Source: a virus (Duplodnaviria > Caudoviricetes). From it: 52,217 nt of DNA. The stretch spans positions 1 through 52,217 of IMG/VR virus record IMGVR_UViG_3300045284_000036; one strand, given 5' to 3'. This document shows, in pieces, positions 1 through 52,217 of the stretch (positions are counted from its first letter, which is position 1; each line of letters begins with the position of its first letter). A model generated the notes under the pieces. It made no database searches. It was not told the DNA's origin and worked only from the letters and a program-made list of their open reading frames with translations. The translations under genes were made by a program, and so were the position numbers.

Positions 1-596
<596 letters not shown>

Positions 597-600
<4 letters not shown>

Positions 601-2165
601 ACTATCCTTGGACTGTTCCAACATTTCCATGGCTTAGAGACAGGCGCGACGAGATTGCTGCCAAGTTGAAAGATTTTGACTGGTACCGCGAAAAATATCT
701 ATGCATTCGTCCGCGCGAAGGTGGCAATCGAAAACTTTTTCGTATCAACGCACCGCAGACAGTTCTGAACCGCAGGCTGTCTACTGAACTCAAACAATTT
801 GGAAACGTCCGTGCTCTGGTTCCTAAAGCGCGTCGTATGGGTGTTAGTACCTATATTAGCGGTCGCTTCTTTCATCGTACCGCTACCCAACGAGGTACGC
901 GTGCTCATGTGGTCGCTCATCGCAACGACAGCGCCACTAACATTCACCGCGAAGTAAAAGAGTTCTACGCCAATTTACCTGAACCGTTGCGACCGTCGCT
1001 AGGCGCGTCCAATGCTCGCGAACTGATCTTTGACAAGCTGCAATCAACTTACAAAGTGTCATCTGCTGAAGGTGGTGATATCGGGCGGTCTGACGATACA
1101 CATCTGTTGCATATGTCAGAAGCGGCCTTCTTCGATAACAGCGAAGACTTGTCATCAGGTTTAATGAAAACTGTGCTGGATATCCCCGGCACTGAAATCA
1201 TTGTTGAGAGTACCGGCAACGGTGCGAGCGGTATGTTCTTTGATATGTGCGAGCAAGCGTACCGTGACGGTAACAGAGGCTTGTGGCGACTTCATTTTCT
1301 GGCGTGGCATCTCATGCCGGAATACATTCATGAAGCGCCATCAGACTGGACCCCGCCGAAGGAATTTGCCGACTACGGCAAGATGCACGGTCTGTCAGCA
1401 GCACAGGTTTATTGGTACTGGCGCGAGAATTATACGCTCGCTGTCATGAACGGTGGTCAACCGGATGCCATACACAGACTGACGAGACAGGAATTTCCAG
1501 CGACTTATGCCGAATGCTTCATGACTGATAGCACGCTGGACTTCTTTCCAGCGTCGTTGGTACAGGAAGCAATGCTATCAAAAATCGAACCAACAGTAGG
1601 TACTCTGAAGATTATTTCGGTTGATCCGGCTGGCGACGGTAGTGATGATCCGTGGGTATGTGACCGTCAAGGCTGTGTCATTGGCAAGCGCATTTGGGGC
1701 GCTATCAAATCGAAAGATCAAAATGTTCAGGCTGATTGGCTGGTTGCTGCTTTTCGTCGTTTTACCATGGATGTTATTATTATCGATAGTGGTGGGCTTG
1801 GCAAAGGTCTGGTGGATGCTTGTCGCTTACGCATGCGAAACCAAGCTGACAGAATTATTGCCATCAACTTCGGAAGTGGGGCAAACAACAACACCCAATT
1901 CGGTAATAAGCGCGCGGAGCTTCATTTCAAATTTCAAATGTGGCTTCAAGGTCAAGTGAACATGCCAAACGACAAGCTGCTGCAAGAGGAATGCGCGTCT
2001 TATAAATGGGGTTCTGGCGGGTGTCGCCGCGACGAGTTCTCGCGGCTATTCATGACACCAAAAGAAAAGATCAGATCGGATATCGGACGGTCGCCTGACC
2101 GGCTTGATGCCATGGTCAACAGCTTCGGTATCAATGACTACGCGTTGCAGCCTAGTAAGGTCTGA
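597..2165 (+). CDS. terL: Terminase large subunit
   Basis: Walker [10 protein letters not shown], Walker B LHMSEAAF, coupling motif ESTGNG, nuclease motifs VDPAGDGSD and SPDRLDA; 522 aa. Confidence 0.93.
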
Positions 2166-2340
2166 TTGTAACTTTGCCCTTTTTCGGCGGACTGTCGATA
2201 TCAAGCATGTCGGCTTTTACTTCATGCAAGCGGCTTTTGACGCGGTGCTTGTCCGCTAACTTTCTGTGGTCATCGCTGGTCATGCTCTTGGGCTTGGGTT
2301 TAATGGTGGCTGCTTTTTTCTTCATACTTTTATTCTCCAT
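2152..2340 (-). CDS. Small basic hypothetical protein
   Basis: 62-aa Lys-rich ORF at the end of the minus-strand head operon, converging on terL. Confidence 0.5.
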   Translation of the reverse strand: MENKSMKKKAATIKPKPKSMTSDDHRKLADKHRVKSRLHEVKADMLDIDSPPKKGKVTIRPY

Positions 2341-2885
2341 CCTGCACCAGAAAATTGTCCCTTGGTAGTTCCGGCATTGATGACAGCTTCTGTGTCTGCG
2401 TACTTGGAATTGAACTGTTTATTGCGCGGGTCCATGCTCTGATACATATCGTGCAGGATCTGGCGATTACGCTTCGCGACTAGTTCGCCAATACGCTTGG
2501 ACCGCGCCATCAAAATTGGCTTGGTAATCTTGCCGCTCTTGTCAGTGCCGGAAACCTTGCCTTCAAACAGCTTGACCATTTCCTGATCGTCAACGACTTG
2601 CCAGCCCTTGCGCATGGCTTCGGCCATCTCCTGCGGCACGTCGTTGATGATGTGAAATTCGTAGTCAGAGTATCTTTCACGGTCTGGGATGTAGAGCGGC
2701 AACGGGCGGTCGAGTGTCAGTCTGCTGATAATGTCATCAACATTTTGCGGTTCTTTGAAGGGTGATAGCGATGCCATGGCGTTCCCCGCTTCAGGAGCTT
2801 CCGGTATGTCGGGCGGCGGATTTGGAATAAGGTTTTCAGGAACGCCAGTAGGAACAAATGGACTGAATTGGGTTTTGGGGGCCAT
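2322..2885 (-). CDS. Head-module hypothetical protein (probable start MAPKTQF)
   Basis: AGGA upstream of ATG 2885; YEFHIIND...KGWQVV pattern resembles genes found between scaffold and capsid in such phages. Confidence 0.7.
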   Translation of the reverse strand: MAPKTQFSPFVPTGVPENLIPNPPPDIPEAPEAGNAMASLSPFKEPQNVDDIISRLTLDRPLPLYIPDRERYSDYEFHIINDVPQEMAEAMRKGWQVVDDQEMVKLFEGKVSGTDKSGKITKPILMARSKRIGELVAKRNRQILHDMYQSMDPRNKQFNSKYADTEAVINAGTTKGQFSGAGWRIKV

Positions 2886-2944
2886 ATCAACAGTTCCTAC
2901 ATATGTTTGGTTTGAATGGTTCTGCCGGTGGCAGCGGTGGTTCG

Positions 2945-3172
2945 TCAGAAGTGAAAGGGACCGGGCACTTTTACCCCTGCTGTTCCCAGCAATGCCAGAA
3001 TTACCCACAGTACGACCAACACAACGATGACGGTCATTAGCACACGAATGATGGTTCTGAACGGTTCACCAAGCGGGATAAGCGGTAAAAGCTGTTGGAC
3101 CGCCCACCATACCACACCCAAGATCAGGCATACGATAATGATGCTTATGAGCGTTCCAATGATGCCACTCAT
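2945..3172 (-). CDS. Small two-TM membrane protein
   Basis: Two long hydrophobic segments separated by PLIPLGEPFR; ATGA overlap with the upstream gene. Confidence 0.75.
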   Translation of the reverse strand: MSGIIGTLISIIIVCLILGVVWWAVQQLLPLIPLGEPFRTIIRVLMTVIVVLVVLWVILALLGTAGVKVPGPFHF

Positions 3173-3789
3173 TTTTTGTTCCTCTGAGCCGCAGCATAAG
3201 CTGTGCCAAGCGCAGTTGCGATGTACTTGTCTTTTTGTTCTTTAGTGGCGTTGCGAGTAAACTTTTCAGCTGCGCTCTTGATCTGATCGGAAATTTCTTT
3301 CGGCGCATCAGCCAACTTAATCCAAGGGCCAGAAGTGCGACGGGAAGATGTACGGTTACCTTCAGTAGATGGCGCGTCGGTCTTTCTGCGTTCTGTCTTT
3401 CTCTCTTCCTTTTCTTCTTTTTCTTCTTTTTCTTCATCTGGTCTGTCACCAGCTTCAAATTCGTCTTCAACAGCTTCGATAACGGCTTCCGCAAAGTCCT
3501 CCGCGCTCTTGAAGCTTTCCGGCTCCATGTTCTTGCCAAACTCAACTGCCTTGGCACTGCGGCGCGGATCTACGCCAAACCAAGACGCCTTCGCTTTGAT
3601 GGCTGCGCGAATGTCAGTATTGGTAAATTGCACGGGGGCCGATTTGATGGTCTTCAAAGCGAAGTCCTGAAGCCTCTGGGTAGCTTCTCTGGCAGCTTTG
3701 ATATCACCAGCTTGTACAGCGCTGTCCAATGCATGCGTTAAATTAGCATGCACTTGATTACGCAACATCACTTCCAGATCATCCGCCAT
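3169..3789 (-). CDS. Putative scaffolding protein
   Basis: Helical, highly charged 206-aa protein with an acidic tract, downstream of portal and the GroES-like gene. Confidence 0.55.
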   Translation of the reverse strand: MADDLEVMLRNQVHANLTHALDSAVQAGDIKAAREATQRLQDFALKTIKSAPVQFTNTDIRAAIKAKASWFGVDPRRSAKAVEFGKNMEPESFKSAEDFAEAVIEAVEDEFEAGDRPDEEKEEKEEKEERKTERRKTDAPSTEGNRTSSRRTSGPWIKLADAPKEISDQIKSAAEKFTRNATKEQKDKYIATALGTAYAAAQRNKK

Positions 3790-4282
3790 TTTGACCGTCC
3801 CTGCTATAAACTACGCGTTCGCGAACCCCGGCATCAGGTCCAAGAGGTAAGTCGCCTTGCGCCGCTACCATGCCGAGTTTTTCGTCATCGCCTTCTTCCC
3901 ACTCTAACGTATCAGGCGCAGGCATGTCAGATGCCGAAATAATCCCGATAACGTCATTGAAAGAAGAGATATATCGCCATCCACCAGTCACAACAATGCC
4001 CTTGGATGCCTGAAACATCGTGCCAGCGCCCCAGCGAATGAGCACCCAGTCACCAAGGTTTGCTGTTTGTCGCGACAGTCCCTGACCGTCTTTGTACTGG
4101 AAGGCAAGCGGTCCCATAGCGCGAATGATGCCAGACTGTACGCCATGCTGACCTAAGTCACGCCAGATATCCGGCGTGATGACGCTGCCTATTCTTCGTG
4201 GCGGCAGCGGCAGCTGGATTGCGATGATATCGCGTGCAGGCTGAACTTTATCGTGTGGAATTTCGAAACCATAAATGCTCAT
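3779..4282 (-). CDS. GroES/Cpn10-like co-chaperonin
   Basis: QPARDIIAIQ...GSVITPD...GIIRAMGPLA...GDWVL matches the GroES pattern. Confidence 0.7.
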   Translation of the reverse strand: MSIYGFEIPHDKVQPARDIIAIQLPLPPRRIGSVITPDIWRDLGQHGVQSGIIRAMGPLAFQYKDGQGLSRQTANLGDWVLIRWGAGTMFQASKGIVVTGGWRYISSFNDVIGIISASDMPAPDTLEWEEGDDEKLGMVAAQGDLPLGPDAGVRERVVYSRDGQNGG

Positions 4283-4512
4283 TTTTGTTCCTTATATAGC
4301 ACTTCCATTAGTTGGTCCGGGGGGAGGTCCCATAGGTGGAGTAATTGGTGATAAGTCACCGCCTGCCCCTGCCTGATCGGGTCCACCGGGCGGTTCGAGA
4401 GGAATTCCGCCAATATCTGGTCGAGGCGGCGGCGCAGGAGTGTTTGCAATTGGTGACTGACCGGGTGCCCCAGCCACTCCCGTATCTGATGTTCCGCTAC
4501 TGGCCGTATCAC
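4279..4512 (-). CDS. Hypothetical protein overlapping the portal 3' end
   Basis: 77-aa amphipathic ORF (EWLGHPVS); ATGA-coupled to the GroES-like gene; GGAG upstream. Confidence 0.6.
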   Translation of the reverse strand: MIRPVAEHQIREWLGHPVSHQLQTLLRRRLDQILAEFLSNRPVDPIRQGQAVTYHQLLHLWDLPPDQLMEVLYKEQK

Positions 4513-6286
4513 GGGCTAATTGCTCCATTGTTTTTTCAAGCTGTGCGACTTGTATTCGCATCATATCGATGTTGCCGGGAGCTTGTGCCGCTTCGGCCAG
4601 TGCCTTGACGGCAGATGCCAATTGGAAAGCCGACTGAGCATTTGCCTTGATACGGTTGGTCTTTTCTTTTTCTACCGCCATCATGATATCGATCTTCTCT
4701 ACCGGCGTAGGTTCTGGCTTCGGCGGCGGCGGTGCGATTAGTTTTTCCGGGTTGGGGAAACGCATGGTCTGCGCGTATCGCAGCGCGACTTCATGCGGGT
4801 TGAACACCATGGGAAATTGCAGCATGTCATGGTAAGCTTGCGCTACTGCGGCACGATGCATTTCCGTTGCCATAGTCGGATCAGCCGTAACTTCAATCGG
4901 GATTTTACCGTCGATGTTTTCCGGCAAGTGATCCAGAGCATCTGCCATAGCGGCGAAAGATCGCATTTCTTCAGTAATGCTGCCGACAATCCGGCGATGG
5001 ACCGCGCTGTGTTGCTGCGCGCCGTTGTCAATGATGCCTTTCGCTAGAGTGGCGGTCATGCTGGCTGGCGCGTTTTCCAGCAAGTTCAGGGTACCAGCCA
5101 AACGGTCACCCAAGGTCATGACCTTTTCGAGTGTCTGAAACATTCCCGGCGTGACTTGCTTAGTGGGGAAGAACGAAACAACATCGTTGATGGCGCGACC
5201 GTCTGTATTGAGAGTAGTCAGGCGGTTGCCTTTCAGTTCGATCTTGTCAGGCAGCCCAATGCCACTAATGGCAACAATGCCGCCTGTCTCACTTGAAGAC
5301 TTGGCAGTGTCATCAATGGCAGCTAGCAGGCGGTCTGCGGTGTGTTCTGTTTTTCCCAATAGCCAGCCAAAGCCGCGTGGAAAGAATGATCCGTTTGTGT
5401 TGGGGATCATCTTGTAGGCGTAGTAGCGGCGGGGTGGACGGAACAGCAGTAGTTCTTTTGTGTCAGTGACAGTCTTTCTGGACCAACGCGGAACAGCTTT
5501 AACGAGGCACGGTCTGTCTTCAAGATTTACTGTAAACGTCCACGGCTCGTCATAGCCGTCACCATCCATATCAATCCACATATCGGTTTCGTAAAACGAA
5601 TGTGGCTCTTGTGGATCAACATCATCAAAGTTTGGATCGTAATCAACCCAGTGACCCATTTCGATTGAGCGTTGAATTTCGTAGGGGTACTTGTCTATTT
5701 TGTGAGTAATACGCGGTACACGATCTAGCGTCTTTGCAGTTTCATTTATGATGACTTCATTGACGTTCAGGAATGTACTTCGAAACTGTCCGTCATGTTC
5801 ATCAAACCAGCGTTTGCGCCAAGCCAGACCGGTCACGGCCATGTGCAGGATTAGCGGGTCTGTATCGATTACCCAATCTGGATCTACTGTGCGAAGTTGC
5901 GAACACATCCATGAGGCCAGAGGTTCGCCACCGGGTTCAGACGCTTTCACCAAGTCGGGTTCTGAAAGAAGTGATCCGGTAATGCGGGCTGTGGCTTGAA
6001 TGACCGACGATAGCGTTAGGCATGTGGAAGGTACGCCGCTGTCTTCGCCGCTGCCTTGTTGCTCCATATTCTGGGGCATTGAGCGGTTATCGTCTTTGTC
6101 AATTTCGTCAAGATAACCGTTGGCCTTTCCAAGCCATTCCGCCATCGACCGTTCATCGATTTTTACGAGTTCAATAACGTGGTCAGCAATCTGCAAGCGG
6201 TCGCTCTCGTTAAGCCGTTCTGCGACGTTTCCGATTTTCTCGGGTGCCTTCAGATCGAGCTTCAACTCGGGGCTTTGAAATTGCAT
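4292..6286 (-). CDS. Portal protein
   Basis: 664 aa; DMDGDGYDEPW, GSFFPRGFG..L and TATLAKGII..G segments typical of podovirus-type portals; GAGG before ATG. Confidence 0.82.
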   Translation of the reverse strand: MQFQSPELKLDLKAPEKIGNVAERLNESDRLQIADHVIELVKIDERSMAEWLGKANGYLDEIDKDDNRSMPQNMEQQGSGEDSGVPSTCLTLSSVIQATARITGSLLSEPDLVKASEPGGEPLASWMCSQLRTVDPDWVIDTDPLILHMAVTGLAWRKRWFDEHDGQFRSTFLNVNEVIINETAKTLDRVPRITHKIDKYPYEIQRSIEMGHWVDYDPNFDDVDPQEPHSFYETDMWIDMDGDGYDEPWTFTVNLEDRPCLVKAVPRWSRKTVTDTKELLLFRPPRRYYAYKMIPNTNGSFFPRGFGWLLGKTEHTADRLLAAIDDTAKSSSETGGIVAISGIGLPDKIELKGNRLTTLNTDGRAINDVVSFFPTKQVTPGMFQTLEKVMTLGDRLAGTLNLLENAPASMTATLAKGIIDNGAQQHSAVHRRIVGSITEEMRSFAAMADALDHLPENIDGKIPIEVTADPTMATEMHRAAVAQAYHDMLQFPMVFNPHEVALRYAQTMRFPNPEKLIAPPPPKPEPTPVEKIDIMMAVEKEKTNRIKANAQSAFQLASAVKALAEAAQAPGNIDMMRIQVAQLEKTMEQLARDTASSGTSDTGVAGAPGQSPIANTPAPPPRPDIGGIPLEPPGGPDQAGAGGDLSPITPPMGPPPGPTNGSAI

Positions 6287-6303
6287 CTGATGATCCTCGG
6301 TCG

Positions 6304-6317
6304 AGTGTATACAATGT
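6304..6317. promoter_or_regulatory. AGTGTATACAATGT motif in the portal/capsid divergent intergenic region
   Basis: Identical 14-mer at 10801-10814; GTGTATAC core recurs at 28461, 29297 and 37878. Confidence 0.65.
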
Positions 6318-6412
6318 CAAGTACTATTTTACAAGATGCCACTAAATATGGTAGGGGTACCTCGCATGCCCGTCTGGGCTGGTCATTTGCATCAAAGCAA
6401 TAGGAGGCTCCC

Positions 6413-7339
6413 ATTCAGGTCATCGATAGAAGTTTACAGCCGTCCCAGTACTGGCCCGGACTTCATGCGTTGTTTGGTATGGATTACGACAGACTGGCTC
6501 CAATCTATACCAGTTTCTTTGACAGCAAGCCGTCAGAGAAAGCATTTGAAGAGTTCATGACTGAACGCGCCGGTCTCGGTCTCGCTGTTCAGCAGCCTGA
6601 ACTTGAACCAGTTCAGTTTGATTTCCCGAATGAAGGGTATCGCACACAGGTCACCCACGCTAGCTACGGTCTTGGCGTTGCAATTTCCCGCGAAGCAAAA
6701 GATGACAATCTCTACGAGGATGTTGCCTCACGCATGATGAAAGAACTGGCGTTCTCCGCGCGCCAGACCGAAGAGTACATCGCACATGCGCCCCTCCAAG
6801 TGGCTGTTGATCCTGTCAATGGTATACGTGCTGACGGCGTCCCTCTTGCTTCTGCATCTCATCCTACCGCTGCTGGGCTACAATCCAATCTTCTAGTATC
6901 AGCCAACGTTTCTGAACTGGCTTTCGAAAACGCTGTGATCCAGATTGGCTACGCTCGCAACGGTCGCGGCTTCATCATCAACGTACTGCCCAAGTGCGTT
7001 ATTCTCTCCCCGGAGAGTGGGCCGGAAACCCGCCGCATCCTTGGCTCACCTTTGCAATGGAATGCGTCTACCAACAACATTAACGTTCTGCGGGCGACCG
7101 GTGCCTTGCCGGAAGTAATCGAGACCCCGTATCTGGTTTCGAAGGATGACTATTTCATCCAAACCAGCATCCAGAATTTGGATAACGGTGAAGGCTTTAC
7201 GTTCTGGGAACGCTCTGGTCTTGAAACGCGCGAAGACAGCAACTGGTCCAATCAGGCAGCACTGATTGCGATCTGGTTCCGCTGTTCAGCGTCGATCATC
7301 GATTGGCGTTCCGTCTTTATGTCACCGGGTGCGACTTAG
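6413..7339 (+). CDS. Major capsid protein (probable ATT start; ORF track start 6470)
   Basis: WPGLHALFG N-terminus, YGLGVAISREAKDDNLY, DGVPLASASHP and C-terminal DWRSVFMSPGA are typical of gpT-like/HK97-fold capsids; AGGAGG at 6402-6407. Confidence 0.88.
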   Translation: MQVIDRSLQPSQYWPGLHALFGMDYDRLAPIYTSFFDSKPSEKAFEEFMTERAGLGLAVQQPELEPVQFDFPNEGYRTQVTHASYGLGVAISREAKDDNLYEDVASRMMKELAFSARQTEEYIAHAPLQVAVDPVNGIRADGVPLASASHPTAAGLQSNLLVSANVSELAFENAVIQIGYARNGRGFIINVLPKCVILSPESGPETRRILGSPLQWNASTNNINVLRATGALPEVIETPYLVSKDDYFIQTSIQNLDNGEGFTFWERSGLETREDSNWSNQAALIAIWFRCSASIIDWRSVFMSPGAT

Positions 7340-7897
7340 TTGCATAATGAACGACCAAAGTTTCCAAGGTTTGAAACATGGGGTGCCTGTTCACGTTGTG
7401 GTGCACGGGTACGCTATAGTACGCTTGCTCGCGAGCGACTGACCGGTCTACTCGTTTGTTCCCCCGCGAGCGGTAGACCGGTTAAGCCGTGTCTGGACCC
7501 TTGGCCTCAAGTTTATGACTTTCAAGTTTTTCCAGACAATTCTACAGATCCACCCCCAGAGCCTCTACCGGCACGCTGGGGGCTTGATGATATCTTTTCG
7601 ATAGAGAAGGGCATGAAGCCACACGTAGACGACGCAGCGCGTTTACAAAGTTACATGACCCCGCCACCGAATACGTATTCAACTGGCACTGCGGATTTCG
7701 TCAGCTATCAAAGAATGCTTAATCAAAATCAAGACCGCGCTTCGGTACAGTATGTACACCCGGCTAATTATGACGGAACATTCGTACCCAGCAATTCAGT
7801 AAGGACGGTCACGCCACCTGACGCGAACAAACAACTTGATATTCTGGAAGCTGATAGTGGTTGGTATCCTCCGTGGGCAGTTAAAAAAGGTGTGTGA
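7340..7897 (+). CDS. Cys-motif head/tail-module protein
   Basis: CSRCG...GLLVC...PCLDP; TTG start directly after the capsid TAG, same frame. Confidence 0.7.
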   Translation: MHNERPKFPRFETWGACSRCGARVRYSTLARERLTGLLVCSPASGRPVKPCLDPWPQVYDFQVFPDNSTDPPPEPLPARWGLDDIFSIEKGMKPHVDDAARLQSYMTPPPNTYSTGTADFVSYQRMLNQNQDRASVQYVHPANYDGTFVPSNSVRTVTPPDANKQLDILEADSGWYPPWAVKKGV

Positions 7898-8571
7898 TGA
7901 CAACCGCTGCCGACGTTATCACGAATGCGATGCATCTCTATGGCATCATTGACCAGACAGAACAGCCAACGCCTGCTGAATTGTCTAATACCCTAACGGT
8001 ATTGAATGACATGCTTCGCAGCGAGCATGTAGATGGCGCAGCACAATATCTGATGAAACGCACAACCGCAGTTTTACCAGCGGGTAACGTCGGTTCAATT
8101 TATACATTCACAGTCGGTCCCGGTGCGGAAGTCCCGGTTGACGCAGTAGCTATCAAAGCTATCTGGTGCAATGACATTAGCCCCACTGTTAACCGCGAAA
8201 CGCGACAGGCTCCCATTGCCGATGTAGTGCGTACAACTTTCCCCGGCATCATTACCAAGTGGCACCAAGAACGTCAGATAAATGGTTCTGTTTTAGTGAC
8301 CGCATGGCAACCGCCGCGTATTTCCACTACGTGCCTGATCGAGTATGGCGGTCGCATAAGCGCGCTGACTGCTGATGACGGATCAGACACTATAGGTCTT
8401 CCACCGGAAGGCATTCACGATGTTACGTTGATGCTGGGCAGACGTATTCACGGTACTTATGGACGAAACCCGCAAGCGATTGCCGCGATACTTTCTGACA
8501 GTGAAGCAGTGAACCGTCGTTGGAAAGACTGGGCGCGCGGTCAGCAATGGCTAAGGCTTGTGAGAAGCTGA
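7894..8571 (+). CDS. Head-to-tail adaptor (P22 gp4-like)
   Basis: N-terminus TAADVITNAMHLYGI...LTVLNDML; lies before the tail hub gene. Confidence 0.65.
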   Translation: MMTTAADVITNAMHLYGIIDQTEQPTPAELSNTLTVLNDMLRSEHVDGAAQYLMKRTTAVLPAGNVGSIYTFTVGPGAEVPVDAVAIKAIWCNDISPTVNRETRQAPIADVVRTTFPGIITKWHQERQINGSVLVTAWQPPRISTTCLIEYGGRISALTADDGSDTIGLPPEGIHDVTLMLGRRIHGTYGRNPQAIAAILSDSEAVNRRWKDWARGQQWLRLVRS

Positions 8572-10011
8572 ATGGGCGCACTCAACATAATCAGTTCTTT
8601 TGCTGACCCTCTTAATCAGGATCAGGGTTCAGCCAAGCTTGTCAATTGCCGGGCTGTTGTACGCAGGCAGGAAGAACAAAAACTGTCAGGAATTCGTCTT
8701 GTTGGTTCTCCCGGTTTAAGCAAAGTCTGTAAGCCAACGACATCTTCATGCATCGTATTAAAACAGGCTCTAGGTACTGTATGGTCTGGTCATGCTGACG
8801 GTAGTATTTACAGCGGTGTTGAAACAGCTACCCCAGTTCTTAGGGGTACTGTTACAGTTGACCCTGTGTATCCGGTTATTCGTTTTGCTGAAGACCGTAC
8901 TGCACTAGCAATTGCGTCTAACGCCCCAAGTACTGCTGGTCTTGGTGGGACAGGTTACATAGCAACTATGAGTGCTGGCGTTCTTAACTGTAATTTTTTA
9001 GCTACAATCAATTTTGATCCTTCAGCTGTATGTAGCTTGGACAACTATACGATATGGGCTGCTGCGTCGAATTCCATAGGTACGCCGCCTCTCAATCAAT
9101 CTGATAAAATGTATTCGTCCAAACCCCTTGAGCCAGCTACAGTTATAGCTAATTCGTTTGCTACGGCTGAAGCCAGAGCGGACATGCTTTATGACGTAGT
9201 TACTATTGGACGCACGTTCTGGCCTTTTGGTACGCGTTCAATTGAGATGTGGTACAATCAAGGTGGCAGCGCAGATTTCGCTTTCACTTCCTTTACCAAT
9301 TCCATGCTTGAAGTAGGACTGGCGGCACGTCGCACGCTTGCCAATTTGCATGGAATAGTGATGTGGGTTGCGACAGACCGTCGTGTGTGGATGGGCAAAG
9401 GCCAGAGCGGTCAGCCGGTATCGTCTGGCTGGGTTGATTTGTTATTACAGCAAATCGATTTGCAAAAACTGACTGCGTATATGTACGCACAAGGTGGTGA
9501 TGAATTTTACGTACTTAGTATGGAAAAAGAGTGGTCCATTGAGTTAGCTATTTCCACTATGTCATGGGTTTACCGGCAAACGTATGGCCGCCCAGATCAT
9601 GCCGGTCGTTGTGCTTTGGAGCATAACAATGGCATTTGCTATGTTGGGCTGGATACCGGCGAGATATGTACAGTCAATCTGGCGACAGCTTCTGAACCAG
9701 CTGGCGTGATGCCACGATCTATCATAACGATGTGGATTGGATTGCAAGAATTACGTCATGCCATCAATCAAGTTGATATCACCAGTTACATGGGACCAGA
9801 CGCGGGGGCATTCACGCTTGATTGGTCAGAAGATCGCGCTATTACATGGCGAGGGCAGCGTACAATTACGTGGCCGGAACCGGGTGCTCGTCGCGCAGTT
9901 GCCAGAGCTATGGGTAGCTCCCGTCGCAGACAGCTAAGATTGCAGTACGGTGGTTCTAAAGCGCCATTCGAAATGGACGAATTTTTTGTTCAAGTCAGCG
10001 AAGGAAACTAA
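8572..10011 (+). CDS. Tail hub / DNA stabilisation protein (P22 gp10-like)
   Basis: 479 aa, beta-rich; FATAEARAD, FGTRSIEMW, LDWSEDRAITW and MGSSRRRQLRL motifs. Confidence 0.8.
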   Translation: MGALNIISSFADPLNQDQGSAKLVNCRAVVRRQEEQKLSGIRLVGSPGLSKVCKPTTSSCIVLKQALGTVWSGHADGSIYSGVETATPVLRGTVTVDPVYPVIRFAEDRTALAIASNAPSTAGLGGTGYIATMSAGVLNCNFLATINFDPSAVCSLDNYTIWAAASNSIGTPPLNQSDKMYSSKPLEPATVIANSFATAEARADMLYDVVTIGRTFWPFGTRSIEMWYNQGGSADFAFTSFTNSMLEVGLAARRTLANLHGIVMWVATDRRVWMGKGQSGQPVSSGWVDLLLQQIDLQKLTAYMYAQGGDEFYVLSMEKEWSIELAISTMSWVYRQTYGRPDHAGRCALEHNNGICYVGLDTGEICTVNLATASEPAGVMPRSIITMWIGLQELRHAINQVDITSYMGPDAGAFTLDWSEDRAITWRGQRTITWPEPGARRAVARAMGSSRRRQLRLQYGGSKAPFEMDEFFVQVSEGN

Positions 10012-10235
10012 TGGCTGACATTAACAAAAGATACATCCCCCCGCCACCAGCGGAGTTTGCTACGAATGATCCGGTTTTTAACCGATGGCTTCATGACGTA
10101 ACCGGTCGTTCGCAACTCTTGAACGGAACCGTCGTACCTGATCCGAAACGAGGTATCAATGGTGACTGGTACTGCAACACAACGGCAAAACATATCTACG
10201 TCAAAATAGCTAACGCGTGGGTTCTGATAGTGTAG
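10011..10235 (+). CDS. Small tail-module protein
   Basis: TAATG coupling to the hub gene; GINGDWY...IYVK...W motif seen in virion proteins. Confidence 0.65.
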   Translation: MADINKRYIPPPPAEFATNDPVFNRWLHDVTGRSQLLNGTVVPDPKRGINGDWYCNTTAKHIYVKIANAWVLIV

Positions 10236-10671
10236 CCCACGGCCAATCATACGATCTTACAATTTCCTGAAATTCTTCGTATGACCGCGCGATGTGATAT
10301 CTGAAGCCACAATGCTCCCATCGCTTTTGAAAAAGCTTTTGTGGGTCTGACTGTCTGCCGTTGTCTTCTTTCAGTTCAATGGCAATGCCGTGACCGGGGA
10401 TGAACATCAGGAAGTCGGCCACACCCGGCACCACACCCATTCGCTTCAGCTTCATTGCAACAACAACGTCGCGTGGCTCACCGCTGGGAACGTGAAAGAT
10501 CAACAGATCAGGATAGTAAGTCTTGACCCATTGCCATGCCTTCATGTGTATTTCTCGTTCAGAAGAAATTCGGTGGGAAAAGTCCTTGGGCGACTGCTTC
10601 GCGCTCTCTGGCTTTGATCCAGCTTTCGACTGCGTCTTTGACGCCTTCCGCCCGGTCTTCAATCGCGTCAT
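10210..10671 (-). CDS. VRR-NUC domain nuclease
   Basis: FHVPSG...GVVPGVADF...IELK...GRQSDPQK; PD-(D/E)XK pattern. Confidence 0.85.
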   Translation of the reverse strand: MTRLKTGRKASKTQSKAGSKPESAKQSPKDFSHRISSEREIHMKAWQWVKTYYPDLLIFHVPSGEPRDVVVAMKLKRMGVVPGVADFLMFIPGHGIAIELKEDNGRQSDPQKLFQKRWEHCGFRYHIARSYEEFQEIVRSYDWPWATLSEPTR

Positions 10672-10768
10672 GGTTTCTTACCAGCCAATCAAGTCTTGCT
10701 GCCAAAGCAGCGCTTACCCTTGTTGAAATGACTACGGTTTGGTTGCCGCGTATCCTGCGTCTGGTCAT
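10559..10768 (-). CDS. Ribbon-helix-helix DNA-binding protein
   Basis: VVISTRVS beta strand followed by two amphipathic helices; own sigma70-like promoter. Confidence 0.6.
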   Translation of the reverse strand: MTRRRIRGNQTVVISTRVSAALAARLDWLVRNHDAIEDRAEGVKDAVESWIKAREREAVAQGLFPPNFF

Positions 10769-10795
10769 GTTGCCATCTTCTGCTATACTCGGACC

Positions 10796-10824
10796 AATTT
10801 AGTGTATACAATGTAGAAAGTCAA
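10796..10824 (-). promoter_or_regulatory. sigma70-like promoter TTGACT-N17-TAAATT with GTGTATAC in the spacer
   Basis: -35 at 10819-10824, -10 at 10796-10801, upstream of the RHH gene. Confidence 0.55.
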
Positions 10825-10828
10825 TGCA

Positions 10829-11638
10829 ATGGCAGACGACGGCATTCTTGGAGCCATTGGCAGTACACTAGGCGGATTGTTCGGCGGTCTTAGCAGTCTT
10901 GCATCAACGCAGGCTGGCGTAAGCGCTGTTGGTGATCTGACAAATATCGGTGCATCGCAAGTAGCTCCATACAATTTCACAGGCGCGAACTATCTTGGAC
11001 CGGCTGCCAGCCAACTGATAGGCGCAGGCTCTGGCGAGATTGGCATGGGGCGCATTGATGCTCCCTATCAAGCGCCAAACCTCTCTCACAACTTCATGGG
11101 AACGACGAGCGCGGACCCTGTGAACTTTCAAGACTTCGCCAAAAACTACAACACTTCCGAAGGTGCCAAGTACCTGATGGAGACCGCTTCGGCCACGCAG
11201 GATAATTCAGCAGCTGCCAAGGGCGGTCTTCTATCTGGTGCTAATCTCCGCGCTCAAACCACGCAGCAACTGGGTATCGCCAATCAGGATTTGATGCAGC
11301 AATACCAAGGTTATGCAGCGGGACAGCAGCAAGGCTGGCAGCAAAACATGCAGAGCCAGAACCAAGGCTTTCAGCAACAGCTGTCAACCGTGCAGGCAGA
11401 ACAGGCCGCTCAACAGCAAGACTTCCAGCAACGTGAGACTTCCTATCAGAATATGTACGGTCAGGAAGCTATGGGTCTTCAGGCTGGCATTGCTGAAGCA
11501 GGCACGTATGCGCAAGGTGCTCGCGCGATTGGACAGCTGTATCAAGGGCTGTCAAACTCGACCGGACAATCCGGCAGTTCGTTTGGCAGCGCGCTATCAA
11601 GTGTCTTTGGCGCTATTGGTAAAGCTTTTGGTCTGTAA
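10829..11638 (+). CDS. DNA ejection / pilot protein
   Basis: Gly/Ala/Gln-rich; SAAAKGGLLSGANLRA motif typical of podovirus DNA transfer proteins. Confidence 0.72.
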   Translation: MADDGILGAIGSTLGGLFGGLSSLASTQAGVSAVGDLTNIGASQVAPYNFTGANYLGPAASQLIGAGSGEIGMGRIDAPYQAPNLSHNFMGTTSADPVNFQDFAKNYNTSEGAKYLMETASATQDNSAAAKGGLLSGANLRAQTTQQLGIANQDLMQQYQGYAAGQQQGWQQNMQSQNQGFQQQLSTVQAEQAAQQQDFQQRETSYQNMYGQEAMGLQAGIAEAGTYAQGARAIGQLYQGLSNSTGQSGSSFGSALSSVFGAIGKAFGL

Positions 11639-11863
11639 TTATTTACGCCTCATTTTTAGTTCTCTTAAAACAGCTGAACGCATGAAGTCGCCTTGAAACT
11701 CGCCTTCTTTCAGCGCGTCATTAACACGCTTTAAAAATCCGGCAGGCATGCGGACAATCGTCTTGTCTGGAAACATCAGCGGGCGACCGTTGGGACGCTT
11801 CACTGCTTTCTTCTTTCTAATAGTGGTCTTCACTTCAGTTCCAATCCAGTTTTCCATTTTCAC
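11639..11863 (-). CDS. Arc/RHH-like DNA-binding protein
   Basis: GRP...TIVRMPAGFLKRVNDAL...FMRSAVLREL; GTGA overlap with the polymerase stop. Confidence 0.6.
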   Translation of the reverse strand: MKMENWIGTEVKTTIRKKKAVKRPNGRPLMFPDKTIVRMPAGFLKRVNDALKEGEFQGDFMRSAVLRELKMRRK

Positions 11864-13758
11864 TTCCTCATTCTCGGGGCACTATAGCCTTCTGCATCAA
11901 GCGGCAAGCCTTCAGTCCAGAAGCGTGGTCGCCGCATGATTGTACGCATTTGTTCTTCGCGTTGTTTCGCTACCTCTATTGGCGCTACCGCTATAATGCT
12001 ATCGTAAACGTCCAGAAGAAGTGTAGTATCCGGCATTTCTTTTTCGATATCGTCTTCGCAAGCGGTAAGAATATCTCTACACATACTCTGACAGGAGATT
12101 TCTAGCAAGCTGCCTCCAAAGACTTTCTGGGGCAGCATCGCGCCGAATTTGGCACGAAAGAACCCCATATTGCCTTCTTCATCTACAAAGACCGAATAAT
12201 GAGGGATGCTGCGGCCACTGGGGAGGGTCATCCAGATAGTAGTGCCGTCTTTCATCAGGGCAATCTTTCCAGCATAGAAAATCAGCCCCGGCTGTTCATA
12301 AAAGCAATTGTAAAAAGCGGTCTTCAGTTCACTCCAAAGGCGAACCAGTTGTGGATTGGCTCTGCGATAACTCGCAATGTCATCCTGCGCTTTCTGGTCA
12401 GTAATAGCCATTCCTATACGGCGCATGTGCGCCTTGTAGGTTTTCCATCCAAGTTGATAGTTGCCGCCTAGTGTTGTTGTCTTGCCGTCATACCGTTCTT
12501 TCGGATGGGTTTTTTCCGTTGCAGCTGTGGGCAAATTCCACATGGTGATGGCATTGTGCATATATAAGTCACCGCCATTGGCGAGGATGCCCAAACGTCC
12601 ACTGTCACCGGACTGCCACAAGGCCAAACGTAACTCTGCGTTCTTGAGGTCGTTATCAATAATCGCGTACCCGTTCGGCGCAACAATGCATCCGCGTAGT
12701 GCATCGGTGAGGGCTGTATTGTCATATTTGAACCCCGCTTTCAGGCCAGCTATGACTTCTTCAACTACGTACTTACGAGAAGGCCGCGCGATGTTAAACA
12801 TATTCGCGCCTTCTGATGTGCCGCGACCGGAGCGGGCACCATAGTATCGCGTGGCGTCTTTATACCACCCGCTGACATGGCGGTCCAAGAGTGCTTGCGC
12901 TTTCATTGGCGCGCTGCCGCCATTTTCTTGTACTACTTCCAGCACTACGCGAACGTCAGGATGTAGTTCCGGGTTATCCAGTGCCTCTGCAATTTCGTGT
13001 TTCTTCGTACCTGTTAGCTTGGCTACGCGGGGAAACTCATTAGCCCAATTCAAAATACGTTGACGCTGCGTGACCGCTGTAACAGTGTTGCCGGTAATCT
13101 CCCGCAATATTGTGGACGCTTCGCTTTCAATTTCGGAACGTCGCAAGGCAATGGCGGTCGCCAGTTCAATATCAATTGGTAGCCCAATATCATTCTTGCG
13201 CCATGACCGTTCGAATATCTTGCGTTCATCCGGGTTGAGTTCTGGCAGCTGTTGATGGGCGGTCATCAGGCAGTTGGTATCCTGAATGTTGTATTTGAGA
13301 AGTTCGCGAAACGTTTGTATGTCTTCGTGAAACTTTCCGTCGCGTCCGGGCTTGCATGTTTTCATGACCAAAGCCCGGCCAGCTGGATCTTTACCTCTGA
13401 GGTTCAGAGCCATGCACAATTCGTCCAGACCACCCGGCAGCGACAGCGATTGCGCTCGCGCCATGGTGCAGGAAACCTTTGAGACCGGAATGTCTAGAAA
13501 AGGGTTCTGACCCTTCAGAATGTTCACGTCGAAACCGGCGTGATGGGCAACGACGCGGTTGCAAGCGTACAGATCAGCAAACAGTTGTGAAATTGGATGG
13601 TCCCCAACTGTTGGGTGTACTGGACAGGCAGTTTTCATGGTACCGTTAAAATACCAGACTGCCGTTGTGATCTGAGTGGAAGGATCTAAAGCGTAGCGGC
13701 GAGCACCGGCAGCTTTCAGGTCCACTCTGGAACGGGTCTCTAGGTCAACGAACAGCAT
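11860..13758 (-). CDS. DNA polymerase family A with 3'-5' exonuclease
   Basis: Exo I DLETRS, Exo II HHAGFD, Exo III YNIQD; motif A DLKNAELR, motif B RYDGKTTTLGGNY, motif C VYDS. Confidence 0.9.
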   Translation of the reverse strand: MLFVDLETRSRVDLKAAGARRYALDPSTQITTAVWYFNGTMKTACPVHPTVGDHPISQLFADLYACNRVVAHHAGFDVNILKGQNPFLDIPVSKVSCTMARAQSLSLPGGLDELCMALNLRGKDPAGRALVMKTCKPGRDGKFHEDIQTFRELLKYNIQDTNCLMTAHQQLPELNPDERKIFERSWRKNDIGLPIDIELATAIALRRSEIESEASTILREITGNTVTAVTQRQRILNWANEFPRVAKLTGTKKHEIAEALDNPELHPDVRVVLEVVQENGGSAPMKAQALLDRHVSGWYKDATRYYGARSGRGTSEGANMFNIARPSRKYVVEEVIAGLKAGFKYDNTALTDALRGCIVAPNGYAIIDNDLKNAELRLALWQSGDSGRLGILANGGDLYMHNAITMWNLPTAATEKTHPKERYDGKTTTLGGNYQLGWKTYKAHMRRIGMAITDQKAQDDIASYRRANPQLVRLWSELKTAFYNCFYEQPGLIFYAGKIALMKDGTTIWMTLPSGRSIPHYSVFVDEEGNMGFFRAKFGAMLPQKVFGGSLLEISCQSMCRDILTACEDDIEKEMPDTTLLLDVYDSIIAVAPIEVAKQREEQMRTIMRRPRFWTEGLPLDAEGYSAPRMRK

Positions 13759-13768
13759 GGGTACCTCA

Positions 13769-13808
13769 TAAAAAAACCTCCGGTGACTTGGGGGAAGCCA
13801 CCGGAGGT
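13769..13808 (-). terminator. Rho-independent terminator after the SSB-like gene
   Basis: ACCTCCGGTG/CACCGGAGGT stem followed by a T-run on the minus strand. Confidence 0.75.
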
Positions 13809-13821
13809 CATCCCGTAGTGC

Positions 13822-14646
13822 CTACTGGCGCGGCGGGAAGCCGGTGGGCGCGTTAAACCCACCGGGAGTAGCAAAGCCATTGCCCGCTGGCGGCTGCACA
13901 GGCGACGGCGCGAAGCCCGTCTGTGGCCCATTAGAAGGGGACGCAAACCCAGCTTGCGGATGTGGCGTCATAAATGGCCCCGTCGCAGTCTGGACGACAG
14001 CCGGTACCGGTGTCGGGGCAAATCCGAAACCCTGTTGCGGTGCGCCGCCGCCCCCAAACCCGGTCACGTTCAGCCCTTGGGCCTTGGCACCCGCCATCAG
14101 TTCAGCGGCACTGACCGAAGTACCAATGACGATTTCTTCGCCGGGAGCCATGAACATGACTTTGTTAAGGTAACACTTGACACCACGGGGGTCATTCATC
14201 TTGACCGCCAGCGCCGTACCTATGGCAACGTAGTCGCCATTTTTGACTTCAGCTTGGTTTCTCAAAGGGGTTGGTACCCCGTTCTGAACCATGGTGACTT
14301 CAATGGCTGACGTAGATGAACCGGTCAGCAACCACTGACCTTTGCGCCACTCTGCCGGTGCTCTGCCAGCTTCGTTTACATCGCCGTCCTTAATCGGCCA
14401 CTGAACTTGCTGGAACGGCACATGCGACAGCGCCGCAGTATACAGTTCTTGACAGGCACGGGTGAAGTCGGCCAGAGCCGGTTCTTCAAACCAGTTTGCA
14501 CGGGTTTTCTTGATAATGACCGAAGCCAGATAGTTGGGCTTCTCGGTGGGCTTACCCATGTATTCGCGGGAAGGTATCCACAAGTTACGCATGCCGATAA
14601 TGCGGGCGTCATAGATAGCAGCGGTCTTATAAACACGTCCAGCCAT
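13822..14646 (-). CDS. ssDNA-binding protein (DUF2815-like)
   Basis: PIKDGD...GVKCYLNKVMF pattern; lies between the nuclease and PolA; low-complexity C-terminal tail. Confidence 0.7.
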   Translation of the reverse strand: MAGRVYKTAAIYDARIIGMRNLWIPSREYMGKPTEKPNYLASVIIKKTRANWFEEPALADFTRACQELYTAALSHVPFQQVQWPIKDGDVNEAGRAPAEWRKGQWLLTGSSTSAIEVTMVQNGVPTPLRNQAEVKNGDYVAIGTALAVKMNDPRGVKCYLNKVMFMAPGEEIVIGTSVSAAELMAGAKAQGLNVTGFGGGGAPQQGFGFAPTPVPAVVQTATGPFMTPHPQAGFASPSNGPQTGFAPSPVQPPAGNGFATPGGFNAPTGFPPRQ

Positions 14647-14685
14647 GTGAATTCTCCATTCAAGAGTTCAAAGTTCAGCGATAGC

Positions 14686-14714
14686 ATTATCGTATAGTAA
14701 AGTTAGACTGTCAA
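14686..14714 (-). promoter_or_regulatory. sigma70-like promoter TTGACA-N17-GATAAT overlapped by palindrome CGATAGCATTATCG
   Basis: -35 at 14709-14714, -10 at 14686-14691. Confidence 0.7.
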
Positions 14715-14914
14715 GTCCACTTCATACGTCCGTTTTTCGACGGCATCTTGAAACGGTAGTACACTTTCTTGTCTTCTACGATACGTTCAGCTTTGCCAGC
14801 TTTAATAAGCTTGTTGATGCGCCGCCGCACATCCCACCCAGTAGGTTCTGTCTTGTATTCCATGTCAGTGAGGAAGTAACAAAGTTCATTCCAGCGAAAT
14901 GTGTGAGTAGTCAT
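14711..14914 (-). CDS. Small hypothetical protein (possible winged helix)
   Basis: GGAG before ATG; VRRRINKLIKAGKAER...YYR. Confidence 0.6.
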   Translation of the reverse strand: MTTHTFRWNELCYFLTDMEYKTEPTGWDVRRRINKLIKAGKAERIVEDKKVYYRFKMPSKNGRMKWT

Positions 14915-14983
14915 GTCAAATGCTCCCTATTAGGTTTCGAAAAATTTTTCCCAAAAAATTCTTCATTTTCAGCTTCCCACAAA

Positions 14984-16021
14984 TCAATAGCTTGCTTTCA
15001 TTTCCGGCTCTGGCTTGTGGCTAGCAATGGTCGCGTACATTTCGGCTTCAGCCGACAGTTTCTTTGCGGCAGCCGGGGTGACCGGCTTGACGCCTTTGAC
15101 GCCATGTAGCTGGTAGAGTTTTTCAGCGGCTTGACGTTCGTCATTCCAAGCCTGCCATTTACGGCTGGGCTTGAGTTCGGCCCCATCAACGACTGCGCCG
15201 TTCTTGAGGCGATTGGTCAATTCTGCTTCCAGATTTTCTTTCATGTCGCTGACCCCGCGAATGATCCGCAACATGCGCAATAATTCAATTGGCAGTAACG
15301 TGTCAGGATTGCGTGAGATAGCGCCCATCAGGAAGCCTGCGTCTTGCAACATGGCCGGGCAATTTGAGAAGGCAGCACACCAGCGGCACTGTGGACCGGG
15401 TATCGGTGGTCCCGTATAGGCTATGGCGTTCAGCACTTGTTGCCGGTGCGCTTCGACTTCAGCGCGGGTGTGAAGGTGCTGTTTGAAACCTTCCTCTTGC
15501 TCGTTATTTATCTTGTTCATCCAGCTATTGGGCTGGAAGATAACAAGCCTGAACCATTGCGCAGCCGGATATTTATCAAGAAACGTTGCTGCATAAGTCA
15601 GCATTTGCTTGTTATCTTTGGCTTCAACATCCCAGCTGCCGTTCTTGTAATCAACGACCGTGATAACATCTTGTGCGATGTGCCCAACGTCCAACTGGCC
15701 CCAGCATCCCTTTGTCAGAAAAACGCGTTCTTCAATAAACATAAGACCGCCGCCTAACTGTTTTATGAAGTCTTGCATACGCGCTGCAACTTCGTGGTCT
15801 GCCATGTTCTTTGATGGCGATAACCACGGTGCCGGTGGCGGCGGCAGTTCGCCTGTACGTAAAGATTTTTCAATGACAGTATGAACGCGTGAACCTTCGA
15901 TAGCTGCCGGGCTTGGCCGTTGCGGCAAGCCTTGAGAAAGCGTGGCGGATGCCGGGCATTTAAGCCAACGGTCACAAGATGATGGTGCCCAGATTGCATG
16001 TTGGTTCATGATTTCTCCCAC
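14984..16021 (-). CDS. DUF2800 / Cas4-like PD-(D/E)XK exonuclease
   Basis: HA..APSS..RWLKCP, WGQLD, VVDYKNG, QMLTYA, CRWC...C motifs. Confidence 0.85.
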   Translation of the reverse strand: MGEIMNQHAIWAPSSCDRWLKCPASATLSQGLPQRPSPAAIEGSRVHTVIEKSLRTGELPPPPAPWLSPSKNMADHEVAARMQDFIKQLGGGLMFIEERVFLTKGCWGQLDVGHIAQDVITVVDYKNGSWDVEAKDNKQMLTYAATFLDKYPAAQWFRLVIFQPNSWMNKINNEQEEGFKQHLHTRAEVEAHRQQVLNAIAYTGPPIPGPQCRWCAAFSNCPAMLQDAGFLMGAISRNPDTLLPIELLRMLRIIRGVSDMKENLEAELTNRLKNGAVVDGAELKPSRKWQAWNDERQAAEKLYQLHGVKGVKPVTPAAAKKLSAEAEMYATIASHKPEPEMKASY

Positions 16022-16180
16022 GGAAATTCTTCAAGTGCTTCGTTGGCAACTAGAACCATATTCTTGATGATTTTGCGTAACTCACTAGAAGTCATTGTCG
16101 TAATATCAACGTCTTGCCAGCTAGCGATGACTTGCAACGCTACTCGCATTTTCTCGGTCACTTGCCGCGCTCCTGCGTAA
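15998..16180 (-). CDS. Small hypothetical protein (minus strand; boundaries approximate)
   Basis: Gap between 16158 and 16021 is filled by a minus-strand reading (TEKMRVALQVIASW...) starting near 16161; the track shows only the antisense ORF. Confidence 0.3.
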
Positions 16181-16457
16181 TGGTGAAATCGCCAGTCAGA
16201 ATAATTTCGCTGCCAATTTCTGGGACCGGTGCGAAGGCGGCGCGGTACTTTGCAATCAGCATGTCCGAAGTCTTATAGAACGGGACCGCCGTGCTTTCCG
16301 TGGCGTGCTGCCAAACGATATCGACCAGTAACCGCAGATTGGCATCATCGGTACGCAGCGCCGCCTCCAGCGCCTCAATGTGGGCGGCGGCTTCAAGCGC
16401 CAGTTTTTCGCTTAACGGCCATTCCCGCAATCGCTCAACTATTCGACGGTCGTTCAT
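16158..16457 (-). CDS. Hypothetical protein
   Basis: IVERLR...EAAAHIEALEAAL motif common in small phage proteins; coupled overlaps. Confidence 0.65.
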   Translation of the reverse strand: MNDRRIVERLREWPLSEKLALEAAAHIEALEAALRTDDANLRLLVDIVWQHATESTAVPFYKTSDMLIAKYRAAFAPVPEIGSEIILTGDFTITQERGK

Positions 16458-16714
16458 CTATCATACTCTCGCTGTACCGTTGGCATCATTGTCCGGTAAG
16501 CTATTTCACACATTTGAACGAACGTATCTTCGTCCATCTCCATGACGAAAGCCGCTCTTATCAATTCGTAAATTAGCGCGCTCAATACGATGCCGACTGT
16601 TTCTCCGTTATCAACATCGGCTACCCTGCATGTTGATGCCGTGTCGCTAATGATGGTTCGCAGCCTTCGCGCAAAGTGCTGTTCTAGATCCCTGAGTATT
16701 CTATCTTGAGACAT
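16454..16714 (-). CDS. Hypothetical protein
   Basis: 86-aa ORF with GAGG upstream. Confidence 0.65.
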   Translation of the reverse strand: MSQDRILRDLEQHFARRLRTIISDTASTCRVADVDNGETVGIVLSALIYELIRAAFVMEMDEDTFVQMCEIAYRTMMPTVQREYDR

Positions 16715-16726
16715 AGTGCCCTCTTG

Positions 16727-16758
16727 AAAAGCAGGGGAGGCATTTGCGCCCTCCCCTG
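16727..16758 (-). terminator. Rho-independent terminator
   Basis: CAGGGGAGG/CCTCCCCTG stem followed by TTTT on the minus strand. Confidence 0.6.
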
Positions 16759-16789
16759 TAGTTGTTCGCCGGATAACGTGGCGAATTTC

Positions 16790-17176
16790 TTAGCCAACAA
16801 GCCGTGGCGGTGCGTATGAAAGAAGACCCCACTTACCTTCAGCATGTTGACGGTATCTGCTAGGATTTTTCTTGAAGCCGTTTATAATTTGCTTTTCTGC
16901 AATTTCGTTACTGCTTGCCAGACGTACTCCGCGCTCTCTTAGAGGTTCGATCAAGTCTGCCGGAAGTTTCGGACTGTCTTTGACCAAATCTCTAAGATGA
17001 TTGCCGAAAGAAACATTCAAGTTGTTGACTACTCCGCGTTTCTTGACCGGCAGCGGTTTTGCTATTTCGAACATCGTTGAAACGATGCTGACAAATTTCT
17101 CGCCGTCTTCTGGACTGAGTTTGAACTTGCTGATGGCACTGATGGCTTCGCTTAGTTGGTCATACTCTGTAGTCAT
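16790..17176 (-). CDS. Hypothetical protein (start MTTEYDQ)
   Basis: GGGAGGT SD before ATG 17176; bracketed by two terminators. Confidence 0.7.
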   Translation of the reverse strand: MTTEYDQLSEAISAISKFKLSPEDGEKFVSIVSTMFEIAKPLPVKKRGVVNNLNVSFGNHLRDLVKDSPKLPADLIEPLRERGVRLASSNEIAEKQIINGFKKNPSRYRQHAEGKWGLLSYAPPRLVG

Positions 17177-17194
17177 GGTTACCTCCCGCTTTAG

Positions 17195-17225
17195 AAAAAG
17201 AAACTGGGGGCTGGTGCCCCCAGCT
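17195..17225 (-). terminator. Rho-independent terminator
   Basis: CTGGGGG/CCCCCAG stem followed by TTTCTTTTT on the minus strand. Confidence 0.7.
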
Positions 17226-17226
17226 A

Positions 17227-17697
17227 TTACCCCTGAATGCCAAGCTGCGGGGCAATTTGCTTCAGCTGTGCTTCGGTCATGCGCGGGATGAAGACTTGCT
17301 TGATCTGATCCAGCGTAGCCTGCGCAGCGTCGGGTCCAATTTGCGAACGAAACCATGCCGCGATGCTTTCGGTAGGCTGACCGCTCCCGATAGCACCATC
17401 GATTTTCCCAATGACCGCTGTAGCCAGCGGGTGCATGGGAGCGGCAGCACCATTGCCACCGGGGAAGCCTTGAGCGACGGGTGAAGGCGCGGGCTGGAAA
17501 GCGTTGACGGCTTGCGTTGCCGGTGCAGCTTGCGTTCCCAGAGTAGTAGCCGCAGCGCTATTCATCTGTGCCACTTTTTCCGTAACTTCTTCAACGGTCA
17601 CGTCGTCATCCTTGACGTTCTTGCCGCGCGTTTTCTTGCCGCTGGTGCGGAAGAGTTCCATTTCTTCCCACGTATCGAATTCAACTGAAATTTTCAT
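17227..17697 (-). CDS. Hypothetical protein of the replication module
   Basis: 156 aa, Ala/Pro-rich linker and helical C-terminal domain; GGGAG SD. Confidence 0.7.
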   Translation of the reverse strand: MKISVEFDTWEEMELFRTSGKKTRGKNVKDDDVTVEEVTEKVAQMNSAAATTLGTQAAPATQAVNAFQPAPSPVAQGFPGGNGAAAPMHPLATAVIGKIDGAIGSGQPTESIAAWFRSQIGPDAAQATLDQIKQVFIPRMTEAQLKQIAPQLGIQG

Positions 17698-17903
17698 GCT
17701 GCTACTCCTAACCCATTTTGTCTGATTAACCGCCTAACAAGGGAACGGGCCTTAACCTCACCCAGACGGTCTGAACATGAGACACTGCAAACGATAATCG
17801 GGAGACCTTCAACTTTGATTTTATGGTGCTTACCACCATTCATCACTCGGTAAGGCAACCCGATACGTTTCAATTCATCAATGGTAACACTGAGAGTACT
17901 CAT
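17694..17903 (-). CDS. Small protein, possibly HicA-like fold
   Basis: NGGKHHKIKV motif; ATGA overlaps on both sides. Confidence 0.55.
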   Translation of the reverse strand: MSTLSVTIDELKRIGLPYRVMNGGKHHKIKVEGLPIIVCSVSCSDRLGEVKARSLVRRLIRQNGLGVAA

Positions 17904-19507
17904 ACCTGATGGACCTTTCCATCTCTCCCATACCAGCCTTTCACAACCATACGTCCATTCGCAGTCTTAATCAAGTAAACGCTAACGATATCGCTTGGTA
18001 AAATTGTGTACGGCCAAATCACTGTGGCGTACTTCGTTGGGATCTGCCAAGTAGTGCCGTACTTGAATGGCGGCTCACAGATAGCCTGCCATGGTTCAGC
18101 TTTGATGATTTCAGTGATGTTGATTAGTTCGTTGTTTGCTCCGGTCTCGGTCAGGTCTTTTCCGGGTTTCTGCACACTCGTATTATCGTATCCGCAATGT
18201 GGACAGAGTGGATGAAGCCATGTGGCGTATATTCCACTACAAGCATTGCACGACTTGACTGCGGTTTGTCGTAACCCGCAGTGGGGGCAGACGGCTCCAT
18301 GGTAATGCTGATCGAACCGTTCGGTGCATCCCTTACACTTGGTTGCGCTTTGATGAACTCGATTGCATTTTGGACAAGTTCGTCCATGTTCCCATGTCTC
18401 CCATCCAGTGCCGCAGTCATCGCAAACCAGTGTCGCGCCGGGAGCGGCGGCGATCTGGTCCAGTGAACCGTGACGGGCGACGTTACCGCCAAAGTCGAGC
18501 ACCGCACAGTTCTGTGCGAATGGCGTGATCCTAGCGCCTCTGCCAAGCGCCTGCGCAAAGAATACCGGCGATTTGGTAGCGCGGCAGAAGGCCAGCATGT
18601 CAATGTCAACGACGTTGAAGCCGGTATCGAACATGGCGACTGATATCATGATGGGCAGTTCGCGCGCCCTGAACTTGGCTACCATCTTTTCCCGCTTGCC
18701 CTTGGGCGAGTGGGAGTGGACGGCAGCGGCTTCGATACCCAACTTGTTCAGTTTCTCTTCCAGCACGTCGGCATGGGCGATATTACAGGCAAACACTAGC
18801 ACGCACTGACGACGTTGGCGCTTCATGGTCTCAACGATGGCTTTGGAATGGATGGGCGACAGCGCAATGGCGCGGGATGCCTGTTCTTCAAGGTCATAGT
18901 CTTCGCCAATGACCTTCAGACCATCCACATCAATTTCAGCCTTACTGTCTGAATGTGCCGGGATCAGCGGCTTGACATAGCCATCCTGTAGCGCGTCCAG
19001 AAAGCTGTACTTGAAGATGATGGGACCGAAAGTCTTCTCAAGGCTTCCGGTCCCATCGGCGCGGAACGCTGTACCTGTTAATCCGCGAACTTTGGCTTTG
19101 GGGATGGCTTCGAACACTTGACGATAACTGGAAGTCTTGTTGACCGGGGTCCGGTGGACTTCGTCAACAAGGATCAGCGTCACGTCCTGAAAATACTTGG
19201 TACGGCGAACTACCGTTTGCACGGTACCCACTGTAATCTTCTGGTACACGTTCTTGCTGATGGACGCAGAGCAAATGCCCGGCTTGAGACCGACTTGCTG
19301 GCAAGCCAGCGTGTTCTGCAATACCAGTTCTTTATTATGGGCCAGAATGAGGGTCCGACCGGTAGTGTTGCTGGCGGCGAGGGAGCCGAGTATCAACGAT
19401 TTGCCACCGGCAACGCTGACTTCAGCAACGGCATATTTGTCCGGGTAGGCATTGAGAGTGTCAATGCATTCGGTTTGATGGGTTCGGAGTTTCAATAGCT
19501 GGTTCAT
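17900..19507 (-). CDS. Superfamily 2 helicase with C-terminal zinc ribbons
   Basis: LRTHQ, AGGKS, DEVH, GLTGT, QALGRGAR; six CxxC motifs at the C-terminus. Confidence 0.9.
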   Translation of the reverse strand: MNQLLKLRTHQTECIDTLNAYPDKYAVAEVSVAGGKSLILGSLAASNTTGRTLILAHNKELVLQNTLACQQVGLKPGICSASISKNVYQKITVGTVQTVVRRTKYFQDVTLILVDEVHRTPVNKTSSYRQVFEAIPKAKVRGLTGTAFRADGTGSLEKTFGPIIFKYSFLDALQDGYVKPLIPAHSDSKAEIDVDGLKVIGEDYDLEEQASRAIALSPIHSKAIVETMKRQRRQCVLVFACNIAHADVLEEKLNKLGIEAAAVHSHSPKGKREKMVAKFRARELPIMISVAMFDTGFNVVDIDMLAFCRATKSPVFFAQALGRGARITPFAQNCAVLDFGGNVARHGSLDQIAAAPGATLVCDDCGTGWETWEHGRTCPKCNRVHQSATKCKGCTERFDQHYHGAVCPHCGLRQTAVKSCNACSGIYATWLHPLCPHCGYDNTSVQKPGKDLTETGANNELINITEIIKAEPWQAICEPPFKYGTTWQIPTKYATVIWPYTILPSDIVSVYLIKTANGRMVVKGWYGRDGKVHQV

Positions 19508-19521
19508 GATTTACGTATACG

Positions 19522-19767
19522 CTATCGCTTTTGATCCGTCAATAAAAAATTCACTAATTCGGTAATTGTTATTCGCGGGTCCGTAGTCCGGGGGTGACCT
19601 TCCACCTTAATCGTAACCGGAGTGCCATCCACCAAGACCATTTCGACGTTCATGTTAATGCCTTCATCCAGAACGGCAAACATTCTTTTGGTGGCGTTTA
19701 TGGATACGCTTACGCGAATATGCGTATCCATAAACTGTTGATAATTAAATTCCCAAGGGTACTTCAT
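19522..19767 (-). CDS. Hypothetical protein
   Basis: 81-aa ORF coupled by ATGA to the upstream gene. Confidence 0.55.
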   Translation of the reverse strand: MKYPWEFNYQQFMDTHIRVSVSINATKRMFAVLDEGINMNVEMVLVDGTPVTIKVEGHPRTTDPRITITELVNFLLTDQKR

Positions 19768-20045
19768 TCTTTTCCGTTGAGGAATTTCTTGTGAGCTTCA
19801 ACGACGCTTTCGCCAAACATTTTCAGACGGCCATTCACGTCTTCGATCAGCGCTGAATGTTCTTTGATTTGCGCATTGATATCTTCTGCCAGTGCCTTGG
19901 TGCTGGCTAACAGGTTCTGCGCTTCGGTCACTTGATCTTCAGCAGCCCGTATCAGCACGTCGGTCAGTTGGCTCCCGATATCTTGAAACTCATATTTGAC
20001 TTTTGGCGGTTCCGTTCTAATTCCCGTTTCTGCCACATCTGACAT
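19764..20045 (-). CDS. Coiled-coil hypothetical protein
   Basis: 93-aa heptad-like ORF. Confidence 0.6.
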   Translation of the reverse strand: MSDVAETGIRTEPPKVKYEFQDIGSQLTDVLIRAAEDQVTEAQNLLASTKALAEDINAQIKEHSALIEDVNGRLKMFGESVVEAHKKFLNGKE

Positions 20046-20179
20046 GCTTCTTGTGCCTTCTCATAGGTTCGAATGTTGGTTTGAACGACGAGGTATTGTG
20101 CGGTGCCGTCTACCCTGACGACTTCATAGACGCCATGGTCTTCCGTTACTGCGTAAAGAATTTCAGAGATTGACTTCAT
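19964..20179 (-). CDS. Hypothetical protein
   Basis: GGGGAG SD before ATG 20179; first gene after the divergent promoter region. Confidence 0.5.
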   Translation of the reverse strand: MKSISEILYAVTEDHGVYEVVRVDGTAQYLVVQTNIRTYEKAQEACQMWQKRELERNRQKSNMSFKISGAN

Positions 20180-20224
20180 GATGCTCCCCAATTAGAAATT
20201 ATCGCATACGTTATCGCGAAAGGA

Positions 20225-20665
20225 TTGTCAATGCCGATTGAGTGGACTGAAGCGATGTTTGAGATGTTGATAAATCTCGCCAACGATGAAGAGAATTTTA
20301 CTTACGATGTTATCGCAGTAAAAATGAGCGACACGTTCGGAGTGAATTTCACCAAAGGCAGCGTGATTGGTAAAGGCAGAAGATTGGGTATTCCACAGCG
20401 TCCACCGAAGTTGCGAAAGCCGAGAAAAGCAAGGACACTTGAAATGGGACCAATTCCACCACGCATTCCGCGCGCCAAGAAAGGCGAGCAAGTTACTATC
20501 TATCAATTGCGTGAGGGAATGTGTAAGTGGCCGTTTGGCTCTGATCCGCCGTACTTATACTGCGGGTGTCCCGTCAAGAATGCTGGTGGTTCTTGGTGCC
20601 CGGAACACCGCAAGATCGTTCATGGCAAAGTTATTTTCGACAGCGCCATCCCCCTTCGTGGTTGA
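20225..20665 (+). CDS. gcrA: GcrA-family cell cycle regulator homologue
   Basis: N-terminal WT...IA...TKGSVIGKGRRLG and C-terminal L...CKWPFG.P...YCG.P.....WCPEH signature. Confidence 0.88.
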   Translation: MSMPIEWTEAMFEMLINLANDEENFTYDVIAVKMSDTFGVNFTKGSVIGKGRRLGIPQRPPKLRKPRKARTLEMGPIPPRIPRAKKGEQVTIYQLREGMCKWPFGSDPPYLYCGCPVKNAGGSWCPEHRKIVHGKVIFDSAIPLRG

Positions 20666-20969
20666 CCTTGCGCATGCCGTGACGCTTGCAAGTATCTTTT
20701 GCAGGCGTTACGTCAGCCAGCTTGTCTAGTTCGTTCTTTTCATTTTTCGGGATGAATGGCACCGGGGTAATTTTTTCCGTAGGTACTGTCTTGGGTACGG
20801 TCACGTCGTAGGCATTCCATCCCACCATCGACTTGCCGTTAACTTCAAAGGCATGCATCAACGCCTGAAACTTGGCATCTTCGTCAGGTACTACCGGTGC
20901 TACCATCGCCAAGTCATTAGCCATAGCGCTGGTAGTCATCAACAATAAGAACAAGCCTACTTTTTTCAC
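20631..20969 (-). CDS. Putative exported protein
   Basis: Signal-peptide-like KKVGLFLLLMTTSAMA; C-terminal CKRHGMRKV...WRC; GTGA overlap with the primase stop. Confidence 0.6.
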   Translation of the reverse strand: MKKVGLFLLLMTTSAMANDLAMVAPVVPDEDAKFQALMHAFEVNGKSMVGWNAYDVTVPKTVPTEKITPVPFIPKNEKNELDKLADVTPAKDTCKRHGMRKVNHEGGWRCRK

Positions 20970-23284
20970 TGAGCCATCTCCCACGGCATTTTGAATGCAA
21001 ACGGATTTGTCTGCATTCTCGGTTGGCGCGTTTCATTCCAGTCATCACCAATCAACCAGACACTGTCAGAGTTGAACGTGGCGAGACCGCGTATCTTCAG
21101 GCTGTTCAGGCAGTCCTTGCCGTTGACAAAGCCTGCTTCGATTTCCCTGATCGCCACATCGGTCAGCATCATGTAGGTAGCTTCAGGCGGCGCGGTCTCT
21201 GGTGCATATTGCGCCTTGACTTCGGCGGTAGCTGGCGTCTTCGGGCAACCTCTTAGAACATCGATAACGCCTCTAATTCGCTCCCGATACGGAAGCCCCA
21301 CAGCCATGTACCAACCACGCGAAGGCTTGCTGACTTGGTTGTTAGCCATCAGCCGCCCAAGATAGGTTGCCACATTCTTTTCGGTGATGCTGGTACGTTT
21401 GGAAATATCGCCTGCGGTCAGGCAGCACGCAGCTGAACTCAACGCCAACAACACCGCACTAGCTTTAGTGCCTTCGTTTGGCGCGTACAGTTCCTGTACA
21501 GTTTGCGCGGGTTTCCACATTGGACTTCCACCTTCTTTAATCAGTTCGAATTCAAAATCAGCTATGTCGCGCATTCGGCTTTCGATTTTTACAATGTCGC
21601 CATCTCTGCCGATAATAATGCCGCCATCAGCTGCGCCAATGACGCCAAATGATCCGTTGATAGCGTCGATAGCGTCATCTACTTTGCCCTTTTTAACGTG
21701 ATGTACAACGATAATCAAGACGTTGTGTTCTATTGCCAGCTTCTGAATTGCGCCAACAACTTTGTAGTCAACCTGATAGGCATTATCGCTTCTGTCTTGC
21801 GTGCCACGAATACGTTGCAGCACGTCAACCACTACGAACTTGATGTATGGGAAACTGGTCAGATGCGCTTTGATATCATCCAGCAACGTGCCAGTGCCAT
21901 CAGAGTTGACATAAAAGGGACCATCCACCGAATAGCGAAGCCGCAGCCTGTCTTCAACGTTCAGACCAAACGGTCTCAAAATGCTAATGCGTTCCTTGAT
22001 GCGACGTTCGTTGTCTTCCAGCATGTACATCAGGACTTCGTTCTGTACGCATTGCTCGCCCCAGAACTTGCCGCCTTCGGCAATACACATTGCCAGTTCC
22101 AGCACAATCCAGCCTTTGCCGATTTTCGGCTTGCCTGCGAGCACGATGCAGCCGCTGTCAGTCAGGAACCGGTTGACCAGAAATTTAAGCGGCGGAAGGT
22201 TCTTCAGCATCAAGTCTTTGGAAGTCTGCGCGGGATGACCGCGACCGCTTGGCGGTGTCAGCGGGTTCCTTGCGCGCTCTACGGCGATACGCTGGCCTAA
22301 TCCCATTGAAGTACCCACGCCACGCGCGAAGTCCCTGCGGTCCCCTGCGCCAAGTGTTCCCGGTAACACCGCGAAAGCACTCTCGGCGGCTTGACCTATC
22401 TCAATCAGCAGCGGGTTAACGACAACGTCGAATTCAATCATTTCCCTTGAGACTTCACGCGCGGCATCAATCAGCATTGGTGCTTCGCCGCTTGCCTTAA
22501 TCAGTGCGCCATACTTGATGCCGAGATGATGCAGCTTGGTTCCGCGCCCTGAACCCGTTGGGCTGCGCTCCACATCAAAGAGCATGCTCTTTATGCTGTT
22601 GCGGAACTCCTGAAGATTGGCGGGGGTCAGCATGGCAATATCGGCGGCGCACAGCGGCACGGCAGAAAAAAGCATGCTTTTCTGGATTATGGGTATCCCG
22701 GCTGCGGCCAGCCCCGCTTCCATGGCGGCTTTCAACGTCATGGCTGGGACAACGGGCGGCATTTTTTCGAAAATGCTGGGGCCTTCGTGCCAGTATTCTG
22801 CCGGATCTGTCCCTAACGGAACCTTATTCTGGTATACACCGTCCCATACGATTTGCTTTCCCGCGCCAAGCAGCTGCACCGGTCCAAACTTCTCTTGCTT
22901 GATGATGCCCGGCTGCGTGAATACAAGCGTGGCGGGCCGCCTGCCCCAGCGCCATTGATCGCAAGTGAAGAAGGATTGCAGGGTACCAGCAAAAAGCATG
23001 CTTTTTGCGTGCTCGTTAATGTCGCAGTCCATGCCGCGCGCTTCGACCGGTCCCAGCGTCGGGTGGAACACCAGTCCACATTGGATGCCGACACCGGTAC
23101 AGGCGTCGGTATTGATGTGCTGCATTCTCGTTTCGAATGGCAACGTGTTCCATCCGGTGCCACCCATCGGTACCTTGCCCATAACGGGTACAGGGAGTAA
23201 CCCGTGGGTGCTTTGAAGACTGCGCGCCAGATTGAGCAATTCAATTTTTGTCACTGCAACGTTCTTCATGAGGCGGGAATTCAC
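20966..23284 (-). CDS. Primase-polymerase / RepA-like (AAA_25) helicase fusion
   Basis: N-terminal GKVP..W...GVGIQCG...DCD; Walker A AGKPKIGKG, Walker B VVVD, VHHVKK; C-terminal wHTH-like segment. Confidence 0.82.
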   Translation of the reverse strand: MNSRLMKNVAVTKIELLNLARSLQSTHGLLPVPVMGKVPMGGTGWNTLPFETRMQHINTDACTGVGIQCGLVFHPTLGPVEARGMDCDINEHAKSMLFAGTLQSFFTCDQWRWGRRPATLVFTQPGIIKQEKFGPVQLLGAGKQIVWDGVYQNKVPLGTDPAEYWHEGPSIFEKMPPVVPAMTLKAAMEAGLAAAGIPIIQKSMLFSAVPLCAADIAMLTPANLQEFRNSIKSMLFDVERSPTGSGRGTKLHHLGIKYGALIKASGEAPMLIDAAREVSREMIEFDVVVNPLLIEIGQAAESAFAVLPGTLGAGDRRDFARGVGTSMGLGQRIAVERARNPLTPPSGRGHPAQTSKDLMLKNLPPLKFLVNRFLTDSGCIVLAGKPKIGKGWIVLELAMCIAEGGKFWGEQCVQNEVLMYMLEDNERRIKERISILRPFGLNVEDRLRLRYSVDGPFYVNSDGTGTLLDDIKAHLTSFPYIKFVVVDVLQRIRGTQDRSDNAYQVDYKVVGAIQKLAIEHNVLIIVVHHVKKGKVDDAIDAINGSFGVIGAADGGIIIGRDGDIVKIESRMRDIADFEFELIKEGGSPMWKPAQTVQELYAPNEGTKASAVLLALSSAACCLTAGDISKRTSITEKNVATYLGRLMANNQVSKPSRGWYMAVGLPYRERIRGVIDVLRGCPKTPATAEVKAQYAPETAPPEATYMMLTDVAIREIEAGFVNGKDCLNSLKIRGLATFNSDSVWLIGDDWNETRQPRMQTNPFAFKMPWEMAQ

Positions 23285-23666
23285 TCTACTTCACTGAAAT
23301 AAAAAAGCATGCTTTTTCCTATTCGTCCGGTTCGATTTGTTCGTTGGTATCGTAGCGCTCTTTGATATCGCTGCGGTAGCGCGCCATCTTGCGCGCGTGG
23401 CATTTCGGACAAGTGTAGCAAAGGAAGATGCCGTAGCCGTCATACTGCGGCTCACCCGCACCCTTCACCATGCAATCACATTCGACCATCGTTTCTCTCC
23501 CTGAATAAAAGCATGCTTTTTTCGATAGCGCAATCATAATAAGCATGCTTTTTTCGATAACGCAATCCCTAAACAAAAAAGCATGCTTTTTCTTGTGGCG
23601 CTAGTGTCCCAAGGGGCAAAAAAGCATGCTTTTTCCTTTGTTGCAGAGCAAAAAAGCATGCTTTTT
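22577..23666. repeat. Nine dispersed copies of palindrome (A)AAAGCATGCTTT(T)
   Basis: Copies at 22577, 22668, 22989, 23302, 23507, 23541, 23576, 23619, 23651. Confidence 0.92.
23319..23489 (-). CDS. Small Cys-rich protein
   Basis: MVECDC...YDGYGIFLCYTCPKC; GGGAG SD. Confidence 0.65.
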   Translation of the reverse strand: MVECDCMVKGAGEPQYDGYGIFLCYTCPKCHARKMARYRSDIKERYDTNEQIEPDE

Positions 23667-23732
23667 CTTCTTTCCCCAGCCGCCCGGCGCGATGCTGCAC
23701 TGCACCACGCGGCGCTGCACCGCACAATCGGC

Positions 23733-23873
23733 TGGTATACAGTATACCAAGATCGGTGGTATACAGTATACCAGATACCACGGGCTGTGGTATACAGTAT
23801 ACCAGATGCCACCATTCGTGGTATACAGTATACCAGATACCATCGTTCATGGCATTTGGTATACAGTATACCA
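23733..23873. repeat. Array of five 17-bp palindromes TGGTATACAGTATACCA
   Basis: Exact copies at 23733, 23757, 23788, 23819, 23857. Confidence 0.95.
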
Positions 23874-23920
23874 GCAGCCGGTTCCAATGCCCGATAAGTG
23901 GAATTGGAACCATATGCCCG

Positions 23921-24109
23921 TTAACGTTCTTTTTCCTTTTCCCGTGCTAAGTAGTCGAGCGGGTTTGCATTAGCAAACGTGACCGTTGCTAAGTCACGTT
24001 CATTGAGCCGGAACAGCAATCCGGTTAAGTCAATCTGGTCTGGATAGAGCGGACCTTTGATTGCGCTGCGACCGTCCATGTAGTCGAGTGTAATCCATAC
24101 GGCAGGCAT
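23921..24109 (-). CDS. Hypothetical protein
   Basis: 62-aa ORF, last in the small-gene cluster. Confidence 0.55.
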   Translation of the reverse strand: MPAVWITLDYMDGRSAIKGPLYPDQIDLTGLLFRLNERDLATVTFANANPLDYLAREKEKER

Positions 24110-24111
24110 CT

Positions 24112-24249
24112 TTAACCCTTTCGTTCGCGGTCTAGTTCACAGCGGTACAGATACTCGATTGCAGCCACTAGCGCGGCTTGCACTTGTGCTGGCGTCTTGG
24201 CTGCCTTGGCATCGTCTAATAGCTTGGCAAGCTGCAATAGCGGTCTCAT
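24112..24249 (-). CDS. 45-aa hypothetical protein MRPLLQLAKLLDD... (not in ORF track)
   Basis: Read by eye; ATG at 24249, TAA at 24112-24114; amphipathic helix. Confidence 0.5.
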   Translation of the reverse strand: MRPLLQLAKLLDDAKAAKTPAQVQAALVAAIEYLYRCELDRERKG

Positions 24250-24384
24250 ATCTGGCTGCCTGTTCGTTATTCGTGGGACCGTGCTAGGTAGGTACCCTAA
24301 CCCGGAAGGCCATTGCTTGGCCTTCCTACGCCTTCAAGCCCGGACCTTGTTTCCAAGGCCGGGCTATCGGGCTATGTGGGACCG

Positions 24385-24747
24385 TTACCGGTCTAGCTTG
24401 TCCTCATGCTCATACTCTTCGCTGTCCTCATCAGACGGCCAATGGAATGTCTCATCCCTATCATTCCATTCCATGCCAACCGGGACTAACCACAAATCGC
24501 CGTCTTGGTGCAGGCGGTACTGAACGCCGTTTTCATCCGTCACGGTCGCATCCTCGCAAACGTTTTGCCACGCGTCCCAATAGCATTCATTATCATCAGG
24601 ACCGTTTTCAAGATGTGTCCAATCCTGAACGCGAACGCCTTTGACGTGCTTGTCCCGGTCAACAAACGAGTTTGCGAAATCGCGCGGGATGTAAACGCCG
24701 CGACTATCGGACAGCCATAACAGGGTATCGGGTTTCGTTTTAATCAT
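24385..24747 (-). CDS. Acidic hypothetical protein
   Basis: 120 aa; SDSRGVYIPRDFA...YWDAW...L.QDGDLW. Confidence 0.75.
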   Translation of the reverse strand: MIKTKPDTLLWLSDSRGVYIPRDFANSFVDRDKHVKGVRVQDWTHLENGPDDNECYWDAWQNVCEDATVTDENGVQYRLHQDGDLWLVPVGMEWNDRDETFHWPSDEDSEEYEHEDKLDR

Positions 24748-24959
24748 TGGAAAATATCCTTCATAGCGGTTTCAATGTGCTGGTCGTTGTAGTTGCGATA
24801 GAGTTCAATCAAGTTAACGCGGCCCTTTTGCCGCGCCATGTGCAGAACGTTCCAGCGTTCGTAATTGCTGCCGATTTGGCTAGGCTGAATGTTGAATTCC
24901 GCTAGCGTATCAAGCAACCCGGTTCGCAGTGTTTCGTAGTCAGCCTTTTTCATTTTCAT
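24744..24959 (-). CDS. Hypothetical protein (start MKMKKADY)
   Basis: GGAG SD; ND.HIETA C-terminal motif. Confidence 0.65.
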   Translation of the reverse strand: MKMKKADYETLRTGLLDTLAEFNIQPSQIGSNYERWNVLHMARQKGRVNLIELYRNYNDQHIETAMKDIFQ

Positions 24960-25362
24960 TGGTTTGCTCCATTGTGAAAAAGGGTTTCGGGTTTCCAGCG
25001 TCAACATGCATGGTCCAATAATGACCGCGTGCCGTTACCTTGCCGTCGTCGGAATATTCGCAAGCGCCGATGCCGTTGCGCTCGTAATAGTCCGCGCGCT
25101 TGCTATGCGTCGAGTAAAACGTTCCAGCATAGAAACCACCATGAACAAGGCTATAGCGGTACAGATTATCAGTCAGGCATTTTTGATAGCCTCTGACAAA
25201 TTCACGCGTCCATCCGGGACAACGGTCTAGTGTTGTCAGGATATCGCAAAAGCGCGAGTTGATATTGGCTGATGACATGCCGAAGCTTTCCGCGCGGCTG
25301 TACAAATCGCGCAATGATGAAACCGCGCTATCCCGTTTCCTAAGTGCAAGTGATATGTCCAT
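24940..25362 (-). CDS. Hypothetical protein
   Basis: 140 aa; AAGGA SD immediately after hairpin element 2. Confidence 0.7.
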   Translation of the reverse strand: MDISLALRKRDSAVSSLRDLYSRAESFGMSSANINSRFCDILTTLDRCPGWTREFVRGYQKCLTDNLYRYSLVHGGFYAGTFYSTHSKRADYYERNGIGACEYSDDGKVTARGHYWTMHVDAGNPKPFFTMEQTNENEKG

Positions 25363-25447
25363 TGCTTTTCCTTTCAGGGCTTATTCCCTACGCCTTCAAG
25401 CCCGGTAATGCTTTCGCATGCCGGGCTTAAACGCGATTTGAAAGAGG

Positions 25448-25720
25448 CTAGCTATAGCGGCCCTTTTGCATGTGTATCCATTCCGACAAATCATTGCGTG
25501 CGCGTTCAATATCTTTTTTGCCGGAATATTTCGCACCAGTGATGCTGCTAGCCTTGTCGAGCGCGAGTTTAAGGCTTGTCCATGTCCTATGAGGTTTGAT
25601 GCCGACAGCCATTAAGCCAAGCCCGGATCTAAGCGCGGCTGCATTGAATACTGCGACAGCATCGCCACTAAACGAGCGCGCGTTTCCGTTTTCGTCATAA
25701 GTGATTTTGTTCTCTTGCAT
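25448..25720 (-). CDS. Hypothetical protein
   Basis: 90 aa; stop just before hairpin element 2. Confidence 0.7.
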   Translation of the reverse strand: MQENKITYDENGNARSFSGDAVAVFNAAALRSGLGLMAVGIKPHRTWTSLKLALDKASSITGAKYSGKKDIERARNDLSEWIHMQKGRYS

Positions 25721-25724
25721 GATG

Positions 25725-25928
25725 CTAGCCTTTCGATGGTTTGAGGATATAGGCGAACCGGTATGCTTCCGGGTTATTCTCTTTCAGATTGCGCATATAA
25801 ACGTCAGCTAGCGCTTTCGTGCTAGCGGCATAGATCCAACGCATTTGGTTTGGTGGATCTATCACAACGTTCCACGTTGTGGCGCTGTATAGCGGCGTTT
25901 TGCTTTTGGATTGATGCCACGTTGCCAT
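25725..25928 (-). CDS. Hypothetical protein
   Basis: 67 aa, tightly packed; GAGG SD. Confidence 0.65.
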   Translation of the reverse strand: MATWHQSKSKTPLYSATTWNVVIDPPNQMRWIYAASTKALADVYMRNLKENNPEAYRFAYILKPSKG

Positions 25929-25931
25929 GGT

Positions 25932-26201
25932 CTAAGCCTCTTCCTTCAAACGACGGTAACGACGAATAGGTGATGATCCGTTGTAATGTTCGCAACGAAT
26001 AGTCGGCTCGCCATACATGGCTTGAAACGCGTTCAAAAACTTTCCAGCGTCGCAATCCTCTTCTAAATATAAATCGTCATTCTTGCGATACGAATACCGG
26101 CTGAAATCATTGATGTGGAAACGCAGCATGGTGATTTCAGCAATGGTGACGCGCAACCAACCATGACCGTTGTCAGTGTGCAGTGTGAAAACTTTTCGCA
26201 T
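25932..26201 (-). CDS. Hypothetical protein (start MRKVFTLHTDNGHGWL)
   Basis: AGGA SD after hairpin element 3; D.GHGWL...SRYSY...YLEEDCD motif. Confidence 0.75.
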   Translation of the reverse strand: MRKVFTLHTDNGHGWLRVTIAEITMLRFHINDFSRYSYRKNDDLYLEEDCDAGKFLNAFQAMYGEPTIRCEHYNGSSPIRRYRRLKEEA

Positions 26202-26289
26202 TGTGTGGTTTCCTATGCCGGGACTATTCCCTACGCCTTCAAGCCCGGTAATGCTTTCGCATGCCGGGCTTGGGATTGTTTGGCTAGGC

Positions 26290-27171
26290 TTAGGCCCATC
26301 CAAACTTTTCAGCGCATATCGGACCAATGCCGCGAAGCTTCCATGCTGACTTTAGAGTGGCGTTGCAAATGCAGCATGTGCCGGTGGTTTGGCCGTACAC
26401 TTTCGCGGCTTGTTCTGGATCTGCAACGAAGGCTTGAACCTTGGCAGTATCAGCGGGCGTACAAGCCGCAACGGCATGAAAGCGACCGTTTGCAATCTTG
26501 CCTAGATACTCGGTCCCGGCTTTCACATAGAGCGCACCGGGATTTGCGCTATGCGCTTTGGCCGGGCTGATTGTCATGCCGTCAATTGTGATACGCGGCG
26601 AAAGCTTCAAGCCCTTTGCAGCGCTATACGCTACCGCCTGATCGAACGAAGCTTTCAGCCGGTCAATCCCTGCCTGATCCACAGCGGGCTTATCAGCGGG
26701 CTTGGCAACCCTTGCAGCGTCCCGTTCAATGCCGCGCTGAACAAGCAGCATTTGCTTTTCGGTCAGCGAACCATATTGCTGCAAGCCCGCCAGCAATGAC
26801 GCGGCCACATCCCAACGTGCAGCGGTCTTTTCCAGCCAAGCATATTCAGCCGGGTTGGCATCTTTCCAGATTTGAACGAAACCGGCTTTCATATCAGCCC
26901 GCCTTTCTGTTGCTTTTTCTCTGTTCTGTTCACGGGTTGCGGCTGACGTTTTGAACGTCTTGGAACCTTTACCCTTGCAAGCAAAGCATTCACCCAAGAC
27001 GCGGCCAGACCACGAGGTAAAACGTCCCGTTCCGTTGCACTTGCTGCAACCTTCTTCAAAGCGCTGAACGGCTGATTTGTAGACCGGGATTGCGCGAACC
27101 GGAACGAAAGGTTCAGCGGGACCGGTATCACCGGCGAATAATGCGTCTAGGCTATCATTTAGATCAGACAT
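26290..27171 (-). CDS. Zinc-finger protein with DUF6011-like C-terminus
   Basis: CSKCNGTG/CFACKGKG DnaJ-type repeats; C-terminal CCICNATL...GIGPICA. Confidence 0.8.
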   Translation of the reverse strand: MSDLNDSLDALFAGDTGPAEPFVPVRAIPVYKSAVQRFEEGCSKCNGTGRFTSWSGRVLGECFACKGKGSKTFKTSAATREQNREKATERRADMKAGFVQIWKDANPAEYAWLEKTAARWDVAASLLAGLQQYGSLTEKQMLLVQRGIERDAARVAKPADKPAVDQAGIDRLKASFDQAVAYSAAKGLKLSPRITIDGMTISPAKAHSANPGALYVKAGTEYLGKIANGRFHAVAACTPADTAKVQAFVADPEQAAKVYGQTTGTCCICNATLKSAWKLRGIGPICAEKFGWA

Positions 27172-27200
27172 TGGTTTCCCCTAAAGGTTATGGCCCTAAC

Positions 27201-27236
27201 CCGATAACGTTATCGGATTAGAGCCAAAACTGTCAA
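27201..27236 (-). promoter_or_regulatory. Promoter TTGACA-N16-GATAAC overlapped by perfect palindrome CCGATAACGTTATCGG
   Basis: -35 at 27231-27236; palindrome at 27201-27216. Confidence 0.7.
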
Positions 27237-27328
27237 CCGATAATTGCGGCTATCCCGAACGCCATGGTCGAAATGAACAGGATTAAGACGGCAGCCGATA
27301 GCCAGTCTGCAACGGTATCATCGGTCAT
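27233..27328 (-). CDS. 31-aa single-TM peptide
   Basis: MTDDTVADWLSAAVLILFISTMAFGIAAIIG; GAGG SD. Confidence 0.45.
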   Translation of the reverse strand: MTDDTVADWLSAAVLILFISTMAFGIAAIIG

Positions 27329-27545
27329 GGTTGCAAGCCTCAATGAACCGGTCAGCATTAAACTTGCCATTGGACCGTTTGCAGGCAGCCACAAACGAAT
27401 TAATGACCGATTGCCATTGTGCCATTTTGTTAGCATCCCAATGTGGAGCGGGCTTGCTGTCAGCCATAACCGCTGCAATGAAACAGAAATGACGATGTTG
27501 CAATTCCGGCGTTTTATTCATGGTTGATTTGTCGCGTCCGTTCAT
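27318..27545 (-). CDS. Hypothetical protein
   Basis: GAGG SD after hairpin element 4; HF.FIA...N.KFNADRFIEAC motif. Confidence 0.7.
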   Translation of the reverse strand: MNGRDKSTMNKTPELQHRHFCFIAAVMADSKPAPHWDANKMAQWQSVINSFVAACKRSNGKFNADRFIEACNHDR

Positions 27546-27637
27546 GGTACCTCGCAAAGTTAAGAGGCAGGATTGCCTCTAATGCTTCAAGCCCGGTAAT
27601 GCTTTCGCATGCCGGGCTTGATAGCGTGTTGACCGGT

Positions 27638-27961
27638 CTATGCGGCGGTCAACCTATCCTCAAAATTTTCCAGCATATCGCGGGCGTGTGCTAGCGCGTG
27701 GCTCAATGCATCCTCGCGCAATGTGAGAACGGCGCGGTCTTTACGACCGTTGAAAAACACGCGGTTATCCCGTCCCGATACGACGGTAGCCAAATCGACA
27801 GCGACAGCATGACAAACGTCGTTGTTGACCTTGACGGCCAGATGATATTCCGGCCAAACGAAAACATAGCCATAGGTGCGGCTATTGCGTTCAGCGGTTA
27901 GCGCGGTTTCAAGCTTGGCAACGTTAGAGCGCAACACGCGCAAAAATTGGTTCTTATCCAT
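27638..27961 (-). CDS. Hypothetical protein
   Basis: 107 aa, between hairpin elements 5 and 4. Confidence 0.7.
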   Translation of the reverse strand: MDKNQFLRVLRSNVAKLETALTAERNSRTYGYVFVWPEYHLAVKVNNDVCHAVAVDLATVVSGRDNRVFFNGRKDRAVLTLREDALSHALAHARDMLENFEDRLTAA

Positions 27962-28059
27962 TTGTTTATTCCCCTATGGGACCGGCTTGATTGCCTCTCC
28001 TACGCCTTCAAGCCCGGATCATGTTTCCATGACCGGGCTATATTGGGCTGTAAATGCGT

Positions 28060-28248
28060 TTACCTATGACGCTTCCACTTGTGCGCAGTTTCGGAATAGC
28101 GCGCCACTCGCGCTAGGTTGCTTTCCAAATGAGTGGCGATTTCATCGTCAGAGAGAAACCCGCAAAATGTCATAATGTCTTGATTGCAGCATGCGGGATG
28201 ATTTTGGACTTGAGCAACGGCAGCAATCAGATCAGCGCGGCGGGACAT
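28060..28248 (-). CDS. Hypothetical protein, first gene of the leftward small-gene cluster
   Basis: GGAGG SD; preceded by palindrome CGATAGCGTTATCG at 28295-28308. Confidence 0.7.
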   Translation of the reverse strand: MSRRADLIAAVAQVQNHPACCNQDIMTFCGFLSDDEIATHLESNLARVARYSETAHKWKRHR

Positions 28249-28309
28249 AGGGCAAAGCCTCCAAATCGGGTTAAGATGACATATCTAACCATGCCGATAG
28301 CGTTATCGT

Positions 28310-28859
28310 AAAGTAACGTATTGTTACAATGGACCGCCTCTAGGATTGAATTAGGGGCTTGTGGGATAGCCCTACATGACCGGGCTAGTTTGGTACCCTA
28401 TTCGCGTTTTAACGCATGGGTGACGTTTTCGCGTTTTGTTCTCCGAGCAATTGCTAGCTAGTGTATACACTAGGTTGTAATTGACTGGGCAAAAGGCCAT
28501 CCCACAAGAAACCCAACAACAGCCCTACAAATGCTGATTGTGGGATTGACCGGTCTTGGAAAGATTAGCGAATTCGCGATAGTCCCACAAAATAAACCCG
28601 GCTGCTTTAGAGGTATGTGAAAATTAGTGGGCTTGTAGTAAAGCGATAACGGTAAATATCAGGATACCTATGGACCGGGTTAGGGGCTGCCACAATGCTG
28701 CCATGTTTCCCGGACGCGTCCCACGAAAAAAGGCCAAAACCACAAGCAATCCTACACTCTGTAAACAGCGCATGTTTACGAAAACACTAGCGAATTCGCT
28801 CTAATACCTACAACCCTACAAAATCCCTTTAAAACAGCCCTTTTCGTGTGGGATGTATT
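28310..28859. other. Non-coding region with repeated TGTGGGAT/CCCACA/CCTACA motifs and palindromes
   Basis: No ORF of 60 aa or more; CTAGTGTATACACTAG at 28458-28473; TAGCGAATTCGC at 28566 and 28788. Confidence 0.6.
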
Positions 28860-29276
28860 TTAGCGCGTTTTATGCAATCGGTCGATTATGTGCAGATCTG
28901 GCGCGGATTGCGCGAGCGCGTAAAATGCGATTGGAGCGCGGTCCATTGCGATGTGGAGCAAGTGATAGGTTGGACCGTAAAAGAGGCTTTCAACGACGCC
29001 AATGGCGCGGCCCGCCTCAATGCGCGCGGTTACTAGGTCAATAGCGCTTGTTGCGTGTTTGATCTGCCATTGCGCGCCTTCGTAGGAAAGCACGGCAGCA
29101 AATAGCAGATTAAGGGCATCTAGGACTAAGTCAGCTTGATCTGCTGGTAAGCGCAGCATTTCGCGCTTTACCGGCATCAGATCTAGTCCGGGTTGCTTGA
29201 GCGCGCGAGCACCAGCGTCAAGAATGTCTGATAGCTCGTTGCGCGCCTCTCGATACAGCGTCAAATCATTAGCCAT
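28860..29276 (-). CDS. Helical hypothetical protein (start MANDL)
   Basis: 138-aa Leu/Ala-rich ORF divergent from 29344. Confidence 0.55.
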   Translation of the reverse strand: MANDLTLYREARNELSDILDAGARALKQPGLDLMPVKREMLRLPADQADLVLDALNLLFAAVLSYEGAQWQIKHATSAIDLVTARIEAGRAIGVVESLFYGPTYHLLHIAMDRAPIAFYALAQSAPDLHIIDRLHKTR

Positions 29277-29343
29277 TGCGTTGACCCTACGGGTTAGTGT
29301 ATACGATCTGATTGTGGGATAGTCCCACATTGGAGGATTGAAC

Positions 29344-29631
29344 ATGCGTTTAGAGGTTATCGACTATGCCGCTATGGTTGACGAATTAGCGGAACTAAAA
29401 GCAGCCATTGCGCCATTGCAAGCGCGCGAGGATGCAATCAAAACCGCGCTCAAGGCAACGGGACGGGACCGGATTGACGGAACCGAACATACCGCTGTCG
29501 TGACGCTGTCGGAACGGGAAACAATCGACAGCAAAGCGCTTAGGGCTGATTTGGGCGAGGCTATCATTGCGCCTTACCTCAAGCGGTCCATTGTCGAGAC
29601 CTTGAAACTAACAGCCCGCAAGACGCATTAG
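29344..29631 (+). CDS. Hypothetical protein with N-terminal coiled coil
   Basis: GGAGG SD; VDELAELKAAIAPL...IKTALK. Confidence 0.75.
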   Translation: MRLEVIDYAAMVDELAELKAAIAPLQAREDAIKTALKATGRDRIDGTEHTAVVTLSERETIDSKALRADLGEAIIAPYLKRSIVETLKLTARKTH

Positions 29632-29642
29632 GACGGTCGCTG

Positions 29643-29810
29643 ATGCATCATGCAATCTGGCTGGCCGGATTGCTAGGCTTGATCGCATTCGCCTTTGGTG
29701 AGGCTTGTGCAGTCATCCTAGCCCGGTTCCTGATCTATGCAGCCTTGACAGCTGCGCTGCTATTGGCCCTTGACGTGCTAACCCATGGGCGGCTGTCGGA
29801 TCTGATCTGA
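29643..29810 (+). CDS. 55-aa membrane protein MHHAIWLAGLLG... (not in ORF track)
   Basis: Read by eye; two hydrophobic stretches; followed by a strong hairpin. Confidence 0.55.
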   Translation: MHHAIWLAGLLGLIAFAFGEACAVILARFLIYAALTAALLLALDVLTHGRLSDLI

Positions 29811-29819
29811 CCTATTAAT

Positions 29820-29854
29820 AGGCCCGGAACGGTATAGCCCCGTTCCGGGCCTTT
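29820..29854 (+). terminator. 13-bp hairpin, terminator-like
   Basis: AGGCCCGGAACGG/CCGTTCCGGGCCT followed by only TT; base of stem (GCCCGG/CCGGGC) equals that of the repeated element. Confidence 0.55.
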
Positions 29855-29866
29855 CGGCTGCGCAGC

Positions 29867-29997
29867 TGGCATCTGGTATACTGTATACCATATGCCACAT
29901 GCCAGCGACCTTGGTATCTGGTATACAGTATACCAGAGGGGCTGGCATAATGTATACCAGATGCCAGCAATGCTGGTATACTGTATACCAGATGCCA
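29867..29997. repeat. Second array of TGGTATACWGTATACCA palindromes
   Basis: Copies at 29874, 29919, 29974 and a degenerate copy at 29943; flanked by TGGYATC/GATGCCA. Confidence 0.93.
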
Positions 29998-30193
29998 AAA
30001 GGTACCGCAATGCACAAAAGGGTGGTACATCGTCTTTCGGGTACCGGTAACAAGCTTCGGCTGGGGCAGGGGGTCTCTCGAAATTTACCCCACCCCCAAA
30101 ACTTTTAGTATACAAGTTTACATAAAGCATGCTACTGAAGGGGATGAAAAAACGCATAATGATGCTAGAACAACAGCTTGAATACATAAAGGA

Positions 30194-30391
30194 GTGTTCC
30201 CAATGGATGAAGATGAACCTGACTTCCAAGACCCCGGAGGGCGCTCCGCTCTGCGCCGATCAACCCCCAAAAACCCCCGTAACTTACCATGCCCGAATTG
30301 CGGGGCCAAAAACCGACTAACCCCCAAAGACCGGTCCCTTGGCTATCAGTGCGACGAGTGTGCCGATAAGTTGGAGCGTGGTTGTGACTGA
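30194..30391 (+). CDS. Small zinc-finger protein
   Basis: CPNCG...YQCDECAD; AAGGAG upstream. Confidence 0.7.
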   Translation: MFPMDEDEPDFQDPGGRSALRRSTPKNPRNLPCPNCGAKNRLTPKDRSLGYQCDECADKLERGCD

Positions 30392-30662
30392 TCCCAAACC
30401 CGTCCCCTTCCCCAGAGCGGTCCCCAAGCGACGGTTGAGGCGGTCCCCGTCCAAGACCAAGCGTAAACTCAAACCGGCCACCTATCACGATATGGCCCGC
30501 CGCCGAGGGCTGGCTGTCAAAAAAGCGGTATGCGGTGGCTGGTATGTGACCATTATGACGGCTAACGAAACTTTCGTGCCGGTGCTATATTGTACGCATA
30601 CGTGGAGCAGGATTGGCGCGTTCATCAAAAAACAGCCGATTTTGATATCGACCGAAGAGTAG
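30384..30662 (+). CDS. Basic hypothetical protein
   Basis: GGAG before GTG; Arg/Lys-rich. Confidence 0.5.
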   Translation: MTDPKPVPFPRAVPKRRLRRSPSKTKRKLKPATYHDMARRRGLAVKKAVCGGWYVTIMTANETFVPVLYCTHTWSRIGAFIKKQPILISTEE

Positions 30663-30666
30663 GGCT

Positions 30667-30858
30667 ATGCGACCGAACACGCCGGTTATTGCCGAATGGT
30701 ATACGTGCTTCGTGCCGTGCAGGCGGGTAGCGGTCGTTGTGCGCTACTCGCTGGCGCAGCAATGGCTTGAACAGGGAGCCAAATTCAGTATCAAGATCAT
30801 TGATCCGGTCCTCGTAAACCATGCCAACGTGATAGCTATTTCAAAGGTCAATCAATGA
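30667..30858 (+). CDS. Hypothetical protein
   Basis: 63 aa, tightly packed. Confidence 0.5.
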   Translation: MRPNTPVIAEWYTCFVPCRRVAVVVRYSLAQQWLEQGAKFSIKIIDPVLVNHANVIAISKVNQ

Positions 30859-31028
30859 GCATTGCATCGCTGCCAAAGCCTATCAAACCACGGCTGCGCG
30901 ATGACGAGGCGATAGCCGAGATGTGCAAATGGCTGAAGGCGCGCGGGCTGATTGCACTGGGTACACGGCGCGGTCAGCTGGTCATCATGGACAAGCCGCC
31001 CATGGACGAAGAAGGGCTGAAATGCTAG
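30855..31028 (+). CDS. 57-aa hypothetical protein MSIASLPKPIKP... (not in ORF track)
   Basis: ATGA overlap with the previous gene; TAG at 31026-31028. Confidence 0.5.
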   Translation: MSIASLPKPIKPRLRDDEAIAEMCKWLKARGLIALGTRRGQLVIMDKPPMDEEGLKC

Positions 31029-31067
31029 GTCTTGGGTTCCATCCCCCTTTGAGGGCGGTTTTCAACC

Positions 31068-34000
31068 ATGGATCTAGACGTAGCCGGTCCCGACATATCG
31101 GGCGAAAACCAGTTCAACCTCAACCCCGGCAGCGGCATCGATCCGGGCCGGTTGGTGCGGGCTATCCCCACGGCAGCAACGGCTGTCTACCCCGAAACGT
31201 CATCTGAACTGGTCGCGCCGGTCTCGGTAACAGCTGCACCGCGCGGTTCAGAAACCCGGCCCATCGCCGCTGCGCCGGGAAGGCCGGTCGATCTGGCACC
31301 GGTCAATCCGGTACGGCTGGCGCAGGCGCAGCCCGTTGCCCCCGTGGTGACGCGCGGCTCGATTGCGCCAACGGTCTCCACCGACGCGGTCGATGCCGCT
31401 GGCGCAGGCGACAAGCCACGCCCGGCCCAATATCCCGGCGAAGGCAAAGGTGTTGGCGGTACCCTGCGCAGAATGGACCCCGGCTACCAAGGCCCCGATG
31501 TCAACCCGCTGGAACAGGAACGCCAGCAGCTGATTGCCCGGCGCGATATCGCTGCGCGCAAGGCGCAGGGACCGCTGATGCAGATACTGGATACCGAATG
31601 GTCGAAGAACCAAGCCAAGGAAGCCGAACTGGCTAACCAGCGTATCGGCCAGATCGACCAGCAGCTGCAAGCCCAGAAGACCAACGCCCAGTACGCCAAG
31701 AACATGGGCATCGAAAAGAACATGGGCGCGACGGCTGACACGGCAGCGATCAACGAACAGGCGCTTGAAGAATGGCGCAAGAACGGCAACCTCAACGCCT
31801 ACAAGGGGCTGCATGGCGCGGGGCTGGGCGGTCGCGCCGATCTGTACATGGACGAAGGCATTGCAGCGCTGGGCAAGAAAACCGATAACGCTAACACTTT
31901 GATCGAACGGCTTTCCAACGCACCAACCCAGCCCGCGTACAATCAGATCCGCAACGACATTCTGAAAGGGGCCAAAACCCCCGGTCACGATTATTCGCAA
32001 TTCGGCATCAGCGATGAAAATCTGCCAAAGACCAAAACCGAATTTGACGCGCGGCGGCCCGACATTACCGCCAAGCTGAATAACGCGTCCACCATGGTCA
32101 GCCAGTTTCAGCAGAAGCAGCGCGAACTGTCGCAAGTGAAGCCGATCACCGACGAGAAAGTTGGCGGTCAGGTCACCGGCAGGCACAAGTTTGCTACCGG
32201 CGAAGTAATGCCCAACACAAGCCCGGTGACGCTGCCAAATGGCGCACAGGGTGCGCAGGCGCAGCAAAATTCCAAAGACTTGCATAATTACGGTACCGGG
32301 GGTCCAAACAGCTGGAATAACGCCACGCCCGGTCAGGCCGAAACCTTCGTCAAGCAACTCGCCACCGAAGAAGTCAAAGGCGCGCTAGGTCAGTACAAGA
32401 TGGCGAAAGCGTTTTCCAACGCCGCCAACAACAACGAACTTTATAAATATCCAGCCGGTCATGCCTTTCTGGCTGACGCGCTTGGCGCGATTGGCCGTGA
32501 CGTGGCTGAAGGTTCAAAGGCCGCAGGCTCGATTGGTCTGGTTAAAATTCTTGAGAGCAAGTATGGCGGCGTTGAAAACTTTTTGAATGGTGCCACCAAC
32601 AACTGGGCCGCCTACAAGGCGTGGGTTCAGGGCGGCAGAAAAGGCGAAGAAGTCAAACTTATGCCGCGCCTGACCCAGCAATCAATTGAAGGCTACAAGG
32701 CGGTTGCCAATTTCAAGATGGAAGAGACCAAGAAAGAACTGGACCGTCTTGGTTCGCCCATCGAAACGGCGGGGCGCTACGGCATTGCGCTTGACAAGCT
32801 TGGACTGGACAAGGAAACGCAGGAACTGGTCAAGCCAATACATAGCAAGGCGGTAGAAGAAGCCCGTCTTGCTTATGACAAATATCCCTACATGGTCGTC
32901 GGTTCGACGCGCGTGATGCTGCCGGAAGATGCCAACGTGCCCGGCATGAAACCAGCGGGCGGCTACGCCAAAGAGCGCGGCACGGCAGCGATTGAAACGC
33001 TTGAGAAAGCGCCACCGGGAAGCCCGCCGCCGCCTGCCACACCCGGTGGTCCTCCGGGCGGCCCGCCTTCGACGGTGGTGCCATCAGCCATCAACAGAAC
33101 GCCAGCGGCGCAAGTGGTGTACGGCGCGGCGGGCGAGACCGCGCATAATCTGTCAGGCGGCAACGTCAACGTTGCCAAGAACGCGGCGACGATTGTCACG
33201 TCTTCGGCACAGAGCGAAAGCGATTTCAAACACGATGCCACGCATGACGTTGATCCAAAAACCGGGCAGCCCATCGGTCAGGGATTGTTTGGTCACAACG
33301 CAGACCGTCTGAAGGCATTGCAAACGTTTGCTGGTGTGCCTGCAACTGGCAAACCCGGTGCGCCCATTCCGCCCGACGTACAATCCAAATTCTTTGCCCG
33401 CGAACTGATGACAGCGGCATCGACCGACAGGTTCATTGCGGCAACGCTGAACAATCCGAATGCCACGGCGGAAGACTTGACCAAAGTCCAGATCCGGCTG
33501 GAAAAACCCGCTGGCTACAAGGGACCGGGCACGGAAGAAAAAGTGCCAAGCTGGAATAAGCGGCTGGCTTCGACGCGCTTGCTGGCAGAGGGACCGGAAA
33601 CGCAAGCGCCGCCACCCCCGGCTGGGCATACCCAAGCGCAGACCCCGGCTTCGCTCAAACTGCCCTACCCCAACCCCAAGACACGCGAAGAAGCACAGGC
33701 CAATTACGCTGCCGGGCAGCGCCAGAGTGCGGAAGAGGCTGCCGCCTACATAGCCCGCAGGAACGCGCTGGCAGCGCAGGCGACAACGTCGGCTGCCAAC
33801 ATAGCCCCGGCAGCTTTAGGCACCGCTGGAGCCGTCGTAGGCAGCGTGGGAGGCCCTGTAGGCACACTGGCAGGCGGCACCGCTGGCGGCGCAGCGGGTG
33901 GCGCGATCAAGAATTACTTTACGGGCGGGGAAGCCAATCAAAATCTGCCCGGTTATGCCAAGGCGACCGGGATAGGTGCGGCACAGGGCGCGGTCGCAGG

Positions 34001-35336
34001 CATTCCCGGCGCGGGGGTGGCGGGAACGGCTGCGCGCGTCATTGGCAGCGGCGTTGTGGGTGGCACCGAAGCCGCTCTGGAAGGCGCAGAGGCAGGCGAT
34101 ATCGTCAACAAGGCTGGCGGCAGCATGTTGGGGGCGGCCGTAGGCGAAGCTTTTGGTCAAGCACTGGGTATGACAGGCCATAAAATTTATAATTATTTTT
34201 CTGGTACCGCGAAAGCCGAAGTGCAGGCGGCAGCGAAGGTTTTGGCCGAACAACAGCCTAAAAACGTCCTTGCAGACGGTAAAACCGTTGAAAATATTGC
34301 ATATACCAAGGCTGAAAAACTCGTCAAAGACAGAGGTCTGGACCCCGATCACGCCGCTTATGCCTACAATCAGGTAGCAGCAAAGGCTTCAAAGGGCGAA
34401 GCGCTCACGCAACGCCCCGGCGAAGTTGAAAAAGTGCGTGCCGCTGCGGAATTGGAAAAGGTCAAGAATACAGTTGGTGACGCTGGGGCTGCTGCGAAAG
34501 TTACTCCGCGTTCGCCGCCAGCTGGTGCGCCATTCAAGGCGATACCGGGCGGTCCAGTGGACAGTATTCTGACTGGAACAAGTGGTACGGGCAAACTAGC
34601 TGCAACGTACATGCCTGAAGCTGTGCATGCTGAAAATTTATTGCAGAAGTCCGCTGCTAATATGCGCGAAAGATGGGAAAACGCGGCTACTGCGCGCACA
34701 ACTTTGTTGGAACATGAACGCAAAGCAATACGGGATGGTGATGAAGCTAAAGAAAAAGCCATGCGCACTATTGCTGATACGGTTCGCGATCAACAAGAAA
34801 AAATGGCGCGAGCAGTATTACCGCAAAAAGAAGCTGACGCACTGATACAACATTTGAAAACGGCAGATACGCGTTACCGTAAAGCTATGCTGGCTGGTGG
34901 CGATAACATTGTTAAAACCATCGCTGCTGGTGGCAGCAAAGGCAATACGGCGAAAGAGGCATTCGAAGCGCTGGCGGGCAACGATCACGCCGCCAAACAC
35001 ATCATGAATTCGCTGGTGCGGGCAGAGAACCGGAAAAAAGAAGGCACGGACGTATTGAAAATAGCCGGTGCGTCACTGGCTGCGGCGCATTTTGTACCGC
35101 TTATTGGTACTGCTGCTGGCATGGTTGGTGGCGCGGTGACTGCTGCTAAAGCTGGACAAATGTTGAAAGACTGGATGGTGCAAAGAGGCGCTGGGAAAAC
35201 GGTGTCTTTTAAACAGCTGATGGCTAAAGAGATGACCGACAAGAGCAAGCTTCATTTCAGAGCCAGCGGTGCTGCGCTTGGAGGTGCTGTTGGGGGAGAG
35301 GCGGCGGAAAGTGCGATGGCTTCTCCTGCCCCTTAG
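31068..35336 (+). CDS. Large internal virion / ejection protein with phage-tail-lysozyme-like domain
   Basis: 1422 aa, Ala/Gly-rich; QSES.F...GQGLFGHN..RL..L...Q..F..REL...EKP segment; glycine-zipper region. Confidence 0.75.
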   Translation: MDLDVAGPDISGENQFNLNPGSGIDPGRLVRAIPTAATAVYPETSSELVAPVSVTAAPRGSETRPIAAAPGRPVDLAPVNPVRLAQAQPVAPVVTRGSIAPTVSTDAVDAAGAGDKPRPAQYPGEGKGVGGTLRRMDPGYQGPDVNPLEQERQQLIARRDIAARKAQGPLMQILDTEWSKNQAKEAELANQRIGQIDQQLQAQKTNAQYAKNMGIEKNMGATADTAAINEQALEEWRKNGNLNAYKGLHGAGLGGRADLYMDEGIAALGKKTDNANTLIERLSNAPTQPAYNQIRNDILKGAKTPGHDYSQFGISDENLPKTKTEFDARRPDITAKLNNASTMVSQFQQKQRELSQVKPITDEKVGGQVTGRHKFATGEVMPNTSPVTLPNGAQGAQAQQNSKDLHNYGTGGPNSWNNATPGQAETFVKQLATEEVKGALGQYKMAKAFSNAANNNELYKYPAGHAFLADALGAIGRDVAEGSKAAGSIGLVKILESKYGGVENFLNGATNNWAAYKAWVQGGRKGEEVKLMPRLTQQSIEGYKAVANFKMEETKKELDRLGSPIETAGRYGIALDKLGLDKETQELVKPIHSKAVEEARLAYDKYPYMVVGSTRVMLPEDANVPGMKPAGGYAKERGTAAIETLEKAPPGSPPPPATPGGPPGGPPSTVVPSAINRTPAAQVVYGAAGETAHNLSGGNVNVAKNAATIVTSSAQSESDFKHDATHDVDPKTGQPIGQGLFGHNADRLKALQTFAGVPATGKPGAPIPPDVQSKFFARELMTAASTDRFIAATLNNPNATAEDLTKVQIRLEKPAGYKGPGTEEKVPSWNKRLASTRLLAEGPETQAPPPPAGHTQAQTPASLKLPYPNPKTREEAQANYAAGQRQSAEEAAAYIARRNALAAQATTSAANIAPAALGTAGAVVGSVGGPVGTLAGGTAGGAAGGAIKNYFTGGEANQNLPGYAKATGIGAAQGAVAGIPGAGVAGTAARVIGSGVVGGTEAALEGAEAGDIVNKAGGSMLGAAVGEAFGQALGMTGHKIYNYFSGTAKAEVQAAAKVLAEQQPKNVLADGKTVENIAYTKAEKLVKDRGLDPDHAAYAYNQVAAKASKGEALTQRPGEVEKVRAAAELEKVKNTVGDAGAAAKVTPRSPPAGAPFKAIPGGPVDSILTGTSGTGKLAATYMPEAVHAENLLQKSAANMRERWENAATARTTLLEHERKAIRDGDEAKEKAMRTIADTVRDQQEKMARAVLPQKEADALIQHLKTADTRYRKAMLAGGDNIVKTIAAGGSKGNTAKEAFEALAGNDHAAKHIMNSLVRAENRKKEGTDVLKIAGASLAAAHFVPLIGTAAGMVGGAVTAAKAGQMLKDWMVQRGAGKTVSFKQLMAKEMTDKSKLHFRASGAALGGAVGGEAAESAMASPAP

Positions 35337-35445
35337 CCATGTAGATGAAGGTTGCCAGTACCAAGGGGATGACGATGAACGGAGCGACTTCCTCATACAA
35401 AGCCATAACCAAGAGCGAAGCGACAACGGCGGCGATGTAAATCAT
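35257..35445 (-). CDS. Possible small antisense membrane protein
   Basis: Two short hydrophobic segments; fills the gap after the ejection gene. Confidence 0.35.
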   Translation of the reverse strand: MIYIAAVVASLLVMALYEEVAPFIVIPLVLATFIYMAKGQEKPSHFPPPLPQQHLQAQHRWL

Positions 35446-35734
35446 GTCAGATGCTCCAAATGCTTTCCTGTTGGCAGTCTCTGCCGGTCACACCGATAAG
35501 GCAGCGGCTGGCGTAGCTGGGTGGACGGTCGAAGAGGCAACGGTTTTTACCGAAGCCAACAAACGCGATTACGATATCGCTGACAATAAGCGACAACATA
35601 CTTACGAGCAATACCTAATTGCGAGTGGTCGCGGGGCCGACATTGCCCGCGTTGCGTTGCGGCAAGAGACCAGATCGTGGGTTCAGAAGGCGGAACCGAT
35701 ACCTGTCAAGATACTTGAGGACTACGTTGATTAA
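35444..35734 (+). CDS. Hypothetical protein, candidate terminase small subunit
   Basis: FLLAVSAGHTDKAAAGVAGW resembles the N-terminal HTH of TerS. Confidence 0.4.
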   Translation: MSDAPNAFLLAVSAGHTDKAAAGVAGWTVEEATVFTEANKRDYDIADNKRQHTYEQYLIASGRGADIARVALRQETRSWVQKAEPIPVKILEDYVD

Positions 35735-35747
35735 TGGAGGATGGACT

Positions 35748-36143
35748 ATGGACGAAAAAAAGAACGAAAAGCACATACCTGTTGAAACCAAGCATGCTGA
35801 TCCCAAGCCTGCTGACCCCAAACTTGATCCAAATCTTACGTTGGGCGAGAAACTGAAAATCAAGGTCGATGAAGCTCTTGAAAGCGAAAAAGATCTTGAC
35901 CCAATTGCTGCGGAACGGGCGGTCCAGATTTTCAACGATGCAATAGCTGGGATGCCGCCGCCAGCGCCAACAGCAGATGCCTCTGCACCTGAAGTTACGA
36001 TGGCGCAGCAGACCAAGGCGAAACTGGATGCCGCTGTTGCTGCTTCTACTATTCCAGAAGGACTGGCTAAGAAACTTGAAGGGCTTCTTTCGGATATCGA
36101 AGCCGCATATAAGCCTAAAGAGCCTGTTCCCGCCAAGGGCTAA
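35748..36143 (+). CDS. Hypothetical protein (start MDEKKNEK)
   Basis: GGAGG SD; charged and Pro-rich. Confidence 0.7.
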   Translation: MDEKKNEKHIPVETKHADPKPADPKLDPNLTLGEKLKIKVDEALESEKDLDPIAAERAVQIFNDAIAGMPPPAPTADASAPEVTMAQQTKAKLDAAVAASTIPEGLAKKLEGLLSDIEAAYKPKEPVPAKG

Positions 36144-36149
36144 CACCGG

Positions 36150-36743
36150 ATGAATGAAGCGATTTACTTTAAGGATGACGTGCTGCCTAATGAGAAGAGG
36201 CGAGAAGTAAACAATCTTCTGCATAAGGGTGGCGCGTCAGCCCCTTGGGTACATGGCTGGAAGTCGCGTGAAAAAGTTGACACTTTTTCATTTTGGCACC
36301 GGCATTTTGCCGGGTACCGCAGCGCGACCAAAGGCATCGCTTATGATTGCGAAGCGGAGTTGGCCGAATTTCCAGTCATCCATGAATTTTGGCAGACGCT
36401 TGCAGGGGGCCTGTTGCATGGTCACCGGCTGGTTCGTTGTTATGCCAATGGCCTTGCTTATGGCAGCGACGGCACGCTTCATACGGACACCAGAGTACCA
36501 AACAGCTACACTACCATTTACTATCCACATGAAAGCTGGAACCCGGATTGGGGCGGCGAGACAGTATTTTTCAATCGCGAGAAAGACGATATTCTGACTT
36601 CGATCTATCCGCGTCCAAACCGGTTACTGATGTTTGATGGAACGTTGCCGCATGTAGCGCGTGGTGTTTCCAGAAGCTGCCCGTTGTTGCGTGTAACTTT
36701 GATGTTCAAGACGGACAAGCACGATGCTGGACCCCAAAATTGA
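36150..36743 (+). CDS. 2OG-Fe(II) oxygenase (prolyl-hydroxylase-like)
   Basis: HxD (HTD), W..DWGGET.F, P.PNRLLMFD..LPH, R.TLMFK. Confidence 0.88.
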   Translation: MNEAIYFKDDVLPNEKRREVNNLLHKGGASAPWVHGWKSREKVDTFSFWHRHFAGYRSATKGIAYDCEAELAEFPVIHEFWQTLAGGLLHGHRLVRCYANGLAYGSDGTLHTDTRVPNSYTTIYYPHESWNPDWGGETVFFNREKDDILTSIYPRPNRLLMFDGTLPHVARGVSRSCPLLRVTLMFKTDKHDAGPQN

Positions 36744-37191
36744 AGAATTTGTTCGTTCCAGAACTGCGAATGTTAAACATTCCGGGCGTACTTTCTTTGA
36801 ACATCTGATTGGCGTTTACAACCTTTTGGAAGAGGAAGGTGAACCGGATTACGTGTGTCTGGCAGGATTGTGCCATTCCATCTACGGAACTAATGCTTTC
36901 AAGCAACAGGTAGCGTTGCTCACTGAACGTAATGAAATAGTTCGTATTATTGGCGGGAATGCAGAGTGGCTGGCATTTCTGTTTTGTTCTTGTAGTCGTC
37001 CGAGTGCATTGATTGAAGCTGTTATTGCCGGGCCACCTTACTACGTCATTAGCCGTCACACGGAAGAAAAAATTTACCTGTCAGTAGATACTTTGCGAGA
37101 CTTGTTGAAGATTGAAGCTGCCAACCTAAAAGAACAGAAAAGCGTCAAGATGCTTCCGGCAGTAGAGGAAGCACTAGGCTTCCTCCATTAG
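36724..37191 (+). CDS. HD-like protein (DUF6817-like)
   Basis: HSGRTFFEHL...CLAGLCHSIYGT...IG..AE.L. Confidence 0.75.
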   Translation: MLDPKIEEFVRSRTANVKHSGRTFFEHLIGVYNLLEEEGEPDYVCLAGLCHSIYGTNAFKQQVALLTERNEIVRIIGGNAEWLAFLFCSCSRPSALIEAVIAGPPYYVISRHTEEKIYLSVDTLRDLLKIEAANLKEQKSVKMLPAVEEALGFLH

Positions 37192-37797
37192 TTCTTCGCA
37201 AACTCCACAAATCAAATTTGCAGTAACTTTTGCCCATGCGTTTTGACCGCATTCCGGGCAGACGAACTTGAATTTTGAAGTCTTGCCCTTTTCCTTTTTG
37301 CTGGCAGTGACGATGTCACCAAATAACGTCATATCGTTCTTCTTTTGAAATGTCTCAAACGCCACGTCGAATTTGCCATCCTTGACGATGTAATGGCTGA
37401 CATAGCGTCCGGTCTCGGCCCCGCCCGGCTTAGCGGTATCGCTGGGATACAGCCCGATCTGCTTCATCATCGCCGCCCACTGCTTGTTGTGGTAGGCGTT
37501 CTTGGGCGGCTTGCCATGCTCCTGCTGAAGCTGATGGACCATTTCATGGGCCAGCGTTCCAAAGGTGTCCTTGGCCTTGCGCTCGCGGATATGCGACGGA
37601 TTGAGCGCAATTTCGTGGACGGTGGTCTTGCTGCCGTTCTGGCCGAAGCGGTCAGCGCAGAAGTAGCCATAGGCGTTGCGATGACGGTGCAGCAGGATCA
37701 GGCTTTCAGACAGTTTGTTATTGAACAGTTCCTTGTTGAAGAAATTGAAGGCGGCGCGAAGTACGTCGTAGGTTTCCATAGGTTTCATAGGTAGCTC
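37174..37797 (-). CDS. SprT-like zinc metalloprotease
   Basis: FNKELF..L, TLAHEMVH, YHNKQW and C-terminal CPECG...CGVC; start approximate. Confidence 0.85.
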   Translation of the reverse strand, partial: ELPMKPMETYDVLRAAFNFFNKELFNNKLSESLILLHRHRNAYGYFCADRFGQNGSKTTVHEIALNPSHIRERKAKDTFGTLAHEMVHQLQQEHGKPPKNAYHNKQWAAMMKQIGLYPSDTAKPGGAETGRYVSHYIVKDGKFDVAFETFQKKNDMTLFGDIVTASKKEKGKTSKFKFVCPECGQNAWAKVTANLICGVCEELMEEA

Positions 37798-37936
37798 CAT
37801 CGATTGCGATATCGCTACCGTATTCATTTTACATGGTACCGTCAACAACTATTTTGCGGTATTTAGGTAAGCATTAGGTGTATACATAAATACGTGTAAC
37901 AGTCAAGTCCTTCTCAACCCAAACGAGGAACTGGAT

Positions 37937-38671
37937 ATGGTTAACATCGTCAATGCAACCGCTCTGGGCGGTGGCTTCCGTCACTACAACGGTTTGGTGC
38001 CTGTGAACCTTGGCAGCGGCGATGTGGGCCATGCTTCGGTCAAGATTTTCCACGTCCCAGCTGCCAACGCAGCTGCAATCTTTCGTGGTGATATCGTCGT
38101 AATGGCTGGTGCGGCAATTGGCGTTCAGGGCGGCGGTGACATGCCTTACAATGTGACTGCGCCTTCCGCGTCGGTGGTGATTGGTGGCGGCGGCGGTACC
38201 GGTCTCGGCAATGCGTCGATGGCTCCAAATGTTACACGCTGGGTACCGGGCGACGTGGCAGCTACCAGCATTATCGCTGGCGTGGTTGTCGGCTTCGGTC
38301 CTATTACGCTCTACATGGCAAAGAACGGCTTCCAATACATTCCAGCGAACACTGAAGCATGGGTGGCTGTCGAAACAGATCCGCATGTTGAAATGTACGC
38401 GACCGTGCCGACTGTGCCGGGTACTGCGTTCAATCTTAATCTCAACTCAGGCGCAGACGTAAAAGCCAATGCTGGTCAGCAATCAGCACGCTTTGGCATT
38501 TCCGGTCTTTCACTTGATCCGGCTTTTGCTCTGACGGCTACGTTGCCTCTACGCATCATTAGCAGCGGCGAAGAAATCGGCAACGATCCGACTGCGGCAG
38601 GCTTCATTGCTAAGGTCACTTTCAACAAAACACGTCACTATCGCGGTACAGCTGGCTTCGTTGCTACGTAA
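37937..38671 (+). CDS. Putative capsid decoration / minor head protein
   Basis: GAGGA SD; GLVPV...AIFRGDIV...V.TDP pattern like genes that usually precede gpT-like capsids. Confidence 0.6.
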   Translation: MVNIVNATALGGGFRHYNGLVPVNLGSGDVGHASVKIFHVPAANAAAIFRGDIVVMAGAAIGVQGGGDMPYNVTAPSASVVIGGGGGTGLGNASMAPNVTRWVPGDVAATSIIAGVVVGFGPITLYMAKNGFQYIPANTEAWVAVETDPHVEMYATVPTVPGTAFNLNLNSGADVKANAGQQSARFGISGLSLDPAFALTATLPLRIISSGEEIGNDPTAAGFIAKVTFNKTRHYRGTAGFVAT

Positions 38672-38681
38672 GGAATAACCC

Positions 38682-39068
38682 ATGGCTGGCATCGATATTC
38701 TTAACCAGTTTCCAAATTCGAAAATGGCACAGGCTGTCGATCTGGGACAGTCGCGGTTCATGTCCACTGACAGCACGACTGCTATAACGCCTACGCAGAA
38801 GACTGGTACGGCTACGCTGACTGGCGTAGCTGGTAACACATCAACGGCGCAATTGGGGACTTTGTGCGGTCTCACCACTTCGTTTGCTACGATCATGCTT
38901 ACGATAACAACGTCAGTGGCGGGCGTTACGATCACTCAAGGCGGCGCTGCGAAAAAATACATGCAAGGTGAAAGTGCAACGTTTCAAAACGTTACTCTTA
39001 CACAAAACCAACTTCAGGTTTTCACTGTTACTGGTGACGTAGTGACGATCAATTATGTTGGGGTGTAA
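38682..39068 (+). CDS. Thr-rich virion protein
   Basis: AAGGA SD; beta-rich. Confidence 0.65.
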   Translation: MAGIDILNQFPNSKMAQAVDLGQSRFMSTDSTTAITPTQKTGTATLTGVAGNTSTAQLGTLCGLTTSFATIMLTITTSVAGVTITQGGAAKKYMQGESATFQNVTLTQNQLQVFTVTGDVVTINYVGV

Positions 39069-39073
39069 CTGCC

Positions 39074-39418
39074 ATGAACCCCGGAACCAACAACCTTGAT
39101 CTTTATCGGGGTGACACTAAGCGTTGGCAATTCAAGTTGTGGATCGACGTTGCCAGAACTCAGCCGGTCGATCTTACAGGCGTAGTTGCTAAGGCTACTA
39201 TTCGAGACAAGGCAGTTGGCGGCAGTTTTGAATTGCCGCTGACTTGCACTGTGACGGTACCAAACATTATCGACATGGTGTTGACTGCAAACCAGAGCAA
39301 TACGTTACCAGCAGTAGGTGTCTGGGACTTGCAGCTGACTTACCCTAGTGGTGATATCATTACACCACTAAAAGGCGCAGTGACTGTAACACAAGATGTA
39401 ACTTACGTTGCCTCATGA
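39074..39418 (+). CDS. Fibre-attachment (BppU-N-like) protein
   Basis: YRGDT...PVDLTG...IR...VWDLQL...G.V.V..DVT. Confidence 0.65.
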   Translation: MNPGTNNLDLYRGDTKRWQFKLWIDVARTQPVDLTGVVAKATIRDKAVGGSFELPLTCTVTVPNIIDMVLTANQSNTLPAVGVWDLQLTYPSGDIITPLKGAVTVTQDVTYVAS

Positions 39419-41853
39419 ACCAGATCACGACCATTGACGTATTCCTGAACGATGAAGTCACTGCTGTTGACGTTTTTCCTGAAAGTTCAATCGTTATTGT
39501 CGATGTACGGCCTGATACTCCGATCAGCATCATCGACATTAACCTTGAAGATAAAATCACTACCGTTGACGTACATTTTGATCCGTCAACGGTAGAGATG
39601 ATTGGTATCGCTGGTGTTGTCGGACCAAAGGGCGATCAGGGCATACAGGGGATACAAGGTGTCAAAGGCGATAAGGGCGACCAAGGTGATACTGGCCCTC
39701 AAGGGGCGCAGGGTGTCCAAGGCGTCAAGGGTGATAAAGGCGATAAGGGCGACAAAGGCGATAAGGGCGACAAAGGCGACCAAGGTGATACCGGAGACAC
39801 CGGACCCCCCGGAGGTCTAGGTGAAGCACCTGAAGACGGCGAAATTTACGGAAGATCTGACGGCGAGTGGGTTGAAATAGATACTGGCGGCGCGGCGGTG
39901 TTCTTGTCGGACACGGCACCAGCGGGTGCCGCAACTGGCAACCTCTGGGTCGAGACTGATACCGGCTTGATGTACGTCCGCTTCGATGACGGCACTAGCC
40001 AGCAATGGTTCGCGACTTCTGGCGCGACCAGTGGCGGTCCAATGGGGCCACAAGGCATACAGGGTATACAGGGCATACAGGGTCCGCAGGGTATCGCAGG
40101 CGCGTCTACTTCCCGGTTCTTTTATCGCAAGGACAACGCTACAACAGCTTCCAATCCGGGCGACGGCAGATACCGCTACAACAACACAATACAGGCGGCA
40201 GCGACTACCGTGCTGTATTTCAGCAATCTCACGCAGGATAATTTCGACGTAACTACGATGTTCGCGTTGGCAACGCTTGACGATGATATCGTTATTCAGG
40301 ATAAAAATTTAGCTTCGGATTACCAGCATTGGCGGATGATGGGACCGGCCATTCCGCATTCAGGTTGGTTTGAAGTACCGGTCGCGTATGTAGATGGCAG
40401 TGGTGTAGTATTTATCGGCAATCAGGATGTTGCCGTGCTGGTGCGTACTGTTGGTGAACAAGGCATACAAGGCCCTGTAGGTCCGCAAGGCCCTGTAGGT
40501 CCGCAAGGCATACAGGGAGAAAAGGGCGACATAGGCAACCCTCAACCGATTTATATCAGCGATACGCCGCCGCCTTCGCCTCTGGATAACATGCTGTGGT
40601 ACGAGAGCGACACGTCGATGTTGTTCTTGAGGTATCGTGACGTTGATGGCGTGCAATGGGTTTCGTTGCCCGGTGGTCCTGCTGACAGTGTGCGCTACGG
40701 TGCAGCACAGACGCTGTCAGCACCGCAGAAAACACAGGCGCAGACTAACATCGCAGCAGTCGCGTATGAAACGCAGACGTTAACAGTGCCGCAGCAAACG
40801 CAAGCGCGGCAGAATATCTACGCTGCTCCGCTTGATCTGATTGCACTGACTGGCATGCAGTACAACGGTTCAATAGAAGTGAACCAAGAGTTAGCAGGCG
40901 CGGCGCGTGCAACTGGCGGTCATATTGCTGATAGCTGGGAGCTATCAAACACTGGCACGATGGTTTTATCGGCGCAGCAAGTGGCCGACGCGCCGCCCGG
41001 TCTGATTTATTCGGCCAAGATAACAGCGACTACCGGACAGGCGGTGCTGGGTGCTAGCGATTACTGGACAATCATCCACCGGCTTGAAGGCATTCGCTGT
41101 GCGCGGTTGGCGTTTGGTACGGTGAACGCACAGCCATTGACGATAGGTTTTTGGGCTAAGTCATCGCGCACGGGCGTTTTTACTGGTTGCGTTCGCACTG
41201 CGACAACTATCCGCTCCTATCCGTGGACCTATAACATTAGTGCTGCGAATACTTGGGAATGGAAAACTGTTACGGTTCAGCCTGATCCAAGTACAGCACT
41301 TGATACTGGTATGGTACCAAGTTTGCATGTGTTGTTTACGCCAGCAGTAGGCGCGACACGCGCGGGACCGCCCGGCGCGTGGTCATCTAACAATCCGACT
41401 TATCTCGGCGCGACCGGTGGCGTGACTGCGATTGCGACCAACGAGACGTTTCAGATTACAGGGATAATGCTGTTGCCCGGCATTGAAGCGCCGCCAGCAT
41501 CACGGTCAGCATTGATTATGCGGCCTATAGATCAAGAATTGCTAATTTGTAAGCGTTACTTCTACAATGGCTGTCCGTCACTTCAAGGCGTTACCAACGG
41601 CAGCACGGCGTTATCCCGACTTTCGGGAAGTCATCCTGTAACAATGCGGATAGTACCAGCGTTAACGCTGGTTGCGGCCCTTCCGATTTTCGAAGGTGCA
41701 GTAGCTACAACGATAGCGTCGCTTGGTACTAATTACAGCACGATTTATGTTTTGGAGACTGAGGCAACTACTGCTGCTGCAATGACCGCTGGTCGAGCGC
41801 CAAAGACTTACCAAGGTAGCGGCGGTAATCTTTGGGTGAGCGCGAGGATGTGA
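39415..41853 (+). CDS. Tail fibre with collagen-like Gly-X-Y repeats
   Basis: Three GXY tracts, two SDT.P...LW.E.DT..L modules, C-terminal carbohydrate-binding-like region with ELLICKRYF. Confidence 0.85.
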
Positions 41854-42221
41854 TGGCGTATCAATATCCTAATTCCCCAACGATAGGAGATATGGCTAAC
41901 GGATACGTTTGGGATGGAGAAAAGTGGATTGCATCAAGCAATCCGGTAGCGGAAAATTTCGATACGCGATACGTCAATGTTACTGGTGATGCCATGAGTG
42001 GCAGCTTGACGCCAACCGTTACTGGCACGCTCAATCTTGGTTCAGCTTCGTTCCGCTGGGCAACGGTCTATACGTCTGACTTGGACCTTAACAATGGTGT
42101 TGGCGACTGGACTATTGTTGAAGGCGAAGATGATTTGTTCATCTACAACAACAAGAATGGCAAAGTGTACAAGTTCGCGCTCTATGAAGTTGCTCCTGCC
42201 ACAGCACCACTAAAGAGGTAG
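41853..42221 (+). CDS. Short fibre-associated protein (start MAYQYPNSP)
   Basis: TGATG coupling; YVNVTGDAMSG, LGSASFRW, WTIVEGEDDL motifs. Confidence 0.75.
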   Translation: MAYQYPNSPTIGDMANGYVWDGEKWIASSNPVAENFDTRYVNVTGDAMSGSLTPTVTGTLNLGSASFRWATVYTSDLDLNNGVGDWTIVEGEDDLFIYNNKNGKVYKFALYEVAPATAPLKR

Positions 42222-42223
42222 CT

Positions 42224-42769
42224 ATGGGTATCGATGTTGGTGGTTTCACGATAGCTGGTGTCAGCGGAACGCAAGCATTGAAGTTTGCCGGGTCTTCAGA
42301 TGCGTTCACCATCGACACCACTGGTCGTACCTACTACCCAAATCAAGTTGGGTTCATTGCAGGTTTTAATGTGGACAATGGCTGGACCGCGCAGACTGGT
42401 GCGGCATGGACTGCACAAAAATATTTCAATGGTGTCAGTCTTAACAAAGGTAGCGGCTACTTGGCGGGACGTTTCACCGCGCCAGCTACAGGCGCGTATT
42501 TACTGCATTGGACCGGCTACCAGTACAAGGCTTCTGCGGCAGTGGGTCATTACATCCATCCGCAGTTTTGGGTTAACGGTGGCGGCACGCCAACTTCTTA
42601 CCGTTTGCGAGGGTACTTCACACCGACAGGCTATGCATTCGTTGGCGAGATTGTCGATATCTTCCAGTTGAACGCTGGCGACTATGTCGAGGTAAACGTT
42701 TATTGCGCCGCTGCTGGTATCAGTCTCTATCAGTACTACTCCATGTTTGCTGGCTATTTGGTGGGCTAA
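42224..42769 (+). CDS. C1q-domain protein 1
   Basis: GRFTAPATGAYL...LNAGDYVEV...FAGYLVG. Confidence 0.8.
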   Translation: MGIDVGGFTIAGVSGTQALKFAGSSDAFTIDTTGRTYYPNQVGFIAGFNVDNGWTAQTGAAWTAQKYFNGVSLNKGSGYLAGRFTAPATGAYLLHWTGYQYKASAAVGHYIHPQFWVNGGGTPTSYRLRGYFTPTGYAFVGEIVDIFQLNAGDYVEVNVYCAAAGISLYQYYSMFAGYLVG

Positions 42770-43332
42770 TGGGCATCGACCTCAACAGCACGACACTAAT
42801 AAGCAGCGCCGGGTTGGTCGCCACCTTCAGCGGCAGCCAGATTATGAAGATGGGACCAACTGGCATCTTGCAACGCTACAATGCGGGTCAACCGATGTTT
42901 CGGGCGGGTGGCTCTGGTACTGCTGTTCAGACCAATGTTTCCGGCACTGTCAATACGTTTGCCACGGTCATCCTCAACGCCACCAACGTCAATGTCGGTT
43001 CGTGCTACAATACCAGCAACGGGCGCTTTACTGCGCCAGTCGCTGGTGTCTATTTGTTTACTGCGTCCACTTACTGCACTGGGACAGGCGCGGGCTGGCA
43101 TATCCATGCCATGTTCTATGTTAACAGCAGTGCCACTGCGCGTAGACCTTCTGGTCCGTTGTATCGCATTCACGGTCACGGACATACTACTGGCTACATC
43201 GATGACACCGAGAGCTTTGAAATCATAGCGCTGTCCGCAGGCGATTATGTAACTTTTGAGAACTACTCTGGTGGGTTCATCAACACTTACGTTTTGCAGT
43301 ACTCAAGATTTGAGGGGTATCTGTTAGGCTGA
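42769..43332 (+). CDS. C1q-domain protein 2 (start MGIDLNS)
   Basis: GRFTAPVAGVYLF...LSAGDYV...FEGYLLG; TAATG coupling. Confidence 0.8.
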   Translation: MGIDLNSTTLISSAGLVATFSGSQIMKMGPTGILQRYNAGQPMFRAGGSGTAVQTNVSGTVNTFATVILNATNVNVGSCYNTSNGRFTAPVAGVYLFTASTYCTGTGAGWHIHAMFYVNSSATARRPSGPLYRIHGHGHTTGYIDDTESFEIIALSAGDYVTFENYSGGFINTYVLQYSRFEGYLLG

Positions 43333-43892
43333 TGGGTATTGATATAGGAGGCAACGCGATCACGCAAGCTAGCTCAGTGCTCGCTATCAATACTGGCGTC
43401 AGTATGAGCCTGCTGTCGGCTGGCAGTGTGGTGCGGCCAAATCAAATTCAGTTTCAAGCGTATGGCAATCAAGTAACGACGTGGGTTAACTTCACTCAGG
43501 GCGCATGGAATATAATGCCGTTCCCCAATGTCGTCGTGAACATCAATTCTTGTTTCAACACTACTACCTCGCGCTTCACTGCACCGGTCACTGGAATGTA
43601 TTTCTTCCAAGCCAGTTGCTACATCCTCAAGGATGGTGCGAGCGATGGTTATTACTGGCACCCGGTTTTTTACGTTAATGGCGGGGCAAGTGGTTCGGTT
43701 AATACCGGCTATCCCAACTATCGTATCCGCAGCTATGGCGTTCCGGTTGCGAGCTATCACGATAGTCACATCACACAGGTCTACTTACTGAATGCTGGTG
43801 ATTACGTCGAACATATTTGTTATTCGAATGGTGCTCCAACCAATCGTTACCACACACCTTACCAGCGGTTCACTGGCTTCCTGTTAGGATAA
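43332..43892 (+). CDS. C1q-domain protein 3
   Basis: SRFTAPVTGMYFF...LNAGDYV...FTGFLLG; TGATG coupling. Confidence 0.8.
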   Translation: MGIDIGGNAITQASSVLAINTGVSMSLLSAGSVVRPNQIQFQAYGNQVTTWVNFTQGAWNIMPFPNVVVNINSCFNTTTSRFTAPVTGMYFFQASCYILKDGASDGYYWHPVFYVNGGASGSVNTGYPNYRIRSYGVPVASYHDSHITQVYLLNAGDYVEHICYSNGAPTNRYHTPYQRFTGFLLG

Positions 43893-43896
43893 AACA

Positions 43897-44187
43897 ATGG
43901 CTACAATCACAATTACAATTACAAATGATGAAATGCTGGCTTTGGAATACGTGGCAGTAGACCCAGTGGAGTGGGTCACCAACTTCACTAAGGTTCGCGC
44001 TGCTGCTGCCATGCAGGAAATTTACGAAACTGAAATGGCGCGAATGCTGGCAGACCCAGATATCAAGACCATTCCTGCCGACAAAAACGAAGTGATACGC
44101 GCTGCCAAAATTAAGAGTGCGGCAGCGCGTCAGAAAGAATTTTTGGCTAATCCTCCAATTCCGGCGGTGCCGCCCGATGGCGTTTAA
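43897..44187 (+). CDS. Small protein after the C1q genes (possible fibre chaperone)
   Basis: 96 aa; ALEYVAVDP.EW..N...RA. Confidence 0.65.
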   Translation: MATITITITNDEMLALEYVAVDPVEWVTNFTKVRAAAAMQEIYETEMARMLADPDIKTIPADKNEVIRAAKIKSAAARQKEFLANPPIPAVPPDGV

Positions 44188-44920
44188 CTTTCCAGACAGC
44201 CCGACTGATGGTCAAGTGTTCAATCAATGGACATGGAGCGCCGCGACCGGAGCATGGAAGTTAACACCGCCACCAGCCTATACAGCTGCGGAAGCTGACG
44301 CGCGATTTGTCAATGTCAGTGGCGACACGATGACAGGTCATTTGTCGTTGCCGATTACGCCAACTAATCCCAATGCGGTGCGCAAAGATTACGTTGATGC
44401 GGCAATTGCCGCGATCCCGCCCGCAGTCTTTTTTCCGGCTGGTACGGTAATGCTGTTCTATCAAGCCGCCGCGCCGACCGGCTGGACAACAGTAACGACG
44501 CACAACAACAAGGCTCTGCGAGTAGTTAGCAGCGGTGGCGGCGCTAGTGGCGGCACCAACGCCTTTTCCACAGTGTTCGCGCAAACCGTAACCGGCAATC
44601 ACACTAACTCAGCCGCGACACAAACCAACATGAACGTCGGTGTGTCGGGCACGGTGACGGTGTATCCGCTCGCAAATAGCGGCTACTATTACCACATCAT
44701 CGCTGGAGGCAACGCCCTCTCGCAAGATGTATGGGGTGGTAATCCATCCTATTCGAATTACGTATGTTATTTCTACCAAGCCGCTGGCACTCAGAGTTAC
44801 TACATGCAAGCCGGTAACAGCATGGCGGGCGCGACTAACAACGGCAGCGGCGGCGCGCACAATCACACAATAACGATGGCGATCCAGTATATAGATATCA
44901 TTCTGGCGAGTAAAAACTGA
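44177..44920 (+). CDS. Short tail fibre with collar-like domain (start MAFNFPDSP)
   Basis: FVNVSGDTMTG, AVRKDYVD, FPAGTVMLFYQAAAPTGW, QYIDIILASK. Confidence 0.78.
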   Translation: MAFNFPDSPTDGQVFNQWTWSAATGAWKLTPPPAYTAAEADARFVNVSGDTMTGHLSLPITPTNPNAVRKDYVDAAIAAIPPAVFFPAGTVMLFYQAAAPTGWTTVTTHNNKALRVVSSGGGASGGTNAFSTVFAQTVTGNHTNSAATQTNMNVGVSGTVTVYPLANSGYYYHIIAGGNALSQDVWGGNPSYSNYVCYFYQAAGTQSYYMQAGNSMAGATNNGSGGAHNHTITMAIQYIDIILASKN

Positions 44921-45219
44921 TGTTGGTTCCGCATGCCGCCAAGGGTCCGGTCTGTCCGCTGCACAAGAAAGACGTGAGTACGGTTTGCCACAAGTGCCCG
45001 TGGTGGACGCGGGTAGTTGGCAAGAACCCGCAGAGCGAAGAACTGATTGACGATTGGCGTTGTGCGGTATCGCTGCTGCCGATGCTGTTGATCGAGAACT
45101 CGCAACAGCAACGCGCGACTGGCGCGGCGGTCGAGACACTGCGTAACGGCATCGTAGATGCCGCCGAGCGAGCGACGAATATCAGGAGAATTGAGAGTGC
45201 GCGTAACAATCATAGTTGA
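44920..45219 (+). CDS. Cys-containing tail-associated protein
   Basis: CPL...CHKCPWW..V.GKNPQ...DDW.CA; TGATG coupling. Confidence 0.7.
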   Translation: MLVPHAAKGPVCPLHKKDVSTVCHKCPWWTRVVGKNPQSEELIDDWRCAVSLLPMLLIENSQQQRATGAAVETLRNGIVDAAERATNIRRIESARNNHS

Positions 45220-45628
45220 TGACAACACAGTTCATGTCGATGGCGTGAGCCGCACAGTCGATTGTACGCCGCTGCTGTCTGACAACATTCATGCTGTGCA
45301 GTGGAATACTGACCACGGCGAAATCGAATTTCGAAACACGGTGGATGTTGAGCAAGGTATTATCAATCGCGCACCGAATGAGTTTATTCGAGATTTTACA
45401 CCATACCAGTCCTACGTCGATGCGTGGGAGACCGAGAATGCCAAGCAGGAATTACTGGAATATACCGTTGAGCGAAAGCGAAAAGAAGATTGGGAAGCCG
45501 GGCAAGCTGAATTGAAGCGAGCGGAGGAAAATCCGCCGCCACCGATGCCAAGGCCCCCAATGGACGACAGGGTGGCTGATGCACTGGAAATGATCCTGCA
45601 ACGGCTGGAAAAGCTGGAGAAAGGATGA
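45197..45628 (+). CDS. Tail fibre assembly-like protein
   Basis: AGGAG SD before GTG; IHAVQW...GEIE. Confidence 0.65.
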   Translation: MRVTIIVDDNTVHVDGVSRTVDCTPLLSDNIHAVQWNTDHGEIEFRNTVDVEQGIINRAPNEFIRDFTPYQSYVDAWETENAKQELLEYTVERKRKEDWEAGQAELKRAEENPPPPMPRPPMDDRVADALEMILQRLEKLEKG

Positions 45629-45918
45629 TGGTTGAGGGTGCTAAATCGTGGCTAAAAGAAAATCAGACGCTGGTTTACTTCCTGATTGCACAGATGATCG
45701 CAATTGGCGCGGGCGCGGCGAGTAGCATCGCTTACATGGTTAAGCTGGAAACAAGAGTGTCGATCATGGAGGAACGCGGGGCGGCCTACACAGTGGGCCG
45801 CATGGATGAAATGAAAATAAAAATTGCCGTGCTTGAACATCAGATCGATGAAAACGAAGATCAGATCAAGCGTATTCGCGAGATTATGTTGCGAGACTTC
45901 GGCAAAACCCTGAAGTGA
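45625..45918 (+). CDS. Putative holin / membrane protein
   Basis: One TM segment plus coiled coil, directly upstream of the endolysin. Confidence 0.5.
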   Translation: MMVEGAKSWLKENQTLVYFLIAQMIAIGAGAASSIAYMVKLETRVSIMEERGAAYTVGRMDEMKIKIAVLEHQIDENEDQIKRIREIMLRDFGKTLK

Positions 45919-45929
45919 AGGAGGGTGTA

Positions 45930-46910
45930 ATGGGTTACAGCAAAATTTGCATTAGTTCAGGACATTCGACCAAATGCCAAGGGGCCGTTGGTGTCTTGAA
46001 CGAAGTTCAAGAGGCAACCAAGGTAACTGACCAACTTGCTAAAGATCTAAAATCGCGTGGCGTCGAAGTCTGGACCTTCCATGACACGGTTTCTGACGAC
46101 AGTTCAGAAAATTTAAATCGCATTGTTGATTGGCATAACAGCAAGACGCGCCAACTCGATATTTCGGTCCACTTCAATGCCAGCGACAGCCACACCGGTC
46201 ACGGCACTGAAGTTTGCTGGTACACACAAGAAAAACTGGCTGGCGAATTGTCGGCAGCGATTGCCCATGCCGGTCATCTGACTGACAGGGGTGCGAAGTA
46301 TCGCGATAATTTATTCGTACTCAAGAATACCAGTGCCCCCTGTGTCTTACTCGAAATCTGCTTTTGCGACCATGCCGACGACTGTGCAAAGTATCGTCAA
46401 AACTTTCTGGCAATCTGCACAGCAATGGCGGAAATATTGACTGACGGTGAAGTAATTGAACCGGTGCCGCCTGAACCAGAAGGCGAATATTTATTTGAGA
46501 CAACTGGAAAGTGTAGTTACTTCGGGGGACCAGATGATACAGGTGTTTCAGCTTCGGAGGGTTTGGCCTTTCATTTTACGCTCAACGAAGCCAACCAGCA
46601 TTTATTCTTGCCCATCCAACCTGTTGGAACGACTGGCTTGGCGCGAAGGCTCAATGCAAAAGGCGTCCACTACATCGCATGTAGATTTGACTACGACACC
46701 ACTCCTAAAGAAATGTTGGCAACTGATAAAATGGCGCTGGTAACTTCGGTCGCGACCGGCGTGTCTGCGACAGCTTTCTGTGCTGACTGGGGACCGCATA
46801 GCGACACTAAACGCGTTGCGGATCTAAGTCCCGCCCTCATGAGGGATTTGGGATTGGTGACGGACGACATTGTTGAAGTGGTGTACCCGTGGAATGGCGA
46901 GCCATGTTAG
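45930..46910 (+). CDS. Endolysin, N-acetylmuramoyl-L-alanine amidase (Amidase_3) plus C-terminal domain
   Basis: ISSGH, E, SVHFNA and LLEICF zinc-amidase motifs; AGGAGG SD. Confidence 0.9.
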   Translation: MGYSKICISSGHSTKCQGAVGVLNEVQEATKVTDQLAKDLKSRGVEVWTFHDTVSDDSSENLNRIVDWHNSKTRQLDISVHFNASDSHTGHGTEVCWYTQEKLAGELSAAIAHAGHLTDRGAKYRDNLFVLKNTSAPCVLLEICFCDHADDCAKYRQNFLAICTAMAEILTDGEVIEPVPPEPEGEYLFETTGKCSYFGGPDDTGVSASEGLAFHFTLNEANQHLFLPIQPVGTTGLARRLNAKGVHYIACRFDYDTTPKEMLATDKMALVTSVATGVSATAFCADWGPHSDTKRVADLSPALMRDLGLVTDDIVEVVYPWNGEPC

Positions 46911-46974
46911 TGATGCTAGCAAAGCTGTTCGCAAAAATACGACGCTGGCTCTTACGCAAGGAAGGAAAATCGTA

Positions 46975-47076
46975 ATGGCGAAAAAGTCCAAGCCCGCAAA
47001 ACCAAAGAAAGTTGTGTGGACTGCTGCGATGAAAGAGAAGCTAAGAAAGATGAAAGAGAGGGCAGCAAAGAAATGA
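46975..47076 (+). CDS. 33-aa highly basic peptide
   Basis: AAGGA SD; MAKKSKPAKPKK...; ATGA coupling to the next gene. Confidence 0.5.
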   Translation: MAKKSKPAKPKKVVWTAAMKEKLRKMKERAAKK

Positions 47077-47951
47077 GCAAAAAGACCAAGCCAAATCCCA
47101 CACCCAAGCAGGAAGGCCGGTCACCCAAAGTGGTCGCAACCTACTTCCTAGCCAAGCATTCCGGCTTGTTCCAACCGGGTCAGCCATTTATTCTGTCTCA
47201 TACGTTATCGTCCGCTAAAACTGGAAAAACAAAAACGCTTTCTATGGATAATATTCGCTATCCTAGAGGTAAGTCTCAGGGTGGAGGGGGAAGTGGTGGC
47301 GGTGCTTTGCCTGTCATAATAAGTAATCCTGCATTTCGATCTTTGACCAGTACGACATATGCCGTGCGGAGTTCTACTGCTGTTACGGTGCCTGCGGGCG
47401 TAGTTGATGGCGACATTCTGATTGCGATGTTTGTAGCAAACCGTATTGCTGCTTCGACTACGCTTAATGCTCCTGCCGGATGGACACTGATTGACAGCAG
47501 CCGGGTCAAGGACAGCACAGGACTGACGTGTGACGCTGCCATTTACTGGAAACGGGCGTTAGGTGAGACTGGCAGCTATACTTTCACTAACACATCGGCC
47601 AGCACTCAATTGGTGGTACTGGCCTATTCAGATAATGTCGCAGCAGGGTCACCAATTGCATCTTCATCTAAAAATTTTACTACTGATCCGACTTCTTCTG
47701 GGGTGACAGCCAGTGCTTTTGCAGTGACGACGCCAGCTAACAATGCGTATGTAATTTATCTGTCGCATAACTGGGTGAACAGTGGTGCGCTAGTGCCGCC
47801 AACTGGAATGACAGAACGGTTTGATAGTTTCATCTACGTGTCAGATCAGTTGGTTGTTACAGCAGGAAGCATTGGACCGTTTTTCCAAGTTAGCGGCAAT
47901 GCCGCCGCGCAGCCATGGGCGGCTTATGTCGTTGCGTTGAAGCCAGCGTAG
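47073..47951 (+). CDS. Virion-associated beta-rich protein
   Basis: Basic N-terminus, GGGGSGGG linker, then VPAGVVDGDILIA...APAGWT...YWKRA domain. Confidence 0.7.
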   Translation: MSKKTKPNPTPKQEGRSPKVVATYFLAKHSGLFQPGQPFILSHTLSSAKTGKTKTLSMDNIRYPRGKSQGGGGSGGGALPVIISNPAFRSLTSTTYAVRSSTAVTVPAGVVDGDILIAMFVANRIAASTTLNAPAGWTLIDSSRVKDSTGLTCDAAIYWKRALGETGSYTFTNTSASTQLVVLAYSDNVAAGSPIASSSKNFTTDPTSSGVTASAFAVTTPANNAYVIYLSHNWVNSGALVPPTGMTERFDSFIYVSDQLVVTAGSIGPFFQVSGNAAAQPWAAYVVALKPA

Positions 47952-47967
47952 GATGGGATAATCCGGC

Positions 47968-47996
47968 TTGTTCCTGCCGGGTACCCCGCTTATACT
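47968..47996 (+). promoter_or_regulatory. Possible promoter TTGTTC-N17-TATACT
   Basis: Spacing and -10 match, in an intergenic gap. Confidence 0.4.
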
Positions 47997-48038
47997 GGCC
48001 CACACCCTTCCTATGCAAAAGTCGAAGGAAAAGCCAAA

Positions 48039-48278
48039 ATGACCAAGTTTTGCGGATTTAACGCCTTTGGTGATAGCGCGGGCGACGATCTATCAAGACA
48101 GAGCACTGAATGGAAGGGTCGCGGAGTGCTGCCCAAAGGCAAACTCAAGAACGTCCCCAGCGAGACAGCTAACATTTCTGGTGGCAACCGCCGTCTGGCT
48201 AAATCCAAGTATGGTCACGGTGGCAGTCTCGGCACCAGCTATCGCGGTCCCAACGCACTTAGCAGGGGAAAGAAATAA
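48039..48278 (+). CDS. Small basic hypothetical protein
   Basis: AAGGA SD; Gly/Lys/Arg-rich. Confidence 0.6.
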   Translation: MTKFCGFNAFGDSAGDDLSRQSTEWKGRGVLPKGKLKNVPSETANISGGNRRLAKSKYGHGGSLGTSYRGPNALSRGKK

Positions 48279-48695
48279 GTGCTGTATCGTAAAGGCGGTT
48301 CCTCAACACGTATTAACACCCAGTACGACGAGGTTTACGCTGACTTTATCGATGGCGCTACCGGGTGGCTGGCTATCAACAAAGGCGACTGGATTGCGGT
48401 CAATGTTTGCCGCGCGTCCATCATCTTCGATAACCCTGCGACTTCAGTCGTTCTGAAAGCAACTACAGCCCCAGAAGTGCAAATGCTTTTGGAGTTGAAG
48501 ATGTTTGGTGGCGATGTTGATGGTGCGGCCTATCCAATCGACCAATGGCAGAATACGGTAGTTGCTACTGGTCTGCGCGGTCATCGTTCAGGATGGGTTC
48601 GTTTACGCATTCTCAATATTAATAACATCGATGGCACGGGTGTTGCCATGGCGCTGCAAATTTCACGTACCGGGGATAGCGGGGCCGCAACATGA
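48279..48695 (+). CDS. Putative virion protein
   Basis: 138-aa beta-rich ORF; GTG directly after the previous TAA. Confidence 0.6.
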   Translation: MLYRKGGSSTRINTQYDEVYADFIDGATGWLAINKGDWIAVNVCRASIIFDNPATSVVLKATTAPEVQMLLELKMFGGDVDGAAYPIDQWQNTVVATGLRGHRSGWVRLRILNINNIDGTGVAMALQISRTGDSGAAT

Positions 48696-49321
48696 GTGGG
48701 TTTGACACGTCACGCAACTCGTCCGGTACTTACTTCCAAGCAAAACAGTTTGGCTCTATTTTGCGTGGCTACGGTCCACCCGTTCCGCAGGCGGGCGTTG
48801 TCGGTGATATGTACATCGACGTAATGAGTTGGCAGCTGTACGAAAAACGCGATCTGAATGGACTTGATGACTGGGGCCACTATCTTTTCGTGGTACCGGC
48901 ACTTTATCGATCATCCCTGAAATGGTATGGCCCGGCAGCACCCAGCAATTCTATCGGTGTTGCAGGAGATTATTTCATACAATGGGCTGGCTTCCCGAAT
49001 TACGGGATGCAGCCCATGATATGGGGGCCGAAGGAATGGACTGGCTGGCCTGAAAACGGTGATGGTTCTGATACCGTTATTGCGGCCATGCATCCCGAAG
49101 TGCATCAGCTTGGCATGACGGATGAAGGCCCGGACAAGGTAGATATGGGCCTTACCCAACTGATCGCTGTTGGTCTCTTCGATGAATACAATATCCCCGT
49201 CATCGTTACTGCAAATCCGGGTGACCCCGTGTTGCGTCTTGGCACGCAGAGTTCCGGGCAACTGGTTACAATCGTCATCAATTCGCTGTACACCGCAGAA
49301 GATGAACATGCGTTATTGTAA
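48692..49321 (+). CDS. Putative tail protein
   Basis: Repeated G.G.P....G..GD.YI modules typical of fibre-associated proteins. Confidence 0.7.
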   Translation: MSGFDTSRNSSGTYFQAKQFGSILRGYGPPVPQAGVVGDMYIDVMSWQLYEKRDLNGLDDWGHYLFVVPALYRSSLKWYGPAAPSNSIGVAGDYFIQWAGFPNYGMQPMIWGPKEWTGWPENGDGSDTVIAAMHPEVHQLGMTDEGPDKVDMGLTQLIAVGLFDEYNIPVIVTANPGDPVLRLGTQSSGQLVTIVINSLYTAEDEHALL

Positions 49322-50292
49322 TGGTTTATAACCCGTCATCTGATTTTGTAGGTTTGTGGCGCACCATTACTGGCGGCGTTGTCAAGGCTGAAATGCCGGG
49401 GCTGGATTTTGTCGTGGCCGCACTTGGCCGCGCCGGTCTTATCACGGTGGTATTTTCTGCTACGCCGCCTACGTTGAACCAACCTACGACTGCGTGGTTT
49501 CAAACTGCTGTACCAAGTTATGCGGCAGAAGGTGCGCTGTATCTATGGAATGGCGACACTAACAGTTACCAGCCAGCCACGCCTGATTTGTTCGTTCAAT
49601 ATTTTGCGTTAGCCAAGCACCAGACTATCTTCGCTACAACGGGTGGACCGCCATTAGACAGCGTAGGTTCAGATAACGACTACGCTTTCAGAATGGATGA
49701 ACCGGGTGGCATCTACGGTCCCAAAGTAGGCGGCCACTGGCCTTCTACGCCGCTGCCGGGCACGTCGAATGCTGACATTAGCAAAGCACTGGATTTTCTT
49801 GGTACTACGCAAGGCGGCGTTCTTTATCGCGGTGCAACAGGGTGGACAGTGTTGCCACCGGGTACAGCTGGCTACGTGTTACAGACGCATGGCCCCGGTA
49901 CAGATCCGACGTGGGCGCTTGCAACTGGGCCAACAGGCGCGCAAGGCGTCAAAGGTGACAAAGGCGATAAAGGTGATCCCGGCATTCAAGGTCCGCAGGG
50001 CATACAAGGTATTCAAGGCCCCGGTGGAACTGGACCGCAGGGACCAATAGGTCCGCAGGGTATTCAGGGCTTAAAAGGCAACACAGGCAATACAGGCGCA
50101 CAGGGGCCACAGGGCATTCAGGGGCCAGCTGGTGGCGTTGTGACCACGGTTGGCGCAGTCGGTACCTATCGCATAGTCAACTTCCCCGGACCGCCTTGGT
50201 ACGCGGGTACTTGGATTGAAGTTGACAGGTTTACCATAAATCCGGGGTTCGGAGATCCTATATATTACTATTTCATTCTTCGCGTAGCTTAA
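49321..50292 (+). CDS. Second collagen-like fibre protein
   Basis: Uninterrupted GXY tract (GPTGAQGVKGDK...), LPPGTAGYVLQT motif. Confidence 0.8.
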   Translation: MVYNPSSDFVGLWRTITGGVVKAEMPGLDFVVAALGRAGLITVVFSATPPTLNQPTTAWFQTAVPSYAAEGALYLWNGDTNSYQPATPDLFVQYFALAKHQTIFATTGGPPLDSVGSDNDYAFRMDEPGGIYGPKVGGHWPSTPLPGTSNADISKALDFLGTTQGGVLYRGATGWTVLPPGTAGYVLQTHGPGTDPTWALATGPTGAQGVKGDKGDKGDPGIQGPQGIQGIQGPGGTGPQGPIGPQGIQGLKGNTGNTGAQGPQGIQGPAGGVVTTVGAVGTYRIVNFPGPPWYAGTWIEVDRFTINPGFGDPIYYYFILRVA

Positions 50293-50304
50293 AGGAAAGC
50301 GGTC

Positions 50305-50601
50305 ATGACCTATCAACCCAGCACTGACTTTGTTGGTTTGTTCCGCGCTGTGACGGGCGGTGCCCAAAAGGGTGAAATGCCCGGTCTTGACTTCATGGTG
50401 TCTGCGCTCAAGCGTTCTGGCATCCTGAACGTTTCGATTGCCGGTACGCAGCCAACATCCAATCAGGCGAAGACGGCTTGGTTTCGCCCGGCAACGCCAA
50501 GCTATTCTGCGGAAGGTACGCTGTATCTTTGGGATGCAACGGGTTCTGCTTATGTTCTCGCCACTCCGAAACTGTTCTACACGTATCTGCAAGCCCAATA
50601 G
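50305..50601 (+). CDS. Stand-alone paralogue of the N-terminal domain of 49321..50292
   Basis: Shared DFVGL.R, EMPGLDF.V.AL.R.G, TAWF, PSY.AEG.LYLW and ATP.LF motifs. Confidence 0.8.
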   Translation: MTYQPSTDFVGLFRAVTGGAQKGEMPGLDFMVSALKRSGILNVSIAGTQPTSNQAKTAWFRPATPSYSAEGTLYLWDATGSAYVLATPKLFYTYLQAQ

Positions 50602-50613
50602 GAGGTAACTCGT

Positions 50614-52217
50614 ATGGGTGGTGATGGCGGTGACGGCGGCGACGGCGGCGACGGCGACGGCGACGGCGACGGCGATGATGGCGGCCCCGGCGCACCCGGT
50701 GGTGATACTGGTGGTGATACCGGTAGCTCTACTTCAAGCGACAGTAGTACCAGTAGTACGGCTGCGGCTGAAGGCTCATTAGGCAGCCCCGGCAGTCTCG
50801 GTACGGCGGCTGAAGGTGACGCAGCAGCGAACGCTGCGCAGGCTGCGGCTGAAGGTGCTTTAGGCAGCCCCGGTAGCCTTGGCACCGCAGCTGAAGGCGA
50901 AGCTGCGGCTAATGCTGCACAAGCTGCGGCTGAAGGCGCGCTAGGCAGCCCCGGTAGCCTTGGCACCGCCGCTGAAGGCGAAGCTGCGGCGAACGCGGCT
51001 ACGGCTACGGCTGCCAGCATTGGCGAAGGTATTGGCGAGGCAGCGTTAAGCGCGGCTGACGAAGGTCAGGCTGCGATGGCTGCGCTTGCAGCACAAGTTG
51101 GCATCACCGCAGAAGTATCCAGTCTGGGGCTATTTGGTATTGCTGAAAGTCCTGCGACTACCACTGCTAACGTTAGTGTTGCTCAAGCACCAAGTGAAAC
51201 GCAAACTGACGTATCGGAAGTAGCTGTAGCACCACAAACAGAAACACCGACTGAAGCAAAACCGACAGAAGCAAAACCGGCTGAAGTAACGGTAGCGCCG
51301 CAAGCACCGGTAGCATTATCGCCAGTAGCACCAGTAGCGGAATTTACGCATAACATAACAACACCTGTAACCGTTACTGAACCATCACCGCAGGCTCCTG
51401 TAGGCATACCCGGTGTTCCCGGCACTCAAAACGCGCCTGCCAATGTTTCTGTGCCCGGTACTCAAAATGCGCCTGCTAGTTTGGCTGCGCCTGCACTTGG
51501 AATGTCTTCCGTAACTGACAGCACGCTTGGCGAAGCTGCACAGACCGCTGCGGCCAATCTTGGCTATTCCGGTCCCGTTGGTTCTACCAGTGCTACGTTT
51601 GGTCCTGATCTGGGCATTGCCGTTCCGGGTGTTGGTCCTTTTGGCAATCTCGGAAAAGGTGTTGGTGTTATTGGCAATAGAAGCGGCATTGCAACTTCGG
51701 TAGAACAAGCTCGTTCTGCCATGCCGGGCGCGATTAGCGCGACACAACCAAATATCACTGTTGAGGTACAGAAGGCTCTTGATAAGCTTGCAGAAGTACC
51801 TTTTGCAAAATCAATACCAACAATTTCAGTAAAACCTACTGATCCAACAGCGCCTGTTGCGCCGCCTGCGCCTGTTGCGCCGCCCGCGCCTTCGCCTGCG
51901 CCTTCGCCTGTAGCACCGCCAGCACCAGAAGCACTAGCTCCACCGACTAATATGACGGTTTCGCCTAAAACCAGTCCTAACATTTCGATTGTTGGGCCAA
52001 CGGCACCCGTTACTTTTTCACCGCCACCTATATCTACAGAACCGTTAGCACCACCTACGCCAACACCGACGCCTACGCCAACACCGACGCCTACGCCAAC
52101 ACCGACGCCTACGCCTACGCCTACGCCTACGCCTACGCCTACGCCTACGCCTACGCCTACGCCTACGCCTACGCCTACGCCTACGCCTACGCCTACGCCT
52201 ACGCCTACGCCTACGCC
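50614..52217 (+). CDS. N-terminal part of the low-complexity protein continuing across the window end (not in ORF track)
   Basis: GGAGG at 50601-50605, ATG 50614, no in-frame stop seen to the window end; Gly/Asp tract, Ala-rich repeats, Pro-rich region. Confidence 0.85.
   Translation, partial: MGGDGGDGGDGGDGDGDGDGDDGGPGAPGGDTGGDTGSSTSSDSSTSSTAAAEGSLGSPGSLGTAAEGDAAANAAQAAAEGALGSPGSLGTAAEGEAAANAAQAAAEGALGSPGSLGTAAEGEAAANAATATAASIGEGIGEAALSAADEGQAAMAALAAQVGITAEVSSLGLFGIAESPATTTANVSVAQAPSETQTDVSEVAVAPQTETPTEAKPTEAKPAEVTVAPQAPVALSPVAPVAEFTHNITTPVTVTEPSPQAPVGIPGVPGTQNAPANVSVPGTQNAPASLAAPALGMSSVTDSTLGEAAQTAAANLGYSGPVGSTSATFGPDLGIAVPGVGPFGNLGKGVGVIGNRSGIATSVEQARSAMPGAISATQPNITVEVQKALDKLAEVPFAKSIPTISVKPTDPTAPVAPPAPVAPPAPSPAPSPVAPPAPEALAPPTNMTVSPKTSPNISIVGPTAPVTFSPPPISTEPLAPPTPTPTPTPTPTPTPTPTPTPTPTPTPTPTPTPTPTPTPTPTPTPTPTPTPTPT
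50761..51000 (+). repeat. Three 81-bp (27-aa) imperfect tandem repeats
   Basis: AAAEG(S/A)LGSPGSLGTAAEG(D/E)AAANAA units starting at 50761, 50842, 50923. Confidence 0.85.
52054..52217 (+). repeat. Pro-Thr repeat ending in perfect (CCTACG)n
   Basis: CCTACGCCAACACCGACG x3, then pure CCTACG repeats to the end. Confidence 0.95.

Follow-up and report, generated by a model that had tools for sequence, protein, structure and literature searches.

The early mRNA of phage T7 reportedly carries a series of RNase III signals (R0.3, R0.5, R1, R1.1 and R1.3) at which it is cleaved, as Dunn and Studier are said to have set out in 1983. When we folded the early intergenic gaps of T7 (NC_001604), which we take to be these RNase III sites, the record itself carrying no annotation of them, they gave sequence-related hairpins of -18 to -26 kcal/mol directly after stop codons, with a 9-13 bp upper stem and, in four of the five folds, an interrupted lower stem. 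Lambda-type nut sites consist of a single-stranded boxA 5' of a hairpin, boxB, whose loop sequence is the conserved and recognised part; the SAS of Cluster K mycobacteriophages stands immediately upstream of a start codon and is in practice the ribosome-binding site itself. In the published accounts, the SAS consensus is a 13-nt sequence, GGGATAGGAGCCC (PMC3203893), the promoter-early stem-loop (PeSL) of T4-type phages couples a promoter of the sigma-70 type (-35, N17, -10) to a stem-loop (PMC4122927; see also PMC2839356), and HK022 put is an RNA of about 70 nt with two stem-loops, one site behind each early promoter, acting over at least 10 kb (PMC9378689).

In the window, by which we mean the whole stretch of DNA analysed here (52,217 nt, the complete 52-kb genome of a soil phage), we find a repeated element whose layout resembles that of the T7 sites: several sequence-related hairpins in the gaps of one early operon, after a stop codon and before the next ribosome-binding site, each apparently an irregular hairpin of about two helical turns with a variable upper part, conserved flanks and no terminator tail. 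Sequence similarity to the T7 sites is not detectable, and cleavage at the present element is a prediction. The element is also much more GC-rich and more stable (-28 to -48 versus -18 to -26 kcal/mol), its internal loop lies 3-5 bp below the tetraloop whereas the larger T7 loop lies below a stem of about 10 bp, and, unlike the T7 sites, it is common to phages with unrelated proteomes.

A preliminary description of the locus had drawn an analogy to PeSLs, of which one part stands. As in the accounts of PeSLs, conserved intergenic repeats in a single orientation occupy plastic, ORFan-rich early regions, at the boundaries of insertions, deletions and replacements between close relatives. The promoter part does not hold: no promoter-like site was found at any copy and nothing is conserved past about +15, which sets the element, a long, covarying and sequence-conserved hairpin without a promoter, outside the PeSLs. 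The likeness to SAS/ESAS (PMC3203893, PMC12699233) lies in an inverted repeat, imperfect and with two arms of about 17 nt, ahead of a conserved purine-rich box containing UAGGAG, and in a single orientation upstream of the start codons of some non-structural genes. However, the box of our element, (G)GCGUAG(G/A)AG, is mostly paired into the lower stem and lies at variable distance from the start codon (37-88 nt for the window copies and 12-121 nt across the family); the element is anchored to the upstream stop codon, belongs to another phage group and has no sequence similarity to SAS/ESAS, to which we do not assign it. Nor does it qualify as a lambda nut site, since the boxA-like 5' flank (AUCGCNCUYA) is complementary to, and covaries with, the 3' flank, and it is the stem that is conserved, the loop taking several forms (GAAA, GCAA, UUCG, GCCA).

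Five copies in the early-gene array

The element lies in an array of small genes read leftwards, in the direction of the primase/helicase gene (20966-23284). The protein families represented in the array are phrog_4046, phrog_21544 and phrog_34049, and a 293-aa protein, whose gene precedes copy C, has a weak C-terminal match to DUF6011 that falls under Pfam's cutoff. The features are as follows.

24112..28248, minus strand: array of about 13 small early genes, the majority assigned to no family
27962..28059, minus strand: copy A, whole intergenic element from just past the TAA of a 62-aa ORF to just short of the ATG of a 107-aa ORF (CM score 57.6 bits); core hairpin 28012-28038, weak second hairpin at about 27979-28000
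27546..27637, minus strand: copy B (CM score 57.5 bits); core hairpin 27591-27617, second hairpin 27563-27580 (7 bp)
26202..26289, minus strand: copy C (CM score 69.4 bits); core hairpin 26243-26269, second hairpin 26220-26231 (4 bp)
25363..25447, minus strand: copy D (CM score 68.9 bits); core hairpin 25400-25426, second hairpin 25375-25390 (5 bp)
24250..24384, minus strand: copy E (CM score 60.8 bits); core hairpin 24338-24364, second hairpin 24304-24326 (9 bp)
28375..28393, minus strand: possible truncated copy, 5' arm only, identical to the 5' arm of copy A at 17 of 19 nt

All five copies described earlier were found again at their positions on the minus strand, in the orientation of the genes, together with their inner stems (TCATG/CATGA, ATGC/GCAT in three copies, and CCTTG/CAAGG), a GAAA loop in every copy, the identical run of 47 nt common to two of them (C and D; copy B has 35-36 nt in common with both) and the variant linker of a single copy, B, which reads GAAGCAUUAG. 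Their number is far beyond chance: the pattern GCCCGGN{10,20}CCGGGC has 6 matches in the window against 0.05 expected, a count reached by none of 100 shuffles, and five of the six are the copies, the last (29822-29850) being a different hairpin. The sequence CCGGGCTTGAAG occurs exactly 5 times in the window (0 forward, 5 reverse), always on the minus strand. Fold energies of the copies range from -28.4 to -48.4 kcal/mol (z from -3.6 to -7.2). Their placement is likewise as first described, with a stop codon ahead of each (TAA, TAG, TAA, TAG, TAA) at a gap of 20-21 nt and the next ATG 37-88 nt downstream.

The possible truncated copy is located in the long non-coding region upstream of the array; it is only a lead, a rough estimate giving about one such match by chance per ten regions of that size.

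Architecture of the hairpin and selection for its structure

The core of the family consists of GCC(C/G)GG, an unpaired C, a covarying stem of 3-5 bp, a tetraloop (mostly GNRA, some UUCG), an unpaired YA and CC(G/C)GGC. In the window this conserved asymmetric interruption appears as C opposite UA in copies B, C and D and as a bulged U in copies A and E. Beyond the core, the 5' flank and the so-called linker form a lower stem whose two strands covary, so most of the linker is paired rather than single-stranded; in copy B the lower stem is preserved by another sequence, GCU/AGC. With this interruption and the added lower stem, the simple two-tier stem first proposed proved wrong. The whole hairpin comprises about 15-19 bp, that is, the tetraloop, an upper stem of 3-5 bp, a 1x2 internal loop (C opposite YA), a 6-bp middle stem and a lower stem of 4-9 bp, with an often mismatched position at the junction of middle and lower stems (unpaired in 21 of 37 copies). 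Including the lower stem, it begins about 10-12 nt past the upstream stop codon. At the helix foot both sides are conserved, the 5' one as CA(C/A)AU, free of any constraint from the search patterns, and the 3' one as GUAG, which two retrieval patterns partly fixed; the exact search patterns used likewise imposed much of the invariance that appears in the core and 3' flank. Conservation ends at about +15.

The covariation looked for in homologues was found. The three or four inner pairs each occur as all four Watson-Crick types (for example AU 18, GC 12, UA 4, CG 2), and the covariation score over 38 distinct rows is 0.319, against 0.076 +/- 0.012 in shuffles, none of 500 scoring as high, and at most 0.063 in slid controls. 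The middle stem shows a compensated swap, GCCGGG/CCCGGC, in four further copies. For the lower stem, position -3/+3 (n=37) is CG in 22 copies, UA in 6, UG in 6 and other in 3, and in a set retrieved with no flank constraint except two U's after the core, each copy's own 5' flank folds better than that of another copy (-25.96 versus -24.70 +/- 0.31 kcal/mol; none of 300 permutations reached so low a value). Applied to the wider alignment, RNAalifold recovered the 9 core pairs only and not the lower stem, at whose outer three positions no more than about half of the cells are paired. The flank-unconstrained set (n=43) has the loop GAAA in 20 copies, GCAA in 12, UUCG in 3, GCCA in 3 and other in 5; G-U cells are about twice as common as A-C cells (43 versus 22), and every copy is oriented like its flanking genes. 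Covariation in the upper, middle and lower stems, GNRA/UUCG loops on the coding strand and the excess of G-U over A-C bear out the earlier proposal of selection for structure, and place it on the transcribed strand.

The same cannot be said of a two-hairpin unit, as the element had been presented, since only the first hairpin is conserved and the second is optional. The latter is strong only in copies B and E, falls to 4-5 bp in C and D and is weak in A. It is present in about half of the family, and is clearly better than shuffles in 7 of 37 and 7 of 43 copies in two sets (mean z -0.39 and -0.61).

Position relative to the upstream gene is kept as well. In 27 of the 35 copies that have an upstream ORF, its stop codon ends 19-21 nt before the core (the remaining distances being 8, 23, 23, 24, 32, 43, 54 and 64 nt), and in a second set the distance is 19-23 nt in 30 of 42. 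This spacing is found beside unrelated genes; the distance from core to start codon varies between 12 and 121 nt across the family. In a scan of the window, none of the five copies coincided with a sigma-70-like promoter site or a terminator-like site, which upholds the reported absence of a conserved -10 and of a U-tract. After the stem come two U's and then a purine at +3 in 38 of 38 copies, where R was fixed by the retrieval pattern, and a scan with a free 3' flank also gave a purine at +3 in nearly every family-like copy listed. That scan caught two genuine U-tract terminators with the same stem ends (L272 and L280), which look different. The element is thus a GC-rich hairpin without the U-tract of an intrinsic (Rho-independent) terminator.

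Distribution and shuffled gene blocks

More than 70 distinct copies were found in uncultured, mostly soil, phage contigs with a GC content of 52-67%, some from phages having almost no proteins in common with this one. The presence expected in relatives was thus confirmed: a relative with 69% identity carries the element too, as do many other phages, and it sits among small early or non-structural genes in the window as in carriers G001, G003 and G007. The flanking proteins are mostly singletons, 41 of 48 being without a Pfam family, and BLAST at 1e-5 found no window protein in common with G005 or G007. A strict form of the pattern matched 185,579 bacterial species genomes at 2 places, neither convincing (without the family's inner stem and context). 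The search of Rfam called for earlier gave no match above threshold. The best candidate, RF02424 (Bp2_287, a Burkholderia sRNA candidate), reached 27 bits against a gathering score of 70, with only the first hairpin aligning; the Burkholderia locus was matched once per genome record and looks like an opposite-strand terminator because of an A-run 5' of the stem.

We compared gene order in the window with that of the related phages L029, L060, L075, L058 and L053, and found the element at the boundaries of insertions, deletions and replacements. L060 and L075 carry a 90-aa gene, the element, a gene with an HRHFC motif together with a DUF6011-like gene, the element again and a 140-aa gene. In the window only copy D stands between the 90-aa and 140-aa genes, and the HRHFC/DUF6011-like block is found at another place, bounded by copies B and C. 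The order of the two blocks is reversed in L029. Short assembled contigs from the available runs, which break at the repeats and so could not reveal a joint between two copies, showed none. The comparison of gene content that had been called for revealed the same blocks, bounded by the element, at differing places, and this comparative synteny points to a putative role of the element in recombination.

Possible roles of the element

From the structure, conservation, position and shuffled modules observed, we infer, tentatively and at somewhat under an even chance, an intercistronic RNA processing and stabilising signal analogous to the RNase III sites of T7 early mRNA, which would double as a recombination linker in the manner of T4-type PeSLs; cleavage, stabilisation and a recombination mechanism are its predicted components. 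Mechanistically, the element would act in cis as an RNA signal in a polycistronic early mRNA made by the host RNA polymerase. A double-strand-specific host nuclease would cut near the junction of middle and lower stems, leaving the upstream cistron with a terminal hairpin that would block 3' exonucleases, while the downstream cistron would start near its own leader, often a small second hairpin with a ribosome-binding site (AAGGGGA or GGAGG) after it. The result would be insulation of every gene or gene block from its neighbours. In turn, the 60-70 nt of conserved sequence could serve as a homology patch for the exchange, deletion and movement of cassettes, because it is repeated in one orientation and common to several phages. 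The T7-type helix has its cut site in an internal loop, between a lower stem and about 10 bp of upper stem; here 3-5 + 6 bp stand above the junction and 4-9 bp below it, the conserved loop being small (1x2) and near the top and the lower stem absent from the RNAalifold consensus.

RNase III needs little sequence specificity, and such a processing signal leaves unexplained the near-invariant middle stem, C/YA loop and GUAG in phages that have almost no proteins in common and lie 15 points of GC apart. This pattern suits a sequence-specific binder better. An operator for an RNA-binding protein, of the host or of the phage but too diverged to recognise, could control translation or decay of the neighbouring genes, the protein recognising the C/YA loop together with the middle stem and the single-stranded flanks. 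Stem and internal-loop sequence are indeed kept while the loop and upper stem vary freely, the motifs at the helix foot are conserved (GUAG with the retrieval constraint given above), and the conservation spans phages with unrelated proteomes. However, no protein family accompanies the element among the mostly singleton flanking proteins, the window shares no protein with G005 or G007 by BLAST, and a host protein should have host targets, whereas the strict pattern gave just the two unconvincing places; we consider an operator rather unlikely. The conservation across unrelated phages and the missing partner gene would also be accounted for by an RNA that, like HK022 put, needs no protein and affects RNA polymerase during transcription, by anti-pausing or antitermination, and whose sequence is kept because polymerase is conserved. 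Location in early operons and the two-hairpin outline recall put as described (PMC9378689), a structured RNA that works in cis in an early phage operon and has no protein partner. Yet in that account put stands once behind each early promoter, whereas here a single conserved hairpin is repeated up to five times within 4 kb of an operon, following a translated ORF each time, and conservation does not extend to the second hairpin. The region shows no excess of terminator-like sites over shuffles (13 versus 14.3), so such an RNA would have nothing obvious to override. We regard a put-like action as improbable, and the element lacks the defining features of put and boxB, to which it had been likened.

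The very stable GC-rich hairpin right behind stop codons, with a C-rich spacer after the stop codon, is also what a partial transcription stop or pause would look like, an attenuator grading expression along the early operon through host polymerase halting at hairpins without a U-tract. Here, however, the stem is followed by two U's and then a purine, the 3' side is paired into the lower stem, and ordinary terminators keep no sequence across unrelated phages, so attenuation is of low probability. Shuffled modules bounded by the element, identical runs of 35-47 nt in one genome, occurrence in unrelated phages and the possible truncated copy would agree with a chiefly selfish or neutral recombination linker that spreads with the cassettes it moves, its RNA fold being a way of being harmless in mRNA. 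But recombination requires sequence identity; it has no need of compensatory pairs, of favoured tetraloops or of a constant orientation and placement with respect to stop codons, and a mere linker is therefore equally doubtful. Finally, an imperfect palindrome with a conserved extrahelical base, GTAG at the helix foot and a cassette-like layout could belong to single-stranded DNA, serving for example in priming or replication, or recognised as a hairpin by a transposase or recombinase (REP/RAYT-, IS200/IS605- or integron attC-like). Against this, the loop preferences (GNRA, UUCG) are of RNA type, orientation always follows transcription, the strict pattern places no convincing copy in bacterial chromosomes, and the 59 window proteins scanned, which represent part of the ORFs, include no transposase, RAYT or integrase; on these searches the element does not group with REP/RAYT or IS200/IS605 repeats, and any function as single-stranded DNA is highly improbable.

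Calling the locus a new system was an overstatement: the element is a new, uncatalogued family of RNA motifs, but the kind of phage signal that it represents is already known. To return to a T7-like processing signal that doubles as a linker, the hairpin may mark the points at which a long early message is cut or protected, and those at which gene cassettes are swapped.

The five copies and their genomic setting

With its direct terminal repeats, the 52,217-base window is a complete virus record; in it, about 13 small genes, most of them without any family, form a leftward array between an operator-rich switch region and the primase gene. Its main features are as follows:

Plus strand of the window: terminase, head, connector, tail-fibre and endolysin genes
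Leftward replication block: helicase, exonuclease, Gp2.5-like single-strand-binding protein and family A DNA polymerase genes
20966-23284, leftward replication block: primase/helicase gene
24250-24384, minus strand: element copy E
25363-25447, minus strand: element copy D
26202-26289, minus strand: element copy C
26290-27171, minus strand: gene of a protein with a weak DUF6011 match
27546-27637, minus strand: element copy B
27962-28059, minus strand: element copy A
Near 29,850-30,040: operator-rich switch region

No RNA polymerase gene was found in the window, and the host polymerase is therefore taken to transcribe the small-gene array. Cultured relatives of the DNA polymerase reach no more than 28.5% identity. 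A 1422-aa protein (31068-35336, plus strand) is without a Pfam, PHROG or PDB match and has a 42% identical homologue in the carrier genome G001; its language-model neighbours, which are weak leads, come from phages and contain lytic transglycosylase or P22 gp16-like domains, and the protein itself may be an ejection protein.

The preliminary description had placed five copies of a repeated element between these small genes. All five are present at the claimed sites on the coding (minus) strand, and this observation is confirmed. Their number is beyond chance: the palindrome frame occurs six times in the window against 0.05 expected, and five of these occurrences are the copies. As described, each lies between a stop codon and the next gene, beginning 20-21 nt past the stop and ending 37-88 nt ahead of the next ATG. 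The reported 47-nt identity holds for copies C and D, while B is identical with C and D over 35-36 nt. Folding energies range from -28 to -48 kcal/mol (z from -3.6 to -7.2), and no promoter-like or terminator-like site was found on any of the five copies, in line with the original statement that a U-tract and a conserved -10 are missing. No Rfam family matched anywhere in the window at gathering thresholds (0 matches), and the 69%-identical relative L029 carries two copies whose inner stems differ. The sixth frame match (29822-29850), which has GCCCGG/CCGGGC ends around an unrelated interior, sits in the switch region, immediately behind the stop codon that closes a short plus-strand ORF (29643-29810), and is probably an ordinary terminator.

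Other repeats occur in the same region. An 18-nt palindrome, TGGTATACAGTATACCAG, is present in five copies with 24-38 nt spacing at 23733-23874, directly upstream of the primase operon, and clusters again in the switch region at about 29880-30040; L029 has both clusters. They probably serve the phage repressor as two sets of operators, one at either end of the small-gene array. Six copies of another palindrome, AAAAAGCATGCTTTTT, fall within about 370 nt (23297-23667) separating the array from the primase gene, and L029 conserves them at 7704-7799; the arrangement resembles an origin or an iteron-type binding array, in which ORFs that were called (e.g. 23319-23576) may be spurious. A further, unrelated family of palindromes lies upstream of genes, as CCGATAACGTTATCGG or CGATAACGCTATCG at 27187-27230 and about 28290-28305 in the window and as GATAGCGCTATC at 5055-5068 and 6312-6325 in L029, and is probably a DNA operator. 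Some 600 nt ahead of the first small gene (28250-28860) have no convincing ORF and contain many GTGGGA...TCCCAC-type repeats (families D8-D10); this stretch may hold an early promoter, a non-coding RNA or an origin.

Fold of the element

The element consists of a middle stem, an upper stem of 3-5 bp closed by a tetraloop, and a lower stem formed by the flanks (positions -9 to -2 with +2 to +9, consensus CGCNCUYA / URAGNGCG), and covariation was found in all three segments. In the upper stem, four Watson-Crick types occur at every pair and the covariation that had been proposed was borne out (score 0.319 versus 0.076 +/- 0.012), with none of 500 shuffles reaching the score and slid controls at or below 0.063. 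The middle stem seemed invariant at first because the search patterns had fixed it; once two pattern positions were relaxed, four copies with the compensated pairing GCCGGG/CCCGGC were recovered. For the lower stem, position -3/+3 is CG in 22 cases, UA in 6, UG in 6 and other in 3, variant copies still pair through other sequences, and copies of the set collected with both flanks free fold better with their own 5' flank than with that of another copy (0 of 300 permutations as low). Support for this stem is partial, as RNAalifold did not return it and only about half of the cells keep pairing at its outer three positions.

The folded strand is the mRNA strand. On this strand the loops are GAAA (20), GCAA (12), UUCG (3), GCCA (3) and other (5) among 43 copies, and G-U cells outnumber A-C cells by 43 to 22.

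The architecture originally proposed, two hairpins joined by a linker, stands in part. The first hairpin is conserved, and includes an asymmetric interruption, with C facing UA or with a bulged U, that had been overlooked. The second can be drawn by eye in about half of the copies, beginning directly after GUAG, but it is neither conserved nor, as a class, better than shuffles. The linker exists; it is mostly paired with the 5' flank, a pairing that the first reading had missed. Many copies end in an AAGGGGA-type ribosome-binding site, with AGGGGA found within 80 nt in 18 of 43.

Distribution among phages and gene blocks

A pattern drawn from the part common to the window and L029 recovered the same hairpin in 6 further viral contigs and 32 metagenome stretches, and in these loci a covariance model built from 13 copies gave 40 matches at E <= 1e-8, 38 of them distinct. 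Scanning with both flanks free yielded at least 120 loci and at least 47 distinct hairpins with an inner stem of at least 3 bp; the model matched 39 times at E <= 1e-5 in the first 100 of these loci. The exact window-type pattern gave 23 single matches in viral contigs, about the chance number by our own estimate, and 8 of the 16 stretches found with the CCGGGCTTRARGGCGTA pattern had no hairpin. Relaxing the middle stem gave 23 stretches, of which 11 were not complementary. The viral contigs L272 and L280 have ordinary U-tract terminators with the same stem ends, GCCCGGC...TACCGGGC, and the stem frame alone is thus not diagnostic of the family.

The five copies of the window are the most seen, other carriers having one or two. 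These carriers are not one lineage: G001 and the window have most proteins in common, while the genomes G003, G005 and G007 (GC 60-67% versus 52%) have almost none. The element was not found in any cultured phage: among 50,697 phage records megablast of 20000-32000 gave no match, and the 13 matches that blastn returned for one copy were all partial, attributable to chance and short of 80% coverage. The strict pattern occurred at two places only in 185,579 bacterial and archaeal species genomes, neither convincing. The two non-source sequencing runs with at least 30% of the region's sampled words, X2 and X3, are both labelled soil metagenomes, and none of the runs listed as containing the region is an RNA run. 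Taken globally, the element is well supported as an uncatalogued structured RNA family of uncultured soil phages, with more than 70 distinct copies and crossing phage lineages.

Comparing gene content among relatives, as had been proposed, revealed element-bounded blocks at different places. In L060 and L075, homologues of the 90-aa and 140-aa genes of the window flank a block of two genes, one with an HRHFC motif and one DUF6011-like, and an element stands on either side of this block. The window has only copy D between its 90-aa and 140-aa genes; its block is found 1.5 kb upstream, between copies B and C. L029 has the two blocks in reverse order, and L058 and L053, which share the DUF6011 gene-plus-element junction, carry much shorter arrays behind it. 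PMC4122927 describes the same pattern of shuffled blocks for the promoter-early stem-loops (PeSLs) of T4-type phages; the element here has no promoter. In four DNA runs, the contigs assembled over 23000-29000 break at the repeated copies and join no two of them; they contain a single joint, between 23874 and 29000 on opposite strands, which is due to the operator repeats.

Candidate functions

The core lies 19-21 nt beyond the end of the upstream stop codon in 27 of 35 copies. Below this spacing the distribution stops sharply, save for one copy at 8 nt, and above it there is a tail (23, 23, 24, 32, 43, 54 and 64 nt). Each of the three stop codons is used, and the upstream genes are mutually unrelated; often (7 of the copies examined) the gene has a DUF6011-type end motif (…GIGP.CA.K…). 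Besides the window, DUF6011-type proteins are encoded in L029, L053, L058, L059, L060 and L075; three of the six homologues scanned pass the Pfam cutoff, the other three and the window's own protein falling below it, and no relative of the latter was found in bacterial genomes. Two other copies follow DUF932 proteins. The spacing fits either a functional link to the terminating ribosome or a compact genome whose genes end where a constrained 20-nt 5' part of the element starts. By our own reckoning from ribosome footprints, the base of the lower stem presumably lies a few nucleotides past the leading edge of a ribosome on the stop codon.

Several known identities were rejected. The stem is followed by UU and then a purine, with the 3' side paired, which argues against an intrinsic terminator, and the lack of -35 and -10 boxes against a promoter or PeSL. 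A nut-like site is disfavoured by the pairing of the boxA-like flank and by the loop being the variable part, a put-like antitermination RNA by the conservation of only one hairpin and the presence of five copies in one operon, and a REP-like repeat by its absence from the bacterial genomes searched. N4-like hairpin promoters of a phage RNA polymerase lack a polymerase gene, the 1422-aa protein having no structural match. Stop-codon read-through or bypass is at odds with stop-to-start distances of 101, 95, 91, 88 and 136 nt, not in one frame, and a CRISPR-repeat mimic (RNA anti-CRISPR) with a conserved part that is too long and with no array-like multi-copy match in bacterial genomes. The core shape, in our view, resembles intron domain 5 (AGC at the base, 2-nt bulge, GNRA loop); the ribozyme and group II intron models of Rfam gave no match. 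At E <= 5 over 24200-28300, Rfam returned only a chance miRNA match and Bp2_287 (PMC3521395), which scored 27 against a threshold of 70 bits and aligned by one hairpin only. In Burkholderia that hairpin looks like an opposite-strand terminator.

The best explanation, which we favour tentatively and with somewhat less than even confidence, is intercistronic processing and stabilisation of the early message, with a second role, suggested by the arrangement of the blocks, as a recombination linker. Folding the T7 early intergenic gaps, which we take to be RNase III sites, gave about five irregular hairpins of related sequence, each placed after a stop codon and ahead of the next ribosome-binding site in a single early operon; their tops vary and their flanks are conserved. 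The element follows the same logic. Taking the 3-5 bp and 6-bp stems together as one upper stem of about 10 bp puts the -1/+1 position, which is often mismatched, where T7 sites have their internal loop, and an RNase III-type cut would be predicted near this position. RNase III does not account for a near-invariant sequence across unrelated phages, and for this reason we keep sizeable odds on a sequence-specific binder or on an RNA that docks on polymerase or ribosome. In its boldest form, which we consider improbable, the element would be a self-sufficient RNA docking on the elongating RNA polymerase or on a ribosome fresh from termination 10-12 nt upstream. It would act by anti-pausing, antitermination or control of re-initiation, and would form a new class of horizontally mobile, protein-independent intercistronic regulators. 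Docking on a universally conserved host machine would explain why the sequence, and not only the fold, is constant in phages with unrelated proteomes and hosts.

What is new is the RNA motif family; the kind of signal is already known. Something new is likeliest to be hidden in the sequence invariance and in the fixed distance from the upstream stop codon, and should the docking RNA prove true, any early gene placed behind the element would be expressed in any host. Under processing and stabilisation, the T7 way of cutting the early message at conserved hairpins would be widespread and portable, and the element a natural compact insulator for building operons. As a boundary of swapped blocks, it offers a concrete way into the exchange of ORFan early genes among phages; many such genes probably serve in host takeover or anti-defence.

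Follow-up and report, generated by a model that had tools for sequence, protein, structure and literature searches.

Three tandem C1q-domain paralogues of an uncultured phage: a conserved, probable fibre-tip cassette and a possible heterotrimeric head

Does a phage with three consecutive C1q-domain genes build a single fibre tip from all three products, or three different tips? Fibre tips determine which hosts a phage can infect. Phage fibres are as a rule homotrimeric, and so are nearly all tips known to date. The locus addressed here lies in a window of 52,217 nucleotides, which comprises the whole, complete 52-kb genome of an uncultured phage. A first-pass annotation had described three genes of 181-187 aa, which begin with MGID, have motifs in common and are joined by TAATG/TGATG overlaps, and had suggested that their products may form a heterotrimeric receptor-binding head. 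The following genes are considered:

39415..41853, + strand: 812-aa collagen-repeat fibre protein; its stop codon overlaps the next start (TGATG with the 41853 gene)
41853..42221, + strand: 122-aa short fibre/adaptor protein with a C-terminal module (residues ~49-113) and PHROG tail-fibre C-terminal matches
42224..42769, + strand: C1q-fold subunit A, 181 aa, 37% identical to B
42769..43332, + strand: C1q-fold subunit B, 187 aa, assigned by Pfam C1q, AF2 model and Foldseek
43332..43892, + strand: C1q-fold subunit C, 186 aa, assigned by Pfam C1q; 38% identical to B
43897..44187, + strand: 96-aa helical companion protein, probable assembly factor for C1q heads
44177..44920, + strand: 247-aa fibre-like protein, context only; N-terminal motif in common with the 122-aa adaptor

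Coordinates and lengths of genes A, B and C agreed with the earlier description. All three products start with MGID, and the overlapping stop and start codons read TAATG at the A/B and TGATG at the B/C junction. Alignment of the three proteins, which are 37-38% identical in pairs, yielded 43 invariant columns, among them R83-F84-T85-A86-P87, G90, Y92, L149, A151-G152-D153-Y154-V155, F175, G177, L179 and G181. Within the genome, B matched C with an E-value of 5e-25 and A with 3e-14. The likeness is far past chance, and A, B and C are true paralogues.

The C1q/TNF-like fold claimed for these proteins was borne out by profile scores and by structure comparison. B and C scored 41.3 and 33.5 bits with Pfam C1q (PF00386), i.e. 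above the curated cut-off of 23.7 bits. Protein A stayed below this cut-off with 21.1 bits, yet it is clearly tied to B by the identity and E-value given above. A profile built from 21 trio genes matched solved C1q-family chains (best E 3.8e-16). The AF2 model of B, the one trio chain modelled as a monomer, had a mean pLDDT of 90.8 and was placed by Foldseek on gC1q domains, the top matches being C1QL1, Caprin-2, C1QL3, Cbln1 and the C1q B and C chains (E down to 6e-9, TM by target ~0.8) and including the CBD of the cyanophage A-1(L) short tail fibre and the cyanophage A4 tail. Every trio chain is predicted to form a gC1q-type jelly roll that follows ~50 residues of β-strands. B has 43 free-standing orthologues (182-189 aa, 43-78% identity). 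Across B orthologues, mean column entropy was 1.17 bits at the predicted interface versus 1.42 bits elsewhere, a modest contrast, and the most variable stretches were located at about 50-71, 101-109 and 165-177. The C1q profile search as a whole returned 10,608 protein clusters at E ≤0.001.

The collagen-like fibre that had been proposed to lie nearby is indeed encoded beside the trio. The 812-aa product matched Pfam Collagen (PF01391, E 8.4e-15) in 4 stretches as well as 49 PHROG families; the best of these was phrog_5073 (E 1.2e-30), and among the 25 matches listed most were tail or tail-fibre families. A, B and C themselves had no Pfam Collagen match and no Gly-X-Y run in their translations. 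On the far side of the trio, the 247-aa product is similar at its N-terminus to the 41853 product and to several fibre proteins of the related locus L001, and it had weak PHROG tail-fibre matches (E 4e-4 to 4e-3).

The trio is thereby located between fibre genes and upstream of the lysis genes, within a late operon extending from 38682 to 46910, in which according to the ORF table each junction is an overlap or a gap of ≤10 nt, the start of the 45158 gene being uncertain. Examples of such tight junctions are 39415/39418, 41853/41853, 44177/44187 and 44920/44920. Since packing is equally tight across the whole operon, the coupling of A, B and C is nothing specific to the trio: the overlaps on which the 1:1:1 argument of the first-pass annotation was built are real, but they point to a heterotrimer only weakly. 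When positions 39000-46000 were compared with deposited phages by megablast, the sole match was a 90-base stretch of collagen repeats, and tblastn with B gave no match at E 1e-5 among 50,697 deposited phage records. A scan of prokaryote genomes for the host detected 8 distant loci in MAGs from several phyla but no prophage close to this phage, and hence pointed to no particular host. That the phage is uncultured and without a named host leaves some room for A, B and C being secreted or capsid-decorating lectins, or superinfection-related proteins encoded in the late operon. We regard this as highly improbable: the genes are flanked by fibre genes and precede the lysis genes, they directly follow a fibre C-terminal module in all ten loci in which this could be assessed (see below), and their structural relatives in phages are fibre tips. 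Most likely, A, B and C represent the host-recognising distal knob of a short tail fibre.

The protein encoded directly upstream of A suggests how this knob could be attached. In a phmmer search against PDB sequences, residues 49-113 of the 122-aa adaptor matched residues 1005-1078 of gp28 of cyanophage P-SCSP1u (8i4m_e; E 1.9e-9), which is the C-terminal end of this 1079-aa fibre. A gene ending in the same module was present directly 5' of gene A in 10/10 trio loci with upstream DNA available, and from this gene position the module is proposed to act as a socket that receives the C1q subunits. The fibre-end module was likewise followed immediately by a tip gene in the seven cyanophage loci that we inspected, and a PF16778 chaperone gene came next in 3/7. 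In Synechococcus phage S-RS29, the same adaptor module precedes a pair of paralogous tips instead of a trio. The latter arrangement fits the alternative that A, B and C form the homotrimers AAA, BBB and CCC, i.e. alternative tips that compete for one adaptor socket via their MGID N-termini. In that case, virions would display a mix of three receptor specificities, resulting in a broader or bet-hedged host range. This explanation, which also has the general rule for phage fibres on its side, is a serious candidate, although we hold it to be tentative. It is further favoured by reports on marine and glacier phages, in the available parts of which C1q genes are hypervariable receptor-binding genes (PMC3909814, PMC7468147). 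The fact that a single adaptor gene, and likewise a single companion gene, serves three trio genes speaks against it.

Scanning 110 sources yielded 61 ORFs of the family to which the 96-aa companion belongs, distributed over 58 sources. Of these ORFs, 56 have their start between -120 and +150 nt relative to where a C1q-domain ORF ends. Judged from this gene position, the companion is a probable assembly factor for C1q heads. Its AF2 model consists of four helices (mean pLDDT 91.1). No Pfam family was matched and the family is unnamed, Foldseek against the PDB found no convincing fold match (best E 2.8), the best hit of a VIA wide search were ribbon-helix-helix antitoxins with a Z-score of 4.4, which is below the noise level of this tool for helical models, and the family profile reached a best E of 0.62 against PDB sequences. 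We also considered that the companion might be a Phage_tail_APC protein (PF16778), but there was no match at E up to 1 and 0/42 family members matched, whereas the cyanophage proteins in the chaperone position do match PF16778 (E 2e-15 to 2e-14). In agreement, hhalign assigned a probability of 0.5% to the pair of companion and P-RSP2 chaperone. The number of C1q genes ahead of the companion gene is one, two or three, depending on the locus. A rule of one companion per head was dropped as a test for heterotrimers, as both arrangements, two C1q genes with one companion and one C1q gene with one companion, occur. In locus L106, three C1q-ended fibres are encoded separately and every one of them is accompanied by a companion gene, which favours alternative homotrimeric tips.

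The first-pass annotation had suggested looking for the triplet in relatives, and it proved to be conserved: all 11 MGID-type loci hold three genes in a row in the same order. Nine of these are complete (window, L001-L004, L045-L048) and two are cut by the contig end (L054, L031). The trio junctions are 1-nt overlaps or gaps of 1-4 nt, and with its neighbours the trio makes up a conserved five-gene cassette composed of adaptor, A, B, C and the small helical protein. Free variation in copy number, which had been named as an argument against a heterotrimer, was absent from the MGID type. It was confined to a remote subfamily that differs at the N-terminus and whose free-standing TIDSSGR-type C1q genes occur in 1, 2, 3 or 2+1+1 copies. 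Copy numbers of 1 to 4 in this subfamily are compatible with alternative homotrimeric tips, but the constancy of exactly three genes in fixed order, without gain or loss down to ~35% identity, is not what such tips would lead one to expect.

Gene order also reflects descent within lineages. Orthologues of A occupy the first position in L001, L046, L002-L004 and L048. Positional orthology was supported by values of 96/95 for A, 90/97 for B and 97/99 for C in one lineage and of 99/96, 100/99 and 92/90, respectively, in the other, while the L031 trio formed its own clade (100/98). Both lineages have in common a position-specific loop, which is short or deleted in A, carries (A/T)RR(P/A) in B and is long and lacks that motif in C. 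AU tests did not reject a topology grouping the nine window-type genes in a single clade (p 0.26 and 0.31). Therefore, a single ancient triplication is not established, and the at most tentative A/B/C orthology between the two main lineages counts against the heterotrimer.

C1q domains also occur within longer chains. Relatives with 2 to 10 tandem C1q-like domains per fibre chain were found in L014, L015, L020, L021, L023, L030 and L034-L038; such fibres imply in-register homotrimeric C1q beads, which again favours homotrimers. A fused A-B-C chain was not found among the longer proteins, the best being 38% identical, which is weak evidence against a heterotrimer. Proteins P0185, P0206 and P0227, each with three C1q stretches, were considered as fusions and rejected: they have signal- or membrane-anchor-like N-termini in place of an MGID-type N-terminus and look like a different lineage. 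The phage-type multi-domain chains P0209, P0170 and P0175 contain 4, 5 and 7 domains, i.e. not multiples of three.

Multimer prediction, which the first-pass annotation had proposed for ABC as compared with the three homotrimers, was evaluated for A+B+C. The complex scored 0.89, with C as the scored partner, versus 0.15 for the best of 3 controls, a result to be expected of any C1q domains. The mark applied to these scores is reached by 116/157 solved complexes and by 2/215 mismatched pairs. Runs agreed in at least 91% of contacts, partner pLDDT was at least 88, and residues 1-40 of all three chains were within the interface. Assembly of ABC is supported by this prediction, but hetero- and homotrimers are not discriminated by it, as a pass is expected from C1q likeness; the score may stem from solved C1q trimers on which the predictor was trained, the complement C1q heterotrimer among them. 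The confident ABC fold counts to some degree against homotrimers, though it is compatible with them.

Individual residues point in both directions. At an axis position taken from the ABC model, B has L in 35/41 sequences and C has F, Y or W in 21/29; at a second axis position, A has E in 7/19 and B is charged in 0/41. Such paralogue-specific axis residues argue against homotrimers. In contrast, the three paralogues do not differ in the conserved interface residues (YR(I/L)(R/H) and the Y104 and Y184 columns), and homotrimers therefore look equally feasible. The common interface residues would also suit stochastic mixing, in which co-translated chains with generic interfaces combine to AAB, ABC, BCC and so forth, giving rise to combinatorial tips. 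In animals, heteromers among co-expressed paralogues of the C1q family are known; this precedent and the confident ABC fold are in favour of such mixing. We nevertheless consider it unlikely, because the long persistence of three positional lineages, which differ from one another in their loops and axis residues, suggests defined roles instead of free mixing.

Taken together, we prefer the reading of the knob as one A-B-C heterotrimer, to which we give an even chance. In this heterotrimer, the three MGID N-terminal strands would form a common three-chain stalk, which would plug into the C-terminal module of a homotrimeric 122-aa adaptor, as gene position suggests. The 96-aa protein, which holds the position of the tail-fibre chaperone of other phages, may aid folding or assembly of the head, and the variable outer loops would touch the host surface. 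Each fibre tip would thus present three different faces. We are slightly more reserved, just below the balance point, about the wider proposal that environmental phages evolved, independently of animals, an obligate ABC head that plugs into a cyanophage-shared socket and is assembled with a dedicated, unnamed helper family widely found with C1q-ended fibres.

If the heterotrimer is real, three non-equivalent binding surfaces would be combined on each tip, which differs from swapping whole homotrimeric tips, and the architecture of complement C1q would have a second, independent case. The flanking genes at 41853..42221 and 43897..44187, which had already been named in the first-pass annotation, turned out to be conserved partners of the trio. 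The module boundaries of the cassette, i.e. the socket shared with cultured cyanophages, the tips and the companion, could guide annotation of many C1q-domain hypothetical proteins in viromes, and the cassette is a defined protein set that lends itself to straightforward co-expression. Independently of this, the companion family could be tested as a possible new class of fibre assembly factors.

C1q-type receptor-binding proteins were known from phages before; the fixed trio and its cassette are new. A literature search, in which few subscription journals were covered, brought up no report of C1q genes in tandem trios or of C1q tips with a heterotrimeric make-up in phages. The C1q proteins of pelagiphages and cyanophages, the A-1(L) CBD (PDB 8ke9) and the A4 tail (9k09) have the same distal gC1q jelly roll. 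In the accessible text of two reports, phage C1q genes adjoin a tail fibre gene and their products are regarded as host-recognition proteins (PMC3909814, PMC7468147). In these known cases, the domain either forms the terminus of one longer fibre chain or is encoded by a lone gene, whereas the trio consists of three free-standing genes for ~185-aa proteins in fixed order, with no stalk of their own and with a separate adaptor.

The cyanophages P-SCSP1u, P-RSP2, P-GSP1 and S-RS29 have the same fibre C-terminal module (ending in GK.YKF.L.EV), followed by the tip and then by the gene in chaperone position. Unlike in the trio cassette, their tips are single (two in S-RS29) and the chaperone is PF16778. 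Compared with the C1q profile by hhalign, these tips reached a probability of 0.2%, which is not significant. The start of cyanophage tips (MAINI...) resembles MGID and a segment of P-SSP3 resembles the C1q hallmark, both of which are leads only.

The complement C1q head (PDB 1pk6, 2wnv) has the same fold, the Foldseek matches including its B and C chains, and likewise involves three paralogous chains encoded by neighbouring genes, with collagen repeats near. In the phage, however, Gly-X-Y repeats are found not in the A, B and C chains but in the separate 812-aa protein, the heterotrimer is a prediction, and nothing points to common descent of the three-gene arrangement.

The closest parallels in organisation come from other viruses. 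Virophage DSLV2, as described in the available portion of the report, has three consecutive co-oriented genes for ~200-aa fibre-tip paralogues, a trio kept in its relatives; according to that report, the tail proteins co-purify as a heterotrimer and have relatives among Synechococcus phage proteins (PMC12724248). Like the genes studied here (11/11 MGID-type loci), these are consecutive co-oriented paralogues conserved as a set, but going by the same portion they have a tail-collar domain (PF07484) and a gp37-tip-like fold and not C1q; A, B and C had no PF07484 match at E up to 1. The hetero-hexameric fibres of phiKZ, in the accessible part of their description, are built from gp131-like tandem paralogues with a common N-terminal attachment domain and differing distal domains (PMC13250141). 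They differ from the trio, to the extent covered there, by their six chains, a propeller-type distal domain and their location on a jumbo myophage baseplate. As far as these partial accounts reach, the DSLV2 trio and the phiKZ fibres are precedents for mixed fibres made from tandem paralogues and favour the reading of A, B and C as one heterotrimeric tip.

The virus record is complete: it spans 52,217 bases and ends in direct terminal repeats. Among its products are a terminase, a capsid protein, an SU10-type adaptor, a family-A DNA polymerase, helicases and an amidase endolysin. The three C1q-type genes A, B and C lie in a fibre block that precedes the lysis genes and has the following order:

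39415-41853: collagen-repeat fibre protein, 812 aa (Pfam Collagen, E 8.4e-15; many PHROG tail-fibre families)
41853-42221: adaptor, 122 aa, directly after the collagen-repeat fibre gene and ahead of A
42224-42769: gene A, 181 aa, start MGID
42769-43332: gene B, 187 aa, start MGID
43332-43892: gene C, 186 aa, start MGID
43897-44187: companion, 96 aa, after C
44177-44920: fibre-like protein, 247 aa, after the companion

The first-pass annotation had described three MGID-starting genes with shared motifs and overlapping junctions near a collagen-like fibre. The trio was confirmed in each of these respects, with TAATG at the A/B junction, TGATG at the B/C junction and the 812-aa collagen-repeat gene in the same block. 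The alignment of A, B and C contains 43 invariant columns, including RFTAP, G90, Y92, L149, AGDYV and the C-terminal F.G.L.G, at pairwise identities of 37-38%, and comparison within the genome gave E values of 5e-25 for B versus C and 3e-14 for B versus A. Judged by these sequences, the paralogy is therefore real and no chance pattern. Translational coupling was claimed as well; the overlaps are present, but all junctions of the late operon (~38.7-46.9 kb) overlap or leave gaps of at most 10 nt, so that such coupling does not set the trio apart.

Several further features of the genome were recorded. An F-P-x-S/A-P-x-x-G ... W-x-G-x-x-W motif is found at the N-termini of several fibre-like proteins, namely the adaptor and the 247-aa protein of the window as well as 3750-5486, 5486-6001, 7982-9508 and 9508-10065 of the related locus L001, and suggests that several different fibres of a single virion are anchored by the same kind of end. 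At 49321-50292 and 47016-47951 the window codes for another collagen-repeat protein (Pfam Collagen, E 8.6e-8) and for a 311-aa protein with PHROG matches of unknown function; the latter is encoded downstream of the endolysin and not within the main fibre block. A 2OG-Fe(II) oxygenase gene (36150-36743; PF13640, E 6e-8; top PHROG family annotated as DNA endonuclease V) precedes the collagen-repeat fibre gene by a few genes, and its product could hydroxylate the collagen repeats. The 1422-aa ORF at 31068-35336, for which Pfam and PHROG searches returned no match, has a local G+C of 0.58-0.59 and an AT skew of +0.18 to +0.25, compared with ~0.50 and a mostly negative skew elsewhere in the genome.

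Pfam C1q scores were above the cut-off of 23.7 bits for B (41.3 bits) and C (33.5 bits) and slightly under it for A (21.1 bits). When a profile of 21 trio genes was compared with solved chains, it matched the C1q family, including cerebellin, adiponectin, C1q, C1QL and Caprin-2, with a best E of 3.8e-16. The structure of B, predicted from an alignment of 55 relatives, is all-beta (mean pLDDT 90.8), and its best Foldseek matches in the PDB were gC1q domains (C1QL1 9lkk, Caprin-2 4ous, C1QL3, Cbln1, complement C1q chains B/C; E down to 6e-9, TM ~0.8 by target). Phage structures among the matches were the phi812 central spike knob, the short tail fibre CBD of cyanophage A-1(L) and the tail of cyanophage A4; among predicted viral structures, 'C1q domain-containing proteins' of Synechococcus phages and uncultured Caudovirales matched best. 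Thus, the proposed C1q/TNF-like fold stands, and the trio very probably represents C1q-type fibre tips.

To follow copy number, an iterated profile was run over 110 sources, i.e. the window and 109 loci from viral and metagenome collections. Free-standing genes of ~185 aa with the N-terminus M-G/P-I/F/L-D/N... (MGID-type) always occurred as tandem threes, in nine complete arrays (window, L001, L002, L003, L004, L045, L046, L047, L048) and two cut by a contig end (L054, L031). Near-duplicates (L046/L047, L003/L004, L048/L054) reduce these to ~8 distinct lineages; junctions within the trios are 1-nt overlaps or 1-4 nt gaps. In the close relative L045 (5552-6113) a frameshift splits the B-position gene over two frames, and C is continuous with the companion gene; both features likely result from assembly errors in a poor metagenome contig. 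Free variation in copy number was seen only outside this type: small C1q genes of the distant TIDSSGR-type occur in one, two, three or 2+1+1 copies. In most relatives the C1q domain ends a long fibre chain, and in some chains 2 to 10 C1q-like domains follow one another in tandem. Three to six such domains per chain were seen in L020, L014, L015 and L030, and ten in each of two giant phage proteins, L021:988-7626 (2213 aa) and L023:2713-8298 (1862 aa). A profile search of 1.84 billion representatives yielded 10,608 clusters at E <=0.001, of which 38 reached E <=1e-30. Free-standing orthologues of B numbered 43 (182-189 aa, identity 43-78%); a search among longer proteins gave no close match, the best being 38% identical.

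In a tree of 24 genes, those of the window, L001 and L046 clustered according to their place in the trio (A 96/95, B 90/97, C 97/99), and the same held for L002-L004 and L048 (A 99/96, B 100/99, C 92/90). A polytomy joins these six positional groups, and a tree uniting the nine window-type genes was not rejected (AU p 0.26; p 0.31 with a 15-gene set). In a 123-row tree the A-position genes grouped weakly (SH-aLRT 80), while B and C each fell into two groups. The loop following the VNG motif, a rare character, is short or deleted in A and contains (A/T)RR(P/A) in B (6/6), whereas in C it is long and lacks these residues; this pattern favours shared ancestry across lineages. The members of the MGID-type trio L031:55-1627, followed by a companion gene, form a clade of their own (100/98) outside the A, B and C groups, pointing to independent triplication or concerted evolution. 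Whether one old triplication or several occurred, three copies are kept or repeatedly reached.

With the companion profile, 58 of the 110 sources yielded a total of 61 ORFs; 56 of these ORFs start -120 to +150 nt from the point where a C1q-domain ORF of the same strand ends. Most commonly a single C1q-ended fibre gene precedes the companion-family gene. In L106 each of three fibre genes has its own copy (950-1225, 2950-3225, 5447-5713), several loci have two C1q genes followed by one copy, and MGID-type loci have three followed by one. The companion, of an unnamed family of helical ~90-aa proteins, is predicted to form four helices (pLDDT 91.1). It matched no Pfam family; its fold gave no convincing match in the PDB (Foldseek, best E 2.8) or in the VIA structure search (best Z 4.4, under that tool's noise level), and a protein atlas returned unnamed viral clusters only. 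Nor is it a PF16778 protein.

Residues 49-113 of the adaptor match positions 1005-1078 of gp28, the 1079-aa fibre protein of cyanophage P-SCSP1u (PDB 8i4m, E 1.9e-9); the published map does not resolve this distal part of the fibre (PMC10575957). By tblastn this module is present in 54 deposited phage records, nearly all from Synechococcus or Prochlorococcus phages. In seven annotated cyanophage records (L121-L127) the module (GK.YKF.L.EV) forms the end of the fibre gene, and a tip gene, with a product of 60 to 434 aa, overlaps that gene or starts within 4 nt. In S-RS29, a 139-aa adaptor with the module precedes two paralogous 142-aa tips. In the trio loci gene A directly follows the module-ended gene (10/10 with upstream DNA present). 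The module may serve as socket for a plug that the A, B and C chains would form with their N-termini. Cyanophage tips begin with residues (MAINI..., MALYV...) that are faintly like MGID.

The trio had been proposed to form a receptor-binding head, as one heterotrimer or three homotrimers. Prediction of an A+B+C complex with alignments scored 0.89 (runs 0.89, 0.89 and 0.92; best of three controls 0.15); the mark that it passed had been attained by 116 of 157 solved complexes and by 2 of 215 mismatched pairs. Contact agreement between the runs was at least 91% and partner pLDDT at least 88, and the first 40 residues of each protein lie within the predicted interface. Since solved C1q trimers exist, the complement heterotrimer included, this pass may reflect likeness to them, and the model indicates compatibility with ABC, not preference for it. 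When the best-defined contacts were mapped onto the alignment, the main interface residues proved identical in the three paralogues, which makes homotrimers plausible too. Two positions at which equivalent residues of different chains touch, i.e. on the axis, are paralogue-specific across orthologues. At the first, A has E in 7/19, B is hydrophobic or small (0/41 charged) and C has N, T or S in 25/29; at the second, B has L in 35/41 and C is aromatic in 21/29. In the model these residues would agree with differentiated places in one trimer, short of proof.

Phage fibres are homotrimeric as a general rule. Together with the shared interface residues, the multi-domain C1q fibres, the two tips of S-RS29, the variable TIDSSGR-type copy number and the lack of a fused form, this rule counts against a heterotrimer; three homotrimeric alternative tips are a reading we consider possible but doubtful. 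For one ABC heterotrimer count the fixed gene number and order, the shared plug, the single adaptor and companion genes and the axis signatures. Complement C1q itself is a precedent, and so are the DSLV2 virophage trio (PMC12724248) and the mixed fibres of phiKZ (PMC13250141). A knob made of one ABC heterotrimer is the reading we prefer, at about even odds; free mixing of the A, B and C chains appears improbable.

C1q tips are a known kind in phages (PMC3909814, PMC7468147) and occur in eCIS fibres (PMC12923769). Literature searches found no published description of the conserved trio, the proposed socket-and-plug cassette or the companion family. The cyanophage cassettes share the fibre-end module with the window; there the tip gene comes next, and in P-RSP2, P-GSP1 and S-RS29 a Phage_tail_APC chaperone (PF16778, E 2e-15 to 2e-14) then follows. 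From its gene position the companion would be the counterpart of such a fibre assembly chaperone.
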